From positions 389,776 to 453,775 of the forward strand of contig CAYSBJ010000001.1 of NCBI GenBank assembly GCA_964429275.1: DNA of 64,000 nucleotides. Direction: 5' to 3'. Under the pieces are notes generated by a model. That model was not told the origin of the DNA. It made no database searches and was given only the letters and a program-made list of their open reading frames with translations. This DNA is from an uncultured Pseudomonadota bacterium. GTDB taxonomy: Bacteria; Babelota; Babeliae; Babelales; JAUPTZ01. The position numbers and the translations under genes were made by a program. Positions within the stretch are counted from its first letter, which is position 1. Every line of letters starts with the position of its first letter. Positions 1-64,000 of the stretch are shown here, piece after piece.

Positions 1-2
1 AG

Positions 3-155
3 GCGCGTGCAGTTGATATTGTGCCATTACTTCCTGAATTGCCTTTTATTCGGAATAAACAATCGTGGGGCATGGCTTTTCGGTATGGCTTTTTAGAGAT
101 TGATGAGACCTCATTTGAAGTTATTGCGCGGGCAATGTTGGGGCGGGCGCTGTAA
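3..155 (+). CDS. EVE-domain (UPF0310-like) protein, 3' end only (truncated by window edge)
   Basis: Frame 3 reads ARAVDIVPLLPELPFIRNKQSWGMAFRYGFLEIDETSFEVIARAMLGRAL*, resembling the EVE C-terminus (L.FI.NK..WG..FR.G..EI...F..IA); TAA at 153-155. Not in the ORF track. Confidence 0.7.
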   Translation, partial: ARAVDIVPLLPELPFIRNKQSWGMAFRYGFLEIDETSFEVIARAMLGRAL

Positions 156-299
156 GGGGCTTATTTTCGTGGTTGAGCACTTTCGAAAATTGAGTGTCAT
201 CTTTATGAGCGGTAGGTGAGTGCTTTTGGTGGTGTTATTTTCGAAACTTATTGTTGTCGCTAATTAAGTGGTTTTCTTATTTTCATTATCATCCCAGAG

Positions 300-675
300 A
301 TGGCACACTAATTTTCAAAGTTTGACAAAATCGAAAATAAACCACTACAAGATTTTGAATCGTTTATCCATGACCAGACGTTGCCACCATTGGTGCATGT
401 AGCGTTGTGGCATTACCAATTTGAAGCCATTCACCCGTTTATTGATGGTAATGGGCGCATGGGCCGGTTGCTGATTATGTTGTTGCTTATTGAGCGCAAA
501 GCTTGTTGCTGAGGAGTATGTTGTTGCGTTTACAACGGCACAACGTGCGATTGAAACGCTCGAAGAACTCGGTATTTTGGTGAAATCAGCTGGTGATAAA
601 CGCAATTGCATGTATTGTGCTACGCGAATTATGGCAATTTTGGATGAGCCGACGCTGATGGAGCACGACCGATAG
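300..675 (+). pseudogene. Fic-family protein pseudogene (early stop, internal deletions, frameshift)
   Basis: ATG at 300 followed by TAA at 309. The same frame continues ...[22 protein letters not shown]... (Fic motif at 432-467) to TGA at 510-512. Another frame (490-675) carries a wHTH-like Fic C-terminus TAQRAIETLEELGILVK..GDKRN.MYCA..IMAILDEP. Confidence 0.85.
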
Positions 676-681
676 CTGTTG

Positions 682-963
682 CTATTCAAATTTTACGAGA
701 TCTTTTTTGATGAGCTCCTGAAAATTTGGTTTGCAATGGTGCCAGTTAACGAGGTCGATCGTAAAGGGCAGGTCTGATTCTTCGAATTGTTCCTCCAAGT
801 CGCTGATTACTAGATTTGGTATTTCATCGAAGTAGCACAAGTCTAGGTCTGAAAGGCGCTTGTGGGTTCCTTTCGCGCGGGAGCCAAATACGTAAAATGT
901 ATACGGGTATTTGGCAAGAATATTTTTGATAATCTCAAAGTGGCGGAGCTCTAGATGTATCAC
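682..963 (-). CDS. Minimal nucleotidyltransferase (MNT/MntA-type antitoxin)
   Basis: 93 aa; exact GS-X10-DXD motif (GSRAKGTHKRLSDLD) plus DLPFTIDLV; GTG start overlaps the HEPN stop. Confidence 0.9.
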   Translation of the reverse strand: MIHLELRHFEIIKNILAKYPYTFYVFGSRAKGTHKRLSDLDLCYFDEIPNLVISDLEEQFEESDLPFTIDLVNWHHCKPNFQELIKKDLVKFE

Positions 964-1340
964 TGTAGCGCTCCAATGTGCGTAAGGAAGCTGGCTAATG
1001 CTTGGGAAAATTGTGGCATTATTTTTATAACATGGCTTACTACTTCCTCATTATAACAATGTACTGTATGGTTGCGTTGGACTAAAAAAGTGAACCAGAG
1101 TTCTGGGTCAGTTATAAATCCTTCCTGGGCTGCTGATCGTAGAGTTGCTTTTGGCGAATTTGTGATCTCACCACGGCTTTCAAGTAATCGGCGCATTGTT
1201 TTCCAAGTAAGCTCAAAACAGAATTCAAAGGTTTGAATGGCTGCAAGTTCATCACGTTCAGTTTTAATATTTTGGCGGTACTCTTCAAATTTTTCACGTG
1301 CCTTTAAGAGAGTTGTTACATCTATTCCATCAATGATCAT
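960..1340 (-). CDS. HEPN-domain protein (HI0074/HepT-type toxin, nucleotidyltransferase substrate-binding)
   Basis: 126 aa; IQTFEFCFELTWKTM, SPK, and R-X4-H-X-Y (RNHTVHCY); adjacent to MNT. Confidence 0.9.
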   Translation of the reverse strand: MIIDGIDVTTLLKAREKFEEYRQNIKTERDELAAIQTFEFCFELTWKTMRRLLESRGEITNSPKATLRSAAQEGFITDPELWFTFLVQRNHTVHCYNEEVVSHVIKIMPQFSQALASFLTHIGALQ

Positions 1341-3103
1341 ATGCTTACTTCCTTATGTGAATATTGTTGTGTTTCCCAGAGCGTTTTGTACAGCCCATCC
1401 TGCGCACTGAGTTCTGCGTGAGTGCCATCTTGTACGATTACGCCATTATCAAACACCAAAATACGATCCATATAGAGCAAGGTGGAGAGGCGATGGGCAA
1501 TAACGATGGTCGTTTGTGTTTTTTCTTTGTCGCCTTCTTTTTTTGAGTTTTCAAAAAACTCTGTAAGTGCCGACTGAATTGAGCGTTCTGTCATTGTATC
1601 AAGTTGGGAAGTTGCCTCATCAAGTATCAAGATAGGGGCATGTTTGAGAAGGGCGCGTGCTAATGCAATTCGTTGGCGCTGTCCACCAGAGAGTTTTGTG
1701 CCTCGCTCCCCGACCAGCGTTTCGTATCCGTGTGGGAGCGCTGTAATAAATTCATGTGCAGCTGCTTTGTGTGCTGCGGCTTCAATGTCTTCCATCGTTG
1801 CATGTGGATTGCCGTAGGCGATATTTTCACGAATAGTGCGATGAAACAGCGATGGTTGTTGCGGTACGTAGGCGATTTTTTGGCGGAGGGAATCTTGGGT
1901 TACCTGTGCAATCGGATACCCATCAAGGCGAATGCAGCCGTCACTCAAGTCATAGAGGCGCAGGAGGAGATTCACAAATGTACTTTTGCCGCTGCCCGAA
2001 TAGCCGACGAGACCGACCTTTTGTTTGCTTGGTATGTCGACTGTCAGACGGTCAAAGATGAGTTTGTCCGGATGATAGCCAAAGCGGACATGTTGAAAGG
2101 AAATTGCACCATCAGTTTTCTGAAGACTGCGTGCTTCTGGTGCGTCTTGTACCGTGAGCGGCAAATAAAAAGTTTCAAGCGCTTGTTCTACCTTGCCCCA
2201 ATCATCGGAAAAATCGCGCATTTGTTCACTCAGTCGCCACAGCTGGTCTATAAGAGTGATATTGATGCTCAGGACTAAGCCAAAGTCACCGGGAGTAATC
2301 TGTCCTTTTGCGCGCAGCGCTATTAAAATAATGGTACACGCTGTTTGATAGATCCAAAAGCTGAGGCTTTGTACGATATTTACTTTGAGTACAAACCAAC
2401 GGCGATCTTGTGATAGCTTTGTGTAATCGGTATGTGTTTTTTCAATAATGCGCATCTCCTCTTGCTGTCGTGCAAACAGGCGCACATTGACCATATTGGT
2501 AATAGCATCAACGTGCGCGGCAACAACTTTCACTCCGGCGCGTGCGGCGAGAGTAAGGGATTGGTGGCGCGAGAGAGTAAGGAACGACACAGTAAGAAAG
2601 AAAGTTATCCAGATGGCTAGCGCAAGGGCCATCCACGGATTTATTTGGTATATCATGATAATAGTGCTGCCAACCAGCGTAATACCCAAAAGCCAGCCAT
2701 CGAGTACGGTATCGATCATTGTGGGAATGACGGTAACACAGTCGACGACTTTTGCGGTTAAAGCACCAGCGAAATTGTCTTGAAAAAAACTATGGGGTTG
2801 ACGGCATGACCGTGCAAATAATGTTTGGGTAATTGTGTTACGCAGGGCCGGCACGTACTGTATTTCTGTCCACATATCAATTCGTCGAATAGCGTTTTCT
2901 TCAACTATGTTCAGAATGCCAAACGCAATTGCGTTGTAAACGAGAGCGCTTGTGTCGTTCGCGTACGCGGCATTGATGAGGTTTCTGATGAGAATTGATT
3001 GATAAATTATGCAGCCAGCAGTAGCTACAGTGCCTGCTGCTGAGAGGGTGAGCAGGCCTTTGAATGGCTTCGTGACGAGAGAGATAAAAGAAAGAACCTT
3101 CAT
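1337..3103 (-). CDS. ABC exporter, fused TMD-NBD (MsbA/Atm1-like)
   Basis: TM domain plus GYSGSGKST, LSGGQRQR, ILDEAT, AHRL; start moved to ATG 3103 (ATGA overlap with upstream gene). Confidence 0.93.
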   Translation of the reverse strand: MKVLSFISLVTKPFKGLLTLSAAGTVATAGCIIYQSILIRNLINAAYANDTSALVYNAIAFGILNIVEENAIRRIDMWTEIQYVPALRNTITQTLFARSCRQPHSFFQDNFAGALTAKVVDCVTVIPTMIDTVLDGWLLGITLVGSTIIMIYQINPWMALALAIWITFFLTVSFLTLSRHQSLTLAARAGVKVVAAHVDAITNMVNVRLFARQQEEMRIIEKTHTDYTKLSQDRRWFVLKVNIVQSLSFWIYQTACTIILIALRAKGQITPGDFGLVLSINITLIDQLWRLSEQMRDFSDDWGKVEQALETFYLPLTVQDAPEARSLQKTDGAISFQHVRFGYHPDKLIFDRLTVDIPSKQKVGLVGYSGSGKSTFVNLLLRLYDLSDGCIRLDGYPIAQVTQDSLRQKIAYVPQQPSLFHRTIRENIAYGNPHATMEDIEAAAHKAAAHEFITALPHGYETLVGERGTKLSGGQRQRIALARALLKHAPILILDEATSQLDTMTERSIQSALTEFFENSKKEGDKEKTQTTIVIAHRLSTLLYMDRILVFDNGVIVQDGTHAELSAQDGLYKTLWETQQYSHKEVSI

Positions 3104-4842
3104 TTTTGTTCCTCTGGTAGAAATCCGTTTATTTGTGCGTTCCACAGAAGGCGATAGAGCCCTCCTTGCGCCAAGAGTTGTGCATGCGATCCGTCTTGCA
3201 CAATCTTGCCTTTGTCAAAAACCAAAATACGATTCATAGCGCGTAAAGTTGAAAGGCGATGGGCGATGATGAGGGTCGTGGCGGGAGACTGAAACCATTC
3301 TTCAAGTGACAGTTGGATGGCGTATTCTGTTGCTGAGTCGAGTTGGGCGGTTGCTTCATCAAGAATCATGATAGGGGCTTTTTTGAGCAATGCGCGAGCT
3401 AACGCAATTCGTTGGCGTTGCCCGCCAGAAAGTTTTGCGCCACGCTCACCGACAATGGTTTCGTAGCCATCGGGGAGCTGCATAATAAAATCATGGGCGT
3501 GCGCTTTACGTGCAGCCGCAAGTACTTCATCAGTCGTGGCGTATGCTCGACCGTATGCAATATTTTCTTTAATGGTGCGGTGAAAGAGAGATGCTTCTTG
3601 CGGAACAAAGGCGATGGCCTCACGCAATGAATTTTGCGTGAGCTCTGCAATATTTTGGTTATCAATGAGTATGCGACCGCCCGTAAGTTCATAGAGCCGC
3701 AAGATAAGACTTGCAAAGGTCGACTTTCCGCTTCCGGAGTAGCCGACCAGTCCTACTTTTTGTCCTGCTGGTATAATGATGGAGTTATTCTGGAATAATG
3801 CTTCTGTACCAGGGTAACTGAATTGTACTTTGTCAAAAACAATCTCGCCGTTGGTGACTCTAAGGGGTACTGCATTCGGGGCATCTTGGCCTTCAAGAGG
3901 CGTGTAAATAGTTTCAAGTGCTGCATCTACCATTCCCCACTGATCAAAAAAATCTCGCAGCTTGGTGTTGAGTCCCCACAGCTCGCGTTCAATTGCAATG
4001 TTAATGCCGAGTACCAAGCCAAAGTCGCCTGGGGTAATTTGATGATTGAGCATCATGCGGACGAGTATAAACGTACAGAAGCCTTGGAATGCCCAGTAGG
4101 TCATTCCTTGAGCAAATTCAAGTTTTAGATTAAACCAGCGACGCGCTCGGTTTGCGATGGTGTATGCTTCTTGTGCTGCCGCGATCGTGTCTGCTTCTTC
4201 TTGCTGCATGGCAAACAAACGTACGGGCAGCATATTAGTAAGTGCATCTACTAATACCGCGGTGACGCGTGAGCCGGCGCGTGCAGATGCAGTTGCGAGG
4301 TGATCAAATTGCTTGAGTGTGAGGGCAGAGCAGGAGACAAAAAGTAGCGTCCAGCATACAAGTCCTAGCGCAAGCCATCCGCTGATTTGCGTCATCATAG
4401 CAATGGCGAAACATATGCTTACCGCATTAATTATCATGCTGCTGATAAAGACTGATATTATTTTGGGCAGCGAAAGAGCAACGTCACCCATTTTTGCGGC
4501 AAGAGATCCAGCAAAATTATTCTGAAAGAATCGGTAGGGCTGGAGCATAAAATGTTCCATAATAATTTTTGAGACATAGCTGCGGTACGGGGGCTCAAAT
4601 TTGAGCATAGCCCAGTCTTGAAAGCGCCAGCTCATGCCGACGAAGAATTCGGCCGCAATAGCGAGAGCGCCATAATAAACAAGTTGCGGTACATCTGGCA
4701 TTTGGGCGGCGTTAATGAGTTGTTTTACAAGGTACGGAAGGCCAATCAAAATGCTTGCATAGACAAAAGAGTTAGTAATGGAAACGGCCAAATAGCGGTG
4801 GAATGGTTTGGTGGTCATCCATATGAAAGGTAGAATGCGCAT
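3100..4842 (-). CDS. ABC exporter, fused TMD-NBD; paralog of the adjacent gene
   Basis: 580 aa; GYSGSGKST, LSGGQRQR, ILDEAT, AHRL; shares FFQ.NFAG.L.AK and ITPGDFGLVL.INI with its neighbour. Confidence 0.93.
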   Translation of the reverse strand: MRILPFIWMTTKPFHRYLAVSITNSFVYASILIGLPYLVKQLINAAQMPDVPQLVYYGALAIAAEFFVGMSWRFQDWAMLKFEPPYRSYVSKIIMEHFMLQPYRFFQNNFAGSLAAKMGDVALSLPKIISVFISSMIINAVSICFAIAMMTQISGWLALGLVCWTLLFVSCSALTLKQFDHLATASARAGSRVTAVLVDALTNMLPVRLFAMQQEEADTIAAAQEAYTIANRARRWFNLKLEFAQGMTYWAFQGFCTFILVRMMLNHQITPGDFGLVLGINIAIERELWGLNTKLRDFFDQWGMVDAALETIYTPLEGQDAPNAVPLRVTNGEIVFDKVQFSYPGTEALFQNNSIIIPAGQKVGLVGYSGSGKSTFASLILRLYELTGGRILIDNQNIAELTQNSLREAIAFVPQEASLFHRTIKENIAYGRAYATTDEVLAAARKAHAHDFIMQLPDGYETIVGERGAKLSGGQRQRIALARALLKKAPIMILDEATAQLDSATEYAIQLSLEEWFQSPATTLIIAHRLSTLRAMNRILVFDKGKIVQDGSHAQLLAQGGLYRLLWNAQINGFLPEEQK

Positions 4843-4897
4843 GGTTGTGTATCCTTATGGGAAAAGTGCCTCGGAGAATAGCCGTTTCTCTAACGCA

Positions 4898-4926
4898 TTG
4901 CAAATGTATTGCGGTGATGCTACGCT
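4898..4926 (+). promoter_or_regulatory. Putative sigma70 promoter
   Basis: TTGCAA-17 bp-TACGCT with a TG extended -10. Confidence 0.35.
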
Positions 4927-5028
4927 CCCGGCCTTTAAGGCCTCGGGTGTAAAGCGCCGCGTCGGCGGATGACCCGCTGTCAGGCGTCTGCCCATTTTGG
5001 TTTTCTAAATTTATTGTAAAGGAACTGT

Positions 5029-5514
5029 ATGTTCGAAGCTGCTATTGTATATTTTAAGAACTTGCCATATTGGTTTCCATTACTCTTTTTATATCTTTTA
5101 ATTGGTGGACTTACCGCGCTCAAGCCACGTCTTGTGTGGCTGCCAATTGCTTTTATTATTCCTTTAATGCTCTTAGCGTTGCAGATGCCGTTGGTTTTGT
5201 CTCTTTCCCACGAATATCAGTTGTTGACAGTGCTGACGTTTCTTGCCGGATTGGCTGTCGGTGGCTCCGTGTTGCGACCGCACATTTTGCGCGTATTCCC
5301 AAAGTTACGTTTTGAACTTGCAGGAGAGTGTGCAACACTGACGCTTGTTCTTACTATCTTTACTCTTAAAACAGCCTTTGGTATTTCTGGCATTGTGTGG
5401 CCGGCAGATATACAAATGTGGCAATGCCTGTCCGCTCTTATTGGGACTTTTGTTCCTGGTGTATTTCTTGGTCGCACCTTCTTTCTTGCTTCAATAGCTC
5501 GTCGCACTTCTTAG
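5029..5514 (+). CDS. Hypothetical multi-pass membrane protein
   Basis: 161 aa, about 5 hydrophobic segments; AAGGA RBS. Confidence 0.75.
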   Translation: MFEAAIVYFKNLPYWFPLLFLYLLIGGLTALKPRLVWLPIAFIIPLMLLALQMPLVLSLSHEYQLLTVLTFLAGLAVGGSVLRPHILRVFPKLRFELAGECATLTLVLTIFTLKTAFGISGIVWPADIQMWQCLSALIGTFVPGVFLGRTFFLASIARRTS

Positions 5515-5527
5515 TTGCGTGGTAGTG

Positions 5528-6280
5528 ATGGCAACAAAAACAGTACAGAGCATTGACCCTGCTCGCCGGCAGGCTCTCAACGATGGAGTTGTAGAGGTTG
5601 CTAATTTAGTTGAGGCTCTTGCTGTTGATATGTCGGTGTTAATTCGCACCATATATCCACACATTGAGCTTGATCCTTACATTGCTACTCTCGGGATAGT
5701 AAAACGGATGAGTGGCTATGCTGAAGTAGTATACAGGCAGCATGGTATGGCGGCGTTTGAAGAATTTAAAATACATCAATCGGATACGTTGCGGAGTATG
5801 GCTTGCTATATGCCGCCGCTGGCAAAGCTTCCTTTAGAAAAGCAATTAGAGCTCATACGTCCGCTTGCAAACGATACGCATTTTGGCGTACGTGAGTGGG
5901 CTTGGATGGCTATTCGGCCAAGCCTTACATCGGATCTTTCTGTTGGACTTCTTTTACTTCAGCCTTGGGCAGAACATGAATCTGAACGTGTTCGCCGGTA
6001 CGCCATTGAGATTACGCGACCACGCGGTGTGTGGTGCAGTCATATTCAGGCATTGCGCAATGAGCCTTGGTTGGCGGAGACGTTATTGTGTACGGTTAAA
6101 GCCGATCCTGCTCGGTATGTGCAGTTGTCGGTAGCAAACTGGCTGAATGATGCAAGTAAGCAACATCCTTTGTGGGTTAGCACTCTGTGTGAGCGATGGA
6201 GTGCTGAAGCGAACAATTGTGAAACAACCAGAAAAATTGTTGCACGAGCGCTGCGGACAGTGCGGAAGAAATCACAGTGA
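5528..6280 (+). CDS. DNA alkylation repair protein (AlkD-like HEAT-repeat, YhaZ-type)
   Basis: D.HFGVREWAWMA, ERVRRYAIEITRPRGVWCSHI, DPARYVQLSVANWLNDASKQHP motifs. Confidence 0.85.
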   Translation: MATKTVQSIDPARRQALNDGVVEVANLVEALAVDMSVLIRTIYPHIELDPYIATLGIVKRMSGYAEVVYRQHGMAAFEEFKIHQSDTLRSMACYMPPLAKLPLEKQLELIRPLANDTHFGVREWAWMAIRPSLTSDLSVGLLLLQPWAEHESERVRRYAIEITRPRGVWCSHIQALRNEPWLAETLLCTVKADPARYVQLSVANWLNDASKQHPLWVSTLCERWSAEANNCETTRKIVARALRTVRKKSQ

Positions 6281-6802
6281 TGCGCGGCACTTTCTAATCA
6301 TACGGAGTACCGATTCTTCGGCCGTTGGTAGTTCTTCATCAAACGAGAACCAACGGAGCGCTTGTGATTCGCTGTTAATAACTAATTCATTAGTCTCACT
6401 TGTTTTGAGCAGGTACCGTACATCAAAATGGAAATGAGCGGGAATCCCTTTGTTTTGTGGGATTACATGAACATCGATATCGAAAATTTCTGTTGAAAGT
6501 GGTTCTACTTTGTCTATGCCAGATTCTTCCGTTGCTTCTTTTATTGCGACACGAAGCGTATCATGGTCGCCATCGCAATGTCCGCCGACTTGAAACCACT
6601 TGTTGAGTTTGCGGTGATGCATTAACAAGAATTGTGTTTTTTCTTTATTGAGCAAGAGAGCTGAGGCGGTGACATGTCCAAAAAGGAGCGATCGCTCAAA
6701 GGCCAGTTTGTTTTCTTCCACAAATTGAATTGTTATTTCACGCGCCATGCGCTCATTTTCATCAGACGGCGTATACCGCTTAAGGAGCGTTAAAAGTTCC
6801 AT
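6272..6802 (-). CDS. NUDIX hydrolase
   Basis: GHVTASA, HHRKLNKW, Nudix box GGHCDG...AIKEATEESG, HFHFDVRY. Confidence 0.92.
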   Translation of the reverse strand: MELLTLLKRYTPSDENERMAREITIQFVEENKLAFERSLLFGHVTASALLLNKEKTQFLLMHHRKLNKWFQVGGHCDGDHDTLRVAIKEATEESGIDKVEPLSTEIFDIDVHVIPQNKGIPAHFHFDVRYLLKTSETNELVINSESQALRWFSFDEELPTAEESVLRMIRKCRASL

Positions 6803-6866
6803 ACTGGAATGCCTTTCGATTTATAATAAGGCTGGGCTTATACCATAGCTGGTATGATTGTGGCAA

Positions 6867-7523
6867 TTAGGCAGAGGGCTCCTGATTGTCTGGGAAAGCA
6901 TCTTTGGGTAGCGGAATGTGCTTGCGCGAAGCCGGTGTGGGCGCCGATTCTTTTTTTTGTGCTTTTCGTGCTGGTAGAACGCATCCCACCAGTGTGCGGC
7001 ACTTTTGGACTAAATTGGTAAGTCTTGGGTCGCCCGATGGTATTGGTTCGTTGAGAGGAAACCAGCGGAGTTCGTAATAGATCCGATTGCCGCTGCATGG
7101 CGCCTCTTCTTCAGTGGTTCTGAGAAGAAAACTTATCATATGCCGCTTGGTTTCGTAGAACGAGTCGGCTGGTGCAACATTTTTTTCTACATGCACATCA
7201 AAAACAGCAGGTACTGCTGGCTCGATGGCTGACGTTGCGGTTAGCGTGCAGGCGCTTTCTTGAGCAAAACCCATCAGATCGCGCTGGTTGTTCACGAAAA
7301 AAGTTGGCGCGCTCCACTGGAGTTCACCAGGCTGGCGGATAAGCAAAAGTTTAGTTTTGTCTTTGTTGAGTAGTAAGAATGAAACGGTAAAGTGTCCTCT
7401 GTAGTGGGCGCGTTTGAACGCCTCTTTCCGGTGAAGATAGAGAAATTGTATAGTATTGTCTCGATATACCCGTTCTTGTTCGCTCGCTGGTTTGTAGCGT
7501 TCTAACATGTCTAAGAAATTCAT
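6867..7523 (-). CDS. Divergent NUDIX paralog lacking the Nudix box
   Basis: Aligns by eye with its neighbour (GHFTVSFLLLNKDKTK, VFDVHV, ELRWF) but has no GG...REE-G motif. Confidence 0.75.
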   Translation of the reverse strand: MNFLDMLERYKPASEQERVYRDNTIQFLYLHRKEAFKRAHYRGHFTVSFLLLNKDKTKLLLIRQPGELQWSAPTFFVNNQRDLMGFAQESACTLTATSAIEPAVPAVFDVHVEKNVAPADSFYETKRHMISFLLRTTEEEAPCSGNRIYYELRWFPLNEPIPSGDPRLTNLVQKCRTLVGCVLPARKAQKKESAPTPASRKHIPLPKDAFPDNQEPSA

Positions 7524-7625
7524 GGGGGAACGTCCTTCCGTTAAATTAAAATAAAATAATTAACAGCAGGCGGCTAGGTACGGTAGCCGCTCACAGGACT
7601 ATCCTAGTACAGTAAAAACCTTTTA

Positions 7626-8117
7626 TCAATAGGGGTTTTGTGCTAGCTCTTTCTCGCGAGCGAGGAGCTTCTCTTTAATTTCTACGCCCCAGCGGTAGCC
7701 ATGGAGCGTCCCGTCGCTGCCAATGACTCGATGGCACGGAATAAAAATGGAAATTGGATTGCGCCCAATGGCATTGGCAACGGCGCGGACTGCTTTTGGT
7801 CGCCCGATTTGAGCTGCTATGTGCTGATAGGTGGTAACGGTGCCGTAGGGTATTTTGGTCAGTTCGAGCCAGACTTCGCGCTGAAATGGGGTGCCACCCC
7901 GTGGAAGTGGGCTTGATGCGGTGCGGTTCTCAAGCTGCGAGAGTAGCGACCATAAGAGCTTATGATTATTTTCATACGTAGCTTCTGGCCAGGTAGCAGC
8001 GGCTTCTTTAGCAGCTTTTTCACCAAAGCCAAGGAAGCAGAGGCTGTCATCTTCGTAAACGGCAGTAAGATCTCCCAGAAGGGAGCGGACGGCGAGGTAC
8101 TTATATGATTTTTTCAT
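7626..8117 (-). CDS. ogt: Methylated-DNA--protein-cysteine methyltransferase
   Basis: GTPFQREVW, IPYG, AVRAVANAIGRNPI, active site PCHRV; start at ATG 8117 after AAGGAA. Confidence 0.95.
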   Translation of the reverse strand: MKKSYKYLAVRSLLGDLTAVYEDDSLCFLGFGEKAAKEAAATWPEATYENNHKLLWSLLSQLENRTASSPLPRGGTPFQREVWLELTKIPYGTVTTYQHIAAQIGRPKAVRAVANAIGRNPISIFIPCHRVIGSDGTLHGYRWGVEIKEKLLAREKELAQNPY

Positions 8118-8225
8118 GGGGGTTCCTTTTGGATGGATGGTGGGCGCTTGGCTAGTCTGCGCCAAGTTTTAGCATTTGTGAAGGAGCTTGGCTCGCCACA
8201 CCATACTGGTAGATTAAAAAATAGA

Positions 8226-8391
8226 TTGACATTCCTGGGGGTTCTTTTAAGCTTGTGCTAGGTTTTTTAGCGTGAAAACGCAATCAGCGCCGGATGGCGT
8301 CGAACAAGTGTGGCCCGCAAAAGATCTATTTTAATACATGCAATTGCGTTCTACGTGCTTTAAGTGCGGCGCCTCTAAGGAGTTAACTACT
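8226..8391 (+). promoter_or_regulatory. Putative cspA promoter and long 5' UTR
   Basis: TTGACA (8226-8231), TAAGCT (8248-8253), then about 130 nt of leader with small hairpins, as is typical for cold-shock genes. Confidence 0.45.
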
Positions 8392-8598
8392 ATGTCTATC
8401 GGTACAGTAAAATGGTTCAACACAACCAAAGGTTTTGGCTTCATTCAACCTGAACAAGGTGGTAATGATGTATTTGTGCACATCAGCGCATTACAAAGAG
8501 CTGGCATTCAATCTTTGCAAGAAGGCCAAAAAGTAAGCTACGAACTTGCAACTAGCAAGGGCAAAACATCTGCGGTTAACCTGCAAGTTGTTGGCTAA
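8392..8598 (+). CDS. cspA: Cold-shock protein
   Basis: [15 protein letters not shown] and DVFVHISAL (RNP1/RNP2); TAAGGAG RBS before ATG 8392. Confidence 0.96.
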
Positions 8599-8743
8599 TC
8601 CGATAATTTCGGTCAATTAAATAAATCGTCGTACAGAGGCGGCTGCCTGACGGTCGCCAGGTAGGGGTGAGTATCGTTCCAGTTTTCATGGTAACTACTT
8701 TCCTCTTTTGTAACGTTAAACGTCATAAAAACAGAAAGTAATT

Positions 8744-10723
8744 ATGGAAAACTTCAGCACACTGGGGCTGCCTGAGCAGCTCCTGCATTCACTCAAAGCA
8801 ATGCAATTCAACACCCCGACACCGATCCAGTCTCAAACTATCCCGCCTGCGTTGCAGGGGAGCGATATTTTGGGTTCTGCTCAAACAGGTACTGGTAAGA
8901 CAGCCGCGTACGGGATTCCCTTAGTAGCACACATACTTGCGCAGCCAAATAGCTGTGCATTGGTATTAACACCGACTCGTGAGTTGGCTATCCAAGTGCT
9001 CGATACTCTTCGCCTTCTCTTAGGCAAAAATTCAGACGTCAAGACTGCGCTTCTTATTGGTGGCGATTCGATGCAAAAACAATTGCGTCAATTGAGTGCC
9101 AAAGCACGTATCGTGGTTGGTACTCCTGGTCGTATTAATGACCATCTTGAGCGTCGCACTCTTTCACTCTCTAATACTAATTTCCTTGTTCTTGACGAAA
9201 CTGATCGCATGCTTGACATGGGTTTCACCGTGCAACTGCAAGAAATCGTTCGCTATTTGCCGGAAAAACGTCAAACATTGATGTTCTCTGCCACGATGGC
9301 GCCAGAAATTGTAAAAGTTGCGGGAAGCTATTTACAAGATCCAGTTCGTATTGCTATTGGTTCGACTACCTTGCCAATGGCAGCTATTACGCAGGAAGTT
9401 CTAAAAACTATTGAATCAGACAAGTATGGCTTGCTTCTTGAGCTCCTTGAGAGTCGTCAAGGGACTATGATTGTTTTTGTAAAAACTAAATTTGGTACCG
9501 AGCGCCTTGCAGTGCGTTTGCGTCGTCAAGGACACGAAGTTGAAGCAATTCACGGTGACTTGCGTCAAGCAAAGCGCGAGCGCGTTATCCGTGAATTCCG
9601 TGCTGGCAAATGCCGTGTACTGGTGGCGACTGACGTAGCGGCTCGTGGCCTTGATATTCCACACATTGAGTGTGTTGTGAATTATGACTTACCACAATGT
9701 CCAGAAGATTATATACATCGTATTGGCCGTACTGGTCGTGCTGGTGCCCAAGGTACCGCAGTGAGCTTAGTGACTGGTCAAGATGGTGGAAAATGGCGTT
9801 GCATTACCCGCCTTATGGGTGAAAATGGCGCGAAGTCTGATGTTCGTATCGAAAATCGTGTTGGCAAGCCTTCAACGATTGTAGAAAAGATGGCTGCAGA
9901 AGGCTCATCTGACAAGCCTCGTGATGAATCTCGTGGTCGTCGCGAACGCTCAGATCGTCCGTTTGAAGATCGTGGCGAAAGAAAGCCGTTTGGCGATCGT
10001 CCAGCCCGTTCGTTTGGTGAACGTAAATCATTCGGTGATCGTCCGACTCGTTCATTTGGCGAAAGAAAGTCATTTGGTGACCGTCCAGCTTTTGGTGATC
10101 GTCCGGCTCGTCCGTTCGGTGAGCGTAAACCATTTGGCGATCGTAGCAGTAAGCCGTTTGGTGATCGCAAGAAACGTTTTGATGACGAAGGTGGCGATGC
10201 CCAAGGGCAGCAGCGCTTTTTCGAGCGTGAAGAGCGTCCATCCCGTTCATTCGGTGATCGTCCAGCTCGTTCGTTTGGTGAGCGTAAACCGTTTGGTGAC
10301 AGAAAGCCTTTTGGCGACCGTCCAGCATTTGGTGATCGCCCGGCTCGTTCGTTTGGTGAGCGTAAATCGTTTGGTGACAGAAAGCCTTTTGGCGACCGTC
10401 CAGCATTTGGTGATCGCCCGGCTCGTCCGTTCGGCGAAAGAAAGTCATTTGGTGACCGTCCAGCCTTTGGCGACCGCCCAGCGCGTCCCTTTGGTGATCG
10501 CTCAGCGCGTCCCTTCGGTGACCGTCCAGCTCGTCCGTTCGGTGAAAGAAAGTCATTTGGTGACCGCTCACGTGCTCCGTTTGTAGATGCACTTGTGGAC
10601 AAAGGTCCGTGGGATCGTCCACGTTTCGAGCGCAGTGAGCGTCCGCGTTTCTCGCGTGACAATCGCGGCGCTGGTGCACGTAAGCCATTCGCTAAGAAGC
10701 CGGCTGAGCAAGAAGCTGAGTAA
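8744..10723 (+). CDS. DEAD/DEAH-box RNA helicase (RhlE-like) with repetitive charged C-terminal tail
   Basis: Q motif PTPIQ, AQTGTGKT, PTRELA, TPGR, DETD, SAT, ARGLD, HRIGRTGRAG. Confidence 0.95.
   Translation: MENFSTLGLPEQLLHSLKAMQFNTPTPIQSQTIPPALQGSDILGSAQTGTGKTAAYGIPLVAHILAQPNSCALVLTPTRELAIQVLDTLRLLLGKNSDVKTALLIGGDSMQKQLRQLSAKARIVVGTPGRINDHLERRTLSLSNTNFLVLDETDRMLDMGFTVQLQEIVRYLPEKRQTLMFSATMAPEIVKVAGSYLQDPVRIAIGSTTLPMAAITQEVLKTIESDKYGLLLELLESRQGTMIVFVKTKFGTERLAVRLRRQGHEVEAIHGDLRQAKRERVIREFRAGKCRVLVATDVAARGLDIPHIECVVNYDLPQCPEDYIHRIGRTGRAGAQGTAVSLVTGQDGGKWRCITRLMGENGAKSDVRIENRVGKPSTIVEKMAAEGSSDKPRDESRGRRERSDRPFEDRGERKPFGDRPARSFGERKSFGDRPTRSFGERKSFGDRPAFGDRPARPFGERKPFGDRSSKPFGDRKKRFDDEGGDAQGQQRFFEREERPSRSFGDRPARSFGERKPFGDRKPFGDRPAFGDRPARSFGERKSFGDRKPFGDRPAFGDRPARPFGERKSFGDRPAFGDRPARPFGDRSARPFGDRPARPFGERKSFGDRSRAPFVDALVDKGPWDRPRFERSERPRFSRDNRGAGARKPFAKKPAEQEAE
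9955..10570 (+). repeat. Intragenic degenerate tandem repeats encoding FGDRP/FGERKS/DRPAR units
   Basis: Repeated tt(t/c)gg(t/c)ga(t/c)cgtcc.gc units in the helicase tail. Confidence 0.9.
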
Positions 10724-10761
10724 TAAATGAGTTACCGCGCTCTTTGAGCGCTTATAAGTAT

Positions 10762-10803
10762 CAAAGAGGGAACTGTATATAATGCGGTTCCCTCTTTGCT
10801 TTA
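10762..10803 (+). terminator. Rho-independent terminator after the helicase
   Basis: caaagagggaactgtat-ata-atgcggttccctctttg stem followed by a T-rich tail. Confidence 0.75.
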
Positions 10804-10867
10804 TCTGTGATTGTTGGTTAGGATTGCGCCTGAGTACCCCACGCTTCGATTTAGATTGTTGTATCTT

Positions 10868-12010
10868 ATGTTAGACCGATTAAAACTTGCTGTATCTTTG
10901 GAGCAGCTTTCCGAGAAGCTTTTTCCTGATGTAACCCAGACCTTGAGTGCTGCAGTAGCGATGTATCGCCGCATTGCAGCTGACCCAACGTTTGAGGCGC
11001 GGGCTCGTGATGCGGAAGCTTCATTTCTGGTGCCGTCATGGCAGCGTAATTTATGCGATTTTTATCTTTACGAACCGGCATCAGATTATTCTGTGCTGGC
11101 GGTTGATGGCTCGCAGGTCTATCCCGATCGCCACATTGCCGGAGCAGGATGCTTTCTGTTAAACGTTGGCGGTGCCCGATTTACCTATAGTAATGAAAGT
11201 TCTGTGGACTTTTTTTCAGATCCTGAGGTTTGCCCATTTACCGATTTTGCGGCAGGCACTGAGGCCGTTTCTGTCGACACCGTTGATTTGCTCCGTGAAG
11301 CGCGTGAGCTAAGTCGCGCGGTTGTTGAATCAGAAAAACTAACTGATACTGAGTCGGTGGTGCTTATTGATGGTACCATTATTTTTTGGATGCTCGAGGG
11401 AAAAACAACTGAAGTTCGCACTTATTTCATGAATGAATATTTACAGCAACTTAACGCATTGTATGAGAGAAAAATGGTCTGCGCCGGTTATATTAGTATG
11501 CCTAAGAGCCGAGAGGTCATGAGCTTAGTAAAGCTGGGGCTCTGTCGGTTTAGTGTAGCCAATTGCGCCCCGTGCCATGCGGTTTATGATACCTTTCCCT
11601 GCAAAATAATAGATTCACTGGTTGATGCCCATCTGATGAGCCAGCTCTTGGAGCCGGGCCAGCGAAGCACTCTTTTTGCTACTTCTTCACATATTTCAGC
11701 TGATTATCCAGCTTATCTAAAGCCTTGGTTTTTCTATCTTAATGTTGGCACAGAAATCGTGCGACTTGAGATTCCTGCCTGGGTTGCTGAGGATGAGCGC
11801 TTTGTTGCTCGCGTATGCCGGGTCGCTCTTGATCAGGCAGAGAAAGGGGGTGGGTACCCAGTTGTTCTGGCGGAAGCACATGAGCAAGCGGTGGTAAAAG
11901 CAGTCGATCGCGAGTTCTTTTACCAGCTTATTACCAAAATTGGTATGCAGCGGAACCGTACGGTTCGTTCGTCGTTAAAAAGTGTTACCAAGCGTAGCAT
12001 GAGATTTTAA
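10868..12010 (+). CDS. nurA: NurA-family nuclease
   Basis: LAVDGSQ, LIDGT, GYIS, RLEIPAW and C-terminal GYPVVLAEAHEQA motifs. Confidence 0.88.
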   Translation: MLDRLKLAVSLEQLSEKLFPDVTQTLSAAVAMYRRIAADPTFEARARDAEASFLVPSWQRNLCDFYLYEPASDYSVLAVDGSQVYPDRHIAGAGCFLLNVGGARFTYSNESSVDFFSDPEVCPFTDFAAGTEAVSVDTVDLLREARELSRAVVESEKLTDTESVVLIDGTIIFWMLEGKTTEVRTYFMNEYLQQLNALYERKMVCAGYISMPKSREVMSLVKLGLCRFSVANCAPCHAVYDTFPCKIIDSLVDAHLMSQLLEPGQRSTLFATSSHISADYPAYLKPWFFYLNVGTEIVRLEIPAWVAEDERFVARVCRVALDQAEKGGGYPVVLAEAHEQAVVKAVDREFFYQLITKIGMQRNRTVRSSLKSVTKRSMRF

Positions 12011-12031
12011 GAAAACCATTAGAGATACAAC

Positions 12032-13900
12032 ATGATTCGTTTACAAGGACTATCGCTCGTTTTTGGTGAGCAAACTATTTTTAATAATATTACTCAGTTG
12101 ATCCAAGAAGATGAAAAAATAGGACTGGTCGGTCCTAATGGCGCCGGCAAATCGACTCTTCTCAAGGTAATTGCAGGGCAGCAAAAGCTGACCGGTGGGC
12201 AGGTGCAGATTACCTCTGGCATGCGAGTAGCCTATCTCCCGCAGGAAGTAGTGTTGCAGTCGCAGTATTCAATTTTTGACGAAACCATGCTTGCCTATGG
12301 TGAACTTGGCCAGTGGCACGTTCGATCGCGTGAGCTGGAGCGTGCGGGGCAAATGGATTGTGATGAGTATGCAACGTTGCAAGCAGACCTTGCTGCTCAT
12401 GACTATGGCAGCAAATCGTCTCAAGCGCGTAAGGTTTTGGTGGGGCTTGGTTTTGAGCAGGAACGTCATGAAATGCCGGTGTCGACGCTGAGTGTTGGCT
12501 GGCAGATGCGCGTGGTGCTGACGAAGTTATTGCTCCAAGATGCGGATATGTATTTGTTCGACGAACCAACCAACCACTTAGACTTACAAGCACGGGAATG
12601 GTTGTGTCGCTTTTTGCGCCAGTCACGTTCCGGATACTTACTCATTAGTCACGATCGCTATGTACTTGATCAAGTGTGTGAAAAGACTTTTGTGCTGGGG
12701 AAGGGAAAACTTCGTATATATGACGGAAACTATTCGTATTATCGTCGTGCCTATGATGAACAAGTGGCACACTTTCGTGCAGCTAAAGAAGCACAAGACC
12801 GGGATATTGCACAACGTAAACAAACGATTGAACGGTTTAAGGCTAAGGCGTCTAAAGCTAAGATGGCAAAAAGTATGGAAAAACAACTCGATCGTATGGA
12901 GCGGATCGAATTTGATGAAGAAATGGTGCCTGAGATTGCACTCCCGTTCCCGCCTCTTGAGCGAGCGGGTGAGGTAGTGCTTCGCGTAGAAAATCTCGGG
13001 AAATCTTTTGGCGAAAAACTTATTTTTAAGGATGCCTCTTTTGAGGTTGCGCGGGGTGAGCGCATTGCCATTGTGGCCCCCAACGGAGCCGGTAAAACAA
13101 CGTTGCTTTCTTGTCTTTATGGAGCGCATAAGCCTGATACTGGTACGTTCTCTTTCGGCCATAATGTCGCCACAGCGGTTTTTGAACAGGAGCAGGTGGC
13201 GGCCCTTAATCAGAATGCAACGGTCCTTGAAGAAGTTGAAAATGGCGCTTGTAAGACAATGCGTGCCCAAGTGCGTCGCGTCCTCGGTGCCTTGCTGTTC
13301 TCGGGTGACTCAGTACATAAAAAAATCAAAGTGTTGAGCGGTGGTGAGCGAAATCGGGTAGCGTTGGCAAAATTGCTGGTGAAGCAAGTAAATCTCTTGA
13401 TTCTTGACGAACCAACTAACCACTTGGATTTGTTGGCACAACAAGTACTGACTGAAGGCTTGGCTAGTTACCAAGGAACCGTTATTTTCGTGAGCCATGA
13501 TCGCGATGTGGTTTCTAAAGTGGCAACGGCTATTATTAGCATCGACCATGGTAAGGTAAGCTACTATCCCGGAACGTATGAGTCGTTTTGTTTTATGCGT
13601 GAACAACAAGCTGCTGCTCAATCGGCTGCAAATAAGGGGAGTAAGGGGGGTGGTCAAGTTGCAGCGGCGGTTAAAACGCAGGCCACGCTTCCCGCGGATC
13701 CTCGTAAAGCATTGCAGGCTATTGAGCGAGAAATTGCGAAGCTTGACGAAGCAGTTAAAAAAGCAGTTATGATACTGGGTGATTACGAGTATGGTACGGC
13801 TGAGTATGACCGTGCGCTAGACAAATATGAGCGTCTTAAAGAACAGTTGGATGAGCAGCAAAAGCTGTGGGAAGAGGTGTACGCGGCTTCGGTCGCTTAA
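12032..13900 (+). CDS. ABC-F family ATPase with C-terminal coiled coil
   Basis: Two NBDs (GPNGAGKST / APNGAGKTT; two DEPTNHLD; two SHDR) and no TM segments. Confidence 0.93.
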   Translation: MIRLQGLSLVFGEQTIFNNITQLIQEDEKIGLVGPNGAGKSTLLKVIAGQQKLTGGQVQITSGMRVAYLPQEVVLQSQYSIFDETMLAYGELGQWHVRSRELERAGQMDCDEYATLQADLAAHDYGSKSSQARKVLVGLGFEQERHEMPVSTLSVGWQMRVVLTKLLLQDADMYLFDEPTNHLDLQAREWLCRFLRQSRSGYLLISHDRYVLDQVCEKTFVLGKGKLRIYDGNYSYYRRAYDEQVAHFRAAKEAQDRDIAQRKQTIERFKAKASKAKMAKSMEKQLDRMERIEFDEEMVPEIALPFPPLERAGEVVLRVENLGKSFGEKLIFKDASFEVARGERIAIVAPNGAGKTTLLSCLYGAHKPDTGTFSFGHNVATAVFEQEQVAALNQNATVLEEVENGACKTMRAQVRRVLGALLFSGDSVHKKIKVLSGGERNRVALAKLLVKQVNLLILDEPTNHLDLLAQQVLTEGLASYQGTVIFVSHDRDVVSKVATAIISIDHGKVSYYPGTYESFCFMREQQAAAQSAANKGSKGGGQVAAAVKTQATLPADPRKALQAIEREIAKLDEAVKKAVMILGDYEYGTAEYDRALDKYERLKEQLDEQQKLWEEVYAASVA

Positions 13901-13919
13901 TGTATCTTGAGGTCTTACT

Positions 13920-15296
13920 ATGTATAAACATGTATTGCATATTTTTCGTCGTGACTTGAGGCTTGTTGATAATAGCTCATTGTTGTTTGCGGCGGACTCT
14001 TCTAAGGTAAGTGTCGGTTTTATTTTTGATACTACGCAAATAAGTAAAAATAATTCTTATAAGAGCCTGCCGGCACTTTCTTTTATGGTTGCGTCTCTTG
14101 AAGAACTTGCACGGGAAGTGCACCAGCGCGGAGGAGCCTTCAATTTTTGGTATGGTCACCCAGAAACAGTTCTTGAGAAAGTATTAAAAGAATCTTCTAT
14201 CGACTGTGTTACGGTGAATGAGGACTATACTCCTTTTAGTAGGGCTCGCGATGAAAAAATAGCGGCTGTATGCAGTAAACATGGGGTTTCTTTTGTGTCT
14301 CATCATGATGCCCTATTGACTCCACCTGGTAAGGTGTTGACTAACGCAAGAGAGGCTTTTAAGGTTTTTACACCATTTTATAAGGCCGCAGCGGCAGAAG
14401 TTGTTGCAAAACCGCAGATACACACAGACTTTTCATTCGTAAAAAGACTTCTTCCTGAGGCTGATGGGGAAATTTTATATGAACGTATTTTCGGTGGTGG
14501 TCAACGTCATATGCCAGAAGTTTTAGGGAGTGCTCGTTCTGGCGGGCTACGTATGCTTAGAAAGGTCGGGAGTCTTCAGGAATACGAAACAGAGCGGAAT
14601 TATCCTTTTTTAGATGCGGCAACTACTCATTTAAGTCCTCATAACAAATTTGGCACGGTCTCTATCCGGGAAGTGTATTGGGCAATAAAAGATGCCCTTG
14701 GCTCTAAGGCGGAGCCAATTCTGCGGTCTCTTTATTGGCGTGATTTTTTTACCCATATTCTTTTCGCTAAGCCAACTGTGCTGGGGCATGCCTATAAAGA
14801 ACGTTATGATGAGCTATGGTGGGAGAATGATGAGAAGAAATTTGCTGCCTGGTGTGAAGGCAGGACCGGCTTTCCTATTGTAGATGCTGGCATGCGAGAG
14901 CTTAGTAAGACTGGATATATGCATAATCGTGTTCGTATGATTACGGCTTCATTTCTTGTGAAAGATCTGCACATTGACTGGCGATGGGGTGAGCGTTATT
15001 TTGCTCAGAAATTGACGGACTATGATCCTGCGGTTAATAACGGCAATTGGCAGTGGGTGGCCTCAACGGGGTGTGATGCTCAGCCGTATTTTCGTATTTT
15101 TAACCCCTGGCTTCAGCAAAAGAAATTTGATCCAGATGCTGAATATATTAAGCGGTGGGTGCCGGAATTAAAGTCTTTTTCGGCTGCAGCAATTCATACG
15201 ATCTTTAAGAAGCCGGTAAAGGGTTATATAGTACCTATTGTTGATCATGCTGCTGAGAGTAAAAAGGCGCTCATTGCCTATAAAAAAATAGTTTAG
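13920..15296 (+). CDS. phrB: Deoxyribodipyrimidine photolyase (class I CPD)
   Basis: FRRDLRLVDN, WCEGRTGFPIVDAGMREL, MHNRVRM, DYDPAVNNGNWQW, PYFRIFNP. Confidence 0.95.
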   Translation: MYKHVLHIFRRDLRLVDNSSLLFAADSSKVSVGFIFDTTQISKNNSYKSLPALSFMVASLEELAREVHQRGGAFNFWYGHPETVLEKVLKESSIDCVTVNEDYTPFSRARDEKIAAVCSKHGVSFVSHHDALLTPPGKVLTNAREAFKVFTPFYKAAAAEVVAKPQIHTDFSFVKRLLPEADGEILYERIFGGGQRHMPEVLGSARSGGLRMLRKVGSLQEYETERNYPFLDAATTHLSPHNKFGTVSIREVYWAIKDALGSKAEPILRSLYWRDFFTHILFAKPTVLGHAYKERYDELWWENDEKKFAAWCEGRTGFPIVDAGMRELSKTGYMHNRVRMITASFLVKDLHIDWRWGERYFAQKLTDYDPAVNNGNWQWVASTGCDAQPYFRIFNPWLQQKKFDPDAEYIKRWVPELKSFSAAAIHTIFKKPVKGYIVPIVDHAAESKKALIAYKKIV

Positions 15297-15406
15297 TAAA
15301 AATGTTTTTGCTCCGTGAATACGTTTTTATTTTATCGCATGAACTGTTTCGGAGGTATACTTGTATTACAACTATTGATTCTAGTAGGCTTTGTTGTGTG
15401 GGGGAT

Positions 15407-16888
15407 ATGAAAAAACCTTTAAATTACTTTTTTTTGTGTATGATCTTTTCTATCGGTTTATCTGCTGCTGAAGAGCCTGATTTTTCTCGGCACACCGAGC
15501 TTGTTGATCTTTTGCAAGATCAGCCGGAATGGTCGCGGGCTTGCCGAGTGGTTAAGCTTGCGCTATCGGCTGCCGAGAAAGGAGAGTCTCTCCAGTTGCA
15601 GGAAGAGCGTTGGGCTCGAGCTGCAGAGCTTCTGGCGAAGGTGGGGGGCAAATTTTCTCCTGCGCGTGAGTTGCGCCTACTTTGCGGAAAAGAAGAAGAG
15701 CGTTTAAAGAAAAAACGCCGTTTGAGGCGCTTATACGCAATCGGTGGGACGATAGGGGGCGCAGGCTTGCTTGCTTTTCTGTGGGCCAAAAAGAATGCAA
15801 GAATGAGAAGGTTTGATTACGGAGAAGACTCTTCGCGTGTTGTTCCGTATCAATCATCTGTAGGGGTGGCAGATGAGGTGAGAGCGGCTTCCTATCGGCC
15901 TTCAACAGAGAGTGTTCGTTCTACCTCGAGGTGGCAAGAATCGGCTGTAACTTTCCCGCAGTCTTCCTCTTCATCATACGGTGCCTCGCGATCGCAGCAG
16001 GCGATTGATCGCCCGCAGAATGTTTCGCAGACGGCGTCATCTACATCAAATGCCACTCTGTTGGATAACTCAAGAAATGCGGTGAATGTAAGGGGCCAAG
16101 GATCGACTGGAGCTTTGCCGGAATCCTCGCCTTTGTCATTCGCTGCCTGGCGGCGATTGCAGCGGCCGACTGATTATCCATTGAATGTTTCGCAGACGCG
16201 GTCATTTACATCAAATACTACTCCGTTGAATAACTCAAGAAATGCGCTGAGTGCAAGGGGCCAAGCAGCGACTGTAACTTTTCCTGATCGCCCACTAAAT
16301 GTTTCGCAGGCGGTGTCATCTACATCAAATACCACTGCGTTGAATGCGGTGAGTCCACCGACTGGAGCTTTGCCGGAATCCTCGCCTCTGTCATACGCTG
16401 CCTTGCGGCGATTGCAGTGGCTGACTGATCGCCGATTGAATGCTTCACAGACGGCGTCATCTAGATCAAATATCACTCCGTTCACGGTGCAGGATAATTT
16501 TCCTCGTTTGGTGTCTTCGACGACAATGCCTGCTCGAGTAATTCGTCCATTGTCGTCAGGTGTAGATGTAGACGATAGTTGGTTTAAGCTTATTGAAAAA
16601 AGTGAACCAACTCCTGGCGCTGCTCGCGAAACAAATGTGTATTGTAGACTTGAGGATGCAGCGGTAGCAGCCGGACCATGCTGTTTGTGTCTGGATAATT
16701 ATAAGGCTGGTGATTCGGTAGCCTTTTGTTCTACGTCAGAGAAGCATGTTCTGCATACCGCGTGCGCATTAGAGTGGTTAGAGCAAAGAAATGAGTGCCC
16801 ACTGTGTAGGGCTGTGTTTTGTTCACCAGGCGAGCAGATTTCATGTATTATTTACCCTGACGTAGCGGCACTCGCAACTAGAGATTAA
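15407..16888 (+). CDS. Signal-peptide/TM protein with Ser/Thr-rich repeats and a C-terminal RING-H2-like finger
   Basis: MKKPLNYFFLCMIFSIGLSA signal; TM YAIGGTIGGAGLLAFLW; C-terminal CCLC-x12-C-x5-H-x2-H-x2-C-x3-W-x6-CPLCR. Confidence 0.85.
   Translation: MKKPLNYFFLCMIFSIGLSAAEEPDFSRHTELVDLLQDQPEWSRACRVVKLALSAAEKGESLQLQEERWARAAELLAKVGGKFSPARELRLLCGKEEERLKKKRRLRRLYAIGGTIGGAGLLAFLWAKKNARMRRFDYGEDSSRVVPYQSSVGVADEVRAASYRPSTESVRSTSRWQESAVTFPQSSSSSYGASRSQQAIDRPQNVSQTASSTSNATLLDNSRNAVNVRGQGSTGALPESSPLSFAAWRRLQRPTDYPLNVSQTRSFTSNTTPLNNSRNALSARGQAATVTFPDRPLNVSQAVSSTSNTTALNAVSPPTGALPESSPLSYAALRRLQWLTDRRLNASQTASSRSNITPFTVQDNFPRLVSSTTMPARVIRPLSSGVDVDDSWFKLIEKSEPTPGAARETNVYCRLEDAAVAAGPCCLCLDNYKAGDSVAFCSTSEKHVLHTACALEWLEQRNECPLCRAVFCSPGEQISCIIYPDVAALATRD
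16007..16482 (+). repeat. Mosaic intragenic repeats in the RING protein
   Basis: Four copies of a D-R/Y-x-x-N-V/A-SQ...S-T/R-SN module and two near-identical copies of actggagctttgccggaatcctcgcct. Confidence 0.9.
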
Positions 16889-17182
16889 ATCGGGTATTGA
16901 TTTCGTCATTGATAGCAGATTGTCTGCGGAGGCTTGTCCCTCAATTCTATTGTAGACTTTGACTTTGCAAAATCGCTTTCGTTCTGTTTAGGATAGCTTT
17001 GTTTTTTTATTTTAAATTCTTGTTGAGTGTGATGACCGCTTTAAGATGATTGCCTTGTATCTTGCGTGTTTTTTTCTTGTTGTTGAGTGTTTTGCTTAGT
17101 GTTTAAATCTTATTTTGTTTACTTAAAAAGGCTATTTGTGTAATCATAGTTAAAGTAAGTATTTACTTTTCTTGGGAATTTT

Positions 17183-17926
17183 ATGTTTAGGCATTGCTTT
17201 TTGGCGTTTTCTATGGTTTTCTTCTTCGTTGTTTCTAGTAATCTTTTAGCTGCAGATTCTCCGCGCTTGCCATCTCCTGTTATTCCAGCATCATTAGTCG
17301 TTTATCATAAAATAATTAAAGATATGAGCCTGCCTTTTGCGTCGTTGAATGATGAGTCTTCTGGTGAATCAGTGATTGCGGTTGATTCTGGAGCATACCA
17401 ATGCGTTGCTATTACTTTGGAGAATACAGACTCCACTGCTTCTGTAGAGATCTCAGATGATATATTTAGAGAAATATTACGTAATAATGAGTCATTAATC
17501 GGGAGACTTTTGAGTGAAGCAGAGCTTAACTTTTTGAAGATTCATTGCTCTGGTCAAAATGTTAATGCCCAAAATACGTGCTCGACTTTTCGTTGGATTC
17601 CATTATTTATTGGTTTTAGTATGGTAATTGCGGGGATAGTTCTTCAAACTTATTCAGGAATTGATACTGCAGCCGGTATGCTTGGCTTTTTTGGATTTTG
17701 TTTGTCCGGCTGCAGTGTTTTATCATGTTGGCGCTCTCATAGAAGAAGGCGTTCGGTCATACATCCTTCTGGTGATGTTGATTTTTCTATCTCAAGAGAA
17801 AAACAAATGCTTTTTCGTCTTGAGCCAGGAGCAAGCGTTACTTTTAACATTGCTATGAAGCTCGTGGAAGTGAGTCATCATAGTGAAGTTCCTTCTTTGG
17901 ATGGTAGTGCTTCATCTGAAGAATGA
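17183..17926 (+). CDS. Hypothetical exported protein with a bilobed hydrophobic hairpin
   Basis: N-terminal signal; WIPLFIGFSMVIAGIVL...AAGMLGFFGFCLSGCSVL followed by RSHRRRR. Confidence 0.7.
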   Translation: MFRHCFLAFSMVFFFVVSSNLLAADSPRLPSPVIPASLVVYHKIIKDMSLPFASLNDESSGESVIAVDSGAYQCVAITLENTDSTASVEISDDIFREILRNNESLIGRLLSEAELNFLKIHCSGQNVNAQNTCSTFRWIPLFIGFSMVIAGIVLQTYSGIDTAAGMLGFFGFCLSGCSVLSCWRSHRRRRSVIHPSGDVDFSISREKQMLFRLEPGASVTFNIAMKLVEVSHHSEVPSLDGSASSEE

Positions 17927-17930
17927 TTAT

Positions 17931-19058
17931 TTAGACGTTAAACCTGATATTGAGTACGTCACCGTCAACAACGATATACTCTTTGCCTTCAATTCTCATT
18001 TTACCAGCTGCTTTTAAGCCCGCTTCGGTTTTGTGTTCAAACAAGTCTTTGGCATTGTACACTTCTGCGCAAATGAACCCGCGTTCAAGGTCGGAGTGAA
18101 TAGTGCCAGCCGCTTGGGGTACTTTGGTATTCTGCATGATTGACCAAGCATGTGCTTCTTTTGGTCCGCAGGTAAAAAAGGTGATCAGGCCGAGGCGACT
18201 ATATGCGGCGCGAATAATCTCGGAGAGACCAGTGCAAGAAAATCCAAGGCTTTCCATCATTTCTTTTGCTTCAGCATCGTCCATTTGTGCAAGTTCAGAT
18301 TCAATCTTTGCGGAGACCGCAATTACGTTTTCTTTGCCGAATTGTTTAACGACTGCTTGATAATGCTTATTGTTTTGATAAGCGTTATCGATTAAGTCAT
18401 CTTCGCTTACGTTTGCGATGAAAAGAGCTTTTTTGCCGGAAAGAAGTGGAATGGTTGTTATGCCTTCTGCTGCGGCATTTGCGATTGCTGTTTGTACTCC
18501 GTGATAGTTGCAGGCATCGAGCAGTGGTTTAACTTCATTGAGGAGTGTTAATTCTTGGTCAAGTTCTTTTGCTTCTTGTGATGAGAGAGATTGTTTTCCT
18601 TTGCGTACTTGGTGTTCTACTTTTTGAATACGTTTCTCAACGGACTCTATATCTTTCAAGCAGAGTTCGGTTGCGATAGTTTCAAAGTCTCCGAGCGGAT
18701 CGACCGTGTTATTGACATGGGTTATGCTTTCATCGTCAAAGCAGCGTAATACATGCAGAATAAGGTCAACCCCCATGATGTTGCTGAGGAATTGATTGCC
18801 GAGCCCTTCTCCTTTGGCAGCTCCTTTCACCAAGCCAGCAATGTCAACAAACTGAACGGTGGTCGGGATAAGTTTTTGGGAGCCGAAAATGGCGGCAAGC
18901 TTTGATAGGCGTTCATCAGGGACTTGAGTTATGGCAAGGTGTGGGTCAACGGTACAGAACGGATAGTTTTGGGCCGGGATTGATGATTTAGTGAGTGCAT
19001 TGAAAAGGGTTGATTTGCCAACGTTTGGAAGTCCTACGAGTCCTGCTTGTATTGCCAT
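17931..19058 (-). CDS. ychF: Redox-regulated ATPase YchF
   Basis: GLVGLPNVGKSTLFNALT, NYPFCT, DIAGLVKGA..GEGLGNQFL, TGS domain. Confidence 0.97.
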   Translation of the reverse strand: MAIQAGLVGLPNVGKSTLFNALTKSSIPAQNYPFCTVDPHLAITQVPDERLSKLAAIFGSQKLIPTTVQFVDIAGLVKGAAKGEGLGNQFLSNIMGVDLILHVLRCFDDESITHVNNTVDPLGDFETIATELCLKDIESVEKRIQKVEHQVRKGKQSLSSQEAKELDQELTLLNEVKPLLDACNYHGVQTAIANAAAEGITTIPLLSGKKALFIANVSEDDLIDNAYQNNKHYQAVVKQFGKENVIAVSAKIESELAQMDDAEAKEMMESLGFSCTGLSEIIRAAYSRLGLITFFTCGPKEAHAWSIMQNTKVPQAAGTIHSDLERGFICAEVYNAKDLFEHKTEAGLKAAGKMRIEGKEYIVVDGDVLNIRFNV

Positions 19059-19188
19059 GAAAGTGCCTTACGAATTGAATGTTTTTAAGAATGGCGGCGA
19101 GTATACACAGAAACGCTGTTATTATCCACGCCGGGAGACTCTTGTTGTTATTTGTCGTGCTTTGGTATAGTTAAGCTTTGGGGGGGGT

Positions 19189-19929
19189 ATGAAAAAATCA
19201 AAGTTAACAAGTAGTCTGCTTATTGTAGCGCTTTTAGTGTCAACAGTTGAATGTATAACCGGTGTGCGAACAACAAAGCAAAAAGTGTATGCTGGTCTTG
19301 GCATTGGTATGGGCGCGCTGGGAGCGTATAATACCTATAAGCTCTGGAAAAATCACAAGAACCGGAAATTTTCTGCTTTGAGTCGATCGCAGAGGCTGAT
19401 TGAGCTTATGAAGACACTGGGGTTGCTCTCGAGCGGTGGATTAGTAACTTATTTGGCGTTGCGTCAGCCTGGTGCGGCAGGGATTATGGTTGCTCCTGGG
19501 ACTTCGCAATCATCGGCGCTAAGTGGTGGTGTGCAGTCAAAGGCAAAAGAGCAGGCGTTTGAGCAACTTACTCCTGGCTTTGACCTTAATACTGGACATC
19601 GTGAGAAAAAAGAAGGACTTGTCCGTGGTTTTTTAGCCCCTGTTGAAGGGCGCTTTGCAAGTCTAGAATCGTATGGGTATTTTCTTGCGCTTGCGAGTGG
19701 ACGAATGCACGGTTTAGATAATCGGGATTATTTTGCTGAGCCAACGCTTCGGCATCTTCAAGCAGTAGTCGAAGACAAGATTAATAATCGCGTTCCTGAA
19801 GCTGCTTCGCTGGATACTCTGGGTAGGGAGGTGGCAAAGAAGTTTTGTGAACGCTACGACAAGAGTTCATATCCTCAGCTTAAGAAGTTATCCAATCAGT
19901 TTAAGACAGCTTTTGCCTTAAAAAACTAA
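19189..19929 (+). CDS. Hypothetical exported/membrane protein
   Basis: 246 aa; signal-like N-terminus and two Gly-rich hydrophobic segments; GGGGG RBS. Confidence 0.75.
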   Translation: MKKSKLTSSLLIVALLVSTVECITGVRTTKQKVYAGLGIGMGALGAYNTYKLWKNHKNRKFSALSRSQRLIELMKTLGLLSSGGLVTYLALRQPGAAGIMVAPGTSQSSALSGGVQSKAKEQAFEQLTPGFDLNTGHREKKEGLVRGFLAPVEGRFASLESYGYFLALASGRMHGLDNRDYFAEPTLRHLQAVVEDKINNRVPEAASLDTLGREVAKKFCERYDKSSYPQLKKLSNQFKTAFALKN

Positions 19930-19948
19930 TCCTTCCTTTATATGTAAC

Positions 19949-19977
19949 AGAGCCGGCAAAAAGCCGGCTCTTCTTTC
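19949..19977 (+). terminator. Rho-independent terminator
   Basis: agagccggc-aaaaa-gccggctct followed by tctttc. Confidence 0.65.
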
Positions 19978-20065
19978 TGATTAATAGATGATTTTATTGA
20001 CAGATCGTTTGGTTGGCGTCGTAGAGTGTGCTCCTTGCCGCTTATTTGGCACGTGTGGAGTGTTT

Positions 20066-20914
20066 ATGAAAAACAAGTGTTTTTTTGTCTTTATAGCGGT
20101 GATGACTTTTGGCATCACGAATGATTCTTTTACTGCGGGGGCGCAGGGGCATTCGGCGCTGGAGGCTAGCAATGGTATGGATGCTAGAGTCGCGCCTCAA
20201 ATGTCTTTTAGGGAGAAATCAATTCTCACTAATATAATGAATATTAAAGACACTGATGAATGGCTTCATCAGAATTTCTGGGGTGGAAAGGCATTGTGGG
20301 CAGGCCTCAGTGCAGCGGGACTGGCTACGGCGTGTGTGTTTTTAATAAAAAAAATTATTGCGTGCAACAAAGAAGACGAAGTCCTTCGTAAGCGGCTTGA
20401 CGCTCGACTTAACCCAGGAGAAAGAGGTCAGATAGAAGCACGACGAAATTACCTTGACGGTGTGGTAGGGCAGTGTCGGCTGACTATTGCTATGATTGTT
20501 ATCGTTGGTGGATTGATTGTCGGCGGATTTTCTTTTGGTGCATGGATTGATGCGGATAAAGATGCCTGTCTCAAGGCAGCCTGCTTTAGATATCAGCTGG
20601 CGGTCAAGGCTCAAGAAGAGTTTGCCCTTCGCAAGCCGCCTGCTCAAGTCGTGCAGGGCGACTCTTCAAGTTCTGCCGAAGTATCGGCTAATTTTACCGA
20701 ACAGAATCGTGCATATCAGCTCGAAAAGCACAAGATTGAATGGCGAAAATCGTGTGCAACTGATTCTGTATCTTCAAATGATTATAGGCGTTATTTAAAG
20801 TGGCGTTATAACAAAGAGAATGCCGCGAAAAGTCTTCTTGGTAAGATTTGGTCTCTTATTTGTCCGTTCCATGGAGCGGCGCCGGACGATTTTTATGGAT
20901 CGAAATCTGTTTAA
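20066..20914 (+). CDS. Hypothetical exported/membrane protein
   Basis: GGAG RBS before ATG 20066; signal peptide; two TM segments separated by a charged linker. Confidence 0.75.
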   Translation: MKNKCFFVFIAVMTFGITNDSFTAGAQGHSALEASNGMDARVAPQMSFREKSILTNIMNIKDTDEWLHQNFWGGKALWAGLSAAGLATACVFLIKKIIACNKEDEVLRKRLDARLNPGERGQIEARRNYLDGVVGQCRLTIAMIVIVGGLIVGGFSFGAWIDADKDACLKAACFRYQLAVKAQEEFALRKPPAQVVQGDSSSSAEVSANFTEQNRAYQLEKHKIEWRKSCATDSVSSNDYRRYLKWRYNKENAAKSLLGKIWSLICPFHGAAPDDFYGSKSV

Positions 20915-21033
20915 TTGATCCTGATTTTATGCTGCAGGTTGACTGACTAATCACTGAAATTCACTTTCTTGTGTATCCCTATATACTATGGCCGATTGAT
21001 GGGTAATAGTTGCTGTGATGGTGGAGATTGTGA

Positions 21034-22509
21034 GTGGAAAAGATGGTATCAGTATTTTTTAAGACCTATGGTTGCCAGGCAAACGTTGCCGATTCAGCAG
21101 GAATTGCTTCGTTTTTGGACGGGCTCGGGTGTGTCCAGGTGGAGAGTGAGTGTGCTGCCGATTTGATTATCATTAATACCTGCGCGATACGGGAAAAAGC
21201 TGAGCAAAAACTCTATTCCTACCTGGGTGAATTAACTGATTTTAAGCAAAAGTTGCCGTACCTCAAGATTGGCATTATTGGCTGTGTGGCCAGTTACCGC
21301 AAAGAGGAGATGCTCAAACGGTTTGACTATATTTCTTTTGTCTCTGGCGCGCGAGATGAGCGGACCACTTTTTTGACCTATCTTGCTGACGTGATCGTGC
21401 AGCTACAAACAGAAAAGCAGTTATTTTCTCGTAATTTTGATCGAACTAGAGATGTTGTCTTAACCCAGCCTTCTGTATTGGGACGTGATGTAAAGTTGGC
21501 CATGAGCAGGCGAAGCCTGGTTCTCCCTGCCCGAGTGCAGAAAGAAGGAGCACAGGCTGCAATGGGTGGGACGCTGGCACCCGAAGGTGAAATTAAGCGA
21601 GCCTTTATTAACATTACTACCGGTTGTAATAACTACTGTACCTTCTGTATCGTTCCTTTTACTCGGGGGCGAGAGGCCAGTTATCCGCTTGAAGATATTG
21701 TTATGCGCGTTTCGCATGAAGTAGCTGGAGGGGCTAAAGAAATTACTCTTATTGGGCAGAATGTGAATTCGTATACATGTCCGCAGACGGCAGTTCGGTT
21801 TGCTGCGTTGCTTGAAGCAGTTGCCCTCATTCCTGGTTCTTTTTGGGTTCGCTATGTAAGTCCGCATCCCAAAGATATGACTCGCGATGTACTTGAGGTT
21901 ATGGCAAAATACCCGGATAAATTGTGTGCCTGGTGTCACTTTCCGCTGCAATCGGGATCGTCACGCATTCTTGAGTTGATGAACCGAACCTACACAAAGG
22001 AAGAATACCTGGCGCAAGTTGACTTGATTCGAGCTATTGTGCCAAACGTTGCCTTATCGACTGATATAATTGTTGGCTTTCCTGGTGAGACTCACGAAGA
22101 ATTTTTAGAAACTCGTGAGGTAGCACAGCATGTTGGTTTTGATATGGCCTATTCATTTGTTTACTCGCGGCGTAAGTATACAAAGGCTTTTTCGATGGGA
22201 GATACCTGTTCTCCAGAAGAGAAAATGGCCCGGCTTGCCGATCTCCAAGAAGTGCTTCGTGCCGGCAGTCTTGCAGCGGCGCAGCGGTATGTTGGGAAGA
22301 ATCTGCGGGTCTTGGTTGAAAAACGTGCCACAAATGGTAAACTGCTTGCTCGTTCTTCAGGAAATCATCGTGTAGTCTTCGATGGCGACGATTCATTAGT
22401 AGGGACTTTTATAGAAGTTTGCATTACTGAAGCGGGGCAATCGGAGTTGCGTGGCGAAATAATCGCGACGGCGACGGTGATCTCCAAAGAACATGGAAGG
22501 GCGGCATAG
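21034..22509 (+). CDS. miaB: tRNA-2-methylthio-N6-dimethylallyladenosine synthase MiaB
   Basis: TYGCQAN..DS, NTCAIREKAEQK, GCVA; radical SAM CNNYCTFC; STDIIVGFPGET; C-terminal TRAM domain. Confidence 0.92.
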   Translation: MEKMVSVFFKTYGCQANVADSAGIASFLDGLGCVQVESECAADLIIINTCAIREKAEQKLYSYLGELTDFKQKLPYLKIGIIGCVASYRKEEMLKRFDYISFVSGARDERTTFLTYLADVIVQLQTEKQLFSRNFDRTRDVVLTQPSVLGRDVKLAMSRRSLVLPARVQKEGAQAAMGGTLAPEGEIKRAFINITTGCNNYCTFCIVPFTRGREASYPLEDIVMRVSHEVAGGAKEITLIGQNVNSYTCPQTAVRFAALLEAVALIPGSFWVRYVSPHPKDMTRDVLEVMAKYPDKLCAWCHFPLQSGSSRILELMNRTYTKEEYLAQVDLIRAIVPNVALSTDIIVGFPGETHEEFLETREVAQHVGFDMAYSFVYSRRKYTKAFSMGDTCSPEEKMARLADLQEVLRAGSLAAAQRYVGKNLRVLVEKRATNGKLLARSSGNHRVVFDGDDSLVGTFIEVCITEAGQSELRGEIIATATVISKEHGRAA

Positions 22510-22573
22510 CCAAGTGGTAAGGCAGTGGTCTGCAAAACCTTGACCCCCGGTTCGAATCCGGGTGCCGCCTCCA
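22500..22573 (+). tRNA. tRNA-Cys (GCA)
   Basis: GGCGGCA/TGCCGCC acceptor stem, anticodon loop CTGCAAA, GGTTCGAATCC, encoded CCA. Confidence 0.95.
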
Positions 22574-22795
22574 TTCTACGCTTTTGCAACTACAAAATAC
22601 GTTGCAAAAAAGCTCCGGTTAGTAAGCCATCCTTCTTAAAGGCCTGACTGATGGAATTAAGCGTAGGATGTCCGCTATAGTCCGCCTGAGCACCCCTGGT
22701 GCGGTGGCGAGACGTAAGTGGACTGGCGTAGGAACCAATCGATCTCTGAAAATTTCTTACTTGTTACGACGCACAAGCGTCGTAACTTCTTTTGT

Positions 22796-22881
22796 GCCGG
22801 GATGGCGAAATGGTAGACGCAAAGGACTTAAAATCCTTCGGACGTATGTCTGTGTCGGTTCGAGTCCGACTCTCGGCACCA
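22796..22881 (+). tRNA. tRNA-Leu (TAA)
   Basis: GCCGGGA/TCTCGGC acceptor stem, loop CTTAAAA, long variable arm, GGTTCGAGTCC, CCA. Confidence 0.95.
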
Positions 22882-23010
22882 GTCTTCGCGTGTAGTGTGA
22901 TCAGCCGCACCGCTACGACTGGCTGCGCCGGCGTACAAAGCACGCTGCTTCTAAAGCGAAGACTGTCTCGCGAAGCTGCACAGCCAAGTGAGTCAACGCG
23001 AAGGCAGGCC
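22880..23010. repeat. REP-like palindromic element directly after tRNA-Leu
   Basis: cagtcttcgc (22880-22889) pairs with gcgaagactg (22956-22965), enclosing gcgtg/cacgc and cagcc/ggctg; further cgcgaag motifs follow. Confidence 0.5.
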
Positions 23011-23337
23011 TTTTTAAATTTAGCGCTCCCCATTTTTTTAATTGTCCATAATGGGGGCTATTTGTGTATTTTATGTTTATATGTTGCGTTCTGTTCATTT
23101 TTCCACAAAGGCCTAATTGGGTAGGGCATCTGTTTACAAACGTTTGCTGCAGGCATTTAAATGGGTTTGCTGCTGTTGGGCGCGGGCCACAGGCTCTGCG
23201 AGGCAAATTTTTAGACTGTTGACAAAGTTGTCCCAAATCTTGATGCTCATAGCGCTTCTTATCTGTGCGTTGTCTTTTGTGTTTGTATTGGTGAGATAAT
23301 AATCAATGCATTAGTCTTAACTGACTAAGGAGATAGT

Positions 23338-23610
23338 ATGAACAAAGCTATGCTCATTGAGCAAATGGCAAAAGACACAAAGTTGCCTAAGACCGCGTGT
23401 AAAAATGTCCTGGAATCTTTTATTAAGACGGTTGAACAATCGCTTAAAAAAGGAAAACAAGTCGTTCTAACCGGATTTGGAACTTTTTGTGTAATGAAGC
23501 GTAAAGCACGTACGGGTATTAACCCAGCGACCGGCAAGAAAATGCAAATCTCTGCAAAGAGAGTTCCAAAATTTCGCGCAGGCAAAAAGCTGAAAGATAT
23601 CGTTAGCTAA
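23338..23610 (+). CDS. hup: DNA-binding protein HU
   Basis: MNKA.LI, GFGTF, RKARTGINPATG, PKFRAGKKLKD. Confidence 0.96.
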   Translation: MNKAMLIEQMAKDTKLPKTACKNVLESFIKTVEQSLKKGKQVVLTGFGTFCVMKRKARTGINPATGKKMQISAKRVPKFRAGKKLKDIVS

Positions 23611-23632
23611 GCGTTTTTTTGCAATTAAATTG

Positions 23633-23671
23633 GAAGGCCGTCCGCAGAAGTGCGAGCGGTCTTCTTTTTTT
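23633..23671 (+). terminator. Rho-independent terminator after HU
   Basis: gaaggccgtccgca-gaag-tgcgagcggtcttc followed by a T7 tract. Confidence 0.7.
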
Positions 23672-23803
23672 GCTATGACAGCTTAGTCGGTGTTTAAGAA
23701 TCTAGACGCTTTGGAAAAGCTTTGCGAATAGTTAGGGGCCTTGAGTTAAAAGTACTTTGTTGGCATACTTACGCGCCCACCAATACATTAACAACGAGGT
23801 AAA

Positions 23804-24319
23804 ATGAAGTTTTTGAGATTGTTTTTTGTGATAGCGGTTGGTGGGTTCATTTGTGGTCTTTCGGCCTCGGATTGGAAGAATCGAGATTCGGCGTCGGCCC
23901 CCATCTCGTTTAATCGCAAAACCTCGCCCGAGTATCTTTTGCCGCTTCTGTACGAAGACTTGTGTAGTGACCAGACGAAGAGAGATGGGCTTTTATACCT
24001 TAATCGATTTTGGCAAGAGGCAATGCTGAGTTCTGCTGTTTCGCGGAGCCCGAGCATTCGTCTTGCTGTAGAGACATTTCTCCACGAGTCGCTTTCGCTT
24101 GATGCGTCAAAAGATGAGTTGTATTTTTCCTTCTATAACCTTCTCTGTCATGTCCATATCACCAAGGACATTTTAAGGAACCACTGTGGAGTGTCGAGTG
24201 CCGTCATGGATGCTAGTATTTCTAGAGAGATAGCCCTTTGCGTAGAGAAAGGGTATCTGACCATCGAGGCAGCGGAATGCATCCGCTGCGAAGTTGAGCG
24301 GATTATTGGCAATCTTTAA
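23804..24319 (+). CDS. Hypothetical secreted protein
   Basis: 171 aa; signal MKFLRLFFVIAVGGFICGLSA; GAGG RBS. Confidence 0.75.
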   Translation: MKFLRLFFVIAVGGFICGLSASDWKNRDSASAPISFNRKTSPEYLLPLLYEDLCSDQTKRDGLLYLNRFWQEAMLSSAVSRSPSIRLAVETFLHESLSLDASKDELYFSFYNLLCHVHITKDILRNHCGVSSAVMDASISREIALCVEKGYLTIEAAECIRCEVERIIGNL

Positions 24320-24352
24320 GCGGACGCTAGAAGAGAAACGTGTGTAAACAAT

Positions 24353-24412
24353 TCTACAATCCCAACTGTTTTTCCAGTGATGATGCATGGGAAGTTTCAA
24401 TACGTTGGAGCA
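24353..24412. repeat. 60-bp direct repeat, copy 1 (duplicated 3' end of the HAS-barrel gene)
   Basis: tctacaatcccaactgtttttccagtgatgatgcatgggaagtttcaatacgttggagca, identical to 25330-25389. Confidence 0.95.
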
Positions 24413-24570
24413 GTACTTTCAGGCGATGGTAATTAGCAAGGATTTGTATTGAACTCAACATCATGCCAAAGGAGGCGAAAAAGTTTTTGCGGAAGTAATG
24501 ATCGTTGACTAGGCGGTGCTTTATTGCCATGCTAGCGCAACCCCATAATTATTAATAACGAGGTGTATGT

Positions 24571-25236
24571 ATGAGTTTTTTACGATGTTTTTTTGCAATA
24601 GCAGTTGTCGGATTTGTTCCGTATGGTGTTGCTAGTGATTTGGTAGTTTGCTTAGGTTTTGAAGAGGTGCTGCCTTTGACGATGGCTGAGCCGTTAGAGG
24701 ACTTTCTTGAGCCTTACTCTTCCCAGTGCAGGTATTTTTATTCCGGAGAGGGCATGTCTTCTCCGGAAGCAGGAATGCCTGATTTACGAGATTTATTAAA
24801 GGAATCACGTCGAGTTACTTTGCAAAACCTATGGCAAGCCTTTCAACCGTGTGATATGAGAGATCCGATAGGGCTAAATCCTATTAAGGAAAGAGAATTT
24901 AAAGAGCGAATGGGGAAGGAATTTTCTGATATTGCCCCTAAAGTTCTGGATGCTGTTACCCTGCTGGTGGGGGCGGCACATAGTCTTAAAGATATTGCTC
25001 TGAGCGGCCGCGGGATCGGTGCTTTGACTGATCAAAGCATTCCAGCTGATATCAAGGGATCAATTCAACGTAAGTTTGAGGGTCTGAGCCAGGCGTATTA
25101 TTGTTTGCGAAACGAGATATGGCTACTTAAGAAAAAGGGTTTTTTGACTGAGCGTTTTTTTTGTACGTTGAATGAGGAGCTTTTTAGCATTTGTAATGAC
25201 TTTGTCCAGTTGCCGTTTAATATTGGGCTCCATTGA
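24571..25236 (+). CDS. Hypothetical secreted protein (signal peptide paralogous to the 23804 ORF)
   Basis: 221 aa; MSFLRCFFAIAVVGFVPYGVASD; GAGG RBS. Confidence 0.75.
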   Translation: MSFLRCFFAIAVVGFVPYGVASDLVVCLGFEEVLPLTMAEPLEDFLEPYSSQCRYFYSGEGMSSPEAGMPDLRDLLKESRRVTLQNLWQAFQPCDMRDPIGLNPIKEREFKERMGKEFSDIAPKVLDAVTLLVGAAHSLKDIALSGRGIGALTDQSIPADIKGSIQRKFEGLSQAYYCLRNEIWLLKKKGFLTERFFCTLNEELFSICNDFVQLPFNIGLH

Positions 25237-25329
25237 TATCTTCTGATTCTTCTGTGGAGTTTGCTTTTTGTGGTTGGTTGCGATTTTTTTGCAACCAACC
25301 ATATTTTTTATAAAGTCTTTGCGTGCGAA

Positions 25330-25389
25330 TCTACAATCCCAACTGTTTTTCCAGTGATGATGCATGGGAAGTTTCAATACGTTGGAGCA
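25330..25389. repeat. 60-bp direct repeat, copy 2 (real 3' end of the HAS-barrel gene)
   Basis: Identical to 24353-24412. Confidence 0.95.
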
Positions 25390-25975
25390 CTATTTTAAGC
25401 CGACGATAGTCGTTGCCCAGGAGTAAGGTGAGTGTGTGGTAATACTGCTCGAAAAGTGTCGGGTTCAGCATGTCATCGCGCATGAGTCGATTGAGGATCC
25501 TGATAAGCAGTTCATCAAGGAGTGGGTTGCCGGCATTGTTACTGAACAATACTGCCAAGAAGTGCGATGCGGAGAAAAAAAGCGCATACTCCGCATCGGT
25601 TGCCGGGCGGATAAATGCATGAATAGAAGCTGGAGAGGGTGCGAGGGAGTGAGAAATCACTCCTTCATTGATTTTGTACCCGACAATGGAAACGGTAAAG
25701 ACAGTGCGTAAAAATTCAAAAACCTGTGGATGTTGTGAGCGCAGCTCGATTTCAGTCTTTTGATACGGAAATGGGGTGCGTTGCGGGTCTGAAGAACCAG
25801 TTTCTACATTTGCCACAATCCCAAACAAGGTCATATTTTTATGTGTTACGCAGACCAGTGAGCCGAAGTCTGGCGTGTTATCCCAGGACCAACATTGGCC
25901 GGTGTAGCCGGTGAGCGAGCTGCTAATAACTTCGGCAAAAGCCGGAAAATGAGGTGATTTTTCTATGCTTTTCAT
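25331..25975 (-). CDS. Stand-alone HAS-barrel domain protein (HerA/NurA-associated type)
   Basis: AEVISSS, PDFGSLV, FGIVANVETGS.DP.R.P, HPQVFEFLRT.F...IVGY and C-terminal DYRRLKIVL, typical of HAS-barrel-only proteins. Confidence 0.7.
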   Translation of the reverse strand: MKSIEKSPHFPAFAEVISSSLTGYTGQCWSWDNTPDFGSLVCVTHKNMTLFGIVANVETGSSDPQRTPFPYQKTEIELRSQHPQVFEFLRTVFTVSIVGYKINEGVISHSLAPSPASIHAFIRPATDAEYALFFSASHFLAVLFSNNAGNPLLDELLIRILNRLMRDDMLNPTLFEQYYHTLTLLLGNDYRRLKIVLQRIETSHASSLEKQLGL

Positions 25976-26631
25976 ACGTTCTTCTTTTCTTTTGGTGTGC
26001 GAATGGTGGTAACGAACTGAGTGCGATGGATAAGGGTTGCTGATTTGCTTTTGAGTGCTGCGCAGTGAGTTGGGCTTGCATATGCTTTGTCTTTATTAAA
26101 TTGATAGGAGGGGAAAAAGGGGTGCATGGTGGCCATTAACCGGTCGCGGGTGACTTTGGCAATGATTGAGGCGGCGGCAATAGAGCGGGAGTAATCTTCC
26201 CCTTTTATGAATGATGCAATGGGCGGGTGGGCAAAGCCGGTCGGCAGCGTCAGCGGCATGGCGTCTACAGTGATGTAGCCGACTTGGCCAAAAAGAGCAG
26301 GCTGACTGCTTGCCAGCATCAAGGTTGCCTTGCGCATGGCGTACAAAGTTGCTTGGTAAATATTGTGTGTCGCGATGTGCGCATGGTCAGCGCGCGCAAT
26401 CGCATAGGCGGCGTGCTCGATAAGCCACTCGAAAGCTTTATCGCGTGCTTTGGGCGTCATTTTTTTTGAATCGCGAAATTCTATGGGGCAATGAGCCGGT
26501 AAAATCGTTGCTGCAGCAACTAATGGGCCTGCAAGGCAGCCGCGGCCGACTTCGTCAATTCCGCAGACTAGCTGGCCTTTTTGCCAGGCTAAGACTTCAT
26601 AATAATCAGGGTATGCTGGTGTTTTTGACAT
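25972..26631 (-). CDS. rnhB: Ribonuclease HII
   Basis: GIDEVGRGCLAGP, DSKK, VDA, SIAAASIIAKVTRDRLM; start moved to ATG 26631. Confidence 0.95.
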   Translation of the reverse strand: MSKTPAYPDYYEVLAWQKGQLVCGIDEVGRGCLAGPLVAAATILPAHCPIEFRDSKKMTPKARDKAFEWLIEHAAYAIARADHAHIATHNIYQATLYAMRKATLMLASSQPALFGQVGYITVDAMPLTLPTGFAHPPIASFIKGEDYSRSIAAASIIAKVTRDRLMATMHPFFPSYQFNKDKAYASPTHCAALKSKSATLIHRTQFVTTIRTPKEKKNV

Positions 26632-26776
26632 TTTTCTACAATTTTTCGCTACTTGCGCTATACTCTTCGCTCGTTCTACTGGGGGAGCATAGAACAAAAG
26701 TTGATAAATGAACATATGCACGATACCTGTTCCGTACAGAATCATGCCTGGTAATTAGTTTAGTAAGGAGAAAAAA

Positions 26777-27463
26777 ATGGTATCATCCGCAACCGATTTG
26801 CGCGTCAAGGAGCTTCTTCGTGAGAAGCGCTGGACGACCAAGATGCTTGCCGAAAAGACTGGCATGTCCGAGAGCTACTTAACACACATCAAGAATGGCA
26901 CTCGCCGGTGGAACGAAGATATCTTAAAGCGGCTATCTGAAGCTTTTGAGATTCACCCTATCGAGTTGTTCAGCGTGCGTAAGCGGGCGGCGGCAGAGCG
27001 TAAAGATCGGGTTGCAAAGCGTGAAGGCGGGGAAGTTGCCCCGGCCATTGTGCCTAAAATTGTACCGGTTATGAAAGAAATTCCGGCTCACCCATCTCCT
27101 TATACTAACCAAGTTACCCAAATGACCACCGGTTGCAAGGATATGTTTGTTCCCGTTATCGGCTGTGACGACCCGGACATGTTTTGTGTCAAGCTTGACG
27201 TAAATACCCTTCGGCCAGAGTTTCTGCGGGGAGACTATCTGATTGTTTCACCGGCCGCCGAAGTCTCTTCGGGTGATGTGGTAGCGATTGAGTTTAGTGC
27301 TTCTGGTCGGCAGGTTCGCCAGTTTATGCAAATTTCTTTTGTGGAAAATTTCATCATTCTGGAGTCGCCAAGCCATCGGCAATCGCCGGTTACAGTGGCA
27401 AAAGGGAAAGATGCTTATCGTATTATTGGTAAGGTCATTTACCGCTATCAGAAAGTCGACTAA
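26777..27463 (+). CDS. XRE-HTH plus S24-like (LexA/CI-type) transcriptional regulator, copy 1
   Basis: HTH LAEKTGMSESYLTHIKNG; C-terminal GDYLIV, GDVV, RIIGKVI; AAGGAG RBS. Confidence 0.9.
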   Translation: MVSSATDLRVKELLREKRWTTKMLAEKTGMSESYLTHIKNGTRRWNEDILKRLSEAFEIHPIELFSVRKRAAAERKDRVAKREGGEVAPAIVPKIVPVMKEIPAHPSPYTNQVTQMTTGCKDMFVPVIGCDDPDMFCVKLDVNTLRPEFLRGDYLIVSPAAEVSSGDVVAIEFSASGRQVRQFMQISFVENFIILESPSHRQSPVTVAKGKDAYRIIGKVIYRYQKVD

Positions 27464-27505
27464 CGAGTAGCGCTGCGAGTGTTGCTAGACGGGTCGGGCT
27501 GATTG

Positions 27506-27533
27506 TTGACTATGTGTCAAGGTTTGGTAGACT
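27506..27533 (+). promoter_or_regulatory. Sigma70 promoter with overlapping palindrome TTGAC-N5-GTCAA (candidate operator)
   Basis: TTGACT-16 bp-TAGACT with TG extension; perfect 5-bp inverted repeat at 27506-27520. Confidence 0.5.
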
Positions 27534-27636
27534 GTAACCCGGCAAAGGTTCAACCTCGTAGCTTGGGGAACGTGGGGATGTGTCCTAGTTCAGTGATATA
27601 ACAGAAGGTGTAGGTATACTTAATATGGAGTCAGCT

Positions 27637-28326
27637 ATGGTATCTACAAAACTGCGAGTGCGAGAGTTGCTCAGAGAGCGACGGTGGACCACTAAAGTAC
27701 TGTCTGAAAAGACCGGAATGTCGGAAAGCTATCTCACTCACATCAAGAATGGAACAAGACGTTGGAATGAAGATGCGCTGCGCAAGCTTGCTGGGGCATT
27801 TGAAATGGAGCCAATTGAGTTATTTGCTCACCGGCGTCAACAAAAAACGACTGAAAATACGGCGGTTGCTGCCAATCCGGTGGTTCCTTCCGATCCTGCG
27901 TATGCAAACTTGAAGATACGAATTGTGCCGGTGACCGGTGAAATTCCTTCATATCCAAGCGAGTACAATAATCAGATAGTTCAAATGGCTTCTGGTTACA
28001 AAGGAGTTTTTGTTCCGATTTTCGACTGCGAGGACCCGAACGTGTTTTGTTATGCGGTCGAAGATAGTAGTTTGTTGCCGACCTTTACCAAAGGTGATCA
28101 ATTAATCATTTCACCGGAAGTGTGGACTCGCTCTGGTGACGTTGTTGCGGTTGAGTACGGCAGTACTGAAAATCCGACAAAAGCTATTGTCCGTGTAAAT
28201 TTTATGGATGAATTTGTGATTCTTGAATCAATCAATCACAAAAAATCCCCTATCGTGTTGGTGCGTGGCAAAGACATGTTCCGCATTATTGGAAAAGTTT
28301 TACATCGTTATCAAAAAATGATGTAA
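27637..28326 (+). CDS. XRE-HTH plus S24-like transcriptional regulator, copy 2
   Basis: HTH LSEKTGMSESYLTHIKNG; GDQLII, GDVV, RIIGKVL; GGAG before ATG 27637 (alternative start 27625). Confidence 0.9.
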   Translation: MVSTKLRVRELLRERRWTTKVLSEKTGMSESYLTHIKNGTRRWNEDALRKLAGAFEMEPIELFAHRRQQKTTENTAVAANPVVPSDPAYANLKIRIVPVTGEIPSYPSEYNNQIVQMASGYKGVFVPIFDCEDPNVFCYAVEDSSLLPTFTKGDQLIISPEVWTRSGDVVAVEYGSTENPTKAIVRVNFMDEFVILESINHKKSPIVLVRGKDMFRIIGKVLHRYQKMM

Positions 28327-28434
28327 AGAGCCTGAGGCCTTTTGGCCTTAGTTTTATTTAATAGAGGTACCGTTAAACGCGCGTCATGCGTGATTATCTC
28401 CTCAGTGGTTATAACAAAAAAGGAGAACCTTTTT

Positions 28435-28911
28435 ATGAAGCATTATGAAACATTAATGCTGTTGCCGGTAACGGCAACACCAGCCGACTTTGCATTGGTC
28501 GAGAAACAGTTGAAGACTCTTGTAAAAGCGGCGCACGGCAACGTGAGCACGTTTGATAAATGGGGTCGTTATAAATTGGCATACCCAATTAATAAACAAG
28601 AATACGGCGTATATGTACTTGCTCGTTATGAAGTAGCTGACGAAGCACAACCGTTCTTTCAAAAATTAGAACATTTCTTGAAAGTAAAATGTGTTGATTC
28701 AGTAATGCGTTATGTACACGTCAGCCTGACTCCAGCGCAATATGCTGAAGCTTACATTAAACCAGAAGCAATGGAAGCTGGACAAACTGGTCGTGAATAT
28801 CGTCCGCGTACTGGTTTTGCACCACAAGCAGCTGAAGCGCCAACAGAAGTGGCGGCAGTAGAAGAAGTGGTGGAAGTGGTTGAAGCGACTGAAACGATTG
28901 TTGAAGGGTAA
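28435..28911 (+). CDS. rpsF: 30S ribosomal protein S6 with acidic C-terminal tail
   Basis: [19 protein letters not shown]...GVY, VMRY. Confidence 0.93.
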
Positions 28912-28916
28912 GGCTC

Positions 28917-29201
28917 ATGGCGAATAAATTTAAATTAAAAGTCAGTGCGCGTTTGATGCGCAAAAAAGTAAAAAAGACTGCGTCAACAGGTAAGAAGCAA
29001 TGCCGTTTTGAGAACAATCCAGAATTGGCAAAAGCGCTTGACTACAAGAACGTTCATTTGTTGCAAGGCTTTTTGACTGAACGTGGCAAAATTTTACCAG
29101 CGCGTATTTCTGGTAACTCAAGCTACTACCAACGTAAACTGTCGCGCGAAATTAAACTCGCTCGCATTATGGGTATGTTGCCATATTGCTCAGTTCGCTA
29201 A
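28917..29201 (+). CDS. rpsR: 30S ribosomal protein S18
   Basis: [33 protein letters not shown]...LPY. Confidence 0.96.
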
Positions 29202-29223
29202 GAATTGACGAAACAAAAATCGT

Positions 29224-29258
29224 AGGGGCTCGAGATTAAGTTTGAGAGCCTCTTTTTT
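29224..29258 (+). terminator. Rho-independent terminator after rpsR
   Basis: aggggctc...gagcctct followed by a T tract. Confidence 0.6.
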
Positions 29259-29351
29259 CTACTGAAGCTGCTTTTACCTGCGCATTGCGAGAAATTTGGG
29301 AGCCTGGTAATTCAGTTTTTATCGTAGAGTCTCATAAGTAAAGATGTAAAC

Positions 29352-31160
29352 ATGAATAATACACGTAAAGATATACGAAACATTGCTATCATTGCACACG
29401 TTGACCATGGAAAGACAACGTTGGTTGATAAGATGTTACAACAAGCCGGCACATTAGGCCGCGGAAATACTGGTGTTGACCGTATTATGGATAGTAATGA
29501 CCTTGAGCGTGAACGAGGGATTACTATTGTTGCTAAGAACACTTCTATTTGTTTGCCACAAGGTACGATCAATATCGTAGACACTCCTGGTCACATGGAC
29601 TTTGGGGGAGAAGTAGAGCGTACATTGCAGATGGTTGAAGGGGTTTTGCTCCTTGTTGACGCTGCTGAAGGTCCGTTGCCTGGCACACGTTTTGTGCTTC
29701 AAAAAGCGCTTGAACTTAATTTGAAACCGATCGTGGTAATTAATAAGATTGATCGTAAAGATGCGACGATTGAACGTACTCGCGAAAATATTGCAGATCT
29801 CTTCCTTGATATCGCTATCAGCGAAGATCAACTTGATTATCCAGTGCTATACGGCGCTGCGCGTGATGGTTACATCAATTTGGATCCAGAAAAACGTGAA
29901 GGCACGTTGCAAGATTTGTTCGACACAATTTGGAACCACGTTCCAGCGCCAAAAGAAGAGCGTCCTGAGCTTCAGCTTTTGATTACCAATCTTGACTACT
30001 CACCATACCAAGGTCGCTTGGCTATTGGCCGTATCTTGAACGGAACTATCAAAGTTGGTGATCGTATTGTATGGTGTACGAGTGATCGTACCAGTCCGGT
30101 AACAACCGTCAGCGTGATTTACCGTTTCTCTGGCGTTGACCGGGTGACGACTCCTGAAGCAACGTTTGGTGATATTGTAGTTATTGGTGGTGTAGACGAA
30201 GCTATCTGTATTGGTGCAACCGTGTGCCACTGGGATAAAATAATACCGCTTACCTATGTGAAAATCTCTGAACCGACGTTGTCGATGCAGTTGGGGGTAA
30301 ATACTTCGCCATTCGCTGGTCGTGAAGGAAGCATCTTAACGTCGCGTCAAATTCGTGACCGTCTCTTTAAGGAATTGCGTACAAACGTTTCGCTCCGCGT
30401 AGAAGATACTGACTCGCCAGAAACATTCTTGCTCTGTGGTCGTGGTCAATTGCACTTAACCGTATTGGTTGAAACAATGCGTCGTGAAGGCTTTGAGCTA
30501 CAACTTTCAGCCCCACAAGTATTGTTCCGTGAAATTAACGGGCAAAAATGTGAGCCGATGGAAATGGTTCTGGTTGACGTGGCACAAGAATATACTGGTG
30601 CCGTTATTGAATTGATTGGCGCCCGTCGTGGTCGCATGGAAAATATGGAACAACTGGACGACGGCCGTAACCGTTTGACGTTCATTATGCCGGCGCGTGG
30701 TATGCTTGGGCTTCGGGGGCAAATGCTTACCGAAACTCGTGGTACTGCGACGTTGAATCATCGCTATAATGGCTATGAACCGTACCAAGGCGAAATTCCA
30801 AGCCGTATCAAAGGTGCGTTGATCAGTATGGAACAAGGTGCCGTCACTGCGTATGCGCTGGACGGTTTGCAGCCACGCGGTATTTTGTTCGTTGGACCAA
30901 CGACTGAAGTATACGAAGGCATGATTGTCGGCGAACATTCTCGCGATAATGACCTCGATGTAAACCCAACCAAGCAGAAGAAGTTGACCAACATGCGTGC
31001 CTCCGGTACGGATGATGCACCAAATCTTCAGCCGCCACGTGAGTTTAACTTGGAAACGGCGTTGGACTGGATTGCGGATGACGAGCTTGTTGAAGTGACA
31101 CCAGAAAGCATCAGATTGCGTAAGCGCTATTTGAAGCCAACGGATCGCAAACGAAACTAA
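29352..31160 (+). CDS. typA: Translational GTPase TypA/BipA
   Basis: IRNIAIIAHVDHGKTTLVD, ERERGITI, GRGQLHL, KKLTNMRASG, ELVEVTPESIRLRK. Confidence 0.97.
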   Translation: MNNTRKDIRNIAIIAHVDHGKTTLVDKMLQQAGTLGRGNTGVDRIMDSNDLERERGITIVAKNTSICLPQGTINIVDTPGHMDFGGEVERTLQMVEGVLLLVDAAEGPLPGTRFVLQKALELNLKPIVVINKIDRKDATIERTRENIADLFLDIAISEDQLDYPVLYGAARDGYINLDPEKREGTLQDLFDTIWNHVPAPKEERPELQLLITNLDYSPYQGRLAIGRILNGTIKVGDRIVWCTSDRTSPVTTVSVIYRFSGVDRVTTPEATFGDIVVIGGVDEAICIGATVCHWDKIIPLTYVKISEPTLSMQLGVNTSPFAGREGSILTSRQIRDRLFKELRTNVSLRVEDTDSPETFLLCGRGQLHLTVLVETMRREGFELQLSAPQVLFREINGQKCEPMEMVLVDVAQEYTGAVIELIGARRGRMENMEQLDDGRNRLTFIMPARGMLGLRGQMLTETRGTATLNHRYNGYEPYQGEIPSRIKGALISMEQGAVTAYALDGLQPRGILFVGPTTEVYEGMIVGEHSRDNDLDVNPTKQKKLTNMRASGTDDAPNLQPPREFNLETALDWIADDELVEVTPESIRLRKRYLKPTDRKRN

Positions 31161-31195
31161 TTATTTTGAGGAAGCGGCTGCTTCCTCGAGGTAAC

Positions 31196-31235
31196 AAAAT
31201 AAAGGGGTCTCCAATTTGGGGACCCCTTTATTTTT
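31196..31235. terminator. Bidirectional terminator between typA and the ankyrin gene
   Basis: aaaataaaggggtctcc...ggggacccctttatttt with A and T flanks. Confidence 0.8.
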
Positions 31236-31309
31236 GCTTATGCTCGGTAACGGTTTGGTTTTGTTTATTGCCAGAGATGCCCAGCCTTGGCGGCGGCGGA
31301 AGCCTTCTG

Positions 31310-31795
31310 TTATCGATCGCTTTTTGGCATAAGAAATGCCACTAAGTCTTTGTGTCCCGCTTTGTAAGCACAGTCTATTGCAGATTCGCCATCGGCGTTT
31401 TCCACTTCGGCGTCTGCGCCAAGTTCTTCGACTAAAGTTTTGGCAAGCGGTGCGTCTCCGGATAGCGCTGCCAGGTGCAGTAATGTGTTTTTTTTATCAT
31501 CAAGTTGCAGGCTAGCGAGCTTTGAATCGTTTATATCTGGATTTGCCGCAAGAATAAGTGTGCGATGAGGGGCTGGTTGATTTAATGGTTTCTCACAATA
31601 AGGAGAAAGACTGAGTGTTAGCGAGCGCGTATCCTTGGTGGAGGTTTTTTGGTTGCTGTAAGTCCTGTATAGATATACGCTTGTGCCAATAGCGGCCCCG
31701 GTTAAGAGGATGGTGCGTAATTTTATTCCGTGAGCACTCTGTGCCGTGGTGGTGAGTAGTAGTGTTAGGGCGAGTGATTTGCTTAGCATATTCAT
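31310..31795 (-). CDS. Small exported ankyrin-repeat protein
   Basis: Signal peptide, TM ILLTGAAIGTSVYLY, ankyrin NTLLHLAALSG...LVEELGADAEVENADGESAIDCA. Confidence 0.8.
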   Translation of the reverse strand: MNMLSKSLALTLLLTTTAQSAHGIKLRTILLTGAAIGTSVYLYRTYSNQKTSTKDTRSLTLSLSPYCEKPLNQPAPHRTLILAANPDINDSKLASLQLDDKKNTLLHLAALSGDAPLAKTLVEELGADAEVENADGESAIDCAYKAGHKDLVAFLMPKSDR

Positions 31796-31987
31796 GTTGT
31801 TGTTCCTGATGAGTAGTAAGGGCATTTGGCTGCGGCGGGGCATTCTCCCATAAAAGTGGCAGTCGGGTCAATTGGGGCAGCGGAAAAAAGTATCTGCTGT
31901 GCATGAAATAGGCCCTTTTTCCTCTATGCGTTGTTTCCTCCTCACGGACTTTATTAGAGTTAATGAAGTTACTTGAAGGGGAATGTG

Positions 31988-33025
31988 ATGCGCAAAATAC
32001 TTACTTATAAAGGATTTTTCCTAGTGATAGTATTACTTGGAAGGGGCGATATGCTCTTGGCTTCTGGTGTTGCATTAGCGACTCTAGAGCAGAGTAATCA
32101 AGTGCGAAGGACTTCCTCGCCAATGCATTCTTTGAGTGGTATTGATTCTGTAAGTGCTGGTTCAAGTGATAGTGATGTGGCAAGCATTAGTTCAAGTGAT
32201 GTTGAATCAGTCAGCTCGAGCGAGAGTGAAGGTGAAAGAAAGTCTGAATACGTGGATTTTCCAACAAGGGCCTGGCGTACATTTAACTCAGATTTGTTTA
32301 CGGATAAGGAGCGTCTCAACGTACTGCTTGCTTGGGCACGTCAACCATTACTTATCCCTGGAGGACTGCCTGATTTTGATGAGGTTCTGGAGGCGAGTGT
32401 GCATGTAATACGTTCAGAGAAACCGCTTTCGTTGGAGCAGTATCTTTACCATATTCTTTTTTCAAAAGCAGATGCAGACTCAGATGAATATTCGCAAGAC
32501 CCGGCCCTCCTTTTTAGGTACTTTTGCTTTACCAACATATACTGGCCATACCATCGTAAAAAGACTGTAACGGCCGTTGATATACAACATTATTTTGCTG
32601 CCTTGGTAGCCAAAGGATGTATTTCTGCTGATCAGGCTCATTTCTTGAAATCTTATGAGCCGTGGAAGAAAGACTGTGAGCGATTACATCACGATATGAC
32701 TGCGCAAAAATGTGGCGAGATTCTAGAAGATCCATCGGTAGATATGCGTGATAAGCATGCGGCGTTGACAACCTTGCAGTGGTTTAATCCGTCATCATAT
32801 CTCTTCTTTAGGCGCAAAGTACTCGATGCTGTTGTTACGGCGTCTGAGTTGCATCGCGATCCAACGTTGCAGGTTCGCTTTATGGTGTATGAGCATATGT
32901 TAAAGCCAGGAACCGCATATTCTCAGGAAGTGGTGCTTGGGGAATGGATGCGCCGCGGTGCTTTGACATCGGAGCAGCGGGATAGAGTACTTGCCTCCTT
33001 GGACGAGCAAGCAGAGGAAGGCTAA
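31988..33025 (+). CDS. Hypothetical exported protein with a Ser/acidic-rich N-terminal segment
   Basis: Signal-like N-terminus; SSDSDVASISSSDVESVSSSESEGE; long ORF. Confidence 0.75.
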   Translation: MRKILTYKGFFLVIVLLGRGDMLLASGVALATLEQSNQVRRTSSPMHSLSGIDSVSAGSSDSDVASISSSDVESVSSSESEGERKSEYVDFPTRAWRTFNSDLFTDKERLNVLLAWARQPLLIPGGLPDFDEVLEASVHVIRSEKPLSLEQYLYHILFSKADADSDEYSQDPALLFRYFCFTNIYWPYHRKKTVTAVDIQHYFAALVAKGCISADQAHFLKSYEPWKKDCERLHHDMTAQKCGEILEDPSVDMRDKHAALTTLQWFNPSSYLFFRRKVLDAVVTASELHRDPTLQVRFMVYEHMLKPGTAYSQEVVLGEWMRRGALTSEQRDRVLASLDEQAEEG

Positions 33026-33438
33026 TCAGCGTTGAGCTCATCCAAGAAGCGCTTTAAGTGTACGCGCACTGTTTCGTGCGTAAACTCCAGCGTGTCCAGA
33101 TTTGTGTCCGGCTGAATCCAGCGATAGCGGCGGTGGTCGCTACTGAGGTATACTTCCTTGCTCATGGTTGTGCAGAGAAAGTAAGCGCGATAATAATCGT
33201 ATGTGGCAGTATGCCAGTTGTCGATATAGAGCACGCGGACAATTGCGATATCTTTAATGCCGGTTTCTTCGGTTATTTCTCGAATTACCCCATCGCTCCA
33301 AATTTCTTTGGTATGTAGTTTGCCGCCAGGCAATTGCCAGCGGCCGTCAGGGAGTTGGAGGAGTAGAATTTCGTAATTCTGATTAACCAATATTACCGCC
33401 TGGGTAATCAGAGACTGTGCTTCTCTATGGTTTATCAT
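33022..33438 (-). CDS. NUDIX hydrolase
   Basis: WQLPGGK...GVIREITEETG Nudix box; ATGA overlap with upstream transporter. Confidence 0.9.
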   Translation of the reverse strand: MINHREAQSLITQAVILVNQNYEILLLQLPDGRWQLPGGKLHTKEIWSDGVIREITEETGIKDIAIVRVLYIDNWHTATYDYYRAYFLCTTMSKEVYLSSDHRRYRWIQPDTNLDTLEFTHETVRVHLKRFLDELNAD

Positions 33439-35060
33439 ACCTTCTTTGAGTCCTTTTCGGGGTGTCCTTGGTTACAGAGTGTTAGTATAGAAACAGAAAT
33501 AACAGTGCCAAGAGTTATGCCCCCCAGGGCACCGATTTTGGGCCATATGCCGGTCGCAAGGCACGCAAAAAATGTTCCCACAAACACGGGTAAGACGTAT
33601 ATGAGTTGCGTAAATACATGATCAAGGTGGTATGATCCGGTGCTTGCCGAGCTCATGATAGTAGTATCAGAAATTGGTGAGACATGGTCGCCGAGTACCG
33701 CGCCAGATAAAATGGCACCAAGCATAGGAAAAAGGCTTGGCACTTGTTCCAGAGGAACAGGGGTTTCTAGCGCTGCTAATCGTAAAAGCATTGGGACTGC
33801 GATAGGAATAATGATGCCAATAGTTCCCCATGATGATCCCATAGCAAAAGAAGTAATACTAGACACTATAAAGAATAGAGCGGGCATGCTCCAGAGCGGC
33901 ACGGTATGCGCAAGCAGAGTGGCAATGTAGTTGCCGGTGTGTAGTTCTTGATTAAGCATGTTGCCAAATGTCCAGCACAAGAAGAGTACAATCATTGCTG
34001 GTGCCATGAGTTCGACTCCTTTATACATTAAAGCTGGTACGCGTCGCAGATCGAGCAATCGACGGGAGTAGAGGTACATGATGCTGACCGTTAGTGAAAC
34101 AATACTTCCCAGCGCTAGGGAATAAGCTACTTTTGCCGTTCTAAGGGCGTCGATGATGCCATTAGCTCCGCCAAAAAGGGAAAAATTACCAGAAATGAGC
34201 AAGCCTACCAGTGTGACGATCATGAAGAGAAATATTGGTGAGACAAAATCAAACAGAGTCGCGCGGGGGTCGCAGTCGATATTGTCTGTCATTGCGACTG
34301 ATGGTTCGATGCCGTCTTGAGCCATTTTTTCATGAGTGCGCATTGGGCCAAAGGAGATGCGTTGTGTTACAAGGTACCAGGCGCTAATCATCAAGATGAA
34401 TGAGTAAAAAATATAGGGAAGTAACCCGAGATAGACAAGGAACGGATCGCCAATAATAACGGTTGATGCAACAGGAGTTTCGGCAATGCCGGCTTGCTGA
34501 ATTTGCCCCATAATAACGGCAACCCAGCTTGAGATTGGCATTAATACTGCCATTGGTGCGGCCATTGAATCGATTAGGAACGCAAGTTTTACTGGTGGTA
34601 TTTTGAACTTGTCGGTGATAGGGCGCATGATGGAGCCAACTGTTAGCGTGCTGAAATAGTCGTCAAGAAAGAGCACCAAGGATAGGAAAAGACTTGCCTG
34701 TTCGACTTGTCGGGCATTCTTGAGCTTTCGCTGAATCATGTTGGCGTATGCTTGTGCGCAGCCAGTGTGGTCAAGAATGGCAACGATGATGCCGAGATTT
34801 ATAAGGAACAGGAATACCAGGATGGTTTGGCTTTCGCTGATCGTTGCCCAACTGCCGAGTGCGGCGATATCGCTAGTGAGCCAGAATTTTCTCAGCAGAA
34901 GCTCGATGCTTCCAGTCGGACTTGCATGTGCAGCAATGACGGCAGCCAGACCCAGGCCGACAAAGAGTGACGTGACAATGCGATGAGTGATGATTCCCAG
35001 TGCAAGGACGACGAGGGGCGGAACAATAGAAAGAAATGTTGGTTCAATAGCGGTAATCAT
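33435..35060 (-). CDS. Na+/H+ antiporter NhaC-family transporter
   Basis: SIVPP, FLDDYF, KLAFLIDSMAAP, PISSW, GSSWGT, GAVLGDHVSPISDTTIMSS. Confidence 0.92.
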   Translation of the reverse strand: MITAIEPTFLSIVPPLVVLALGIITHRIVTSLFVGLGLAAVIAAHASPTGSIELLLRKFWLTSDIAALGSWATISESQTILVFLFLINLGIIVAILDHTGCAQAYANMIQRKLKNARQVEQASLFLSLVLFLDDYFSTLTVGSIMRPITDKFKIPPVKLAFLIDSMAAPMAVLMPISSWVAVIMGQIQQAGIAETPVASTVIIGDPFLVYLGLLPYIFYSFILMISAWYLVTQRISFGPMRTHEKMAQDGIEPSVAMTDNIDCDPRATLFDFVSPIFLFMIVTLVGLLISGNFSLFGGANGIIDALRTAKVAYSLALGSIVSLTVSIMYLYSRRLLDLRRVPALMYKGVELMAPAMIVLFLCWTFGNMLNQELHTGNYIATLLAHTVPLWSMPALFFIVSSITSFAMGSSWGTIGIIIPIAVPMLLRLAALETPVPLEQVPSLFPMLGAILSGAVLGDHVSPISDTTIMSSASTGSYHLDHVFTQLIYVLPVFVGTFFACLATGIWPKIGALGGITLGTVISVSILTLCNQGHPEKDSKKV

Positions 35061-35147
35061 GAAGGAAAAAACCTATAAAAGCATGGTAAAAACAGTATTA
35101 GTTGATTGGCGCATAATACTGTTTTTTTACCGATCGCACAATGATTT

Positions 35148-35387
35148 CTATGAAGGGATCAGTCGGTTTGGCTCTTTGCGGTAGGAGAAGATGACTCCTT
35201 CCTCTATATAGAGATCAAACCAAGCGAGGAGCTGTTCTTCGTGCGCTGGTGTGACAAAAAATTCTAGAATATCGCGCGCCCCGTCCATAGTGCGATGGAA
35301 CGCAATATTGTCGTGGCTTTTAAGGTGGGCGATCATGAGCCAGATCATGTGGCGATGGGCGTGGACAATGTAATAACTGCAATACAT
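35148..35387 (-). CDS. Small protein, DUF4911-like
   Basis: 79 aa; pattern Y...IW....LKS.DNIAF.RT.D....LEFFV.P recalls DUF4911. Confidence 0.55.
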   Translation of the reverse strand: MYCSYYIVHAHRHMIWLMIAHLKSHDNIAFHRTMDGARDILEFFVTPAHEEQLLAWFDLYIEEGVIFSYRKEPNRLIPS

Positions 35388-35450
35388 AAAACCATTTCAA
35401 ATTAAGCTGTTTACGTTGCGTATTTTAACGTTTTATAGACGGCTAGGGCC

Positions 35451-35548
35451 GTCATTGCGAGGAGTGTACGCGACGAACCGCCTTTGCTCGAAGAGCTATG
35501 GCGAGTCACGCCTTAGGCCCCTTCGGGGTGGCGGCGGAGCAATCCAGA
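35451..35548. repeat. RPE/REP-like palindromic element with a nested second palindrome
   Basis: gtcattgcgag...gcaatccaga matches the reverse complement of 51043-51073; insert ccgcctttgctcgaagagctatggcg...ggcggcgg. Confidence 0.7.
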
Positions 35549-35669
35549 AGGAGCGTTGCTAGTCTAAAGCAAGAGGGGAAAAATGGAATAGTAGTGTTGG
35601 CTATTTTTTTAGAAGTTGTTATTTTATGTGTGTTTTTACTCTCTTTTGTACTCTTTTGAAGGAAGTTTT

Positions 35670-36386
35670 ATGAAAATAAAGTCTATTTTTTCGGGTCTCG
35701 GTGTCGTTCTATTTCTTCACGGAGGGCTTTTCTCTGCAACTGCAGCGCCTGCTGTTCAATCATATAACTGGAACTACTGGTCGTATGAATTTGGCGCGGG
35801 AGTTGGCTACGTTAGCTCAAAAATTCCGACTATTGAACACTCAAGCGAGGTTCTTGCTCCTTCGTCCGGCTCCACTATGCCTGTTAAAATGAAATTAAGT
35901 GGCTTTCCGATGGTTGATTTTCGTTTAGGTCTTGAGAAAAGTTGGCACTTCGCCGAAAAACTAACCGCTACACTCGACTGGGCGCTTTTGACCCCAGCGT
36001 TTACTGTCGGGTATCTCATTTCTCCCCGTACGCGCCTCTATATAGGTGCACATTACTCCGTCTTTTTGAACTCGGGGCGAGTTATCGATAGTTTCAGCAC
36101 CGAGACACACACTCAGTCTACTACGTATCGTCAAGCAGACGGTGTTGAGGTGACTAAGGAGCATGGCGTAAGACAGACCTTGCATATGAAGCCACGATTT
36201 TTTTATTTGTCTCCGCGGGCGGGGGTAGACTTCTTTATTTCCTCACGGACTTTACTTCGCGTGAACCTCTCTTGTGACTGGAGTAAAGTCAATGCTGAGC
36301 AGCAGGTGCAAGGCTCGACCGCTTGCCTTGAGGGAGGAAGCATTTTTTGGCCGCAGCTCACCATTTCGCTTAAGAAGTTCTTTTAA
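35670..36386 (+). CDS. Putative outer-membrane beta-barrel protein
   Basis: Signal peptide, alternating amphipathic strands, C-terminal aromatic (QLTISLKKFF). Confidence 0.65.
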   Translation: MKIKSIFSGLGVVLFLHGGLFSATAAPAVQSYNWNYWSYEFGAGVGYVSSKIPTIEHSSEVLAPSSGSTMPVKMKLSGFPMVDFRLGLEKSWHFAEKLTATLDWALLTPAFTVGYLISPRTRLYIGAHYSVFLNSGRVIDSFSTETHTQSTTYRQADGVEVTKEHGVRQTLHMKPRFFYLSPRAGVDFFISSRTLLRVNLSCDWSKVNAEQQVQGSTACLEGGSIFWPQLTISLKKFF

Positions 36387-36391
36387 TCTGG

Positions 36392-37465
36392 CTACTTGGC
36401 TGGTACAACAGTCGGTTTAGCCGGAATTATTCCTGAAGTGGCAGGAGCTGGTATTGGCATTGGTGTTACCGAAGGAACAGGTATGACTGCTGGTGCCTTT
36501 GGTAATGATGGCATAGTGGTTGGCATTATTGGTGCGATTGGTGTGATAGGAGCCGTTGGTGTCGTAGGCGAAATTGGCGCAATAGGCTGGATTGTCATTG
36601 GTGTAGGAGTTGCTACCGGTGCCGGGATTGCGGGCGAGATTGGTGCTGTTGGTGTCATTGGTGCCGGAGTTATAGGCTTAATTGGTTCAATCGGCTTAAT
36701 TGGTTCAATCGGTTTAATTGGTTCGATCGGTTTAATTGGTTCGATCGGTTTAATTGGTTCAATCGGTTTAATTGGAGCAGGAGCTGTTATTGGAGCAGGG
36801 GTCGGCATTGGTACAATTGGTGTTGTAACTGGTGTTGCTGCAAGGGCGGAGGTCGCCTGAGGTGCTGCTGTGATAACAGATTCTTCAGTGTTTAGGTTAT
36901 ACGCCTTGGCTAATTCATCAAATCCACTGGTTTCTTCAGTTTTTGGTTGAGGCGTTGGGTCATCCGTTTTTTTAGCATGCCTTGCTGTCATGCGAGGGCG
37001 AGGTACATATGCAAGTGGCGCGCGCGCCCGGCGGCGTTGATGCTCAATCGTTCCTTCTTTAAGTGTTTGGAGGTACTGCTCTAAGGCGTTGATTGCTTCT
37101 TGGCAGTCATTTAAGTGTTCTTGTGGGTCGCTGAAGCGGGTAGCGCTCAACACCTTAATAAGCTTGCTTTTGACCGGCTTGCGGATTTGATCAAGGTTAT
37201 AGGGCAGTGATGCGTCAAAGTCTGGAATAACCGATGTTTGTTCAATTTCTTCTGTGCGTTGCTTAAGCATGTCGAGAAAGTCGTATGCTCGCATTAATTC
37301 TTCTGTTGTTTGTTTGAGTAATGACTCGGTGTCACCATACTCCTGCACCGTTTCAGCGTTGGCTTCTACCATGGTGTTATCCATGGCAAGGAGCCTGCAC
37401 TGCGCACTTGGTGCGATTGGCAGGAGTATAGTGACGATCAAGAGGAGTAGGTTTTTGCTATTCAT
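36392..37465 (-). CDS. Exported coiled-coil protein with a long Pro/Thr/Ile-rich tail
   Basis: Signal MNSKNLLLLIVTILLPIAPSA; helical region; (PIKPIE)n and P-rich C-terminus. Confidence 0.8.
   Translation of the reverse strand: MNSKNLLLLIVTILLPIAPSAQCRLLAMDNTMVEANAETVQEYGDTESLLKQTTEELMRAYDFLDMLKQRTEEIEQTSVIPDFDASLPYNLDQIRKPVKSKLIKVLSATRFSDPQEHLNDCQEAINALEQYLQTLKEGTIEHQRRRARAPLAYVPRPRMTARHAKKTDDPTPQPKTEETSGFDELAKAYNLNTEESVITAAPQATSALAATPVTTPIVPMPTPAPITAPAPIKPIEPIKPIEPIKPIEPIKPIEPIKPIEPIKPITPAPMTPTAPISPAIPAPVATPTPMTIQPIAPISPTTPTAPITPIAPIMPTTMPSLPKAPAVIPVPSVTPMPIPAPATSGIIPAKPTVVPAK
36675..36775. repeat. 18-bp tandem repeat, about 5.6 copies (PIKPIE)
   Basis: gg(c/t)ttaattggttc(a/g)atc units. 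Confidence 0.95.
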
Positions 37466-37620
37466 CGAAATATTCCTTATTGTTTTGCCACGTATGCATA
37501 TTTCAGTATGAATTAATAATAGCAGGGTCGTGGTTGGCAAAGTCAATGGTTTTTTCTTTTGAAATGATATGTTTTTGTTTTCTCCTGTGGTATAGTTCCG
37601 GCCTTTTAAGAGGAAAACTT

Positions 37621-38820
37621 ATGAAAAAAATATTTTGTTCGCTGCCGGTGCAGTTGCTTGGCGCAATATTTGCTGCTTTTGCCTTGAATACATTTGTGTG
37701 CAACCAAACGGTACGAGTTTTCTTTACCGCAAGCTCGCTTATTAAAGAAGTGCTGGAGTTTTGTTTACCTGCCGTTGTTTTCTTTTTTGTCGCCAGTGGC
37801 ATTGGCGCCTTTGCCAAAAATTCTCTTGCTATGATTTTGCTACTTCTCTCGATGGTTACCATCTCTAATGGGTTGACCGGATTGTATACGTATGGATTTG
37901 GTATGTTTGCGGTACACGCATTGTCGCGCAACCAAGCACAGGGTTTTGCGGTGCAATCAAGTGAGTTAACTTCGTTTTATTCATTGCATTTGCCGTCTCC
38001 TATTCCTTCTGACAAAGCAATGTTGGTGGCGTTGGCGGTCGGATGCCTTTTAACCTTTATCTCGCTTCCGTTGCTGTCACAGTTTGTTGCAACCGGCAAA
38101 CGGCTTATTGAGCGCGGCCTTGGGTTGTTTTTTATTCCAATATTACCGCTCTATGTTTTTGGATTTTTCCTTAAAATGATGCGCGAGTTGCCGGTTTCGC
38201 AATTGTTCAGTGCATACGGGGCTGTGTTTGGGTTAAGTATTGTTATGCAGGTTTTATGGCTTGCTATTGCGTATTTACTGGCAAATCTTGGTTCAATCAA
38301 GGAGGCTGTTGCTTCCTGGGTCGTTGCTATGCCGAGTTATTTGACGGCCCTCGGGACCATGTCGAGCGTTGCTACGTTACCTGTAAGTGTAGTGTGCGCT
38401 GAGAAAAACACGAAAAACAAAGCACTTTCTCATTTTGCGATGCCTATTTTGGCTAACATTCATTTGATGGGGGATGCGGTGTGTACGCCGTTGTTTGCTC
38501 TGGCGACCATGAAGTTGTTCTTTGGCACTTTGCCCTCCTTTACAACCTACCTTGTTTTTGTTGGATATCTCTGCCTCACGATGCTAGCCGTTTCCGGCAT
38601 TCCTGGCGGCGGTATCATTGTTATGTTGCCGTTGCTTAAGTCATTGTTCGGGTTTACTCCCGAGATGCTGAGTGTTATGACCGCGTTGTATTTGTTGCAG
38701 GATGGTTTTGGTACAGCGGCCAACGTTATGGGGGACGGAGCATTGGTAATTGGATTGAATCGCATAAGTTTACTATTTAGAAGGGAGAAACCCGTACATG
38801 GCTCAGCACGAAGAAAATAA
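37621..38820 (+). CDS. Dicarboxylate/amino acid:cation symporter (SDF/DAACS family)
   Basis: TMSSVATLP, ANIHLMGD, GIPGGG, DGFGTAANVMGDG. Confidence 0.9.
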   Translation: MKKIFCSLPVQLLGAIFAAFALNTFVCNQTVRVFFTASSLIKEVLEFCLPAVVFFFVASGIGAFAKNSLAMILLLLSMVTISNGLTGLYTYGFGMFAVHALSRNQAQGFAVQSSELTSFYSLHLPSPIPSDKAMLVALAVGCLLTFISLPLLSQFVATGKRLIERGLGLFFIPILPLYVFGFFLKMMRELPVSQLFSAYGAVFGLSIVMQVLWLAIAYLLANLGSIKEAVASWVVAMPSYLTALGTMSSVATLPVSVVCAEKNTKNKALSHFAMPILANIHLMGDAVCTPLFALATMKLFFGTLPSFTTYLVFVGYLCLTMLAVSGIPGGGIIVMLPLLKSLFGFTPEMLSVMTALYLLQDGFGTAANVMGDGALVIGLNRISLLFRREKPVHGSARRK

Positions 38821-39994
38821 AATAGGGCTTTTTGCCGCAACGGTTATTGGGGTGAATGCAATGATCGGCGCTGGTATTTTTGCTATGCCGGCGAAGTTAG
38901 CGTATACCGTTGGACTTGCGAGTGTTTTTTCTTATGTCATCAGTGGGCTCCTTGTGTTGGCTCTTGTTTTTGGGCTTGGACGGCTTGCTGTGTTGTATCC
39001 TGGCGACGCCTGGGGATATCGCTATCCAGCATTATGGGGTGGTCATGCTGTTGGGATGCTTTCTTCGCTTGGATATGTAGGTGGTGTGATTGTTGCTATG
39101 GGCTTTTTGGTTCAGCAGCTTGGTGTATGGCTGGCACCATTTTTGTCGTATAACCCCCTGACAATAGGGTTGGTATTGCTCGCTATTATTGTTGCCCTTG
39201 TGCTGGCAGGTGCAGAAGTTTCCTCCTGGGGGCAATATGTTATTGCGGCCTGCGTGCTCGTGCCGATGGTGGTAGCAAGTTGCGTCTGTCTTCTTTACAC
39301 GAAGGCAGCATTGATAACTCCAGTTGCTCCGTATGGCTATGGTGCCGTGGTTACTGCTTTGCCCACGATATTATTTTCATTACTCGGGTTTGAAAGCATT
39401 TCCTCTCTCTACGGTATTGTGGCTAATCCGCAGCGTAATGTGCCTCGTGCAGCGTTATATGCAGTGGCGATCGTAGTGGGGATGTTCGCACTATTTATTG
39501 GGAGCTCTCTTGCTGCTATTGATAAATCATTCTTTGTGGGCGGAGTTAACTGTCCATTTTCAACTGCTATTGTGGCGGCACTGCCTCAGTATTCTTGGCT
39601 TGCATGGGTGACCTCAATCGGTGCTTTTTTTGCTATTTTTGGGACGCTCCATTCGATGACATGGTCCGTAGCAGAGCTTTTCCTTGATGTCATGCGCAAG
39701 TCGCGTGGCTGTCTAATCAAGGGATGCTTTGCAAATAACCTTCTGAATGCAAAGGCGTCGGTATTGTTTGTGGGAATTACGACTGGACTGAGTGCGTTCT
39801 TCCTTGAGGCAGATGTTATATTGATTGTCGTTGTTTTCTTTATATCTCTTGCCTATTTATTGTCCGTGATGGCATTGCTCTTTAATCGTTTGACCTGGAA
39901 GTCCTTGGGGACTGCTTGTATTGCTCTGAGTGCCAATGCAGCTGCGCTGTGGTTATTTTACCTGACGCTTTGTCAGGTGATTACACTGCTTTAA
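38798..39994 (+). CDS. APC-family amino acid permease
   Basis: KIGLF.AT..GVNAMIGAGIFAMP, LGFES, NPQRNVPRA. Confidence 0.9.
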   Translation: MAQHEENKIGLFAATVIGVNAMIGAGIFAMPAKLAYTVGLASVFSYVISGLLVLALVFGLGRLAVLYPGDAWGYRYPALWGGHAVGMLSSLGYVGGVIVAMGFLVQQLGVWLAPFLSYNPLTIGLVLLAIIVALVLAGAEVSSWGQYVIAACVLVPMVVASCVCLLYTKAALITPVAPYGYGAVVTALPTILFSLLGFESISSLYGIVANPQRNVPRAALYAVAIVVGMFALFIGSSLAAIDKSFFVGGVNCPFSTAIVAALPQYSWLAWVTSIGAFFAIFGTLHSMTWSVAELFLDVMRKSRGCLIKGCFANNLLNAKASVLFVGITTGLSAFFLEADVILIVVVFFISLAYLLSVMALLFNRLTWKSLGTACIALSANAAALWLFYLTLCQVITLL

Positions 39995-40092
39995 CCGTGC
40001 ATGCTTGACCCTGCATTCTTCATAGTGCTATACACGTGACAGATATAGTTTTCGGTCGGTTACCAGGGTTGGTCTGAGGAGGTAGTGAGAAT

Positions 40093-41517
40093 ATGATGCA
40101 AAAGGGTCTTCGGTTTTGTGTTGTTTTTATTGGGTATGTGACTGTTCTTGCCTCATTGCAGGCAAGCAGTATCGTTTCTTTTTCTGATCCGGTGCCGCTT
40201 TTTTCTGTGTACGGGGAAGGGCGCCCAAGTTTGCCTACAAGGAAAAGTCAGCTTTCTTTGTCAGTATTGCCGTATTACCAGTATGCACGACATGCACGTG
40301 ATGCAAATAATACGCAAACTGAGCTTGGCAATCGTCTTGGCCGTCTTAATATGCTGGGGTTGTTGATTTGCCGGGATGAGGTGACAACTGATTTTCCTTT
40401 TAGCGATATTCATGCGAATACCGCACTGAACGAGGCATATTCTGCTTTTGCTGATGAAGTAAGCCATTCGTCTGGGGCAACTGCGACATTATATGAATCT
40501 TTCTTCGGACCCAACTATACACCAATTGATCCTGCTGATACGACGCATTACTATTGGGGTAAGTATGACACGAAAATGAGTTTTAGCCGCGTTGGTCTGC
40601 GTGGCTCTATTGACTACAGTTTTTATAATGGTGTTGGCATAGCATTGCGAGGGGGAATTGCGGAATATTCACTCAAAAACCCGATTTACACAGGAAACCC
40701 AATGTATGACCTAACGACCGGTTTGCCATCAAATCATGCATTTGCCGGCTCCCCGGATGCTTTTCTCGGTCTTATTCAGCAGTATTTGATGAGCCCCGGA
40801 GCGCGGGATACGATTGGTGCTTCGCTTGGTGTTAACTTTAATGGGGTAAAGAACACCGGCGTCGAAGACGCTACGGTGGAAATTTATTGGCGCAAAGGCT
40901 TTGGTATGAAAGATGCTGAAGGTGATCTTGTTGTAACGGCGACACCACTTGCAGCATTGTCGATGACGTTGCCGACAGCGGAAAAGAAGCCAGTCGGCAA
41001 TTTGTGGGATATTTCATTAGGGTCTGATGGATTTTATGGGGTAACTGGCCAAGCAGAGATAAGTTTTGACTTTCCAGGGACGTTGCATGTTGGCGTTGGG
41101 GGCAGCGGTACTTACTTTAATGAAGATGCTATAGGCAGTCAGTTTGTGCCAACATCAATTTATCAGGTAGGTATATACCCATGGCGGGCAACTGTTACTA
41201 AGCGTCCGGGAGCACTCTGGAAAGCATATGCAACTGTTCGTGCAGTGCGGTTTATTGATAGTCTTAGTTGCTTTGTAAATTATACCTATGTAGCGCATGA
41301 GAAGGATACTATTGCAATTACGGGGGCTAACAGTGCTCAATTTGTCGGAAGTAAATTGGCGGCCGATGGGGCGTATAATGGGCAGATTGGTCAGATTGGT
41401 TTTGAATACGAAGTAACACCGTCATTGCGGTTTGGCTTCACGCTTCAGTCGGTGTTTGCAGGGTCTCGTATCTGGAAAACGACCACATTTGCCGGTTCGT
41501 TGAGCTTTATATATTAA
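40093..41517 (+). CDS. Hypothetical outer-membrane (beta-barrel-like) protein
   Basis: Signal peptide, many amphipathic strands, C-terminal GSLSFIY; GAGGAGG RBS. Confidence 0.65.
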   Translation: MMQKGLRFCVVFIGYVTVLASLQASSIVSFSDPVPLFSVYGEGRPSLPTRKSQLSLSVLPYYQYARHARDANNTQTELGNRLGRLNMLGLLICRDEVTTDFPFSDIHANTALNEAYSAFADEVSHSSGATATLYESFFGPNYTPIDPADTTHYYWGKYDTKMSFSRVGLRGSIDYSFYNGVGIALRGGIAEYSLKNPIYTGNPMYDLTTGLPSNHAFAGSPDAFLGLIQQYLMSPGARDTIGASLGVNFNGVKNTGVEDATVEIYWRKGFGMKDAEGDLVVTATPLAALSMTLPTAEKKPVGNLWDISLGSDGFYGVTGQAEISFDFPGTLHVGVGGSGTYFNEDAIGSQFVPTSIYQVGIYPWRATVTKRPGALWKAYATVRAVRFIDSLSCFVNYTYVAHEKDTIAITGANSAQFVGSKLAADGAYNGQIGQIGFEYEVTPSLRFGFTLQSVFAGSRIWKTTTFAGSLSFIY

Positions 41518-41522
41518 GCTTT

Positions 41523-41551
41523 TTGACAAATCAAGCCTGATGCCGTAGACT
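41523..41551 (+). promoter_or_regulatory. Sigma70 promoter of rpsU-rbfA
   Basis: TTGACA-17 bp-TAGACT. Confidence 0.6.
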
Positions 41552-41630
41552 CTCCCCTACATTGCGTTTTGCATGTTTTTAATGGTTTTCCCTATTTTAT
41601 CTCTTTAAATCAAAAGGTGGTTGGTCAGCT

Positions 41631-41834
41631 ATGGCTAAACGATTTAACATTGAAGTTCAGTCTACAGGTAATATTGAAAGAGCTCTCAGACAACTCAAGA
41701 AGAAAATTGAACGTGAAGGTGTTGTGCGAGATATGAAGCGTCAAGTTTACTTCGAAGCACCAACTCAGAAGCGTCGCAAACGTCTCATGCGCGCTATTAA
41801 AAACAACATTTTGCGCGTTACCAACGAGCAATAA
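41631..41834 (+). CDS. rpsU: 30S ribosomal protein S21
   Basis: NIERALRQLKKKIEREGV..DMKR..YFEAPTQKRRK. Confidence 0.93.
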   Translation: MAKRFNIEVQSTGNIERALRQLKKKIEREGVVRDMKRQVYFEAPTQKRRKRLMRAIKNNILRVTNEQ

Positions 41835-41852
41835 TCAGACGGTTAAAAAATT

Positions 41853-42290
41853 ATGATAATGAGTTCGCGTACACTCCAGGTCAAGCGAGATCGGAAGAAA
41901 TCGTTTTATCTGCGTGAGTTGTCGGCCCTACTTACCCGCTTGGTGCAAGATGAGCCGACCTTGCTGCAACTCTATTTTACTCGAGTTGAACTGTCTGCTG
42001 ATGGCGGCCTTTGTTACGTTTACTGCTCTTTCTTAAATGCGAGTGGTGTAGATGTTGGTAAGGTCTTGTTTGAGACGGCACGTGAAAAGCTAGTGTTGTA
42101 CCGTGGTTCGATGCGTAAGGCGTTGGCTAGTGCCGCTTCTGGTAAATATGTGCCGGATCTCCGATTTTTCTTCGATGAGAGTAAGGAAAAAGAGAAGCGC
42201 GTAACCGACCTTCTGACCAAGGTGGGGAATGAGCTTGAAGAGTACGACGCCAAAAATAGCTCCGCGGTTCACGCAGAGGATGACGAATAA
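41853..42290 (+). CDS. rbfA: Ribosome-binding factor A
   Basis: TRVELSAD...CYVY, MRKALA, KYVPDLRFFFDES. Confidence 0.85.
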   Translation: MIMSSRTLQVKRDRKKSFYLRELSALLTRLVQDEPTLLQLYFTRVELSADGGLCYVYCSFLNASGVDVGKVLFETAREKLVLYRGSMRKALASAASGKYVPDLRFFFDESKEKEKRVTDLLTKVGNELEEYDAKNSSAVHAEDDE

Positions 42291-42297
42291 ACTTTTA

Positions 42298-42325
42298 TAA
42301 AAAGGCGCTTAACGGCGCCTTTTAT
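42298..42325 (+). terminator. Rho-independent terminator after rbfA
   Basis: aaaaggcgc-ttaacg-gcgcctttt. Confidence 0.7.
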
Positions 42326-42441
42326 GTTGTTTGCACAAAGGCATTCGATTGACGATTGATGTATCTTTGTTGCTATCAAGGGGGCTAGTGTACTAGCCTG
42401 ACAATGGCGATATCGTATTTTTTCTAGGGTGACAAACAACT

Positions 42442-44607
42442 ATGAAAACCAGCTACAAAGCACTTATTTTTTTGAGCCTTATGGCGACAGAGATAATTAG
42501 TTCTTCTGCGGATGCGACTATTGCACCACCAAAATCAGTAGAGTTGCCATCGATGGTTTTACCCCTTTCCCTTGCCATGGCGGGTGTTATATGTGGCAGT
42601 GGGGCTTGGTATGTCCGTCGTCGACTGAAAAAAATTAATTTACATGAGCGGGCCTCTGTTGAAGGAATTGCGAGAAGTCGGCGGAATAAAATAGTGGCTG
42701 ATATACTCAGCGTGCTGGCTGCGGCTTCTGTTTCTGGGGCAGTTATTGCTGAAATAGTTCGTCGTCGAAAGACAAACGCTGAAAAAGCAAAAGAAGATCC
42801 TTCGGTAGTTGTTGCTGCAATTGATAAGAATGATGCACGGTGGATTGCTGCCTCTCTTAATCCTGAGCGTCAGCTTGAGTTGCGTAATGGTCAGGCGACT
42901 ACATTACATCCGCTTGGCTATTCGATGCTCCACCATGCGGCGCTTGCTGGCAAGCGTGAGGGTATAACGGCGTTATTGCATAACCAACGTATTATTGATG
43001 AAGTGCTTCTTGAGAGCTCAGATTTTAATGGTTGTACGCCACTTATGCTTGCTTGCAAGGAAGGAAAGTTTGATAACGCAGAGCTTTTTATTGCGCTTGC
43101 GGGAGAGGGAAGTGCGGGAGCAGAAAAGGTTTCGCGGGATGGCAGAAACGCGCTTCACTATTTGGTGAATCACCCAAGTGAGAAGGTGCATCAGCAGGAT
43201 ATAATTGAAGTGGCTAATAGGCTTATTAATAAAGGATGCAATCCAAATGCGCGTATGATAGAACCGGCTGCAGAAAAGTCGAGTGCTGCCTTGTTGGCGC
43301 CATTACCCGGGGACATTAAAAGTTTTGATATGCTCTTGGATCTAAAGAAAATGGAATTTAATGCAGCGACTAAAGTGGCGCGGCAAAGGGTTTTTGATGA
43401 AGCGCGGAGTGTGGTTGTTGCGCAGGAGTTAGATGCTGAGGGAGGGGATACTCCAGGAGCAATTGCTGCGGCACAAGGGTTGGACGACGTGGTTGCGTAT
43501 TTGAATTGGTACAGTGAAGTTAATCTCGAGACCGAAGAGCGAATGCCCAACGGACGAACTGCATTAATGTACGCAGCGAGCTGCGGCGATGACGATGAGG
43601 TGCGAACGCTTATTGCACAAGGTGCTGATGTGACGGCCGTTGATGTGCGTGGGAACAATGCTTTGCACTATGTGGCTGGCCTTGACTGTGGCCGTGAGCC
43701 TTTGCATCGAAAAAACGCAAATGAGTGTTTAGCTGCGGCTTTATTGTTGCTTGAAAAAGGGTGTGATAAGGAGCAGCGGAATCACGATGGTGAGACTCCT
43801 GCTGAAATAGCCGATAGAGTGAGTAATAATCTTATTGCCGATAGAATTCGCCGGCATGTGCCGCCTCTTGTTATAGAGGAGCCGACTCGGGGAGAAGAGG
43901 CGCCGTTGCCAGCAAATCCTGATTCTTTATATACATTGGTTAGAGCCTTGTATCCGGACAGTGGCTTTTTTGCGCAAGAAGCCCTGCTGGTGCCTGATGA
44001 CATTGATGAGTTCGATAGCGATCCGACGCATGACGAATTAGTTCGTGAGGAAACAAGGGCTGCAGTGATAGAAAACGAAAAAAAGGCTAATAGGTTTGAG
44101 ACTGCAGAAGAAACGGCGGAAAATGCTGTTTTCATAAAGGGGCTTAAGCGCTCCTTGCGTCGCTATATCAAATCGCTTATGCCGCGAAAGTCGGCGCTTG
44201 CGCAAGCAGAGCTTACGCGCAAACTTGCTGAGCGCGAGGAGGTGCTTGGTGCAGTAAAGGACCCTGCTCACTTTATGCTTACTCCGCGTGAAATAGAGTA
44301 TCGGGCAAATTGCGCACAAGAACATTTTAAGAAAAGGGCTTTTGCTTTTGAAGGCCTTCTTCGTGATACTGCTGCTCAAATACGGGCTGATGCTGAAAAA
44401 GAACATGGGGCTCCGCTTGTTTCTGCACGAACAATGACGACTGATGTAAGCTCTGTCTCAAGTAGCGAAGATGAGTCGGTTATTCGTGACTTTGGGGTGG
44501 TGCATTCTGTTGAGCTTGATAGCACTGGCGGTGATTCGCTACCAGGTGATTTGTGTCCCCCGCGACTGGTGGATATGTCTGGGGTGTTTCATGAGCCGAC
44601 AACCTAG
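42442..44607 (+). CDS. Exported, membrane-anchored ankyrin-repeat protein
   Basis: Signal peptide, two TM segments with a basic linker; ankyrins GYSMLHHAA, GCTPLMLAC, GRNALHY, GRTALMYAA, GNNALHY, GETPA. Confidence 0.9.
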   Translation: MKTSYKALIFLSLMATEIISSSADATIAPPKSVELPSMVLPLSLAMAGVICGSGAWYVRRRLKKINLHERASVEGIARSRRNKIVADILSVLAAASVSGAVIAEIVRRRKTNAEKAKEDPSVVVAAIDKNDARWIAASLNPERQLELRNGQATTLHPLGYSMLHHAALAGKREGITALLHNQRIIDEVLLESSDFNGCTPLMLACKEGKFDNAELFIALAGEGSAGAEKVSRDGRNALHYLVNHPSEKVHQQDIIEVANRLINKGCNPNARMIEPAAEKSSAALLAPLPGDIKSFDMLLDLKKMEFNAATKVARQRVFDEARSVVVAQELDAEGGDTPGAIAAAQGLDDVVAYLNWYSEVNLETEERMPNGRTALMYAASCGDDDEVRTLIAQGADVTAVDVRGNNALHYVAGLDCGREPLHRKNANECLAAALLLLEKGCDKEQRNHDGETPAEIADRVSNNLIADRIRRHVPPLVIEEPTRGEEAPLPANPDSLYTLVRALYPDSGFFAQEALLVPDDIDEFDSDPTHDELVREETRAAVIENEKKANRFETAEETAENAVFIKGLKRSLRRYIKSLMPRKSALAQAELTRKLAEREEVLGAVKDPAHFMLTPREIEYRANCAQEHFKKRAFAFEGLLRDTAAQIRADAEKEHGAPLVSARTMTTDVSSVSSSEDESVIRDFGVVHSVELDSTGGDSLPGDLCPPRLVDMSGVFHEPTT

Positions 44608-44615
44608 GAAAAATT

Positions 44616-45410
44616 ATGGAAATTGAAATGTTATTGCTTTTTGCCTGCACTGGGTTGCTGTGGGGATCATTTCTCAATATGTGTGGTTATCGTATGTTAT
44701 CGGGTGATTCATTATTGGGCTTGCGGTCGTGTTGTCCGCACTGTAAAACATCTATTGCACCGTATGACTTGATACCGGTTGTCTCGTATGCTGTACTTCG
44801 TGGTCGTTGCCGTAGCTGTGCAAATACTATCTCTATACTGTATCCCGTTATTGAGTTACTCGGTGCTGTTGCGGGCGTTGCGTTGTGGTATGACTTGACT
44901 ACCATGCCGGCTGCTTCGATGAGTGAACTGGTTGGCCGTGGTGTGGTGTATAGCATCGTCCTCAGTGGCTTTATTATTGCCACCCGTACTGACCTTGAAG
45001 CATTGGTTGTGCCGCGTATTGTTATCTGGGGTATGGGGCTGGTTGGTAGTATTGCTGTAGTGGCTGGCGTATTACCGGTGACGGTGCTGGCGAGCTGCAT
45101 AGGCAGTATTGTTGGCTACGGGAGCTTGTGGCTCTTAAATGTATTGTCGGTGCGTGCAACGGGTCGTGAAGGTATTGGCGAGGGTGATATGGAACTGCTG
45201 GCCGTTGTTGGTATATTTTGGGGCCCGATTGGTGTGTGGGCTGTTGCCTTTATGAGCTCAATCCTTGGCGTTGCCTGCGCGCTTATCTATCTTGCGCTGA
45301 CCGGCCAGAGTCGGTACACCCGCATTCCATTTATTCCTTTTATGACTGCCTCTATTATCACCTACCTCTTCTTGCAGCAGGAAATGCTCTGCTGGCTCTG
45401 GGCGGTGTAG
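44616..45410 (+). CDS. pilD: Prepilin peptidase (A24A)
   Basis: GSFLN, SCCPHC, DLIPVVSY..LRGRCRSC, YPVIEL, TD, GIGEGD, IPFIPF. Confidence 0.92.
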   Translation: MEIEMLLLFACTGLLWGSFLNMCGYRMLSGDSLLGLRSCCPHCKTSIAPYDLIPVVSYAVLRGRCRSCANTISILYPVIELLGAVAGVALWYDLTTMPAASMSELVGRGVVYSIVLSGFIIATRTDLEALVVPRIVIWGMGLVGSIAVVAGVLPVTVLASCIGSIVGYGSLWLLNVLSVRATGREGIGEGDMELLAVVGIFWGPIGVWAVAFMSSILGVACALIYLALTGQSRYTRIPFIPFMTASIITYLFLQQEMLCWLWAV

Positions 45411-45633
45411 TCTTATTTTGGTGCAAAAAGCGCCTCGCAGGATTTTTTGATCCGCGCCGCAGTAGATGTGATTGGCAAAGCCGATGTCAAAAAAACATAA
45501 ATGAACTGCCGCTTTCTTGCTCTTGGTTCCTATTGCAAAAAGATTTTTTGGGTATATTCTAATCCGCATCGCTTGATGCGATGACTGTATTTTACAGCCG
45601 GTTTATTATTAAGGTAGTTGAAATGGAATCCCC

Positions 45634-46749
45634 ATGAAGTCGACAGTTATTAAAAATAATAAGAACGCGCATATAAAAGCCCCCGACCGAACCACATTTA
45701 ATACAGAGTCTCCCAAAAAAACGCTATTCTCCTTTGAGTGTCGTGGCCTGTTATTTCAGGTTAACGCACAAAGTCTCAGGCAATCCTTACAAGGCCCAAT
45801 TGTATTCGTGTTTAATCAACACAAGAATGCGTGGGCCTATGATTTTATCTCTGGATTCAAAGCATCTGCTCTTGAATGGATGTCTGAAGGCCAAGAGCCA
45901 GAGTATGATTGTATAGAGGTTGGTGAATCGCAGAATGATTTAGAGGCAAAACTGCATAAAAATCGCTTTTTTAGGCAAGAGAACCCGCATGGCATCTTGC
46001 TGGTGACCATTGGTGATATTGCGAGTGCCAAAGTTGCCCGGTACCGCGCGGCGTATGGTCGCTACGATGTGGCTCAATTGTTTTGCGTCCAAGGTGACCC
46101 AGAAACGTTGGAGCTTGTTGATGAAGGAGGCCGTTTACTGGCCAATACTAATGGCGTATACGGTATTGAGGCTCGCAGCCTCGATACGCAAGTGCGCACA
46201 CTCAAAAGCCTCAGTCCTTGTATCCGCTCTGTTGCTGTTTTAGTAAGCAGTAAAGATACCGACGACTTAGCCTATGAACAGAAGAATCAATCTATACAGA
46301 ACCTTACCAAAGCCTGCCGTAAATACGGTATGAAGGCCACCAAAGTACATTTGCTCAGAGACATGGACGTGGCGACCGATATGAAGCCATTTACCTTTAC
46401 GCACCAGGCCTTTATTGGGGTGCGTGATGACGTTGTCTATGGCAAAGCAAAAGAGCTTGCTGCTTTTTGTGATAAAGAACAGATAGTGTTCATGGCTTCG
46501 GACTTGCCGTCGGTTGCACAAGGAGCTGCGATTGGCTTTGGTACTGCGCCAAAAGCATATGTTGCAGAACTGATTGGCCTTATGGCCGAGCAAAGAGATC
46601 GTCAACTGCCGTTTCATCGCCTTGAGCTTGCCGCACTGGAGGAGTCACCACAGATGCAGTATAACCTGCACGGAGTGCGTCGCCAAGTACGTGATTTGAC
46701 GCAAGAAAAAGATGACTTGCTCAGTATGATGAATATTCAGACGAGTTAA
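45634..46749 (+). CDS. Divergent ABC substrate-binding-like protein (ABC_sub_bind fold), no signal peptide
   Basis: LLVTIG, GDP..LELV, NTNGV, SVAQGAAIGFG; similar by eye to the three downstream paralogs. Confidence 0.65.
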   Translation: MKSTVIKNNKNAHIKAPDRTTFNTESPKKTLFSFECRGLLFQVNAQSLRQSLQGPIVFVFNQHKNAWAYDFISGFKASALEWMSEGQEPEYDCIEVGESQNDLEAKLHKNRFFRQENPHGILLVTIGDIASAKVARYRAAYGRYDVAQLFCVQGDPETLELVDEGGRLLANTNGVYGIEARSLDTQVRTLKSLSPCIRSVAVLVSSKDTDDLAYEQKNQSIQNLTKACRKYGMKATKVHLLRDMDVATDMKPFTFTHQAFIGVRDDVVYGKAKELAAFCDKEQIVFMASDLPSVAQGAAIGFGTAPKAYVAELIGLMAEQRDRQLPFHRLELAALEESPQMQYNLHGVRRQVRDLTQEKDDLLSMMNIQTS

Positions 46750-46764
46750 TAGACTATTGAGGAT

Positions 46765-46802
46765 AGGGCGTGCTCGCTGGTGTAAGCTGCGGGCGCGCTT
46801 TC
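46765..46802 (+). terminator. Hairpin/terminator between the first two SBP genes
   Basis: agggcgtgctcgc...gcgggcgcgcttt followed by a T-rich tail. Confidence 0.5.
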
Positions 46803-46831
46803 TTATTTCTTTTGGGATAGGTGGGGTTTAG

Positions 46832-47893
46832 ATGAATGAATTATTAAAAATGTTAGTGCTGGTTATAGCTGGCGGCTGTCTTGGGGCAGTGGTTTATCGG
46901 TGGTATAGCAAAACATCTGAGCCGGTTGATACACGGCCGGTAAAGCATGTGGCGATACTAACAAAAAACCTTGAAGTGCATAGGGAGGTTCTTGTCGGTG
47001 TTTTAGCTGTTTTAGAGAATGAGAAACGTGTTCGAGTAATTCCACGCATTTATTGTAGTGACGTAAAAAACAAAATCACTGAAACTAGCATTACCGAACA
47101 AGCAATTGATGATAAACCAGATCTCATTTTAGCTATTGGCGATGGGCTTTCTCAGCTGGCAAAAGGGATCATTTCAAAACGAAGGCCTGCATTGCCTTTA
47201 GTGTTTTGTGCTGTTACTGACCCGCTGGTCTCTGGGCTGATAGAAGCACTTGAGAAACCTGGGTGCAATGTTACTGGAGTGGCGTGCTTTGCTACAGATA
47301 AGACGTTATGCCTACGACTTTTAATAAAGGCCTTTCCTTTGGTTAAGCGTGTTTTGCTTCCTTATTATGTCGAGTCTAACAGTGCTGTTGAAGAGGCTGC
47401 GCATGAAATTGCTGCTTGTGGGAAGAAGTGCGGTATAGAGGTTGCCTTACTGCCTATTGATGGTCGTCAACATGCCATAATCTTAATTCAGGAGTGGCTT
47501 CGAGCTTGCGATGCAGTGATGATACTTCAGAACTGTAAAATACAGGACATTGCTGAAAATATTGCAAAATTAGCTCGCCAATATGGTGTGTTATTTTATT
47601 CTCCAAGTAGGGCACTGGTGCTCAAGGGAGATGCTCCGATTGGATTTGGAGTACGTATGGATAAGATAGGGCTCGATGCAGCTAAAATTGCTTGTAAGAT
47701 CCTGGTTGAAGGTGTATCCCCTCACGAAGTACCTGTTGAATTTGAACAGTACAACCAAAGTTTTTTTATTAATCGGGAAGCTTTATTGAGCCAAGGAGTG
47801 CCAATAGATCAAGATCTCTTGCTTCTCTTATCGCAAGCCGAATTTGTCTCACCAAATGAAGGGGTTGAAGATGCCAGCAAGAACAGCATTTAG
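46832..47893 (+). CDS. ABC substrate-binding protein (ABC_sub_bind/PF04392-like) with N-terminal anchor
   Basis: PDLILAIG, PLVFCAVTDPLVSGLI..LEKPGCNVTGV, IG..AA.IA.KIL.EG.SP.EVPVE, FIN. Confidence 0.85.
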   Translation: MNELLKMLVLVIAGGCLGAVVYRWYSKTSEPVDTRPVKHVAILTKNLEVHREVLVGVLAVLENEKRVRVIPRIYCSDVKNKITETSITEQAIDDKPDLILAIGDGLSQLAKGIISKRRPALPLVFCAVTDPLVSGLIEALEKPGCNVTGVACFATDKTLCLRLLIKAFPLVKRVLLPYYVESNSAVEEAAHEIAACGKKCGIEVALLPIDGRQHAIILIQEWLRACDAVMILQNCKIQDIAENIAKLARQYGVLFYSPSRALVLKGDAPIGFGVRMDKIGLDAAKIACKILVEGVSPHEVPVEFEQYNQSFFINREALLSQGVPIDQDLLLLLSQAEFVSPNEGVEDASKNSI

Positions 47894-48911
47894 TTTTGGG
47901 CCCAAGCAGCTCCGTAAGGCAATACTGCGTTCAAAATCGGTTAATATTGCGGTTTTAATGAAAGATTTGCCGGAGCATGAAAGCATTTTGGATGGGTGTT
48001 TAGATGAATTATCGTTGCGAACATCGGTAAAACCATCCATTACTCGTATTCCAGGTAATTTTAAGTGGTGCGAAGTGCATGCAATTGCTCTTGAAATTGT
48101 TAAGAAACGGCCAGGCTCTATTGTTACAATTGGGGTTCTTTGCAGCCAATTAATGCGTCAAGTACTTAAAGAGGAAGGAGTTGATATCCCTCTCTTTCAT
48201 GGCGGGGTTGAAAGACCTGAGTTCTTTGGCTTGTTGCCTTCGCTCACGGAGCAATTTCGCGCTACAGGTGTTACTGGTGGTCAGCCGATATATACTGCAA
48301 CGATGCATGTCTTGAGTGTTCTAAGGCCTCAAATGAAGCATCTCTTAATTCCTTACAGCGTTTTGGCAGCTGGTGGGATGCTTACCAATGCAGTTGCTGT
48401 TGCCAAGCGTTATTGTGAGAATCGAAACATTAAGATAACTGTTGCACCGTTTTTTCGCGGAGAAATGCCTATGGAGCGTATAGCCTCCTGCTTTGATGGG
48501 GTCGATACGGTCATGTGTTTCGAGGGATGTGAGACTCATTTGTATAAAGAAGCACTCATCGCTGAGTGCAAGAAAAGGGGTGTTGTCGTGTATGGTGGCA
48601 GTCCTGATCTGCTTAAGCAAGGAGCTGCGTTGGGCCATGTACTTGATTACAGCTCTATTGGTAAGGCTTTGGCGCGGTATATTTATAAAGCCCTATGGCT
48701 TGGCATGCCGTTAAGCTCATTGCCGTTTTTGTCTCTTGGTGCTAATGCGCGCCGAATTGTAATTAATGAAGAAGTGGTAAAAGAGCTGGGGGTTACTTTT
48801 GATGAAGATGTCATGCATCTAATTCAAAGGGGTACCGTGTACGGTAATATCTTTCTTGGGGACGCCGGTATGCTGCTTGGTGAAGAAATGCCAGAAAAGG
48901 AGGAGTACTAA
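47871..48911 (+). CDS. ABC substrate-binding-like protein, no signal peptide
   Basis: IVTIG, IPLF.GGV..P..FGLL, ATGV, KHLLIPY, LLKQGAA, DY..IGK, IVINE. Confidence 0.75.
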   Translation: MPARTAFSFGPKQLRKAILRSKSVNIAVLMKDLPEHESILDGCLDELSLRTSVKPSITRIPGNFKWCEVHAIALEIVKKRPGSIVTIGVLCSQLMRQVLKEEGVDIPLFHGGVERPEFFGLLPSLTEQFRATGVTGGQPIYTATMHVLSVLRPQMKHLLIPYSVLAAGGMLTNAVAVAKRYCENRNIKITVAPFFRGEMPMERIASCFDGVDTVMCFEGCETHLYKEALIAECKKRGVVVYGGSPDLLKQGAALGHVLDYSSIGKALARYIYKALWLGMPLSSLPFLSLGANARRIVINEEVVKELGVTFDEDVMHLIQRGTVYGNIFLGDAGMLLGEEMPEKEEY

Positions 48912-48912
48912 G

Positions 48913-49845
48913 ATGAACATCGAAAAACGCATTGCAGTCCTTTCACGGGCTCGGTATTCGTACCATCGTCAACTTGGCATGGGTTTCTTGGAAGGCCTCG
49001 ATTTGTTTACCGGGCATATTGATGATTGGGAACCAATTATGTTTTTCTCTCGTGAAGCCCATCGTGACATTATGCGTGAGCGCGTTAAAGATGTTATTGC
49101 CCAGGGGCACGACCTTATTCTGCCAATAGGTGCGCTGTGGAGTGAGATTGCCATAGAGTATGTCCGTGAATACAATGTTAAAACTCCAGTGCTTTTTAGT
49201 GGTGTGACCGATCCGGTGGCGCTGAAAATGTTGCCGACGTTGGCCCCTGATCATCAGGTGACTGGCGTAGTTATGGAACAGTTTAGTTGGGTGCGCGTGG
49301 CAGCCATGCTGTTAAAAATTAAGCCGCATATGAAACGAGTGATTATTCCGTATTATCGACATGCAGAGAATGGCCTGGTTGAGGAGCGCCTCAAGGAGGT
49401 GCAGGCGTATTACGCTACAAAAGAAGTTGATTGTATCCTGTACGCGGTTGATATAGTCCGGTCTTATCCCCAAGAAATGCATGACTTTATGTTGAAATCT
49501 GATGTCATTTGGTCGTTTGAAGGCGGCTTTTTGGACGTCTATAGTAAAGATCTCATTGAAATGTGTAATGACCACAGTATTACTTTTTTCTCCAATAATG
49601 CAGCTCACTTGGCGCAAGGGGCGGCTCTTGTTTTTGCGATACCGGACTTTACCGCCATTGGCCAGGCGTTGGTGCTGCAGGCGTATCAGTTGCTTGAAAA
49701 AGGCAAACGGCCTGATCAGGTACCAATTATCACCTTGCCCAACGAGCGTCGCATGATGATTAACCCGGTTGCATGTAAGCAACAAGGGATTGAAGTGGAT
49801 GAGAAATTGTTGGTGGCTATACGCGCTGGGATGTTTACGATATAA
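48913..49845 (+). CDS. ABC substrate-binding-like protein, no signal peptide
   Basis: DLILPIG, PVLFSGVTDPV, VTGV, KRVIIPY, QGAA, DF.AIG, GKRPDQVPI; AGGAG RBS. Confidence 0.8.
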   Translation: MNIEKRIAVLSRARYSYHRQLGMGFLEGLDLFTGHIDDWEPIMFFSREAHRDIMRERVKDVIAQGHDLILPIGALWSEIAIEYVREYNVKTPVLFSGVTDPVALKMLPTLAPDHQVTGVVMEQFSWVRVAAMLLKIKPHMKRVIIPYYRHAENGLVEERLKEVQAYYATKEVDCILYAVDIVRSYPQEMHDFMLKSDVIWSFEGGFLDVYSKDLIEMCNDHSITFFSNNAAHLAQGAALVFAIPDFTAIGQALVLQAYQLLEKGKRPDQVPIITLPNERRMMINPVACKQQGIEVDEKLLVAIRAGMFTI

Positions 49846-49915
49846 AGACGAGGGTGGTCGTCGTACATCTGGCATGGTAGTTGGTCTTATTTTATGAATA
49901 GTGAGGATGGTTTTT

Positions 49916-50419
49916 ATGGAAAATCGTAGTAAGGCATTGATCTTTGTTGCAGTCGTATTATCCCTCTTGGGGTATGCATGTAACGCGAATGATATGAGCG
50001 TTCCTGACGCTCTTGCGGCGCCATTGCAGCAAGGGATGGTTGATGAAAAGAGTTGCGCATATCAGTGCACGAGTTGCGGTAGTTTTTGGTACCGTGTGAC
50101 GAGAGGCGCAGCAGGCTGGACTGATTGCTCGCCTTCTTATTCTTGCTTTGAAAGTTGTGGTAAGAGTTACGTAGGCAGTGTGGATGAGTGTAGGGAGTGG
50201 TTGCGTTCAAGAGGGAATGGGTGTTCATGCTGTTGCCCAAACGAGTGTGCGGTAGGGTCGGCCGAGACGCTTGTTTTTTGTACGTGGTGTGCGATTGTCG
50301 CAGTGCCGTGTGGGGTGTGCTGTTCGGTATGTGTAGCTGTTTCTGGTTTGTGTTCAGTCATCTGCGGTGATATGGAGTATGCTTCTACGCCTCGCGAAGG
50401 AAGATTGTTGGAGGTATAG
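49916..50419 (+). CDS. Exported cysteine-rich protein
   Basis: Signal peptide; 21 Cys in 167 aa (CSCCC, CGVCCSVC); GAGGA RBS. Confidence 0.7.
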   Translation: MENRSKALIFVAVVLSLLGYACNANDMSVPDALAAPLQQGMVDEKSCAYQCTSCGSFWYRVTRGAAGWTDCSPSYSCFESCGKSYVGSVDECREWLRSRGNGCSCCCPNECAVGSAETLVFCTWCAIVAVPCGVCCSVCVAVSGLCSVICGDMEYASTPREGRLLEV

Positions 50420-50453
50420 TTCAAAGTAAGTAAGCGGTGGCAGGGCAATTTAA

Positions 50454-50488
50454 GTCTGGATTGCCGCGTTGGTAAGCCTGCTCGCAAT
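50454..50488. repeat. RPE/REP-like element downstream of the pilin
   Basis: gtctggattgccgcg...ctcgcaat, same orientation as 51043-51073. Confidence 0.65.
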
Positions 50489-50524
50489 ATCGGAAAGCCC
50501 GTTGCTTTCTTGTTGCTAAAACTT

Positions 50525-50992
50525 TCATATTTCCCGTTTAATATCCCCGGTATGATCAATTGCCCACACCTCGGTGCGCTCCTGCGTTTTGAGCGCCGCT
50601 TTGAGCACAAAGCTTTCTGCGGTTACCGTGCTGCCAGCTAAAAGCTCAACTGGGGTGCCGGATGAACCGGTGCAGTACGTGATGCCTTCTCCTCCCTCAG
50701 CGCCAATGCTGCCATAGGTATAGGAATTCCCCGTGGTTTCTGGGTTCCCGGTGTATCCCTTTGGGTACCATTCTACGGTTTTGAGGTTGGCGGTGAAGCG
50801 TCCATGCTGAATGTGATAGGCTTGCTCAGCGGCGTAGAGGTTACTCAGGTTCAGTGTTACCTCCGTCTGGCGTGCTTTGTGATAAAAGGCGCTGTATCGT
50901 GGCACAATGAGTTTGGCCAAAAAGAGAATGATGGCAATGACAATAAGAAGTTCTATCAGGGTAAAGGCGTTTTGGGTGGATTGCTTCGTCAC
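50525..50992 (-). CDS. Type IV pilin (prepilin N-terminal cleavage/methylation domain)
   Basis: NA^FTLIELLIVIAII...LIVPRY..F..KARQTE...NL..LY.AE.AY; GAGGAG RBS before GTG. Confidence 0.9.
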   Translation of the reverse strand: MTKQSTQNAFTLIELLIVIAIILFLAKLIVPRYSAFYHKARQTEVTLNLSNLYAAEQAYHIQHGRFTANLKTVEWYPKGYTGNPETTGNSYTYGSIGAEGGEGITYCTGSSGTPVELLAGSTVTAESFVLKAALKTQERTEVWAIDHTGDIKREI

Positions 50993-51042
50993 TTGAGGCT
51001 CCTCGGGGTTATAGCGTGGTATAGTCAGAATTAGAGTGATCT

Positions 51043-51073
51043 GTCTGGATTGCCGCGCTGCACTCGCAATGAC
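51043..51073. repeat. RPE/REP-like element upstream of the pilin
   Basis: gtctggattgccgcgctgcactcgcaatgac, followed by a gacccgc-ctt-gcgggtc hairpin. Confidence 0.7.
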
Positions 51074-51265
51074 CCGCCTTGCGGGTCTTAAAAATCAATA
51101 TTTTAAATCGCGTTGAATATAAATAGGTTCTAGTGATTTAAATTTTGCCAAAATCGTTGAGGAAATCACTAGTTTTTTTAGCCAGAGGGGGCGCCGTGTG
51201 TTATGTTTGGAGTCGGTTGGCTAATCGGTCATGTCGTTGATTATCGAGTAGGTAATAGGAAAATT

Positions 51266-51532
51266 ATGAAAAAAGCATTTTTTCTTGCGGTAAGCACCGC
51301 TGTCTTATTGGGGAACATAGTTTTAGGCGTTACGGTCATGCATCCTGAGTTATGCGAATGTAATGAGTCTTTTGCCGGGGCAGCCGCGGGGTTGACTATT
51401 GGTGATTGGCTTTTGTGCAAAGTACAGCAGCTTATGGCCCGGTGTGATGCTTTGGTTGCTGCAAGATGTGAATCGTCAGCTGCTTGTGCTGAAGAAGCAG
51501 TTGATGCTCTCAAACACCTCAGATGTGGTTAG
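51266..51532 (+). CDS. Small Cys-containing exported/membrane hypothetical protein
   Basis: AGGA RBS; MKKAFFLAVSTAVLLGNIVLG hydrophobic start. Confidence 0.6.
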   Translation: MKKAFFLAVSTAVLLGNIVLGVTVMHPELCECNESFAGAAAGLTIGDWLLCKVQQLMARCDALVAARCESSAACAEEAVDALKHLRCG

Positions 51533-52482
51533 CGCGCGAGAGCTTTTGTAACTTGCAAGACCAGTTCTTCAAGAGAAAGTGGGCTGGTAACGCCAGAGGC
51601 CAAGATGTGGCCGCCACCGCCAAATTGGCGTGCGATGGCGTTTACGTTGGCTGATTTGCTGCGGAATGATGCTTTGCTCATTCCATTGTTTTCGTAAAAA
51701 AGAATGGTAATGTCATTATCTAGTGTTTGGCAAAAGACTGTTATAAAGCCGATTAATGCCTGTTCGGTGAGTCCGTATTCAGCTAAAAGTTCGTTGCTGC
51801 ACACAGTCCAGACAGCGTTTGTGTGCGGGTCATACTGAGCGCTACTGAGTAGTCGGCCCCAGAGCCCAAAGATTTTAGGGTCGCTGTGTATGATGAGGGC
51901 GTTATTTAGTTCTGATAAATTCCCGCCAGAGTCAATAAGGCCGGCTGCAACGCGCAGTGTTTCGGCGGTAGTACCAGGTACTTTGAAGTTAAGAGTATCG
52001 CACATGATACCAAACAGCAGCATATTGGCAATATCTGGAGTAATGGTGCGGTTCCATGCTCTCAATAAGTGGTAAACGAGCTCGCAGGTACTGGTTGTGA
52101 GGGTGTCGACAATGCTTATGTCGGCTGGAATGGTGTTGTTTTGATGATGGTCGATGTTGATGTGCTTGACGCCAGCAAACACTTCGGGGAAATACAGACG
52201 ATTCATCGTTGGTGTATCGCAGCTTATGATGAGGTCTGGGTGCATGGTGTGAGTATTTTCTTGAAGTGCTTCAATGGTATAGGGGAGCGGATCTTTACCG
52301 ATACCAGGGTAAATGACCTCTACTTTTTTGCCATGTCGTTGTAACATAATCGCCAAAGCGCCGCAGGCACCAAGGGCGTCTGGATCAGGTTTTTGATGTG
52401 CAAGGAGTGTGATTCGGTGTGCTGGCTCGATGAGGGACCATGCAGCCTGACTTTTATGCGTGAAATCTACGTGTTTGCTCAT
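51529..52482 (-). CDS. nrnA: DHH/DHHA1 phosphoesterase (NrnA-like nanoRNase/pAp phosphatase)
   Basis: HQKPDPDALG, CD, NIDHH, STCEL, DT..F, SFRS, FGGGGH..ASG. Confidence 0.9.
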   Translation of the reverse strand: MSKHVDFTHKSQAAWSLIEPAHRITLLAHQKPDPDALGACGALAIMLQRHGKKVEVIYPGIGKDPLPYTIEALQENTHTMHPDLIISCDTPTMNRLYFPEVFAGVKHINIDHHQNNTIPADISIVDTLTTSTCELVYHLLRAWNRTITPDIANMLLFGIMCDTLNFKVPGTTAETLRVAAGLIDSGGNLSELNNALIIHSDPKIFGLWGRLLSSAQYDPHTNAVWTVCSNELLAEYGLTEQALIGFITVFCQTLDNDITILFYENNGMSKASFRSKSANVNAIARQFGGGGHILASGVTSPLSLEELVLQVTKALAR

Positions 52483-52742
52483 GTCATTCCCTAATAATAA
52501 ACGCAGTGTGTCTAAAGATTTTCTTCAGCATACCTTTTTGCTGATTTCCTGCCAACTATTTTTCGTCTTGGCCTTCCTGATCAGGCGATCGAGAGAAAAA
52601 GACCTTTGACAATGATGTGAATATATACTACAGTTATTCGCACTTTGAATATTTCTATTAAAGCGAATGTACTCTTTTGATAAGAAGTGCGTCGCGAGCA
52701 GCGCCGAAGATGATGTTTTAAGAAACAATGAGGAGTCAGTGC

Positions 52743-54149
52743 ATGAACAATGTGGCGACAAAAGTAAGTAAATCGATAGCCGGGCAGCCGAGTAAGGTTC
52801 GCAGTTATCACGAAGTTGTGGAGTATTTGGATGCGCTCCCGGCTCGCGAATATGGCCCTGCCGCAGTTGCGCGGATGGCAAAACTGAATGAATTGTTTGG
52901 CAATGTAGCCCATAAAGTGAACACAGTTTTAGTTGGTGGTACCAACGGAAAAAGCTTGGCAATCAATTTTGCTGTGAAGCTGTTTAATGAAGAAAACGTT
53001 GCTTCCTGCGCATTGTATTCTACTCACTTCCTCACTTACAACGAACGCATTTCGTTTAACGGCGAAGCAATTGCTAATAAACCGTTTGCCGACGTTATGA
53101 ATCAAGTCATCAATGCAGTTGAAGTGGCTGGTATTCAGGCAACAGCGCATGAGTTGGTGCTCTTGGCCGGATTTCATTTCGGGGTTGAAAACAAAGCTGA
53201 AGTTACGCTGGTGGAAGTTTCTCTTGGTGGCAAGAATGACGTTTCTGCAGTTTGTAACCCGTGCATGACAGTGGTTACACGTGTGGCAGACGATGCAACT
53301 AAGACTCTTGGCGATACTGAAGATGCCATTGCGGCTGAGTTGGTGTCTATCGCGCGTCCTGGTATTTATTTTGTATCAGCAGAGCAAAGCAAAATTCGCC
53401 TTCAACGCATGAAAGTGTTGGTTGAAGAAGCTGGTGCTAAGTGGGCAATGCCAATTCGCAAGCTTGCTCCGCTGCCGTATATCTACGAACAGTTGTATGG
53501 TCGTATTGCATCGCTAGGTGAGCGTATTACGCAGCTGTATGTAGAAGAAATTTTAAATCGATTCTCGCCGTTCCTTCGTGGTAATTTGCTTGCAACGCAA
53601 GAAGGACAACGCGGTCGTCCAACGCTTGAAGCAAAGCGTAATGCAGAAATGAATCCAATTAAGTCAATGAAGAATTTCTGGAAAAACCAGTTTTCGTTGC
53701 TTCGCGGTCGCTTCGAGGTGCTTGATAAAGAAAAGCCGGTGGTTGTCTTGGACAATGCAAGCAATGTTGATGCCTTGACCAACGTATTTCTTGGTGCCCG
53801 TTTGTTGCATTATCAACGCCTTCTCAAAGGCTTTGTGCTGATCATGGGAGCTTCAAAAGCGCTTGATGTAGATGATTTGTTGAAGGCGATTCGTTATTTG
53901 CTTAAAAAAGTGCCAGGTGAAGTTATTTTTATCCCGCTTGAGCACGTGTCGTATGAGTCATACAAGCCGGAAGAGTTGGCGGCATTGGCTGCTGAGCTCA
54001 ATATTCGTGTCCGGGCAGCCCATTCTTTTGAGGAAGCGTTTGCGCTTGCTAAGGAATTGGTTGATCCACGCGAAGGTTTGATTACCGTTACCGGCTCACC
54101 AGCAGTGGTAAGTGAATACTGGCGGCTTCGTGAAGTTAAAAAGCTCTAG
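52743..54149 (+). CDS. FolC/Mur-ligase-family protein, divergent
   Basis: VGGTNGKS, YNERI, EVSLGG..D, LG.T...IA.E, GRFE...P.VVLD.A.N, VTGS; several catalytic positions altered. Confidence 0.8.
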   Translation: MNNVATKVSKSIAGQPSKVRSYHEVVEYLDALPAREYGPAAVARMAKLNELFGNVAHKVNTVLVGGTNGKSLAINFAVKLFNEENVASCALYSTHFLTYNERISFNGEAIANKPFADVMNQVINAVEVAGIQATAHELVLLAGFHFGVENKAEVTLVEVSLGGKNDVSAVCNPCMTVVTRVADDATKTLGDTEDAIAAELVSIARPGIYFVSAEQSKIRLQRMKVLVEEAGAKWAMPIRKLAPLPYIYEQLYGRIASLGERITQLYVEEILNRFSPFLRGNLLATQEGQRGRPTLEAKRNAEMNPIKSMKNFWKNQFSLLRGRFEVLDKEKPVVVLDNASNVDALTNVFLGARLLHYQRLLKGFVLIMGASKALDVDDLLKAIRYLLKKVPGEVIFIPLEHVSYESYKPEELAALAAELNIRVRAAHSFEEAFALAKELVDPREGLITVTGSPAVVSEYWRLREVKKL

Positions 54150-54175
54150 TCGGCGTCAAATTCGATAAGGTTTTT

Positions 54176-54208
54176 AAGGGTGGTAGAGAAATCTACCACC
54201 CTTTTTTT
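54176..54208 (+). terminator. Rho-independent terminator
   Basis: aagggtggtaga-gaaa-tctaccaccctt followed by a T tract. Confidence 0.85.
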
Positions 54209-54348
54209 GCGTATGTATTGGGGGGGTGATTATGAAGGGAAGAAATTGGGTAAACAGACCCATAATGTGATAACATAATTTGATTGGCAACAGGTTCTTT
54301 GGTGTGGTAGGGTGCATGTGTGGTACTTTATTTACCCTTCGCTGAATA

Positions 54349-54862
54349 CCCCAGGCTTTTAAACCTGGGGATTAAAGCGTAGCCTTAAAGCGCAAGCAAA
54401 ATCTAAGATTTTGCTAAGCGATGGTGTTTGGCGTATTCTGCAACTATGAAGTATTATTGGACGGGAGCACATTGTAAACATCGGCTTATGTATCACTTAG
54501 TTTGGATTCAAAAATACAGGAAAAAGCTTCTGAAGGGAGCATTATCTGCGTGACTAGAGGAGCTCTTCAAAGAGTGTGCAGAGGTAAATCGTTGGGCGAT
54601 TCATGAGTTAAATATTCAATTGGATCATGTGCACATGTTGGTGCAATTGAGGCAGGGTGTCTCTGTGAGCAGGGCAGTGCAGCTATTCAAAGGTGTTAGT
54701 AGCAAAAAAATTAGAGAAGAATACCCTGAACTGGAAGAGTTTCTTTGGGGGGATAGCTTCTGGTCAGATGGCTATTTTGCTGAGACAGTAGATCAATTGA
54801 GCGAAGATCGCATGCGTGAATACATTAAAATCAATAGGTATATCTTCATTCAGGTCAGATGA
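54349..54862 (+). mobile_element. Degenerate IS200/IS605-family element (left-end hairpins plus tnpA, no tnpB)
   Basis: ccccagg-cttttaaa-cctgggg (54349-54370) and agcaaaatc-taa-gattttgct (54395-54415) upstream of a Y1 transposase. Confidence 0.8.
54446..54837 (+). pseudogene. tnpA: IS200-type Y1 transposase pseudogene
   Basis: MKYYWTGAHCKHRLMYHLVWIQKYRKK..., in-frame TGA at 54551, HUH DHVHML, FWSDGYFAETV, EYIK; one extra A near 54830 would restore YIKNQ*. Confidence 0.88.
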
Positions 54863-55091
54863 CATTGATTTTAAGCCGTCTTATTTCTGATGAGCTGTCT
54901 CTGGGCTATAAGCATGAAGAAAAAGTGATAAAATCATGTGGGACTAAGTTGTGACAAAATCACTTTGGCTTGACACAAACACACAATTTAATTGAAAAAA
55001 AATTTGAGCTTAGTATTATTGATTAGTAATAAGTTTCAATCTTGCAATTATTGCCTGGTTGGCTGTAGGGGCGTTATACAAGGGGGGTGTT

Positions 55092-56672
55092 ATGGTTAAA
55101 AAGATTATGATGTTGCTGTTTTTGGTAGGTGTAGCCATGCCCGCCAGCAGTCTGGTGGCTGCAGATGCAACAAGTCCCGCGCCACGGGATTTCTGGGATT
55201 TCTTTTATAAGCAAGGCGAGCGCCTTTTAGCTCCGTTTTTGGAAAGGCCTGAGTCTTGGGCAGAGGTGCCGAGAGGGTATTGTACTTCAATCGCACAATA
55301 TAATGGTAAGGCACCTTTTGACACTACTGATTGGTTTCGCGCGGCCAATAAATTGGATAGGACGTTAAGCGAAATCTCTGAACCTCTCGACAAGGCGAAT
55401 ATTCAGGCGTGTATTGCTTTGTTCAAGCGCGCTGAGTTGTATTCTCTATTCTGGAATGTCTTGAAAAAAATTTTCGATCCAAAAACCTTGGAAGGTGAGG
55501 ACGCCTTTTCATGCTGGCTTGCGGACGCTATTTTTGGGAAAGAGCCAAAGGTGAGGAGTTGTAAGGATGTATCCTTTACGTCAGACATAGCGTCTGTGCT
55601 TAAAGATGGATCTTTCGTGCGGCCACGCATATACTCTACCGGTCTAATAATCAATCGATTGCGAAGAATGCATGAGTGTCTTATTTCAGGCCGGGAGGTC
55701 GAGTGTTATAATTGGGAAACTGTGCTAAAACATATGACTAAAGCGCTAGGCGAAAGTTGGCCGCACCTATTTATTGCGCACCTCTGGCAGGCTACTAGCA
55801 CCTTGAGTGAGAGCGCCCCTCGCGCTGATTTCGCAGCTTCTAGTGTGCCTGGTGTTTCGCACCGCCCTTCTATCTCTCTTCGAGGCGGTGCTTCTAGTGG
55901 GGCTGACTTGCCGGTCAGCATGCCCCTGGCAGTAGCGGGCTCTTCTGCAGTGTTTGATTCACACTCTAGTGTGCCTGCTGCGAGTTCTAGGGCTTTAAGT
56001 GATCGGTCCGATAGCGATATGCAGGCGAAGGAGAAGGCACAACTGTTGTTGAATGGCTTGGTCTCTTTGCTCCCGTTGGCAGAAGGCTCCAAAGTGAGAG
56101 AGTGTCAGCAAGAGTTGGGTAAATCTGATCTTGATGCGATATGGGGTAAGATTTCGCATCGTCTCCATAACATAGATGATAAGGACTTCGATGGTCGAGC
56201 CAGACTTCAGCTCAGGGTGTGCCGGAATTTTTTCTTTCAGGAGTGTCGTATACGCCGCTCAATTAAAGCGTTATTTTTAGACCATATGCGGATTGTTTTT
56301 GAGAAGGCATTTCAATCTGCTGGTGGGATTAGAAGAGTTGGAGGCACTGAGCAAACGTTGGCCAGTATTATGGGTGATGCCGTTACCAGTTATCGTTTAA
56401 AGACACTGACGGGGGAGTCCTATGGGCGTCTTTTTTTCGATGCTGATCCCAAGTGGTTTTGCGCGCAAATTCCAGTCCTATTCCGGCTTGTTTGCGATGA
56501 TAGCCTTTATGTAGAAGGTGCTCTAGCCCCTTATGATCGGCTTATTTTTGACTTATTTGATAAATACTTTACGGTTCTGGACCGTGCAAAACTGCAAGCT
56601 AATGATCTTCGGTCGGTTGTTGAATTTTATAAGCAGCACTTCTTGCGTTCTGGCTCAATCACGGGCAAGTGA
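55092..56672 (+). CDS. Hypothetical secreted protein (two helical domains with a Ser-rich linker)
   Basis: Signal MVKKIMMLLFLVGVAMPASSLVA; GGGGG RBS; long ORF. Confidence 0.78.
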   Translation: MVKKIMMLLFLVGVAMPASSLVAADATSPAPRDFWDFFYKQGERLLAPFLERPESWAEVPRGYCTSIAQYNGKAPFDTTDWFRAANKLDRTLSEISEPLDKANIQACIALFKRAELYSLFWNVLKKIFDPKTLEGEDAFSCWLADAIFGKEPKVRSCKDVSFTSDIASVLKDGSFVRPRIYSTGLIINRLRRMHECLISGREVECYNWETVLKHMTKALGESWPHLFIAHLWQATSTLSESAPRADFAASSVPGVSHRPSISLRGGASSGADLPVSMPLAVAGSSAVFDSHSSVPAASSRALSDRSDSDMQAKEKAQLLLNGLVSLLPLAEGSKVRECQQELGKSDLDAIWGKISHRLHNIDDKDFDGRARLQLRVCRNFFFQECRIRRSIKALFLDHMRIVFEKAFQSAGGIRRVGGTEQTLASIMGDAVTSYRLKTLTGESYGRLFFDADPKWFCAQIPVLFRLVCDDSLYVEGALAPYDRLIFDLFDKYFTVLDRAKLQANDLRSVVEFYKQHFLRSGSITGK

Positions 56673-56810
56673 TACGATGCTTGGAGTTCTGTAGGTTTTT
56701 ATTACTGCGATGTCACCAGATTTGACATTTTTGTGCGTTCTTTTATGCTTCCTGGCCTCCCGATTATGCAGCCATTGATGACATTTTATAAAAACGGGGA
56801 ACAGGTTCTT

Positions 56811-57236
56811 ATGATCAATCGATCACTATTGGTAGCAGCATTTTTTGTAATTTTTGGTGGAACGCTCGCCGCAGCGGATGTGTCTAAGGAAAGCAAAGAG
56901 GGAACGTGGCGGACTCTCAAACAGAAGGTCGATAAGAAGGCTCGTATAATTAAATCACAAGATTCTTTAAAAGATTTACATTGCAAAATACGCGCAATAT
57001 CGATCGATATTAGTGCTATTATTACTAAGTTAGATTGTCCAGCGATTTATGATCGTGCGAAAATTGATTTATTGAAGGGTAAATTAGAGCAAAGTATGGA
57101 CGACATAGTGTTATTTTATAATCGTTCCCCGCAGCTAGGCATTTCAGAATGGGTGTGGCGTGAGAGTCGTAAGTTTTGGAATGAAATAAAGTCAAATTCC
57201 GATACATTATGCGCAACACTTCCGAAAGATGAGTAG
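56811..57236 (+). CDS. Hypothetical secreted protein
   Basis: Signal MINRSLLVAAFFVIFGGTLAA. Confidence 0.7.
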   Translation: MINRSLLVAAFFVIFGGTLAAADVSKESKEGTWRTLKQKVDKKARIIKSQDSLKDLHCKIRAISIDISAIITKLDCPAIYDRAKIDLLKGKLEQSMDDIVLFYNRSPQLGISEWVWRESRKFWNEIKSNSDTLCATLPKDE

Positions 57237-57362
57237 CTTAAGGAGGGCATTTCTGATTTATAGCTCTCTATTCTTTTGCTTATGTTCTTTATCGGCTTAT
57301 TTCTCAGTGAACGACTGAGAGTGATTCTTCGGACCGGTATTCAGGACCATAAGAATGTGTAT

Positions 57363-57406
57363 CCAACAAGAAAGGCCTCCCAAAATCGGGAGGCCTTTCT
57401 TGTTGG
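57363..57406. terminator. Long perfect hairpin; probable bidirectional terminator
   Basis: ccaacaagaaaggcctccc-aaaatc-gggaggcctttcttgttgg between convergent genes. Confidence 0.8.
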
Positions 57407-57421
57407 TGGGTTTATGAATGT

Positions 57422-58354
57422 TTAGAGTCCGGCGTGCTTGCCAAGTGATTCTGCTTTTCCTTGCATGACTAGCATTTCTCGGTCAAGTTCCGATAAATAC
57501 TGTGTCATTTCTTCTTGGTATTGAGCCGACTTTAGCGCAAATGCAAGATTTGCCTTGAGGTAGCCAAGTGGGCTTCCGATGTCGTACCGAGTGCCTTGGA
57601 TTTTATAGGCGAATACTTTTTCGCCGGAAAATAAAAGGTTTTGTATGCCATCGGTTAATTGAATTTCACCGGTTGATTGTGCATTCAATTCTTCCAGTGA
57701 GTCGAAAATTGATGGTGAAAGTACGTACCGACCTACGATGGCTAAATTTGAGGGGGCTTGCGCGGTTGATGGTTTTTCGACTAATTCCTTAACTTGAAAA
57801 AGATTTGGTGAAAACTGCTTTTTTATAGCGACTACGCCATAACGGGAAATATCTTTTCCTGGTACTTCCTGCACGGCGACAATATTACACTTTTCTTGTT
57901 GAGCAATTTTTATGAGTTGTGCAATTCCCGGTACCGGTCCGTGAATGATATCGTCTGGTAACATGATGGCGCAGTGTTCTTTGCCAATTGCGTGACGGGC
58001 ACTCCACACCGCGTGGCCAAGGCCTGCGGGCTCGTGTTGCGGTACATAACTAAAATCAGCGGCGTATACTGATTTATGCAATGATGCCAGGGCATGCTGA
58101 TTTGCTTGCGGCATAGCCATAAAATCTCGTTCGTTGATTGGGTCAAAGTGTGACTGAATCAATTCTCGATTTTTACCGGTAACCATGACAAAATTCTTAA
58201 TGCCGGAACGCACTCCTTCTTCGATTGCGTATTGCAACGCAGGCTTTTCCAGGATTGGTAGCATTTCTTTAGAAACTGACCGAGACGCGGGCAAAAAGCG
58301 CGAGCCTGTGCCAGCAACCGGGACTATAGCTTTGGTGACCATTACCACTCTCAT
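57422..58354 (-). CDS. galU: UTP--glucose-1-phosphate uridylyltransferase
   Basis: KAIVPVAGTGSRFLPASRSVSKEMLP, Q.EPAGLGHAV, LPDD, VEKP, GEIQLTD; start could be 58342-58354. Confidence 0.93.
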   Translation of the reverse strand: MRVVMVTKAIVPVAGTGSRFLPASRSVSKEMLPILEKPALQYAIEEGVRSGIKNFVMVTGKNRELIQSHFDPINERDFMAMPQANQHALASLHKSVYAADFSYVPQHEPAGLGHAVWSARHAIGKEHCAIMLPDDIIHGPVPGIAQLIKIAQQEKCNIVAVQEVPGKDISRYGVVAIKKQFSPNLFQVKELVEKPSTAQAPSNLAIVGRYVLSPSIFDSLEELNAQSTGEIQLTDGIQNLLFSGEKVFAYKIQGTRYDIGSPLGYLKANLAFALKSAQYQEEMTQYLSELDREMLVMQGKAESLGKHAGL

Positions 58355-58396
58355 TCTCCTTCTTTTGAGTGTGCCGTTCACAACTAATACGGCGTG

Positions 58397-59422
58397 CTAT
58401 GTAAAGCGTTTTAGGAATTGTACTTTGCCATTGCTGAGCATGCGAATGTCTTTGATTCCATAACGCAACATAGCAAGGCGGGTGAGCCCGAAACCGAACG
58501 CAAAGCCTGAATATACAGTCGGATCGATGCCTGCCTCTTTTAGTACGTTTGGATGGATCATTCCCCCAGGAAACACCTCAATCCAGCGTGTTTTTTTACA
58601 CGTGGAGCAGCCGGTGGTACAGAAAGGGCACTGCATATCTATTTCCACCCCAGGCTCCACAAATGGGAAGAAGCCAGGGCGAGTCCGGATGGTGAGTGTG
58701 TCTGATCCAAACAAAGCACGTAAAAATTCCTCAATCACGCCAAAAAGATGTGCCAGGGTAACGTTCTTATCGATTAAGATTCCCTCGCATTGAAAGAAGG
58801 TGTGATCGTGGCTTGCATCAACTGCTTCGTGTCGAAACACGCGACCGGTACAAATACCAGCTAGCGGCAGTTTTTTTTCTTTCATTGCCCGCATCTGCAC
58901 CGTTGACGTGTGGGTACGCATGAGCATTCCTGGGCTGTTGAGCCAAAAAGTGTCATACATGTCACGCGCTGGGTGATCAGCCGGAATGTTTAATGCGGTG
59001 AAGTTATGATAGTCGGTTTCTACTTCCGGCCCATCAAGTAGTTCAAACCCCATTGAAAGAAAAATGTTTTGTACTTCAGTGATAAAGTGGGTGTACGGAT
59101 GCAAGCTTCCTTCAAGCTGCCCCGGTGTATACGCGGTCACATCGAATGTTGCGTGATGCTCAGATGTTGTTGCCGCGAGGTGTAGTTTTTTTTCCTTGGT
59201 GTCATTCTCACACTCTTTTTTGAGCGTATTGAGTAGGGGGCCACACAATCTCTTTTCCTCCAGAGAGCAGCTGCCGAGTTGTTCAAATAATCCTTGAATC
59301 GAACCTTTTTTGCCGAGAAATTTAATACGTAGTTCTTCCAGCTGCTGGTGATTGTTGACAGCGGTTAGTTCCTGCTGCCAGAGTAAGGTTTGTGCAACTA
59401 TCTGCTCTTGTAAAGTACTCAT
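58397..59422 (-). CDS. pheS: Phenylalanine--tRNA ligase alpha subunit
   Basis: GSLHP, NFTALNIPADHPARDMYDTF, RTHTS, FPFVEPG, GFAFGFGLTRLAMLRYGI.DIR. Confidence 0.97.
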   Translation of the reverse strand: MSTLQEQIVAQTLLWQQELTAVNNHQQLEELRIKFLGKKGSIQGLFEQLGSCSLEEKRLCGPLLNTLKKECENDTKEKKLHLAATTSEHHATFDVTAYTPGQLEGSLHPYTHFITEVQNIFLSMGFELLDGPEVETDYHNFTALNIPADHPARDMYDTFWLNSPGMLMRTHTSTVQMRAMKEKKLPLAGICTGRVFRHEAVDASHDHTFFQCEGILIDKNVTLAHLFGVIEEFLRALFGSDTLTIRTRPGFFPFVEPGVEIDMQCPFCTTGCSTCKKTRWIEVFPGGMIHPNVLKEAGIDPTVYSGFAFGFGLTRLAMLRYGIKDIRMLSNGKVQFLKRFT

Positions 59423-59562
59423 AAAGCTGTGTCCATGCCTCATTAAAACTATGGGAGGGGCCTATCATAGCATGAAACGTACTTTTTTCTAGAGAAAATT
59501 GTACGCCTTGCGCGACTGGGTGAAGGATTGCAAGAAATAAATGATCTACAGGAGTCTTGGAT

Positions 59563-60447
59563 ATGGGGAAGTTCGTTTTTTTTATTCTTCTTGCGGTAAT
59601 TATTGGAAGCAGTATTCAGGCAGCATCCACGGACGTTTCTTTTATGGAAAAGGAAGTGGACCCTGTAATTCTTGTTACTCTTGATAGTTGTTGTATGCGG
59701 TCTCGCTTTCACCGGGGGAATGTAGAGCGTAGTCTGCTATTTGATCGAGCTTCGTGTGTAATGAGTGCATTATTAAAGAAGAACGAACTGTGGCAAGATG
59801 AGCAATATAAGCTCAAGTATAAAAATTATCAGCAGCAACTCAAGGATAAGCTAAAGAAGAAGCGTAAGGATATTAAAGAAAAAGCCCTTGATGGACTAAA
59901 ACAGCTCTTTGAGCTTATGACTCAAGTTGCTGACTTAGCAAACGAAAAGATGTTGCCAGATGTTGATTCTGTTCAGGGATATGACGTCTATTATTCTCGC
60001 CAAACTGGTCAGCCAGCTAAGACGCGTGCAGGTTTTCTTGCGCACCTAGCAACGGCAATTAAACCAGTCGTACGTGAATTAGAAGAATTAAGGGACGAGA
60101 AAAGAGTTTTTTGTTTCCCATCGCCCTGTCCATACCATGGGAATAAGGTGGCGGATACCTCAGCGTTGGGGTTGCAAGACAAAGAAGCTCCGCCGTCTTT
60201 ATCCACTCCTCAGGAAATGAGTCGTATGACTAAAGTAGCTTTTGCGATAGCGAGTGGGCTTTTCATTGAAGCGATGGTGCGCAAGGAGCGTTCGGTCTTA
60301 TGGGATGGTTTACGGATTGGTAAGGGTGCCGTGGTGGCTTTTTGGCGTTGGGTAATTGGGCAACGAGCCGTGACGCAGCGTGTGGAAATGCCTACATATC
60401 GTGAGAGCCTCAGCGTAGCGCGTGACTTGATTGTTGCCAAGGATTAA
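59563..60447 (+). CDS. Hypothetical exported coiled-coil protein with a C-terminal hydrophobic segment
   Basis: AGGAG RBS; signal MGKFVFFILLAVIIGSSIQA; Lys-rich coil. Confidence 0.75.
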   Translation: MGKFVFFILLAVIIGSSIQAASTDVSFMEKEVDPVILVTLDSCCMRSRFHRGNVERSLLFDRASCVMSALLKKNELWQDEQYKLKYKNYQQQLKDKLKKKRKDIKEKALDGLKQLFELMTQVADLANEKMLPDVDSVQGYDVYYSRQTGQPAKTRAGFLAHLATAIKPVVRELEELRDEKRVFCFPSPCPYHGNKVADTSALGLQDKEAPPSLSTPQEMSRMTKVAFAIASGLFIEAMVRKERSVLWDGLRIGKGAVVAFWRWVIGQRAVTQRVEMPTYRESLSVARDLIVAKD

Positions 60448-61343
60448 GCGTTATTTTGACGAAACTCTTTGCTGAGTTCCTGAAGGCTCTCCGTCCAGAG
60501 TTTTATGAGTTTTTTGTTTTTGCGTGTGTCGGGGATTGTTTTTGCGATGCCGTCCGCTTGTAATTCTATGGCCTTGACGATTTTTTTCCGAGCTCGCCAT
60601 TGCTTATGTCGTGCCCAAAAGTTAAGCCAATGTGTTTCAACTTTAGGCACCTCAAGTTTTATATTTTGGCGATAACTCTCTGGTATATACGGATTGATTG
60701 ATTTCCTGATTTCACCAATGTTTTCGTATACTGCCAGGTGAGCTTCTTTGATGTCATCAAGCGCCTCGTGGTTTTCTGCGGTGATGTATTTGTATATTTG
60801 GGCTACGACGTATAGAAACCAAAGGCTGATAACCCCTTTGAGAATGAGTTGGCCAAAACTTCCTATGATTGCTGGATCAAAAAAGACCATTTTTTTGGGA
60901 GCTCCACCGTCTGCACTTCGTGTTACTGGCGAGAAAGGGAGAGGGTTTGTGTTGAGATAATTTGTGACTTCATTGCACAGGCTTGAGAGATCTTTGAGTA
61001 ATGTTTCTTTTGGTTCTCCTTTGATAAATGCTTGCAAGAGATCAGATATTGTATAGTCGAATCTATGCAGGAAATTTTGAAGAATGGTGCTTGTTGTTAC
61101 TGCTTTTTGATCGTCATCCGTTCCCCTGTGACCGGTAGCTTTTTCTGCTGTCTTAATGCACCAGCTTACTGTGGTAGTGAGCTCAATGAATGGATTGTCT
61201 GGGCCATATGTATGAAGGAACAGTGTTGTTAAGACCTTGTTCTTTTCTTCAAGCTCGCTGCTGTGTGGATACGGTGTAAGTGTGGCGAGTGATGGCTGGA
61301 TGGTTGTGAGTGTTAAGAAAGCGGATAGTAGAAGAAATAACAC
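60444..61343 (-). CDS. Hypothetical exported/TM protein
   Basis: GGAGG RBS, signal peptide, internal TM (IIGSFGQLILKGVISLWFLYVVAQIY). Confidence 0.75.
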   Translation of the reverse strand: MLFLLLSAFLTLTTIQPSLATLTPYPHSSELEEKNKVLTTLFLHTYGPDNPFIELTTTVSWCIKTAEKATGHRGTDDDQKAVTTSTILQNFLHRFDYTISDLLQAFIKGEPKETLLKDLSSLCNEVTNYLNTNPLPFSPVTRSADGGAPKKMVFFDPAIIGSFGQLILKGVISLWFLYVVAQIYKYITAENHEALDDIKEAHLAVYENIGEIRKSINPYIPESYRQNIKLEVPKVETHWLNFWARHKQWRARKKIVKAIELQADGIAKTIPDTRKNKKLIKLWTESLQELSKEFRQNNA

Positions 61344-61344
61344 C

Positions 61345-61887
61345 TTATCCTCCTTCCGGTCTTGAGAGAATGGCGTTGCTTATGGCGATAGTGGTAGCGG
61401 CAGCATTTTTGATGCAGTTGTGGCGCTTTACAAGTTTTTCAAGCGGCTTTTTTTCATGCAGTATTTTGCGTGCATCGTTATCTTTGACTGCGATGAAAAT
61501 GAGATAAACAATGCAAAAGAAGCCACAATAAGTGAGTGCGTGCCAGACTGAGTCAAAAGGACCATGCATCTGTGGTGGGTAGTAGGCAGTGGTGGCTGTA
61601 GCATCAAAAATTGTGCGATCTGGGGTTGCCGTACTTTTTTGCTGAAGTGATCTTCGGAGAAATGTAATGTCGGCATATAACTGTTCGGGCGCCTGTGCAT
61701 GTGCAATAATTTGTTCTGCCTGGCGTGTTATTTCTTGGCGCTTTGCAGGTGGTTCTTGCTTGAGAATGTGTGCAATAACAAAGTATTCTTGAAGCAGTTT
61801 CTTCGTAAGTATTGGATCCTTTGGCATGGCGGAAAGTGCGCTGCATGTGAAGAAAATAGTGAGTAAAAGAACAGGCATGACCTTCAT
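61345..61887 (-). CDS. Hypothetical exported/TM protein
   Basis: Signal peptide; TM ALTYCGFFCIVYLIFIAV; ATGA overlap with upstream gene. Confidence 0.75.
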   Translation of the reverse strand: MKVMPVLLLTIFFTCSALSAMPKDPILTKKLLQEYFVIAHILKQEPPAKRQEITRQAEQIIAHAQAPEQLYADITFLRRSLQQKSTATPDRTIFDATATTAYYPPQMHGPFDSVWHALTYCGFFCIVYLIFIAVKDNDARKILHEKKPLEKLVKRHNCIKNAAATTIAISNAILSRPEGG

Positions 61888-62633
61888 GCAGTGTGTTCCT
61901 TCTTGTTAAATTGATCGATGGCACATTCAAGCTGTGCTTGCATTCCACATGGAGCAGACTGCGCATGTGGAGCTTCAATTTCAGTCAGCATGGTGCCTGT
62001 CTTTGCTTTGAGCGCGAGACTATTTTTGCTCAGGCGTTTTTTAACGAAGTAGGTGATTGTTCCGAGAAAGGCAATGCCAATAAAAAACAAGGCAAGTTGC
62101 TCCTTGAGCGTCCCGGGATGGGATTCTTCATGTGCTGCTTGCTGCTGCGTTTGTAGTTGTTGTAGAGCCGTTAAAACTTGTTGTAATGTGACATCTTGTG
62201 TGGCTGTTGGAAGGTTGCGGAGTGGCACGGCATGGTAGGCACTGGGAGGGGTAATAGTTAGGGGCGAGCTCTGCTCTTTTGTTTCGAGTGGAATGAGCTC
62301 ATATTGATTGAGCAGTTCTTGCGCTCGTTCTTTTACCTGTTTTAATTGGTCTTGGAGTTGAGCAGTAACTAACTCTGTTGCGGCGTCAAGAGTGGTTCGA
62401 TGAGGAATTGTGGCGCAATGTATGGAGTATTCTTTGATAGCTGTTTTATATATTTCGACATACGATAGCAATGGATTGCCGGCACCGTAGAGTGCGTACC
62501 ATAAGCATTCAAGCTGGTAGCAATTGTAGGAAAGATCATTGATCTCATCCAATAGTTGTTCTGGTAAAGCAGCGCTCTGGGTGGTCAATGCAGCTAAAAA
62601 AAGGCCGAATATAATCGGCATGAAGCGGGGCAT
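61884..62633 (-). CDS. Hypothetical exported/TM protein with a Gln-rich coil
   Basis: AAGGAG RBS; signal peptide; TM LALFFIGIAFLGTITYFV followed by KKR. Confidence 0.75.
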   Translation of the reverse strand: MPRFMPIIFGLFLAALTTQSAALPEQLLDEINDLSYNCYQLECLWYALYGAGNPLLSYVEIYKTAIKEYSIHCATIPHRTTLDAATELVTAQLQDQLKQVKERAQELLNQYELIPLETKEQSSPLTITPPSAYHAVPLRNLPTATQDVTLQQVLTALQQLQTQQQAAHEESHPGTLKEQLALFFIGIAFLGTITYFVKKRLSKNSLALKAKTGTMLTEIEAPHAQSAPCGMQAQLECAIDQFNKKEHTA

Positions 62634-62707
62634 GCGGGGCTCCTTAGCGGAAGAGGAGCCGAAAGCTTGTTACGATTTGTGTAACGGTGTCAATGTTTTC
62701 GTTTGGC

Positions 62708-63487
62708 CTATTTAATCGGGCTGTGTATCGGGTGCTCCTCTTTGCACGCGATCGAAACCCACAGCATGATATTGTCGGCGGTTAAAAGATTGGTTTCAGC
62801 TGCGGTTGTTTGGTAGCTTTGTGTGGCATATGGTCGCAACCATTCATACAGTGCAAGATTGTGCTGAATCTTTGCTTTTAATTGAGCGACTATTTCATTT
62901 ATGTCAGCGAGGTTTTTCTTGGAGAATATGCCCGTGACAACTTCAGGCAGTGTGTGGTTAGCATCGCCAGGGGAATAGCGTGCTAGTTGTCTGGCTGTTG
63001 TATGCGAGAGACCCTTGAAATGCTTGCTGAGCTGTTCAATGTATTCGCGTAACATGACTATGTATTCACCGCTCGTGGTGTTGAGTTTAAACGCCAGGTC
63101 GTCTACTACATCTTTCATAAGGCCAGAAGATTGTACGAGTCGGTAGAGATCATTGCATTCTTTTTGGGCCTCTATTGTTTCTTGGTTGTCTGGATCTTGA
63201 TGAGCTGCTATGCGACGCTTGAGCTGCTGTGTTTGTTGTAGTATGTATTGTATTGCGAGGTATGGGTTGGCGGTGAGCTTTTTTGCTGAAACATAGGGGG
63301 CACATGCAAGGGCCAAATTCCCTTGGTTTGTGTCATGAGCAAGGTTGTACAGCTTGGTTTTTATATTTTTAATACGTGTTATTTCCGGTGCTAAGTAGTT
63401 GCTTTTTGGCGCAGCAACATTAAGAACAGAAATTGCTGCGAAGATAGTAATAAAGAAGATGCGGAATGTGTTTGTGAGCGGTGTCAT
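62708..63487 (-). CDS. Hypothetical secreted helical protein
   Basis: GGAG RBS; signal MTPLTNTFRIFFITIFAAISVLNVA. Confidence 0.75.
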   Translation of the reverse strand: MTPLTNTFRIFFITIFAAISVLNVAAPKSNYLAPEITRIKNIKTKLYNLAHDTNQGNLALACAPYVSAKKLTANPYLAIQYILQQTQQLKRRIAAHQDPDNQETIEAQKECNDLYRLVQSSGLMKDVVDDLAFKLNTTSGEYIVMLREYIEQLSKHFKGLSHTTARQLARYSPGDANHTLPEVVTGIFSKKNLADINEIVAQLKAKIQHNLALYEWLRPYATQSYQTTAAETNLLTADNIMLWVSIACKEEHPIHSPIK

Positions 63488-63842
63488 GGGCAGTGTCTCC
63501 AGAGCTTTTTTATAGAATGAGCAACCTATTTAGTCATAGTATGCCTGATGATGTTTTATATATGTAACGGTTTATAGCATTCTGGGTTGTTTGGACTGCT
63601 AAAAAGCTACTTTTTGTTGACGCAGTGGGGCTTTTTTGTTCGTGTGATTGTGGAGTTCTCAGCTACGGGTTCCTTATGGTTTTTCCTATCCCTTATATAC
63701 GCTTCGCGGCCTGGAAAGACCCATAGGGCTTAGATAGCGGATGCTTTGTCATCAATTGAAGAATTAGAGAGCGAATTAGCCGAGGGCCCGGTTGGTGAAT
63801 GACCCTTTTGGGAGTGCGAGATTGGTTTATGCGATTCGGCAG

Positions 63843-63871
63843 TTGACTTATGGGCGGTTTATAGTTACATT
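63843..63871 (+). promoter_or_regulatory. Sigma70 promoter of tRNA-Phe
   Basis: TTGACT-17 bp-TACATT followed by a GC-rich discriminator. Confidence 0.65.
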
Positions 63872-63885
63872 GCCACCTCGTTTTT

Positions 63886-63961
<76 letters not shown>

Positions 63962-64000
63962 GCTTTCGCCTTTGCGGCGTTATTGCTTGCTTGTAGTTAG

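Follow-up and report, generated by a model that had tools for sequence, protein, structure and literature searches.

What is a eukaryote-type RING-H2 finger doing at the end of a membrane-anchored bacterial protein? The question is raised by a gene in a 64,000-nucleotide stretch of an uncultured member of the phylum Dependentiae (GenBank assembly GCA_964429275.1, contig CAYSBJ010000001.1, positions 389,776 to 453,775; hereafter the window, whose numbering is used throughout). The answer that we consider probable, if not strongly so, is that the protein is a lineage-specific, fast-evolving effector of intracellular Dependentiae that mimics eukaryotic transmembrane (TM) RING-H2 ubiquitin ligases.

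The gene and its genomic setting

The coding sequence, taken from the list of open reading frames, its translation, and Pfam, occupies positions 15407 to 16888 of the plus strand, stop codon included, and specifies a membrane-anchored RING-H2 protein of 493 aa. The open frame itself runs from 15302 to 16888 (plus strand). We prefer the start at 15407 over the ATG at 15302 because a Shine-Dalgarno-like GGGGGA (15400 to 15405, plus strand) lies just 5' of the former and because the orthologue in a congener, genome G004, begins at the matching MKK; no Shine-Dalgarno-like motif was seen upstream of the ATG at 15302. The start and extent proposed in the first-pass annotation of this DNA are thereby borne out. 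Promoter and terminator scans near the gene gave counts similar to those of shuffled controls, and no terminator was detected 3' of it.

The gene lies on a 570-kb contig with the GC content of the genome (46%), and the order NurA, ABC-F, phrB, RING gene, 247-aa gene, and ychF is common to the source genome and G004. Pfam confirmed the flanking phrB (13920 to 15296) and ychF (17931 to 19058, minus strand) on which the first-pass annotation had relied, although the 247-aa gene (17183 to 17926, plus strand) intervenes before ychF. The 247-aa gene would encode a membrane protein with a leader, two TM-like segments, and an HRRRR motif; it has no Pfam match and is 72% identical in G004. Judging from gene order, it is a syntenic neighbor of the RING gene, with no functional link implied. 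In a second sample of the same study, contigs covering 27 of 30 bins match the RING gene sequence without one difference, and in one run a single 12-kb contig spans the gene. Runs X3 and X4 yielded one short contig each, and these were not weighed.

The eukaryotic type of the domain, together with four small contigs of 60 to 70% GC that look foreign in the source assembly, could suggest that eukaryotic or viral DNA ended up in a bacterial genome through faulty assembly or binning. Against this, the RING gene is embedded in a large contig of genomic GC content with bacterial genes on either side, is preceded by a Shine-Dalgarno-like site, keeps its syntenic position in a congener, and is both spanned by the 12-kb contig and reproduced identically in the second sample. 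Since contig size, GC content, and synteny exclude contamination, which had been named as grounds for rejecting the first annotation, we regard this explanation as refuted as far as the present data go and its probability as vanishingly small. The RING gene is native to the bacterial genome.

Architecture of the protein

The 493-aa translation contains several parts listed in the first-pass annotation, namely, a hydrophobic leader, KKKRRLRR, a Gly-rich TM segment, and a Ser/Thr-rich linker. The leader, aa 1 to 21 (15407 to 15469, plus strand), comprises MKK, a hydrophobic core, and LSA/A, with a Kyte-Doolittle peak at aa 3 to 23; it is read as a putative Sec signal peptide whose cleavage site was placed heuristically. 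Behind it lies an N-terminal domain of about 80 aa (15470 to 15706, plus strand) of no known family, with no Pfam match, that would be extracytoplasmic. The first 140 aa of the protein are 70% identical to the G004 counterpart. A profile of the N-terminal modules of these two genomes, searched against 201 phylum genomes, recovered only the source genome and one match at an E value of 0.0065; the profile search found no significant relative of the domain in the 200 other genomes, and an ESM Atlas search with aa 1 to 140 gave no usable match.

The basic stretch KKKRRLRR (aa 101 to 108) and a Gly-rich helix (aa 109 to 127, LYAIGGTIGGAGLLAFLWA) follow at 15707 to 15787 (plus strand), with KKNARMRR immediately C-terminal of the helix. 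By hydropathy, the helix would span a membrane. An unusually weak helix could have hinted at escape from the inner membrane, but the Kyte-Doolittle value of 1.54 is close to the median of 1.47 for 98 peaks from six transporters in the window, the peak picking being crude. The remainder up to the finger (15788 to 16678, plus strand), delimited by hydropathy, repeat search, and motif matching, is a Ser/Thr/Ala/Arg-rich linker. Its aa 136 to 420 (285 aa) contain 17% S, 9% T, 10% A, and 9% R, and N-x-S/T sequons number 9 in the linker, where 4.1 would be expected. Partial repetition had been noticed early on, and four imperfect direct repeats were indeed found at both the DNA and protein levels. 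The DNA copies (family D1; 16006 to 16066, 16171 to 16231, 16285 to 16345, and 16426 to 16486, plus strand) are 77 to 85% identical, and the protein repeats begin at aa 201, 256, 294, and 341. They emerged from the repeat search and motif matching; Tandem Repeats Finder reported no array over 15300 to 16900, and self-BLASTP of the protein returned only the identity match.

A eukaryote-type RING-H2 finger with a proposed displaced ligand

The finger itself occupies aa 425 to 468 (16679 to 16810, plus strand), exactly as first written, and is delimited by Pfam, PDB sequence matches, alignment, an AlphaFold2 model, and Foldseek; a C-terminal tail of 25 aa, read from the translation (16811 to 16885, plus strand; model pLDDT, 57 to 63), ends the protein. 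The HMMER check suggested at the outset was passed, with Pfam zf-RING_2 (PF13639) scoring 35.0 bits on the whole protein and 39.0 bits on the 95-aa C terminus, against a cut-off of 27.3, and 39.6 bits in a six-frame search of the organism's own genome. This match is far beyond chance, since the same model gives none in 14 control genomes. At E values of ≤1, the Pfam matches of the protein were confined to RING-type families, with no PA domain and none of Prok-RING_1 to _4 among them. The best PDB sequence matches of the finger were human RNF24 (E value, 9.6e-8) and RNF126, then RLIM, gp78, RNF13, Praja-1, RMR1, Arkadia, ZNRF3, and EL5, with HRD1 likewise among them. At an E value of ≤1e-3, 2,293 library proteins matched the RING; a cluster look-up of the 10 best put a name to a single one, a Nymphaea protein with multiple RINGs. 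A word-index search with aa 410 to 493 returned only the protein itself, and no relative emerged when the genome contigs were scanned with the full-length sequence.

RING-H2 fingers follow the ligand consensus C-x2-C ... C-x(1-3)-H-x2-H-x2-C ... C-x2-C. Seven of the eight canonical ligands are present (C425, C428, H447, H450, C453, C464, and C467), and the canonical third-cysteine (C3) position holds E445. The nearest upstream cysteine, C441, is the proposed displaced C3 that would complete the zinc ligand set, giving a C3-H4 gap of 5. This gap, rightly singled out at first sight as unusually long, occurs in 0 of 207 RING-H2 cores drawn from the 149 best library matches, where the gap is 1 in 159 cores, 3 in 35, 2 in 3, 0 in 4, 4 in 1, and 7 in 1, the last 4 cores having no Cys within 8 residues. 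With Glu at the canonical position and a gap of 5, zinc might be held less firmly at the second site.

Contacts of RING-H2 ligases with E2 are made by a hydrophobic residue before C2, the helix Trp, a Pro after C7, and a basic linchpin after C8. L427, W457, P465, and R468, which we take to be these positions, all sit in invariant or consensus columns of a 53-sequence alignment of RING domains (consensus, CxICL...WL...CPLCR). The invariant columns are those of C425, C428, H447, C453, W457, C464, P465, and C467, and that of H450 is nearly invariant. The C terminus is a eukaryote-type RING-H2 finger with its E2-contact residues in place, and the signature initially recognized is upheld by the Pfam score, by these residues, and by the predicted fold.

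An AlphaFold2 model built on the 53-sequence alignment comprises a β-hairpin followed by a helix, with block means of pLDDT of 80 to 94 (fragment residues 21 to 80) and a drop to 82 in the C3-H4 loop; a single-sequence prediction of the C terminus was poor (pLDDT, 53.9) and was not used. All PDB matches listed by Foldseek are RING or U-box entries, the best E value being 4.4e-3 with none at ≤1e-3, and the superpositions include RNF165 (1.6 Å over 48 columns), Arkadia (1.3 Å over 49), and EL5 (1.5 Å over 50). The C terminus is thus predicted to adopt the cross-brace RING fold, whose absence would have spoken against the first-pass annotation; because RING sequences went into the model, however, the agreement in fold does not count as independent evidence.

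Could this be a decaying or noncatalytic RING, one that folds or binds without activating E2~Ub and that acts as an E2 decoy or as an interaction module of a secreted or membrane protein or is being lost? The displaced C3, the dip in pLDDT in the loop that follows it, and the state of the finger in two congeners (below the threshold and re-patterned in G004, with none recognizable in G003) would fit such a protein. The seven other ligands and the E2-contact positions are, however, intact, no stop interrupts the 493 codons of the frame, the sequence is identical in a second sample, and gaps of 3 (35/207) and 4 (1/207) exist in related fingers, so that a longer loop may be tolerated. Moreover, SneRING of Simkania negevensis is described as active despite atypical ligands in the part of its report available to us (PMC12591485). 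We consider decay or loss of catalysis quite improbable.

Tail replacement at the ychF locus

A gene combining a leader, a TM segment, and a Cys-rich or RING region is found beside ychF in all six genomes of the family, which is a new observation. At NCBI, the orthologue in G004 carries the label "Ring finger domain [Candidatus Dependentiae bacterium]." In blastn against the G004 locus, positions 13901 to 15781 align at 84% and positions 17067 to 19100 at 86.5%, with nothing between; the segment devoid of DNA similarity (15782 to 17066, plus strand) begins where the TM helix ends and stops 116 nt short of the next gene. The flanking proteins are 86 to 97% identical to those of G004, compared to 59 to 62% for the RING protein, over its first ~180 aa only. 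In G001, two tandem paralogues are 87% identical over aa 1 to 161 and have nothing in common beyond. On these alignments, the post-TM part of the protein has been replaced as a cassette between congeners, again a new observation, and such tail replacement with low identity is typical of the fast, modular evolution of host-interaction genes.

The RING itself is not conserved at this locus among congeners: the re-patterned finger of G004 scores 24.8 bits, below the zf-RING_2 cut-off, the G003 locus has a Cys-rich region with no Pfam RING match, the G005 locus reaches 27.3 against 27.9 for zf-RING_5, and a G001 paralogue shows a faint match to Prok-RING_1 (E value, 0.091). An HMM of the G001 to G003 N-terminal module gave no match among the 948 ORFs that the source genome yielded, and hhalign of the two groups of modules gave a probability of 18% (P = 0.0013). 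Homology of these modules with those of the source genome and G004 is hence not supported, and we call only architecture and position, not ancestry, shared. A broader proposal, which we put forward tentatively and hold to be possible but doubtful, is that the ychF neighborhood of this family is a hypervariable effector locus, in which a conserved leader, small ectodomain, and Gly-rich TM helix would be joined to cytosolic tails with differing RING-type fingers, exchanged as cassettes immediately after the helix. The resulting E3 mimics would be planted in membranes of the host or the vacuole via Sec and vesicles, without type III or type IV secretion.

RING proteins in the phylum and the missing ubiquitin system

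The first-pass annotation had noted the rarity of canonical RING E3 domains among bacteria, a generalization that does not hold for this lineage: zf-RING_2 matches 115 of the 201 phylum genomes (105 over the cut-off), 27 of 41 relatives, and none of the 14 controls. Among 12 RING ORFs from relatives, an N-terminal hydrophobic segment was found in 6 by threshold and in 3 more by eye. RING proteins that carry a leader for export are common across the phylum. Many of them have a leader with no later TM segment and would be exported whole. The organism's own genome, 98% complete, gave 0 matches each to the UQ_con (E2), ubiquitin, U-box (PF04564), and F-box-like models, which makes a host-directed E3 mimic the best reading of the protein. 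The available accounts of cultured Dependentiae depict intracellular parasites whose presumed effectors bear signal peptides.

Topology and a possible mode of action

We propose that the leader would route the protein to Sec and that the single Gly-rich helix would anchor it with its N-terminal domain lumenal or extracytoplasmic and its linker and RING cytosolic. In a host-facing membrane, of the vacuole or of a host organelle, the RING could recruit charged host E2 and promote the passing of ubiquitin either to itself or to host proteins that the linker with its repeats would hold.

Under standard topology rules, however, a stop-transfer helix that comes after a cleaved leader yields an inner-membrane protein with its C terminus in the bacterial cytoplasm, where no host E2 is present. 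The protein could accordingly be a bacterial inner-membrane protein with a periplasmic sensor or anchor domain and, on its cytoplasmic side, a RING-like zinc finger that would bind some partner of the bacterium itself, with no ubiquitin involved. Leader, ectodomain, TM helix, and basic residues match this default topology, the hydropathy of the helix is within the range of the transporter helices in the window, and the RING sequence is poorly conserved at the locus. In the sources at hand, Sec and type II are the only secretion route reported for cultured Dependentiae (Babela), no effector-translocation machinery for membrane proteins is known in the phylum, and vesicle release is raised as a possibility for a cultured relative; secretion-type genes in the window are limited to a prepilin peptidase and a pilin-like gene. 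Yet the finger is closest to eukaryotic E3 RING-H2 domains rather than to a Prok-RING family and keeps L427, W457, P465, and R468 at conserved columns. Their retention would be puzzling if there were no E2-like partner, and none was found in the organism's own genome. The many phylum RING proteins with a leader and no later TM segment also argue against such a protein, and we consider this explanation unlikely.

The first-pass annotation had cast the protein as an effector placed in a host or vacuole membrane to recruit host E2 enzymes. The eukaryote-type RING and the lack of an E2 or ubiquitin match in the genome would be in keeping with the E2-recruiting part, whereas the membrane placement was conjecture and, given the standard topology and the secretion route in the available reports, is not supported. 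For the host-directed mimic that we favor, delivery to a host-facing membrane might proceed by vesicle release, among other possibilities.

Eukaryote-type RING-H2 fingers occur in a majority of the genomes sampled from a whole phylum of protist parasites, most of them behind export leaders. To this, the gene described here adds a putative type I membrane layout reproducing that of eukaryotic TM-RING ligases and a clear tail replacement that sets in where the TM helix ends, seen in close relatives as well as in tandem paralogues. Should the protein prove active and arrive at host membranes, a lineage with Sec-type export alone could deploy membrane-embedded E3 mimics, and the defined 70-aa domain of the protein would be a tractable handle on host remodeling by Dependentiae, suited to ubiquitination assays in vitro. 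With the RING on the bacterial side of the membrane, in the cytoplasm, a eukaryote-type RING working without ubiquitin would be odd too.

Comparison with known systems

The likeness of the TM-linker-RING order to a eukaryotic layout, pointed out in the initial annotation, is substantiated by the TM-RING ligases RNF24, RNF13, RMR1, ZNRF3, gp78, HRD1, and EL5 among the best PDB matches. Eukaryotic TM RING-H2 ligases provide the closest RING-H2 sequences, headed by RNF24, and the predicted fold of the bacterial finger matches EL5 and RNF13 at 1.5 to 1.6 Å over about 50 residues. They also share the order of parts, a leader or TM segment and then a cytosolic RING-H2 near the C terminus, insofar as the topology proposed here holds. 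The PA-TM-RING ligases (RNF13 and RMR) likewise combine a leader, a single TM segment, and a RING-H2 finger but bear a lumenal PA domain, whereas the bacterial ectodomain matches neither PA nor any other Pfam domain. The C3-H4 gap of 5 and the 285-aa repeat-bearing linker further set the bacterial protein apart. The GLD motif, hallmark of the ATL group to which rice EL5 belongs, is absent before its RING on reading the sequence.

Among bacterial mimics, the U-box effectors NleG, LubX, AvrPtoB, and RavN enter host cells by type III or type IV injection, and SneRING comes from Chlamydiae, which possess type III secretion, the bacterium here being a member of Dependentiae. These U-box effectors activate host E2 via the RING/U-box fold but bind no zinc, according to the accessible part of a 2026 review (PMC13720258). 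The finger described here has Cys and His residues as putative ligands. The NEX1b RING/U-box-LRR family of Neochlamydia offers a parallel, being an expanded set of E3 domains of eukaryotic kind in a symbiont of amoebae, but it belongs to another phylum and fuses an N-terminal domain to leucine-rich repeats, with no TM anchor described in the excerpt available (PMC4209131). Within the phylum, the literature accessible on RING or ubiquitin ligases in Dependentiae/TM6 amounts to a single sentence, in which a Babela RING protein is mentioned (Pagnier 2015). That protein, compared by description, is one protein only; it shares domain class and proposed role with ours, and the idea has thus been in print since 2015.

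SneRING (SNE_A12920), a RING effector characterized in 2025, is the newest bacterial RING/U-box ligase and the zinc-coordinating one in the portion of the review consulted (PMC13720258). As far as its own report was available, it resembles our protein in its zinc-type RING, in coming from an obligate intracellular bacterium for which amoebae too are hosts, in the atypical ligand geometry of its second zinc site (proposed for ours), and in its proposed action on host membranes and organelles (PMC12591485). By the same description, it is a 25-kDa protein with an N-terminal RING (residues 14 to 72) followed by an α/β domain, whereas the RING here is C-terminal, after a leader and a TM helix; SneRING has a Ser at the usual hydrophobic E2-contact position (PMC12591485). 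The Dependentiae finger is nearer to the consensus.

Results

The RING-H2 gene occupies a single open frame at 15302-16888 (+), within which ATG 15407 is the likely start, given GGGGGA at 15400-15405 and an orthologue in the same-genus genome G004 that begins at the matching MKK. Translation from there yields 493 aa and contains the leader, basic stretch, Gly-rich membrane segment, and Ser/Thr-rich, partly repeated linker listed in the first-pass annotation. The predicted protein comprises a hydrophobic leader (aa 3-23, by hydropathy), an N-terminal domain of ~80 aa without a Pfam family, KKKRRLRR (aa 101-108), the helix LYAIGGTIGGAGLLAFLWA (aa 109-127) followed by KKNARMRR, a linker (aa 136-420; Ser 17%, Thr 9%, Ala 10%, Arg 9%), the RING string, and a C-terminal tail of 25 aa. 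The RING string was placed correctly at nucleotides 16679-16810 (aa 425-468). Four imperfect repeats, 77-85% identical at the DNA level, start at aa 201, 256, 294, and 341.

Linker aa 205-357 (16019-16474) holds 9 N-x-S/T sequons, versus 4.1 ± 1.7 in composition shuffles; at least 9 occurred in 54/5000 shuffles, and the sequons lie within repeats and hence are not independent. GALPESSPLS(F/Y)AA..RRLQ, present twice in the linker, could be a short linear motif.

Judged by its sequence, the finger is a real eukaryote-type RING-H2. It passes the zf-RING_2 profile check left by the first-pass annotation, scoring 35.0 bits in the whole protein and 39.0 in the last 95 aa (Pfam cut-off, 27.3). For the whole protein, zf-C3HC4_2, zf-rbx1, and zf-ANAPC11 rank next, all under their cut-offs; the 95-aa fragment also passes zf-C3HC4_2 (28.4 bits, cut-off 27) and zf-C3HC4 (21.4, cut-off 21). 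The top PDB sequence matches are eukaryotic RING-H2 ligases without exception, led by RNF24 (E 9.6e-8) and including RNF126, RLIM, gp78/AMFR, RNF13, Praja-1, RNF4, Arabidopsis RMR1, Arkadia, ZNRF3, EL5, and HRD1. Searched exhaustively with HMMER, 1.84 billion representatives yielded 2293 proteins at E<=1e-3, the single-finger matches scoring 44-49 bits with ~40-55% identity. In a 53-sequence alignment (consensus CxICL..Y..GD...CxHxFH..C...WL.....CPLCR), no variation occurs at C425, C428, H447, C453, W457, C464, P465, and C467, and almost none at H450. From this alignment, AF2 predicted a β-hairpin followed by a helix, with pLDDT block means of 80-94 over fragment residues 21-80; from the single C-terminal sequence, the model was poor. 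Every entry listed by Foldseek against the PDB is a RING or U-box (RNF165, 1.6 Å/48 columns; Arkadia, 1.3 Å/49; EL5, 1.5 Å/50; RNF13, 1.6 Å/50), with a top E of 4.4e-3 and hence none at E<=1e-3. Since the model was built from a RING-finger alignment, the fold match represents consistency rather than proof.

The presumed third zinc ligand of this finger is unusual. Two residues ahead of H447, where C3 would normally stand, there is a Glu, and the nearest upstream Cys is C441; the C3-H4 gap is thus 5 residues, as first counted. Among 207 RING-H2 cores from the 149 best library matches, the gap is 1 in 159, 3 in 35, 0 in 4, 2 in 3, and 4 or 7 in one core each; none has a gap of 5, and 4 lack a Cys within 8 residues. 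From this census, the finger resembles a “PC-xxx-H” subtype whose loop is longer by two residues. The pLDDT is down to 82 in the block containing this loop.

That the RING gene is a contaminant, held unlikely from the outset, is excluded as far as present data go, and we give this explanation almost no weight. The gene sits within the 570-kb contig C1 of a 1.21-Mb, 98% complete genome, in a neighborhood at the 46% GC common to C1-C3, amid ordinary bacterial genes (ABC-F, photolyase, YchF, MiaB-like, HU, ribosomal proteins S6 and S18, BipA, PheS, and prepilin peptidase). Contigs from a second sample of the same study show no difference in 27/30 bins of 15000-17300, repeats and RING included. 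The run in which this stretch is spanned whole may itself be the source of the assembly. Finally, the sole database relative over the whole protein, the NCBI entry P0003 (“MAG: Ring finger domain [Candidatus Dependentiae bacterium]”), is identical, letter for letter, to the G004 orthologue.

The small contigs C4-C7 (4-13 kb) have 60-70% GC, versus 46% in C1-C3, and probably do not come from this organism. Ankyrin-repeat proteins are found among the neighbors at 31313-31843 (-) and 42442-44604 (+), which fits published accounts, as far as these were accessible, of effector-rich Dependentiae genomes. The window further contains a NurA-domain protein (10811-12007 (+), 88.5 bits) adjoining a DEAD-box helicase gene, two tandem LexA-like genes (HTH_3 + Peptidase_S24; 26777-27460 (+) and 27625-28323 (+)), and three successive, partly overlapping ABC_sub_bind paralogues (46832-49842 (+)). 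An 80-aa ORF (54620-54859 (+)) matches only positions 51-119 of 121 of an IS200-type Y1 transposase profile and is a truncated remnant. GC skew is positive in each 1-kb bin of 1-64000 and the cumulative skew climbs without a turn, placing the entire window on one replichore.

The locus combines a constant front with an apparently replaced tail. The order NurA, ABC-F, phrB, RING-H2 gene, 247-aa gene, ychF is the same in the source genome (G000) and G004, with protein identities of 94%, 95%, and 86% for the first three, 72% for the 247-aa protein, and 97% for YchF; the RING-H2 proteins share 59% over 177 aa only (62% over aa 7-182). DNA similarity extends over 13901-15781 (84%) and 17067-19100 (86.5%) with none between, breaking where the TM helix ends. 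Between the tails, only a weak alignment remains, confined to the fingers (24% identity across 83 aa, E 0.002), and the G004 finger is re-patterned (zf-RING_2, 24.8 bits, under the cut-off). We conclude that the tail has been swapped, as its pattern of similarity indicates, as a cassette.

Each of the six family genomes (G000-G005) has an ORF next to ychF, or separated from it by one gene, that combines a hydrophobic segment at the N terminus with a TM-like segment further in and a Cys-rich/RING motif. Besides the 493-aa protein of G000, these are of 414 aa in G001 (zf-RING_2, 28.6 bits, over the cut-off), 360 aa in G002 (whose contig stops right after a CPVC motif), 598 aa in G003 (Cys-rich, without a Pfam RING), 580 aa in G004, and 369 aa in G005 (zf-RING_5, 27.3 bits versus 27.9). 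A Pfam RING is thus found at E<=1e-4 in 4/6 genomes and over a cut-off in 2/6. G001 also has a 469-aa tandem paralogue, whose RING match is not significant; the two share aa 1-161 (87% identity, 93% at the DNA level) and nothing afterwards, the same pattern as in G000/G004. For the front modules, G000/G004 and G001-G003 are compared in architecture and position only, searches between the two groups having established no sequence homology.

The unrelated tails of the G001 paralogues (locus L027, G001:C10, 3175-4419 and 4694-6103) comprise, in one, a mid-protein RING and a 160-aa C-terminal region and, in the other, a TPATAP-type repeat and two Cys-rich motifs. In G000, ychF is flanked by the 247-aa protein (17183-17926 (+)) and an ORF at 19189-19929 (+), both with a hydrophobic leader, later TM-like segments, and no Pfam family; between G000 and G004, the former diverges slower than the RING gene and faster than its housekeeping neighbors.

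Discussion

The RING-H2 protein belongs to a large, thinly documented Dependentiae set. zf-RING_2 matches occur in 27/41 relatives (E<=1e-3; 21 over the cut-off) and in 115/201 genomes sampled across the phylum (E<=1e-4; 105 over), with up to 17 in one of the latter and none in 14 control genomes. Of 12 RING ORFs from 13 scanned loci, 6 have an N-terminal hydrophobic segment by threshold and 3 more by eye. G000 itself encodes a second, ankyrin + RING-H2 protein (617 aa; contig C3, L001:346-2199 (+)). This protein has a short Gly-rich hydrophobic N terminus, then basic residues and a Pro-rich spacer, Ank_2 (49 bits), zf-RING_2 (44 bits), and ~175 C-terminal aa without a family. Prokaryotic RING families were reportedly surveyed by Burroughs, Iyer and Aravind in 2011. 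A Babela RING protein is mentioned in the accessible part of Pagnier et al. 2015; a term search of Deeg et al. 2019 (PMC6561590) did not return the word RING. Beyond Pagnier et al., the main texts of the open literature yielded nothing on Dependentiae/TM6 with RING, ubiquitin, or E3 ligase, nor with F-box or zinc finger.

The finger retains L427, W457, P465, and R468, which we take to be the E2-contact positions and linchpin of RING-H2 ligases. The simplest interpretation is a domain that engages a host E2, in a protein that would mimic eukaryotic TM-RING ligases and whose repeat-bearing linker would act as a spacer or substrate-binding region; we lean slightly toward such a host-directed E3 mimic. 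UQ_con, ubiquitin, U-box, and F-box-like models had no match in G000, a result that reads as “not found” and not as absence, since they are silent in control genomes too.

Delivery is the weak step of this E3-mimic reading. A cleaved leader followed by a stop-transfer helix would leave the RING in the bacterial cytoplasm, and the accounts of cultured Dependentiae accessible to us mention nothing beyond Sec and a type II system, together with vesicles observed by microscopy. The effector interpretation of the first-pass annotation is partly supported, in respect of the native eukaryote-type RING-H2 rather than of delivery. The same topology favors a bacterial-side role for the finger, which we nevertheless consider unlikely; that the finger is non-catalytic or decaying seems to us a little less probable still.

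Beyond Dependentiae, RING/U-box-LRR proteins have been described in Neochlamydia (PMC4209131), and a 2025 study established Simkania SneRING as an active RING ligase of the zinc type (PMC12591485; review, PMC13720258), as far as these sources were accessible. In the searchable literature, we did not find the type-I membrane layout of the RING-H2 protein described for bacterial RING ligases. Its putative displaced ligand has a parallel in SneRING, whose site-II (second zinc site) ligands, according to the accessible text, are atypical too in an active bacterial ligase (PMC12591485).
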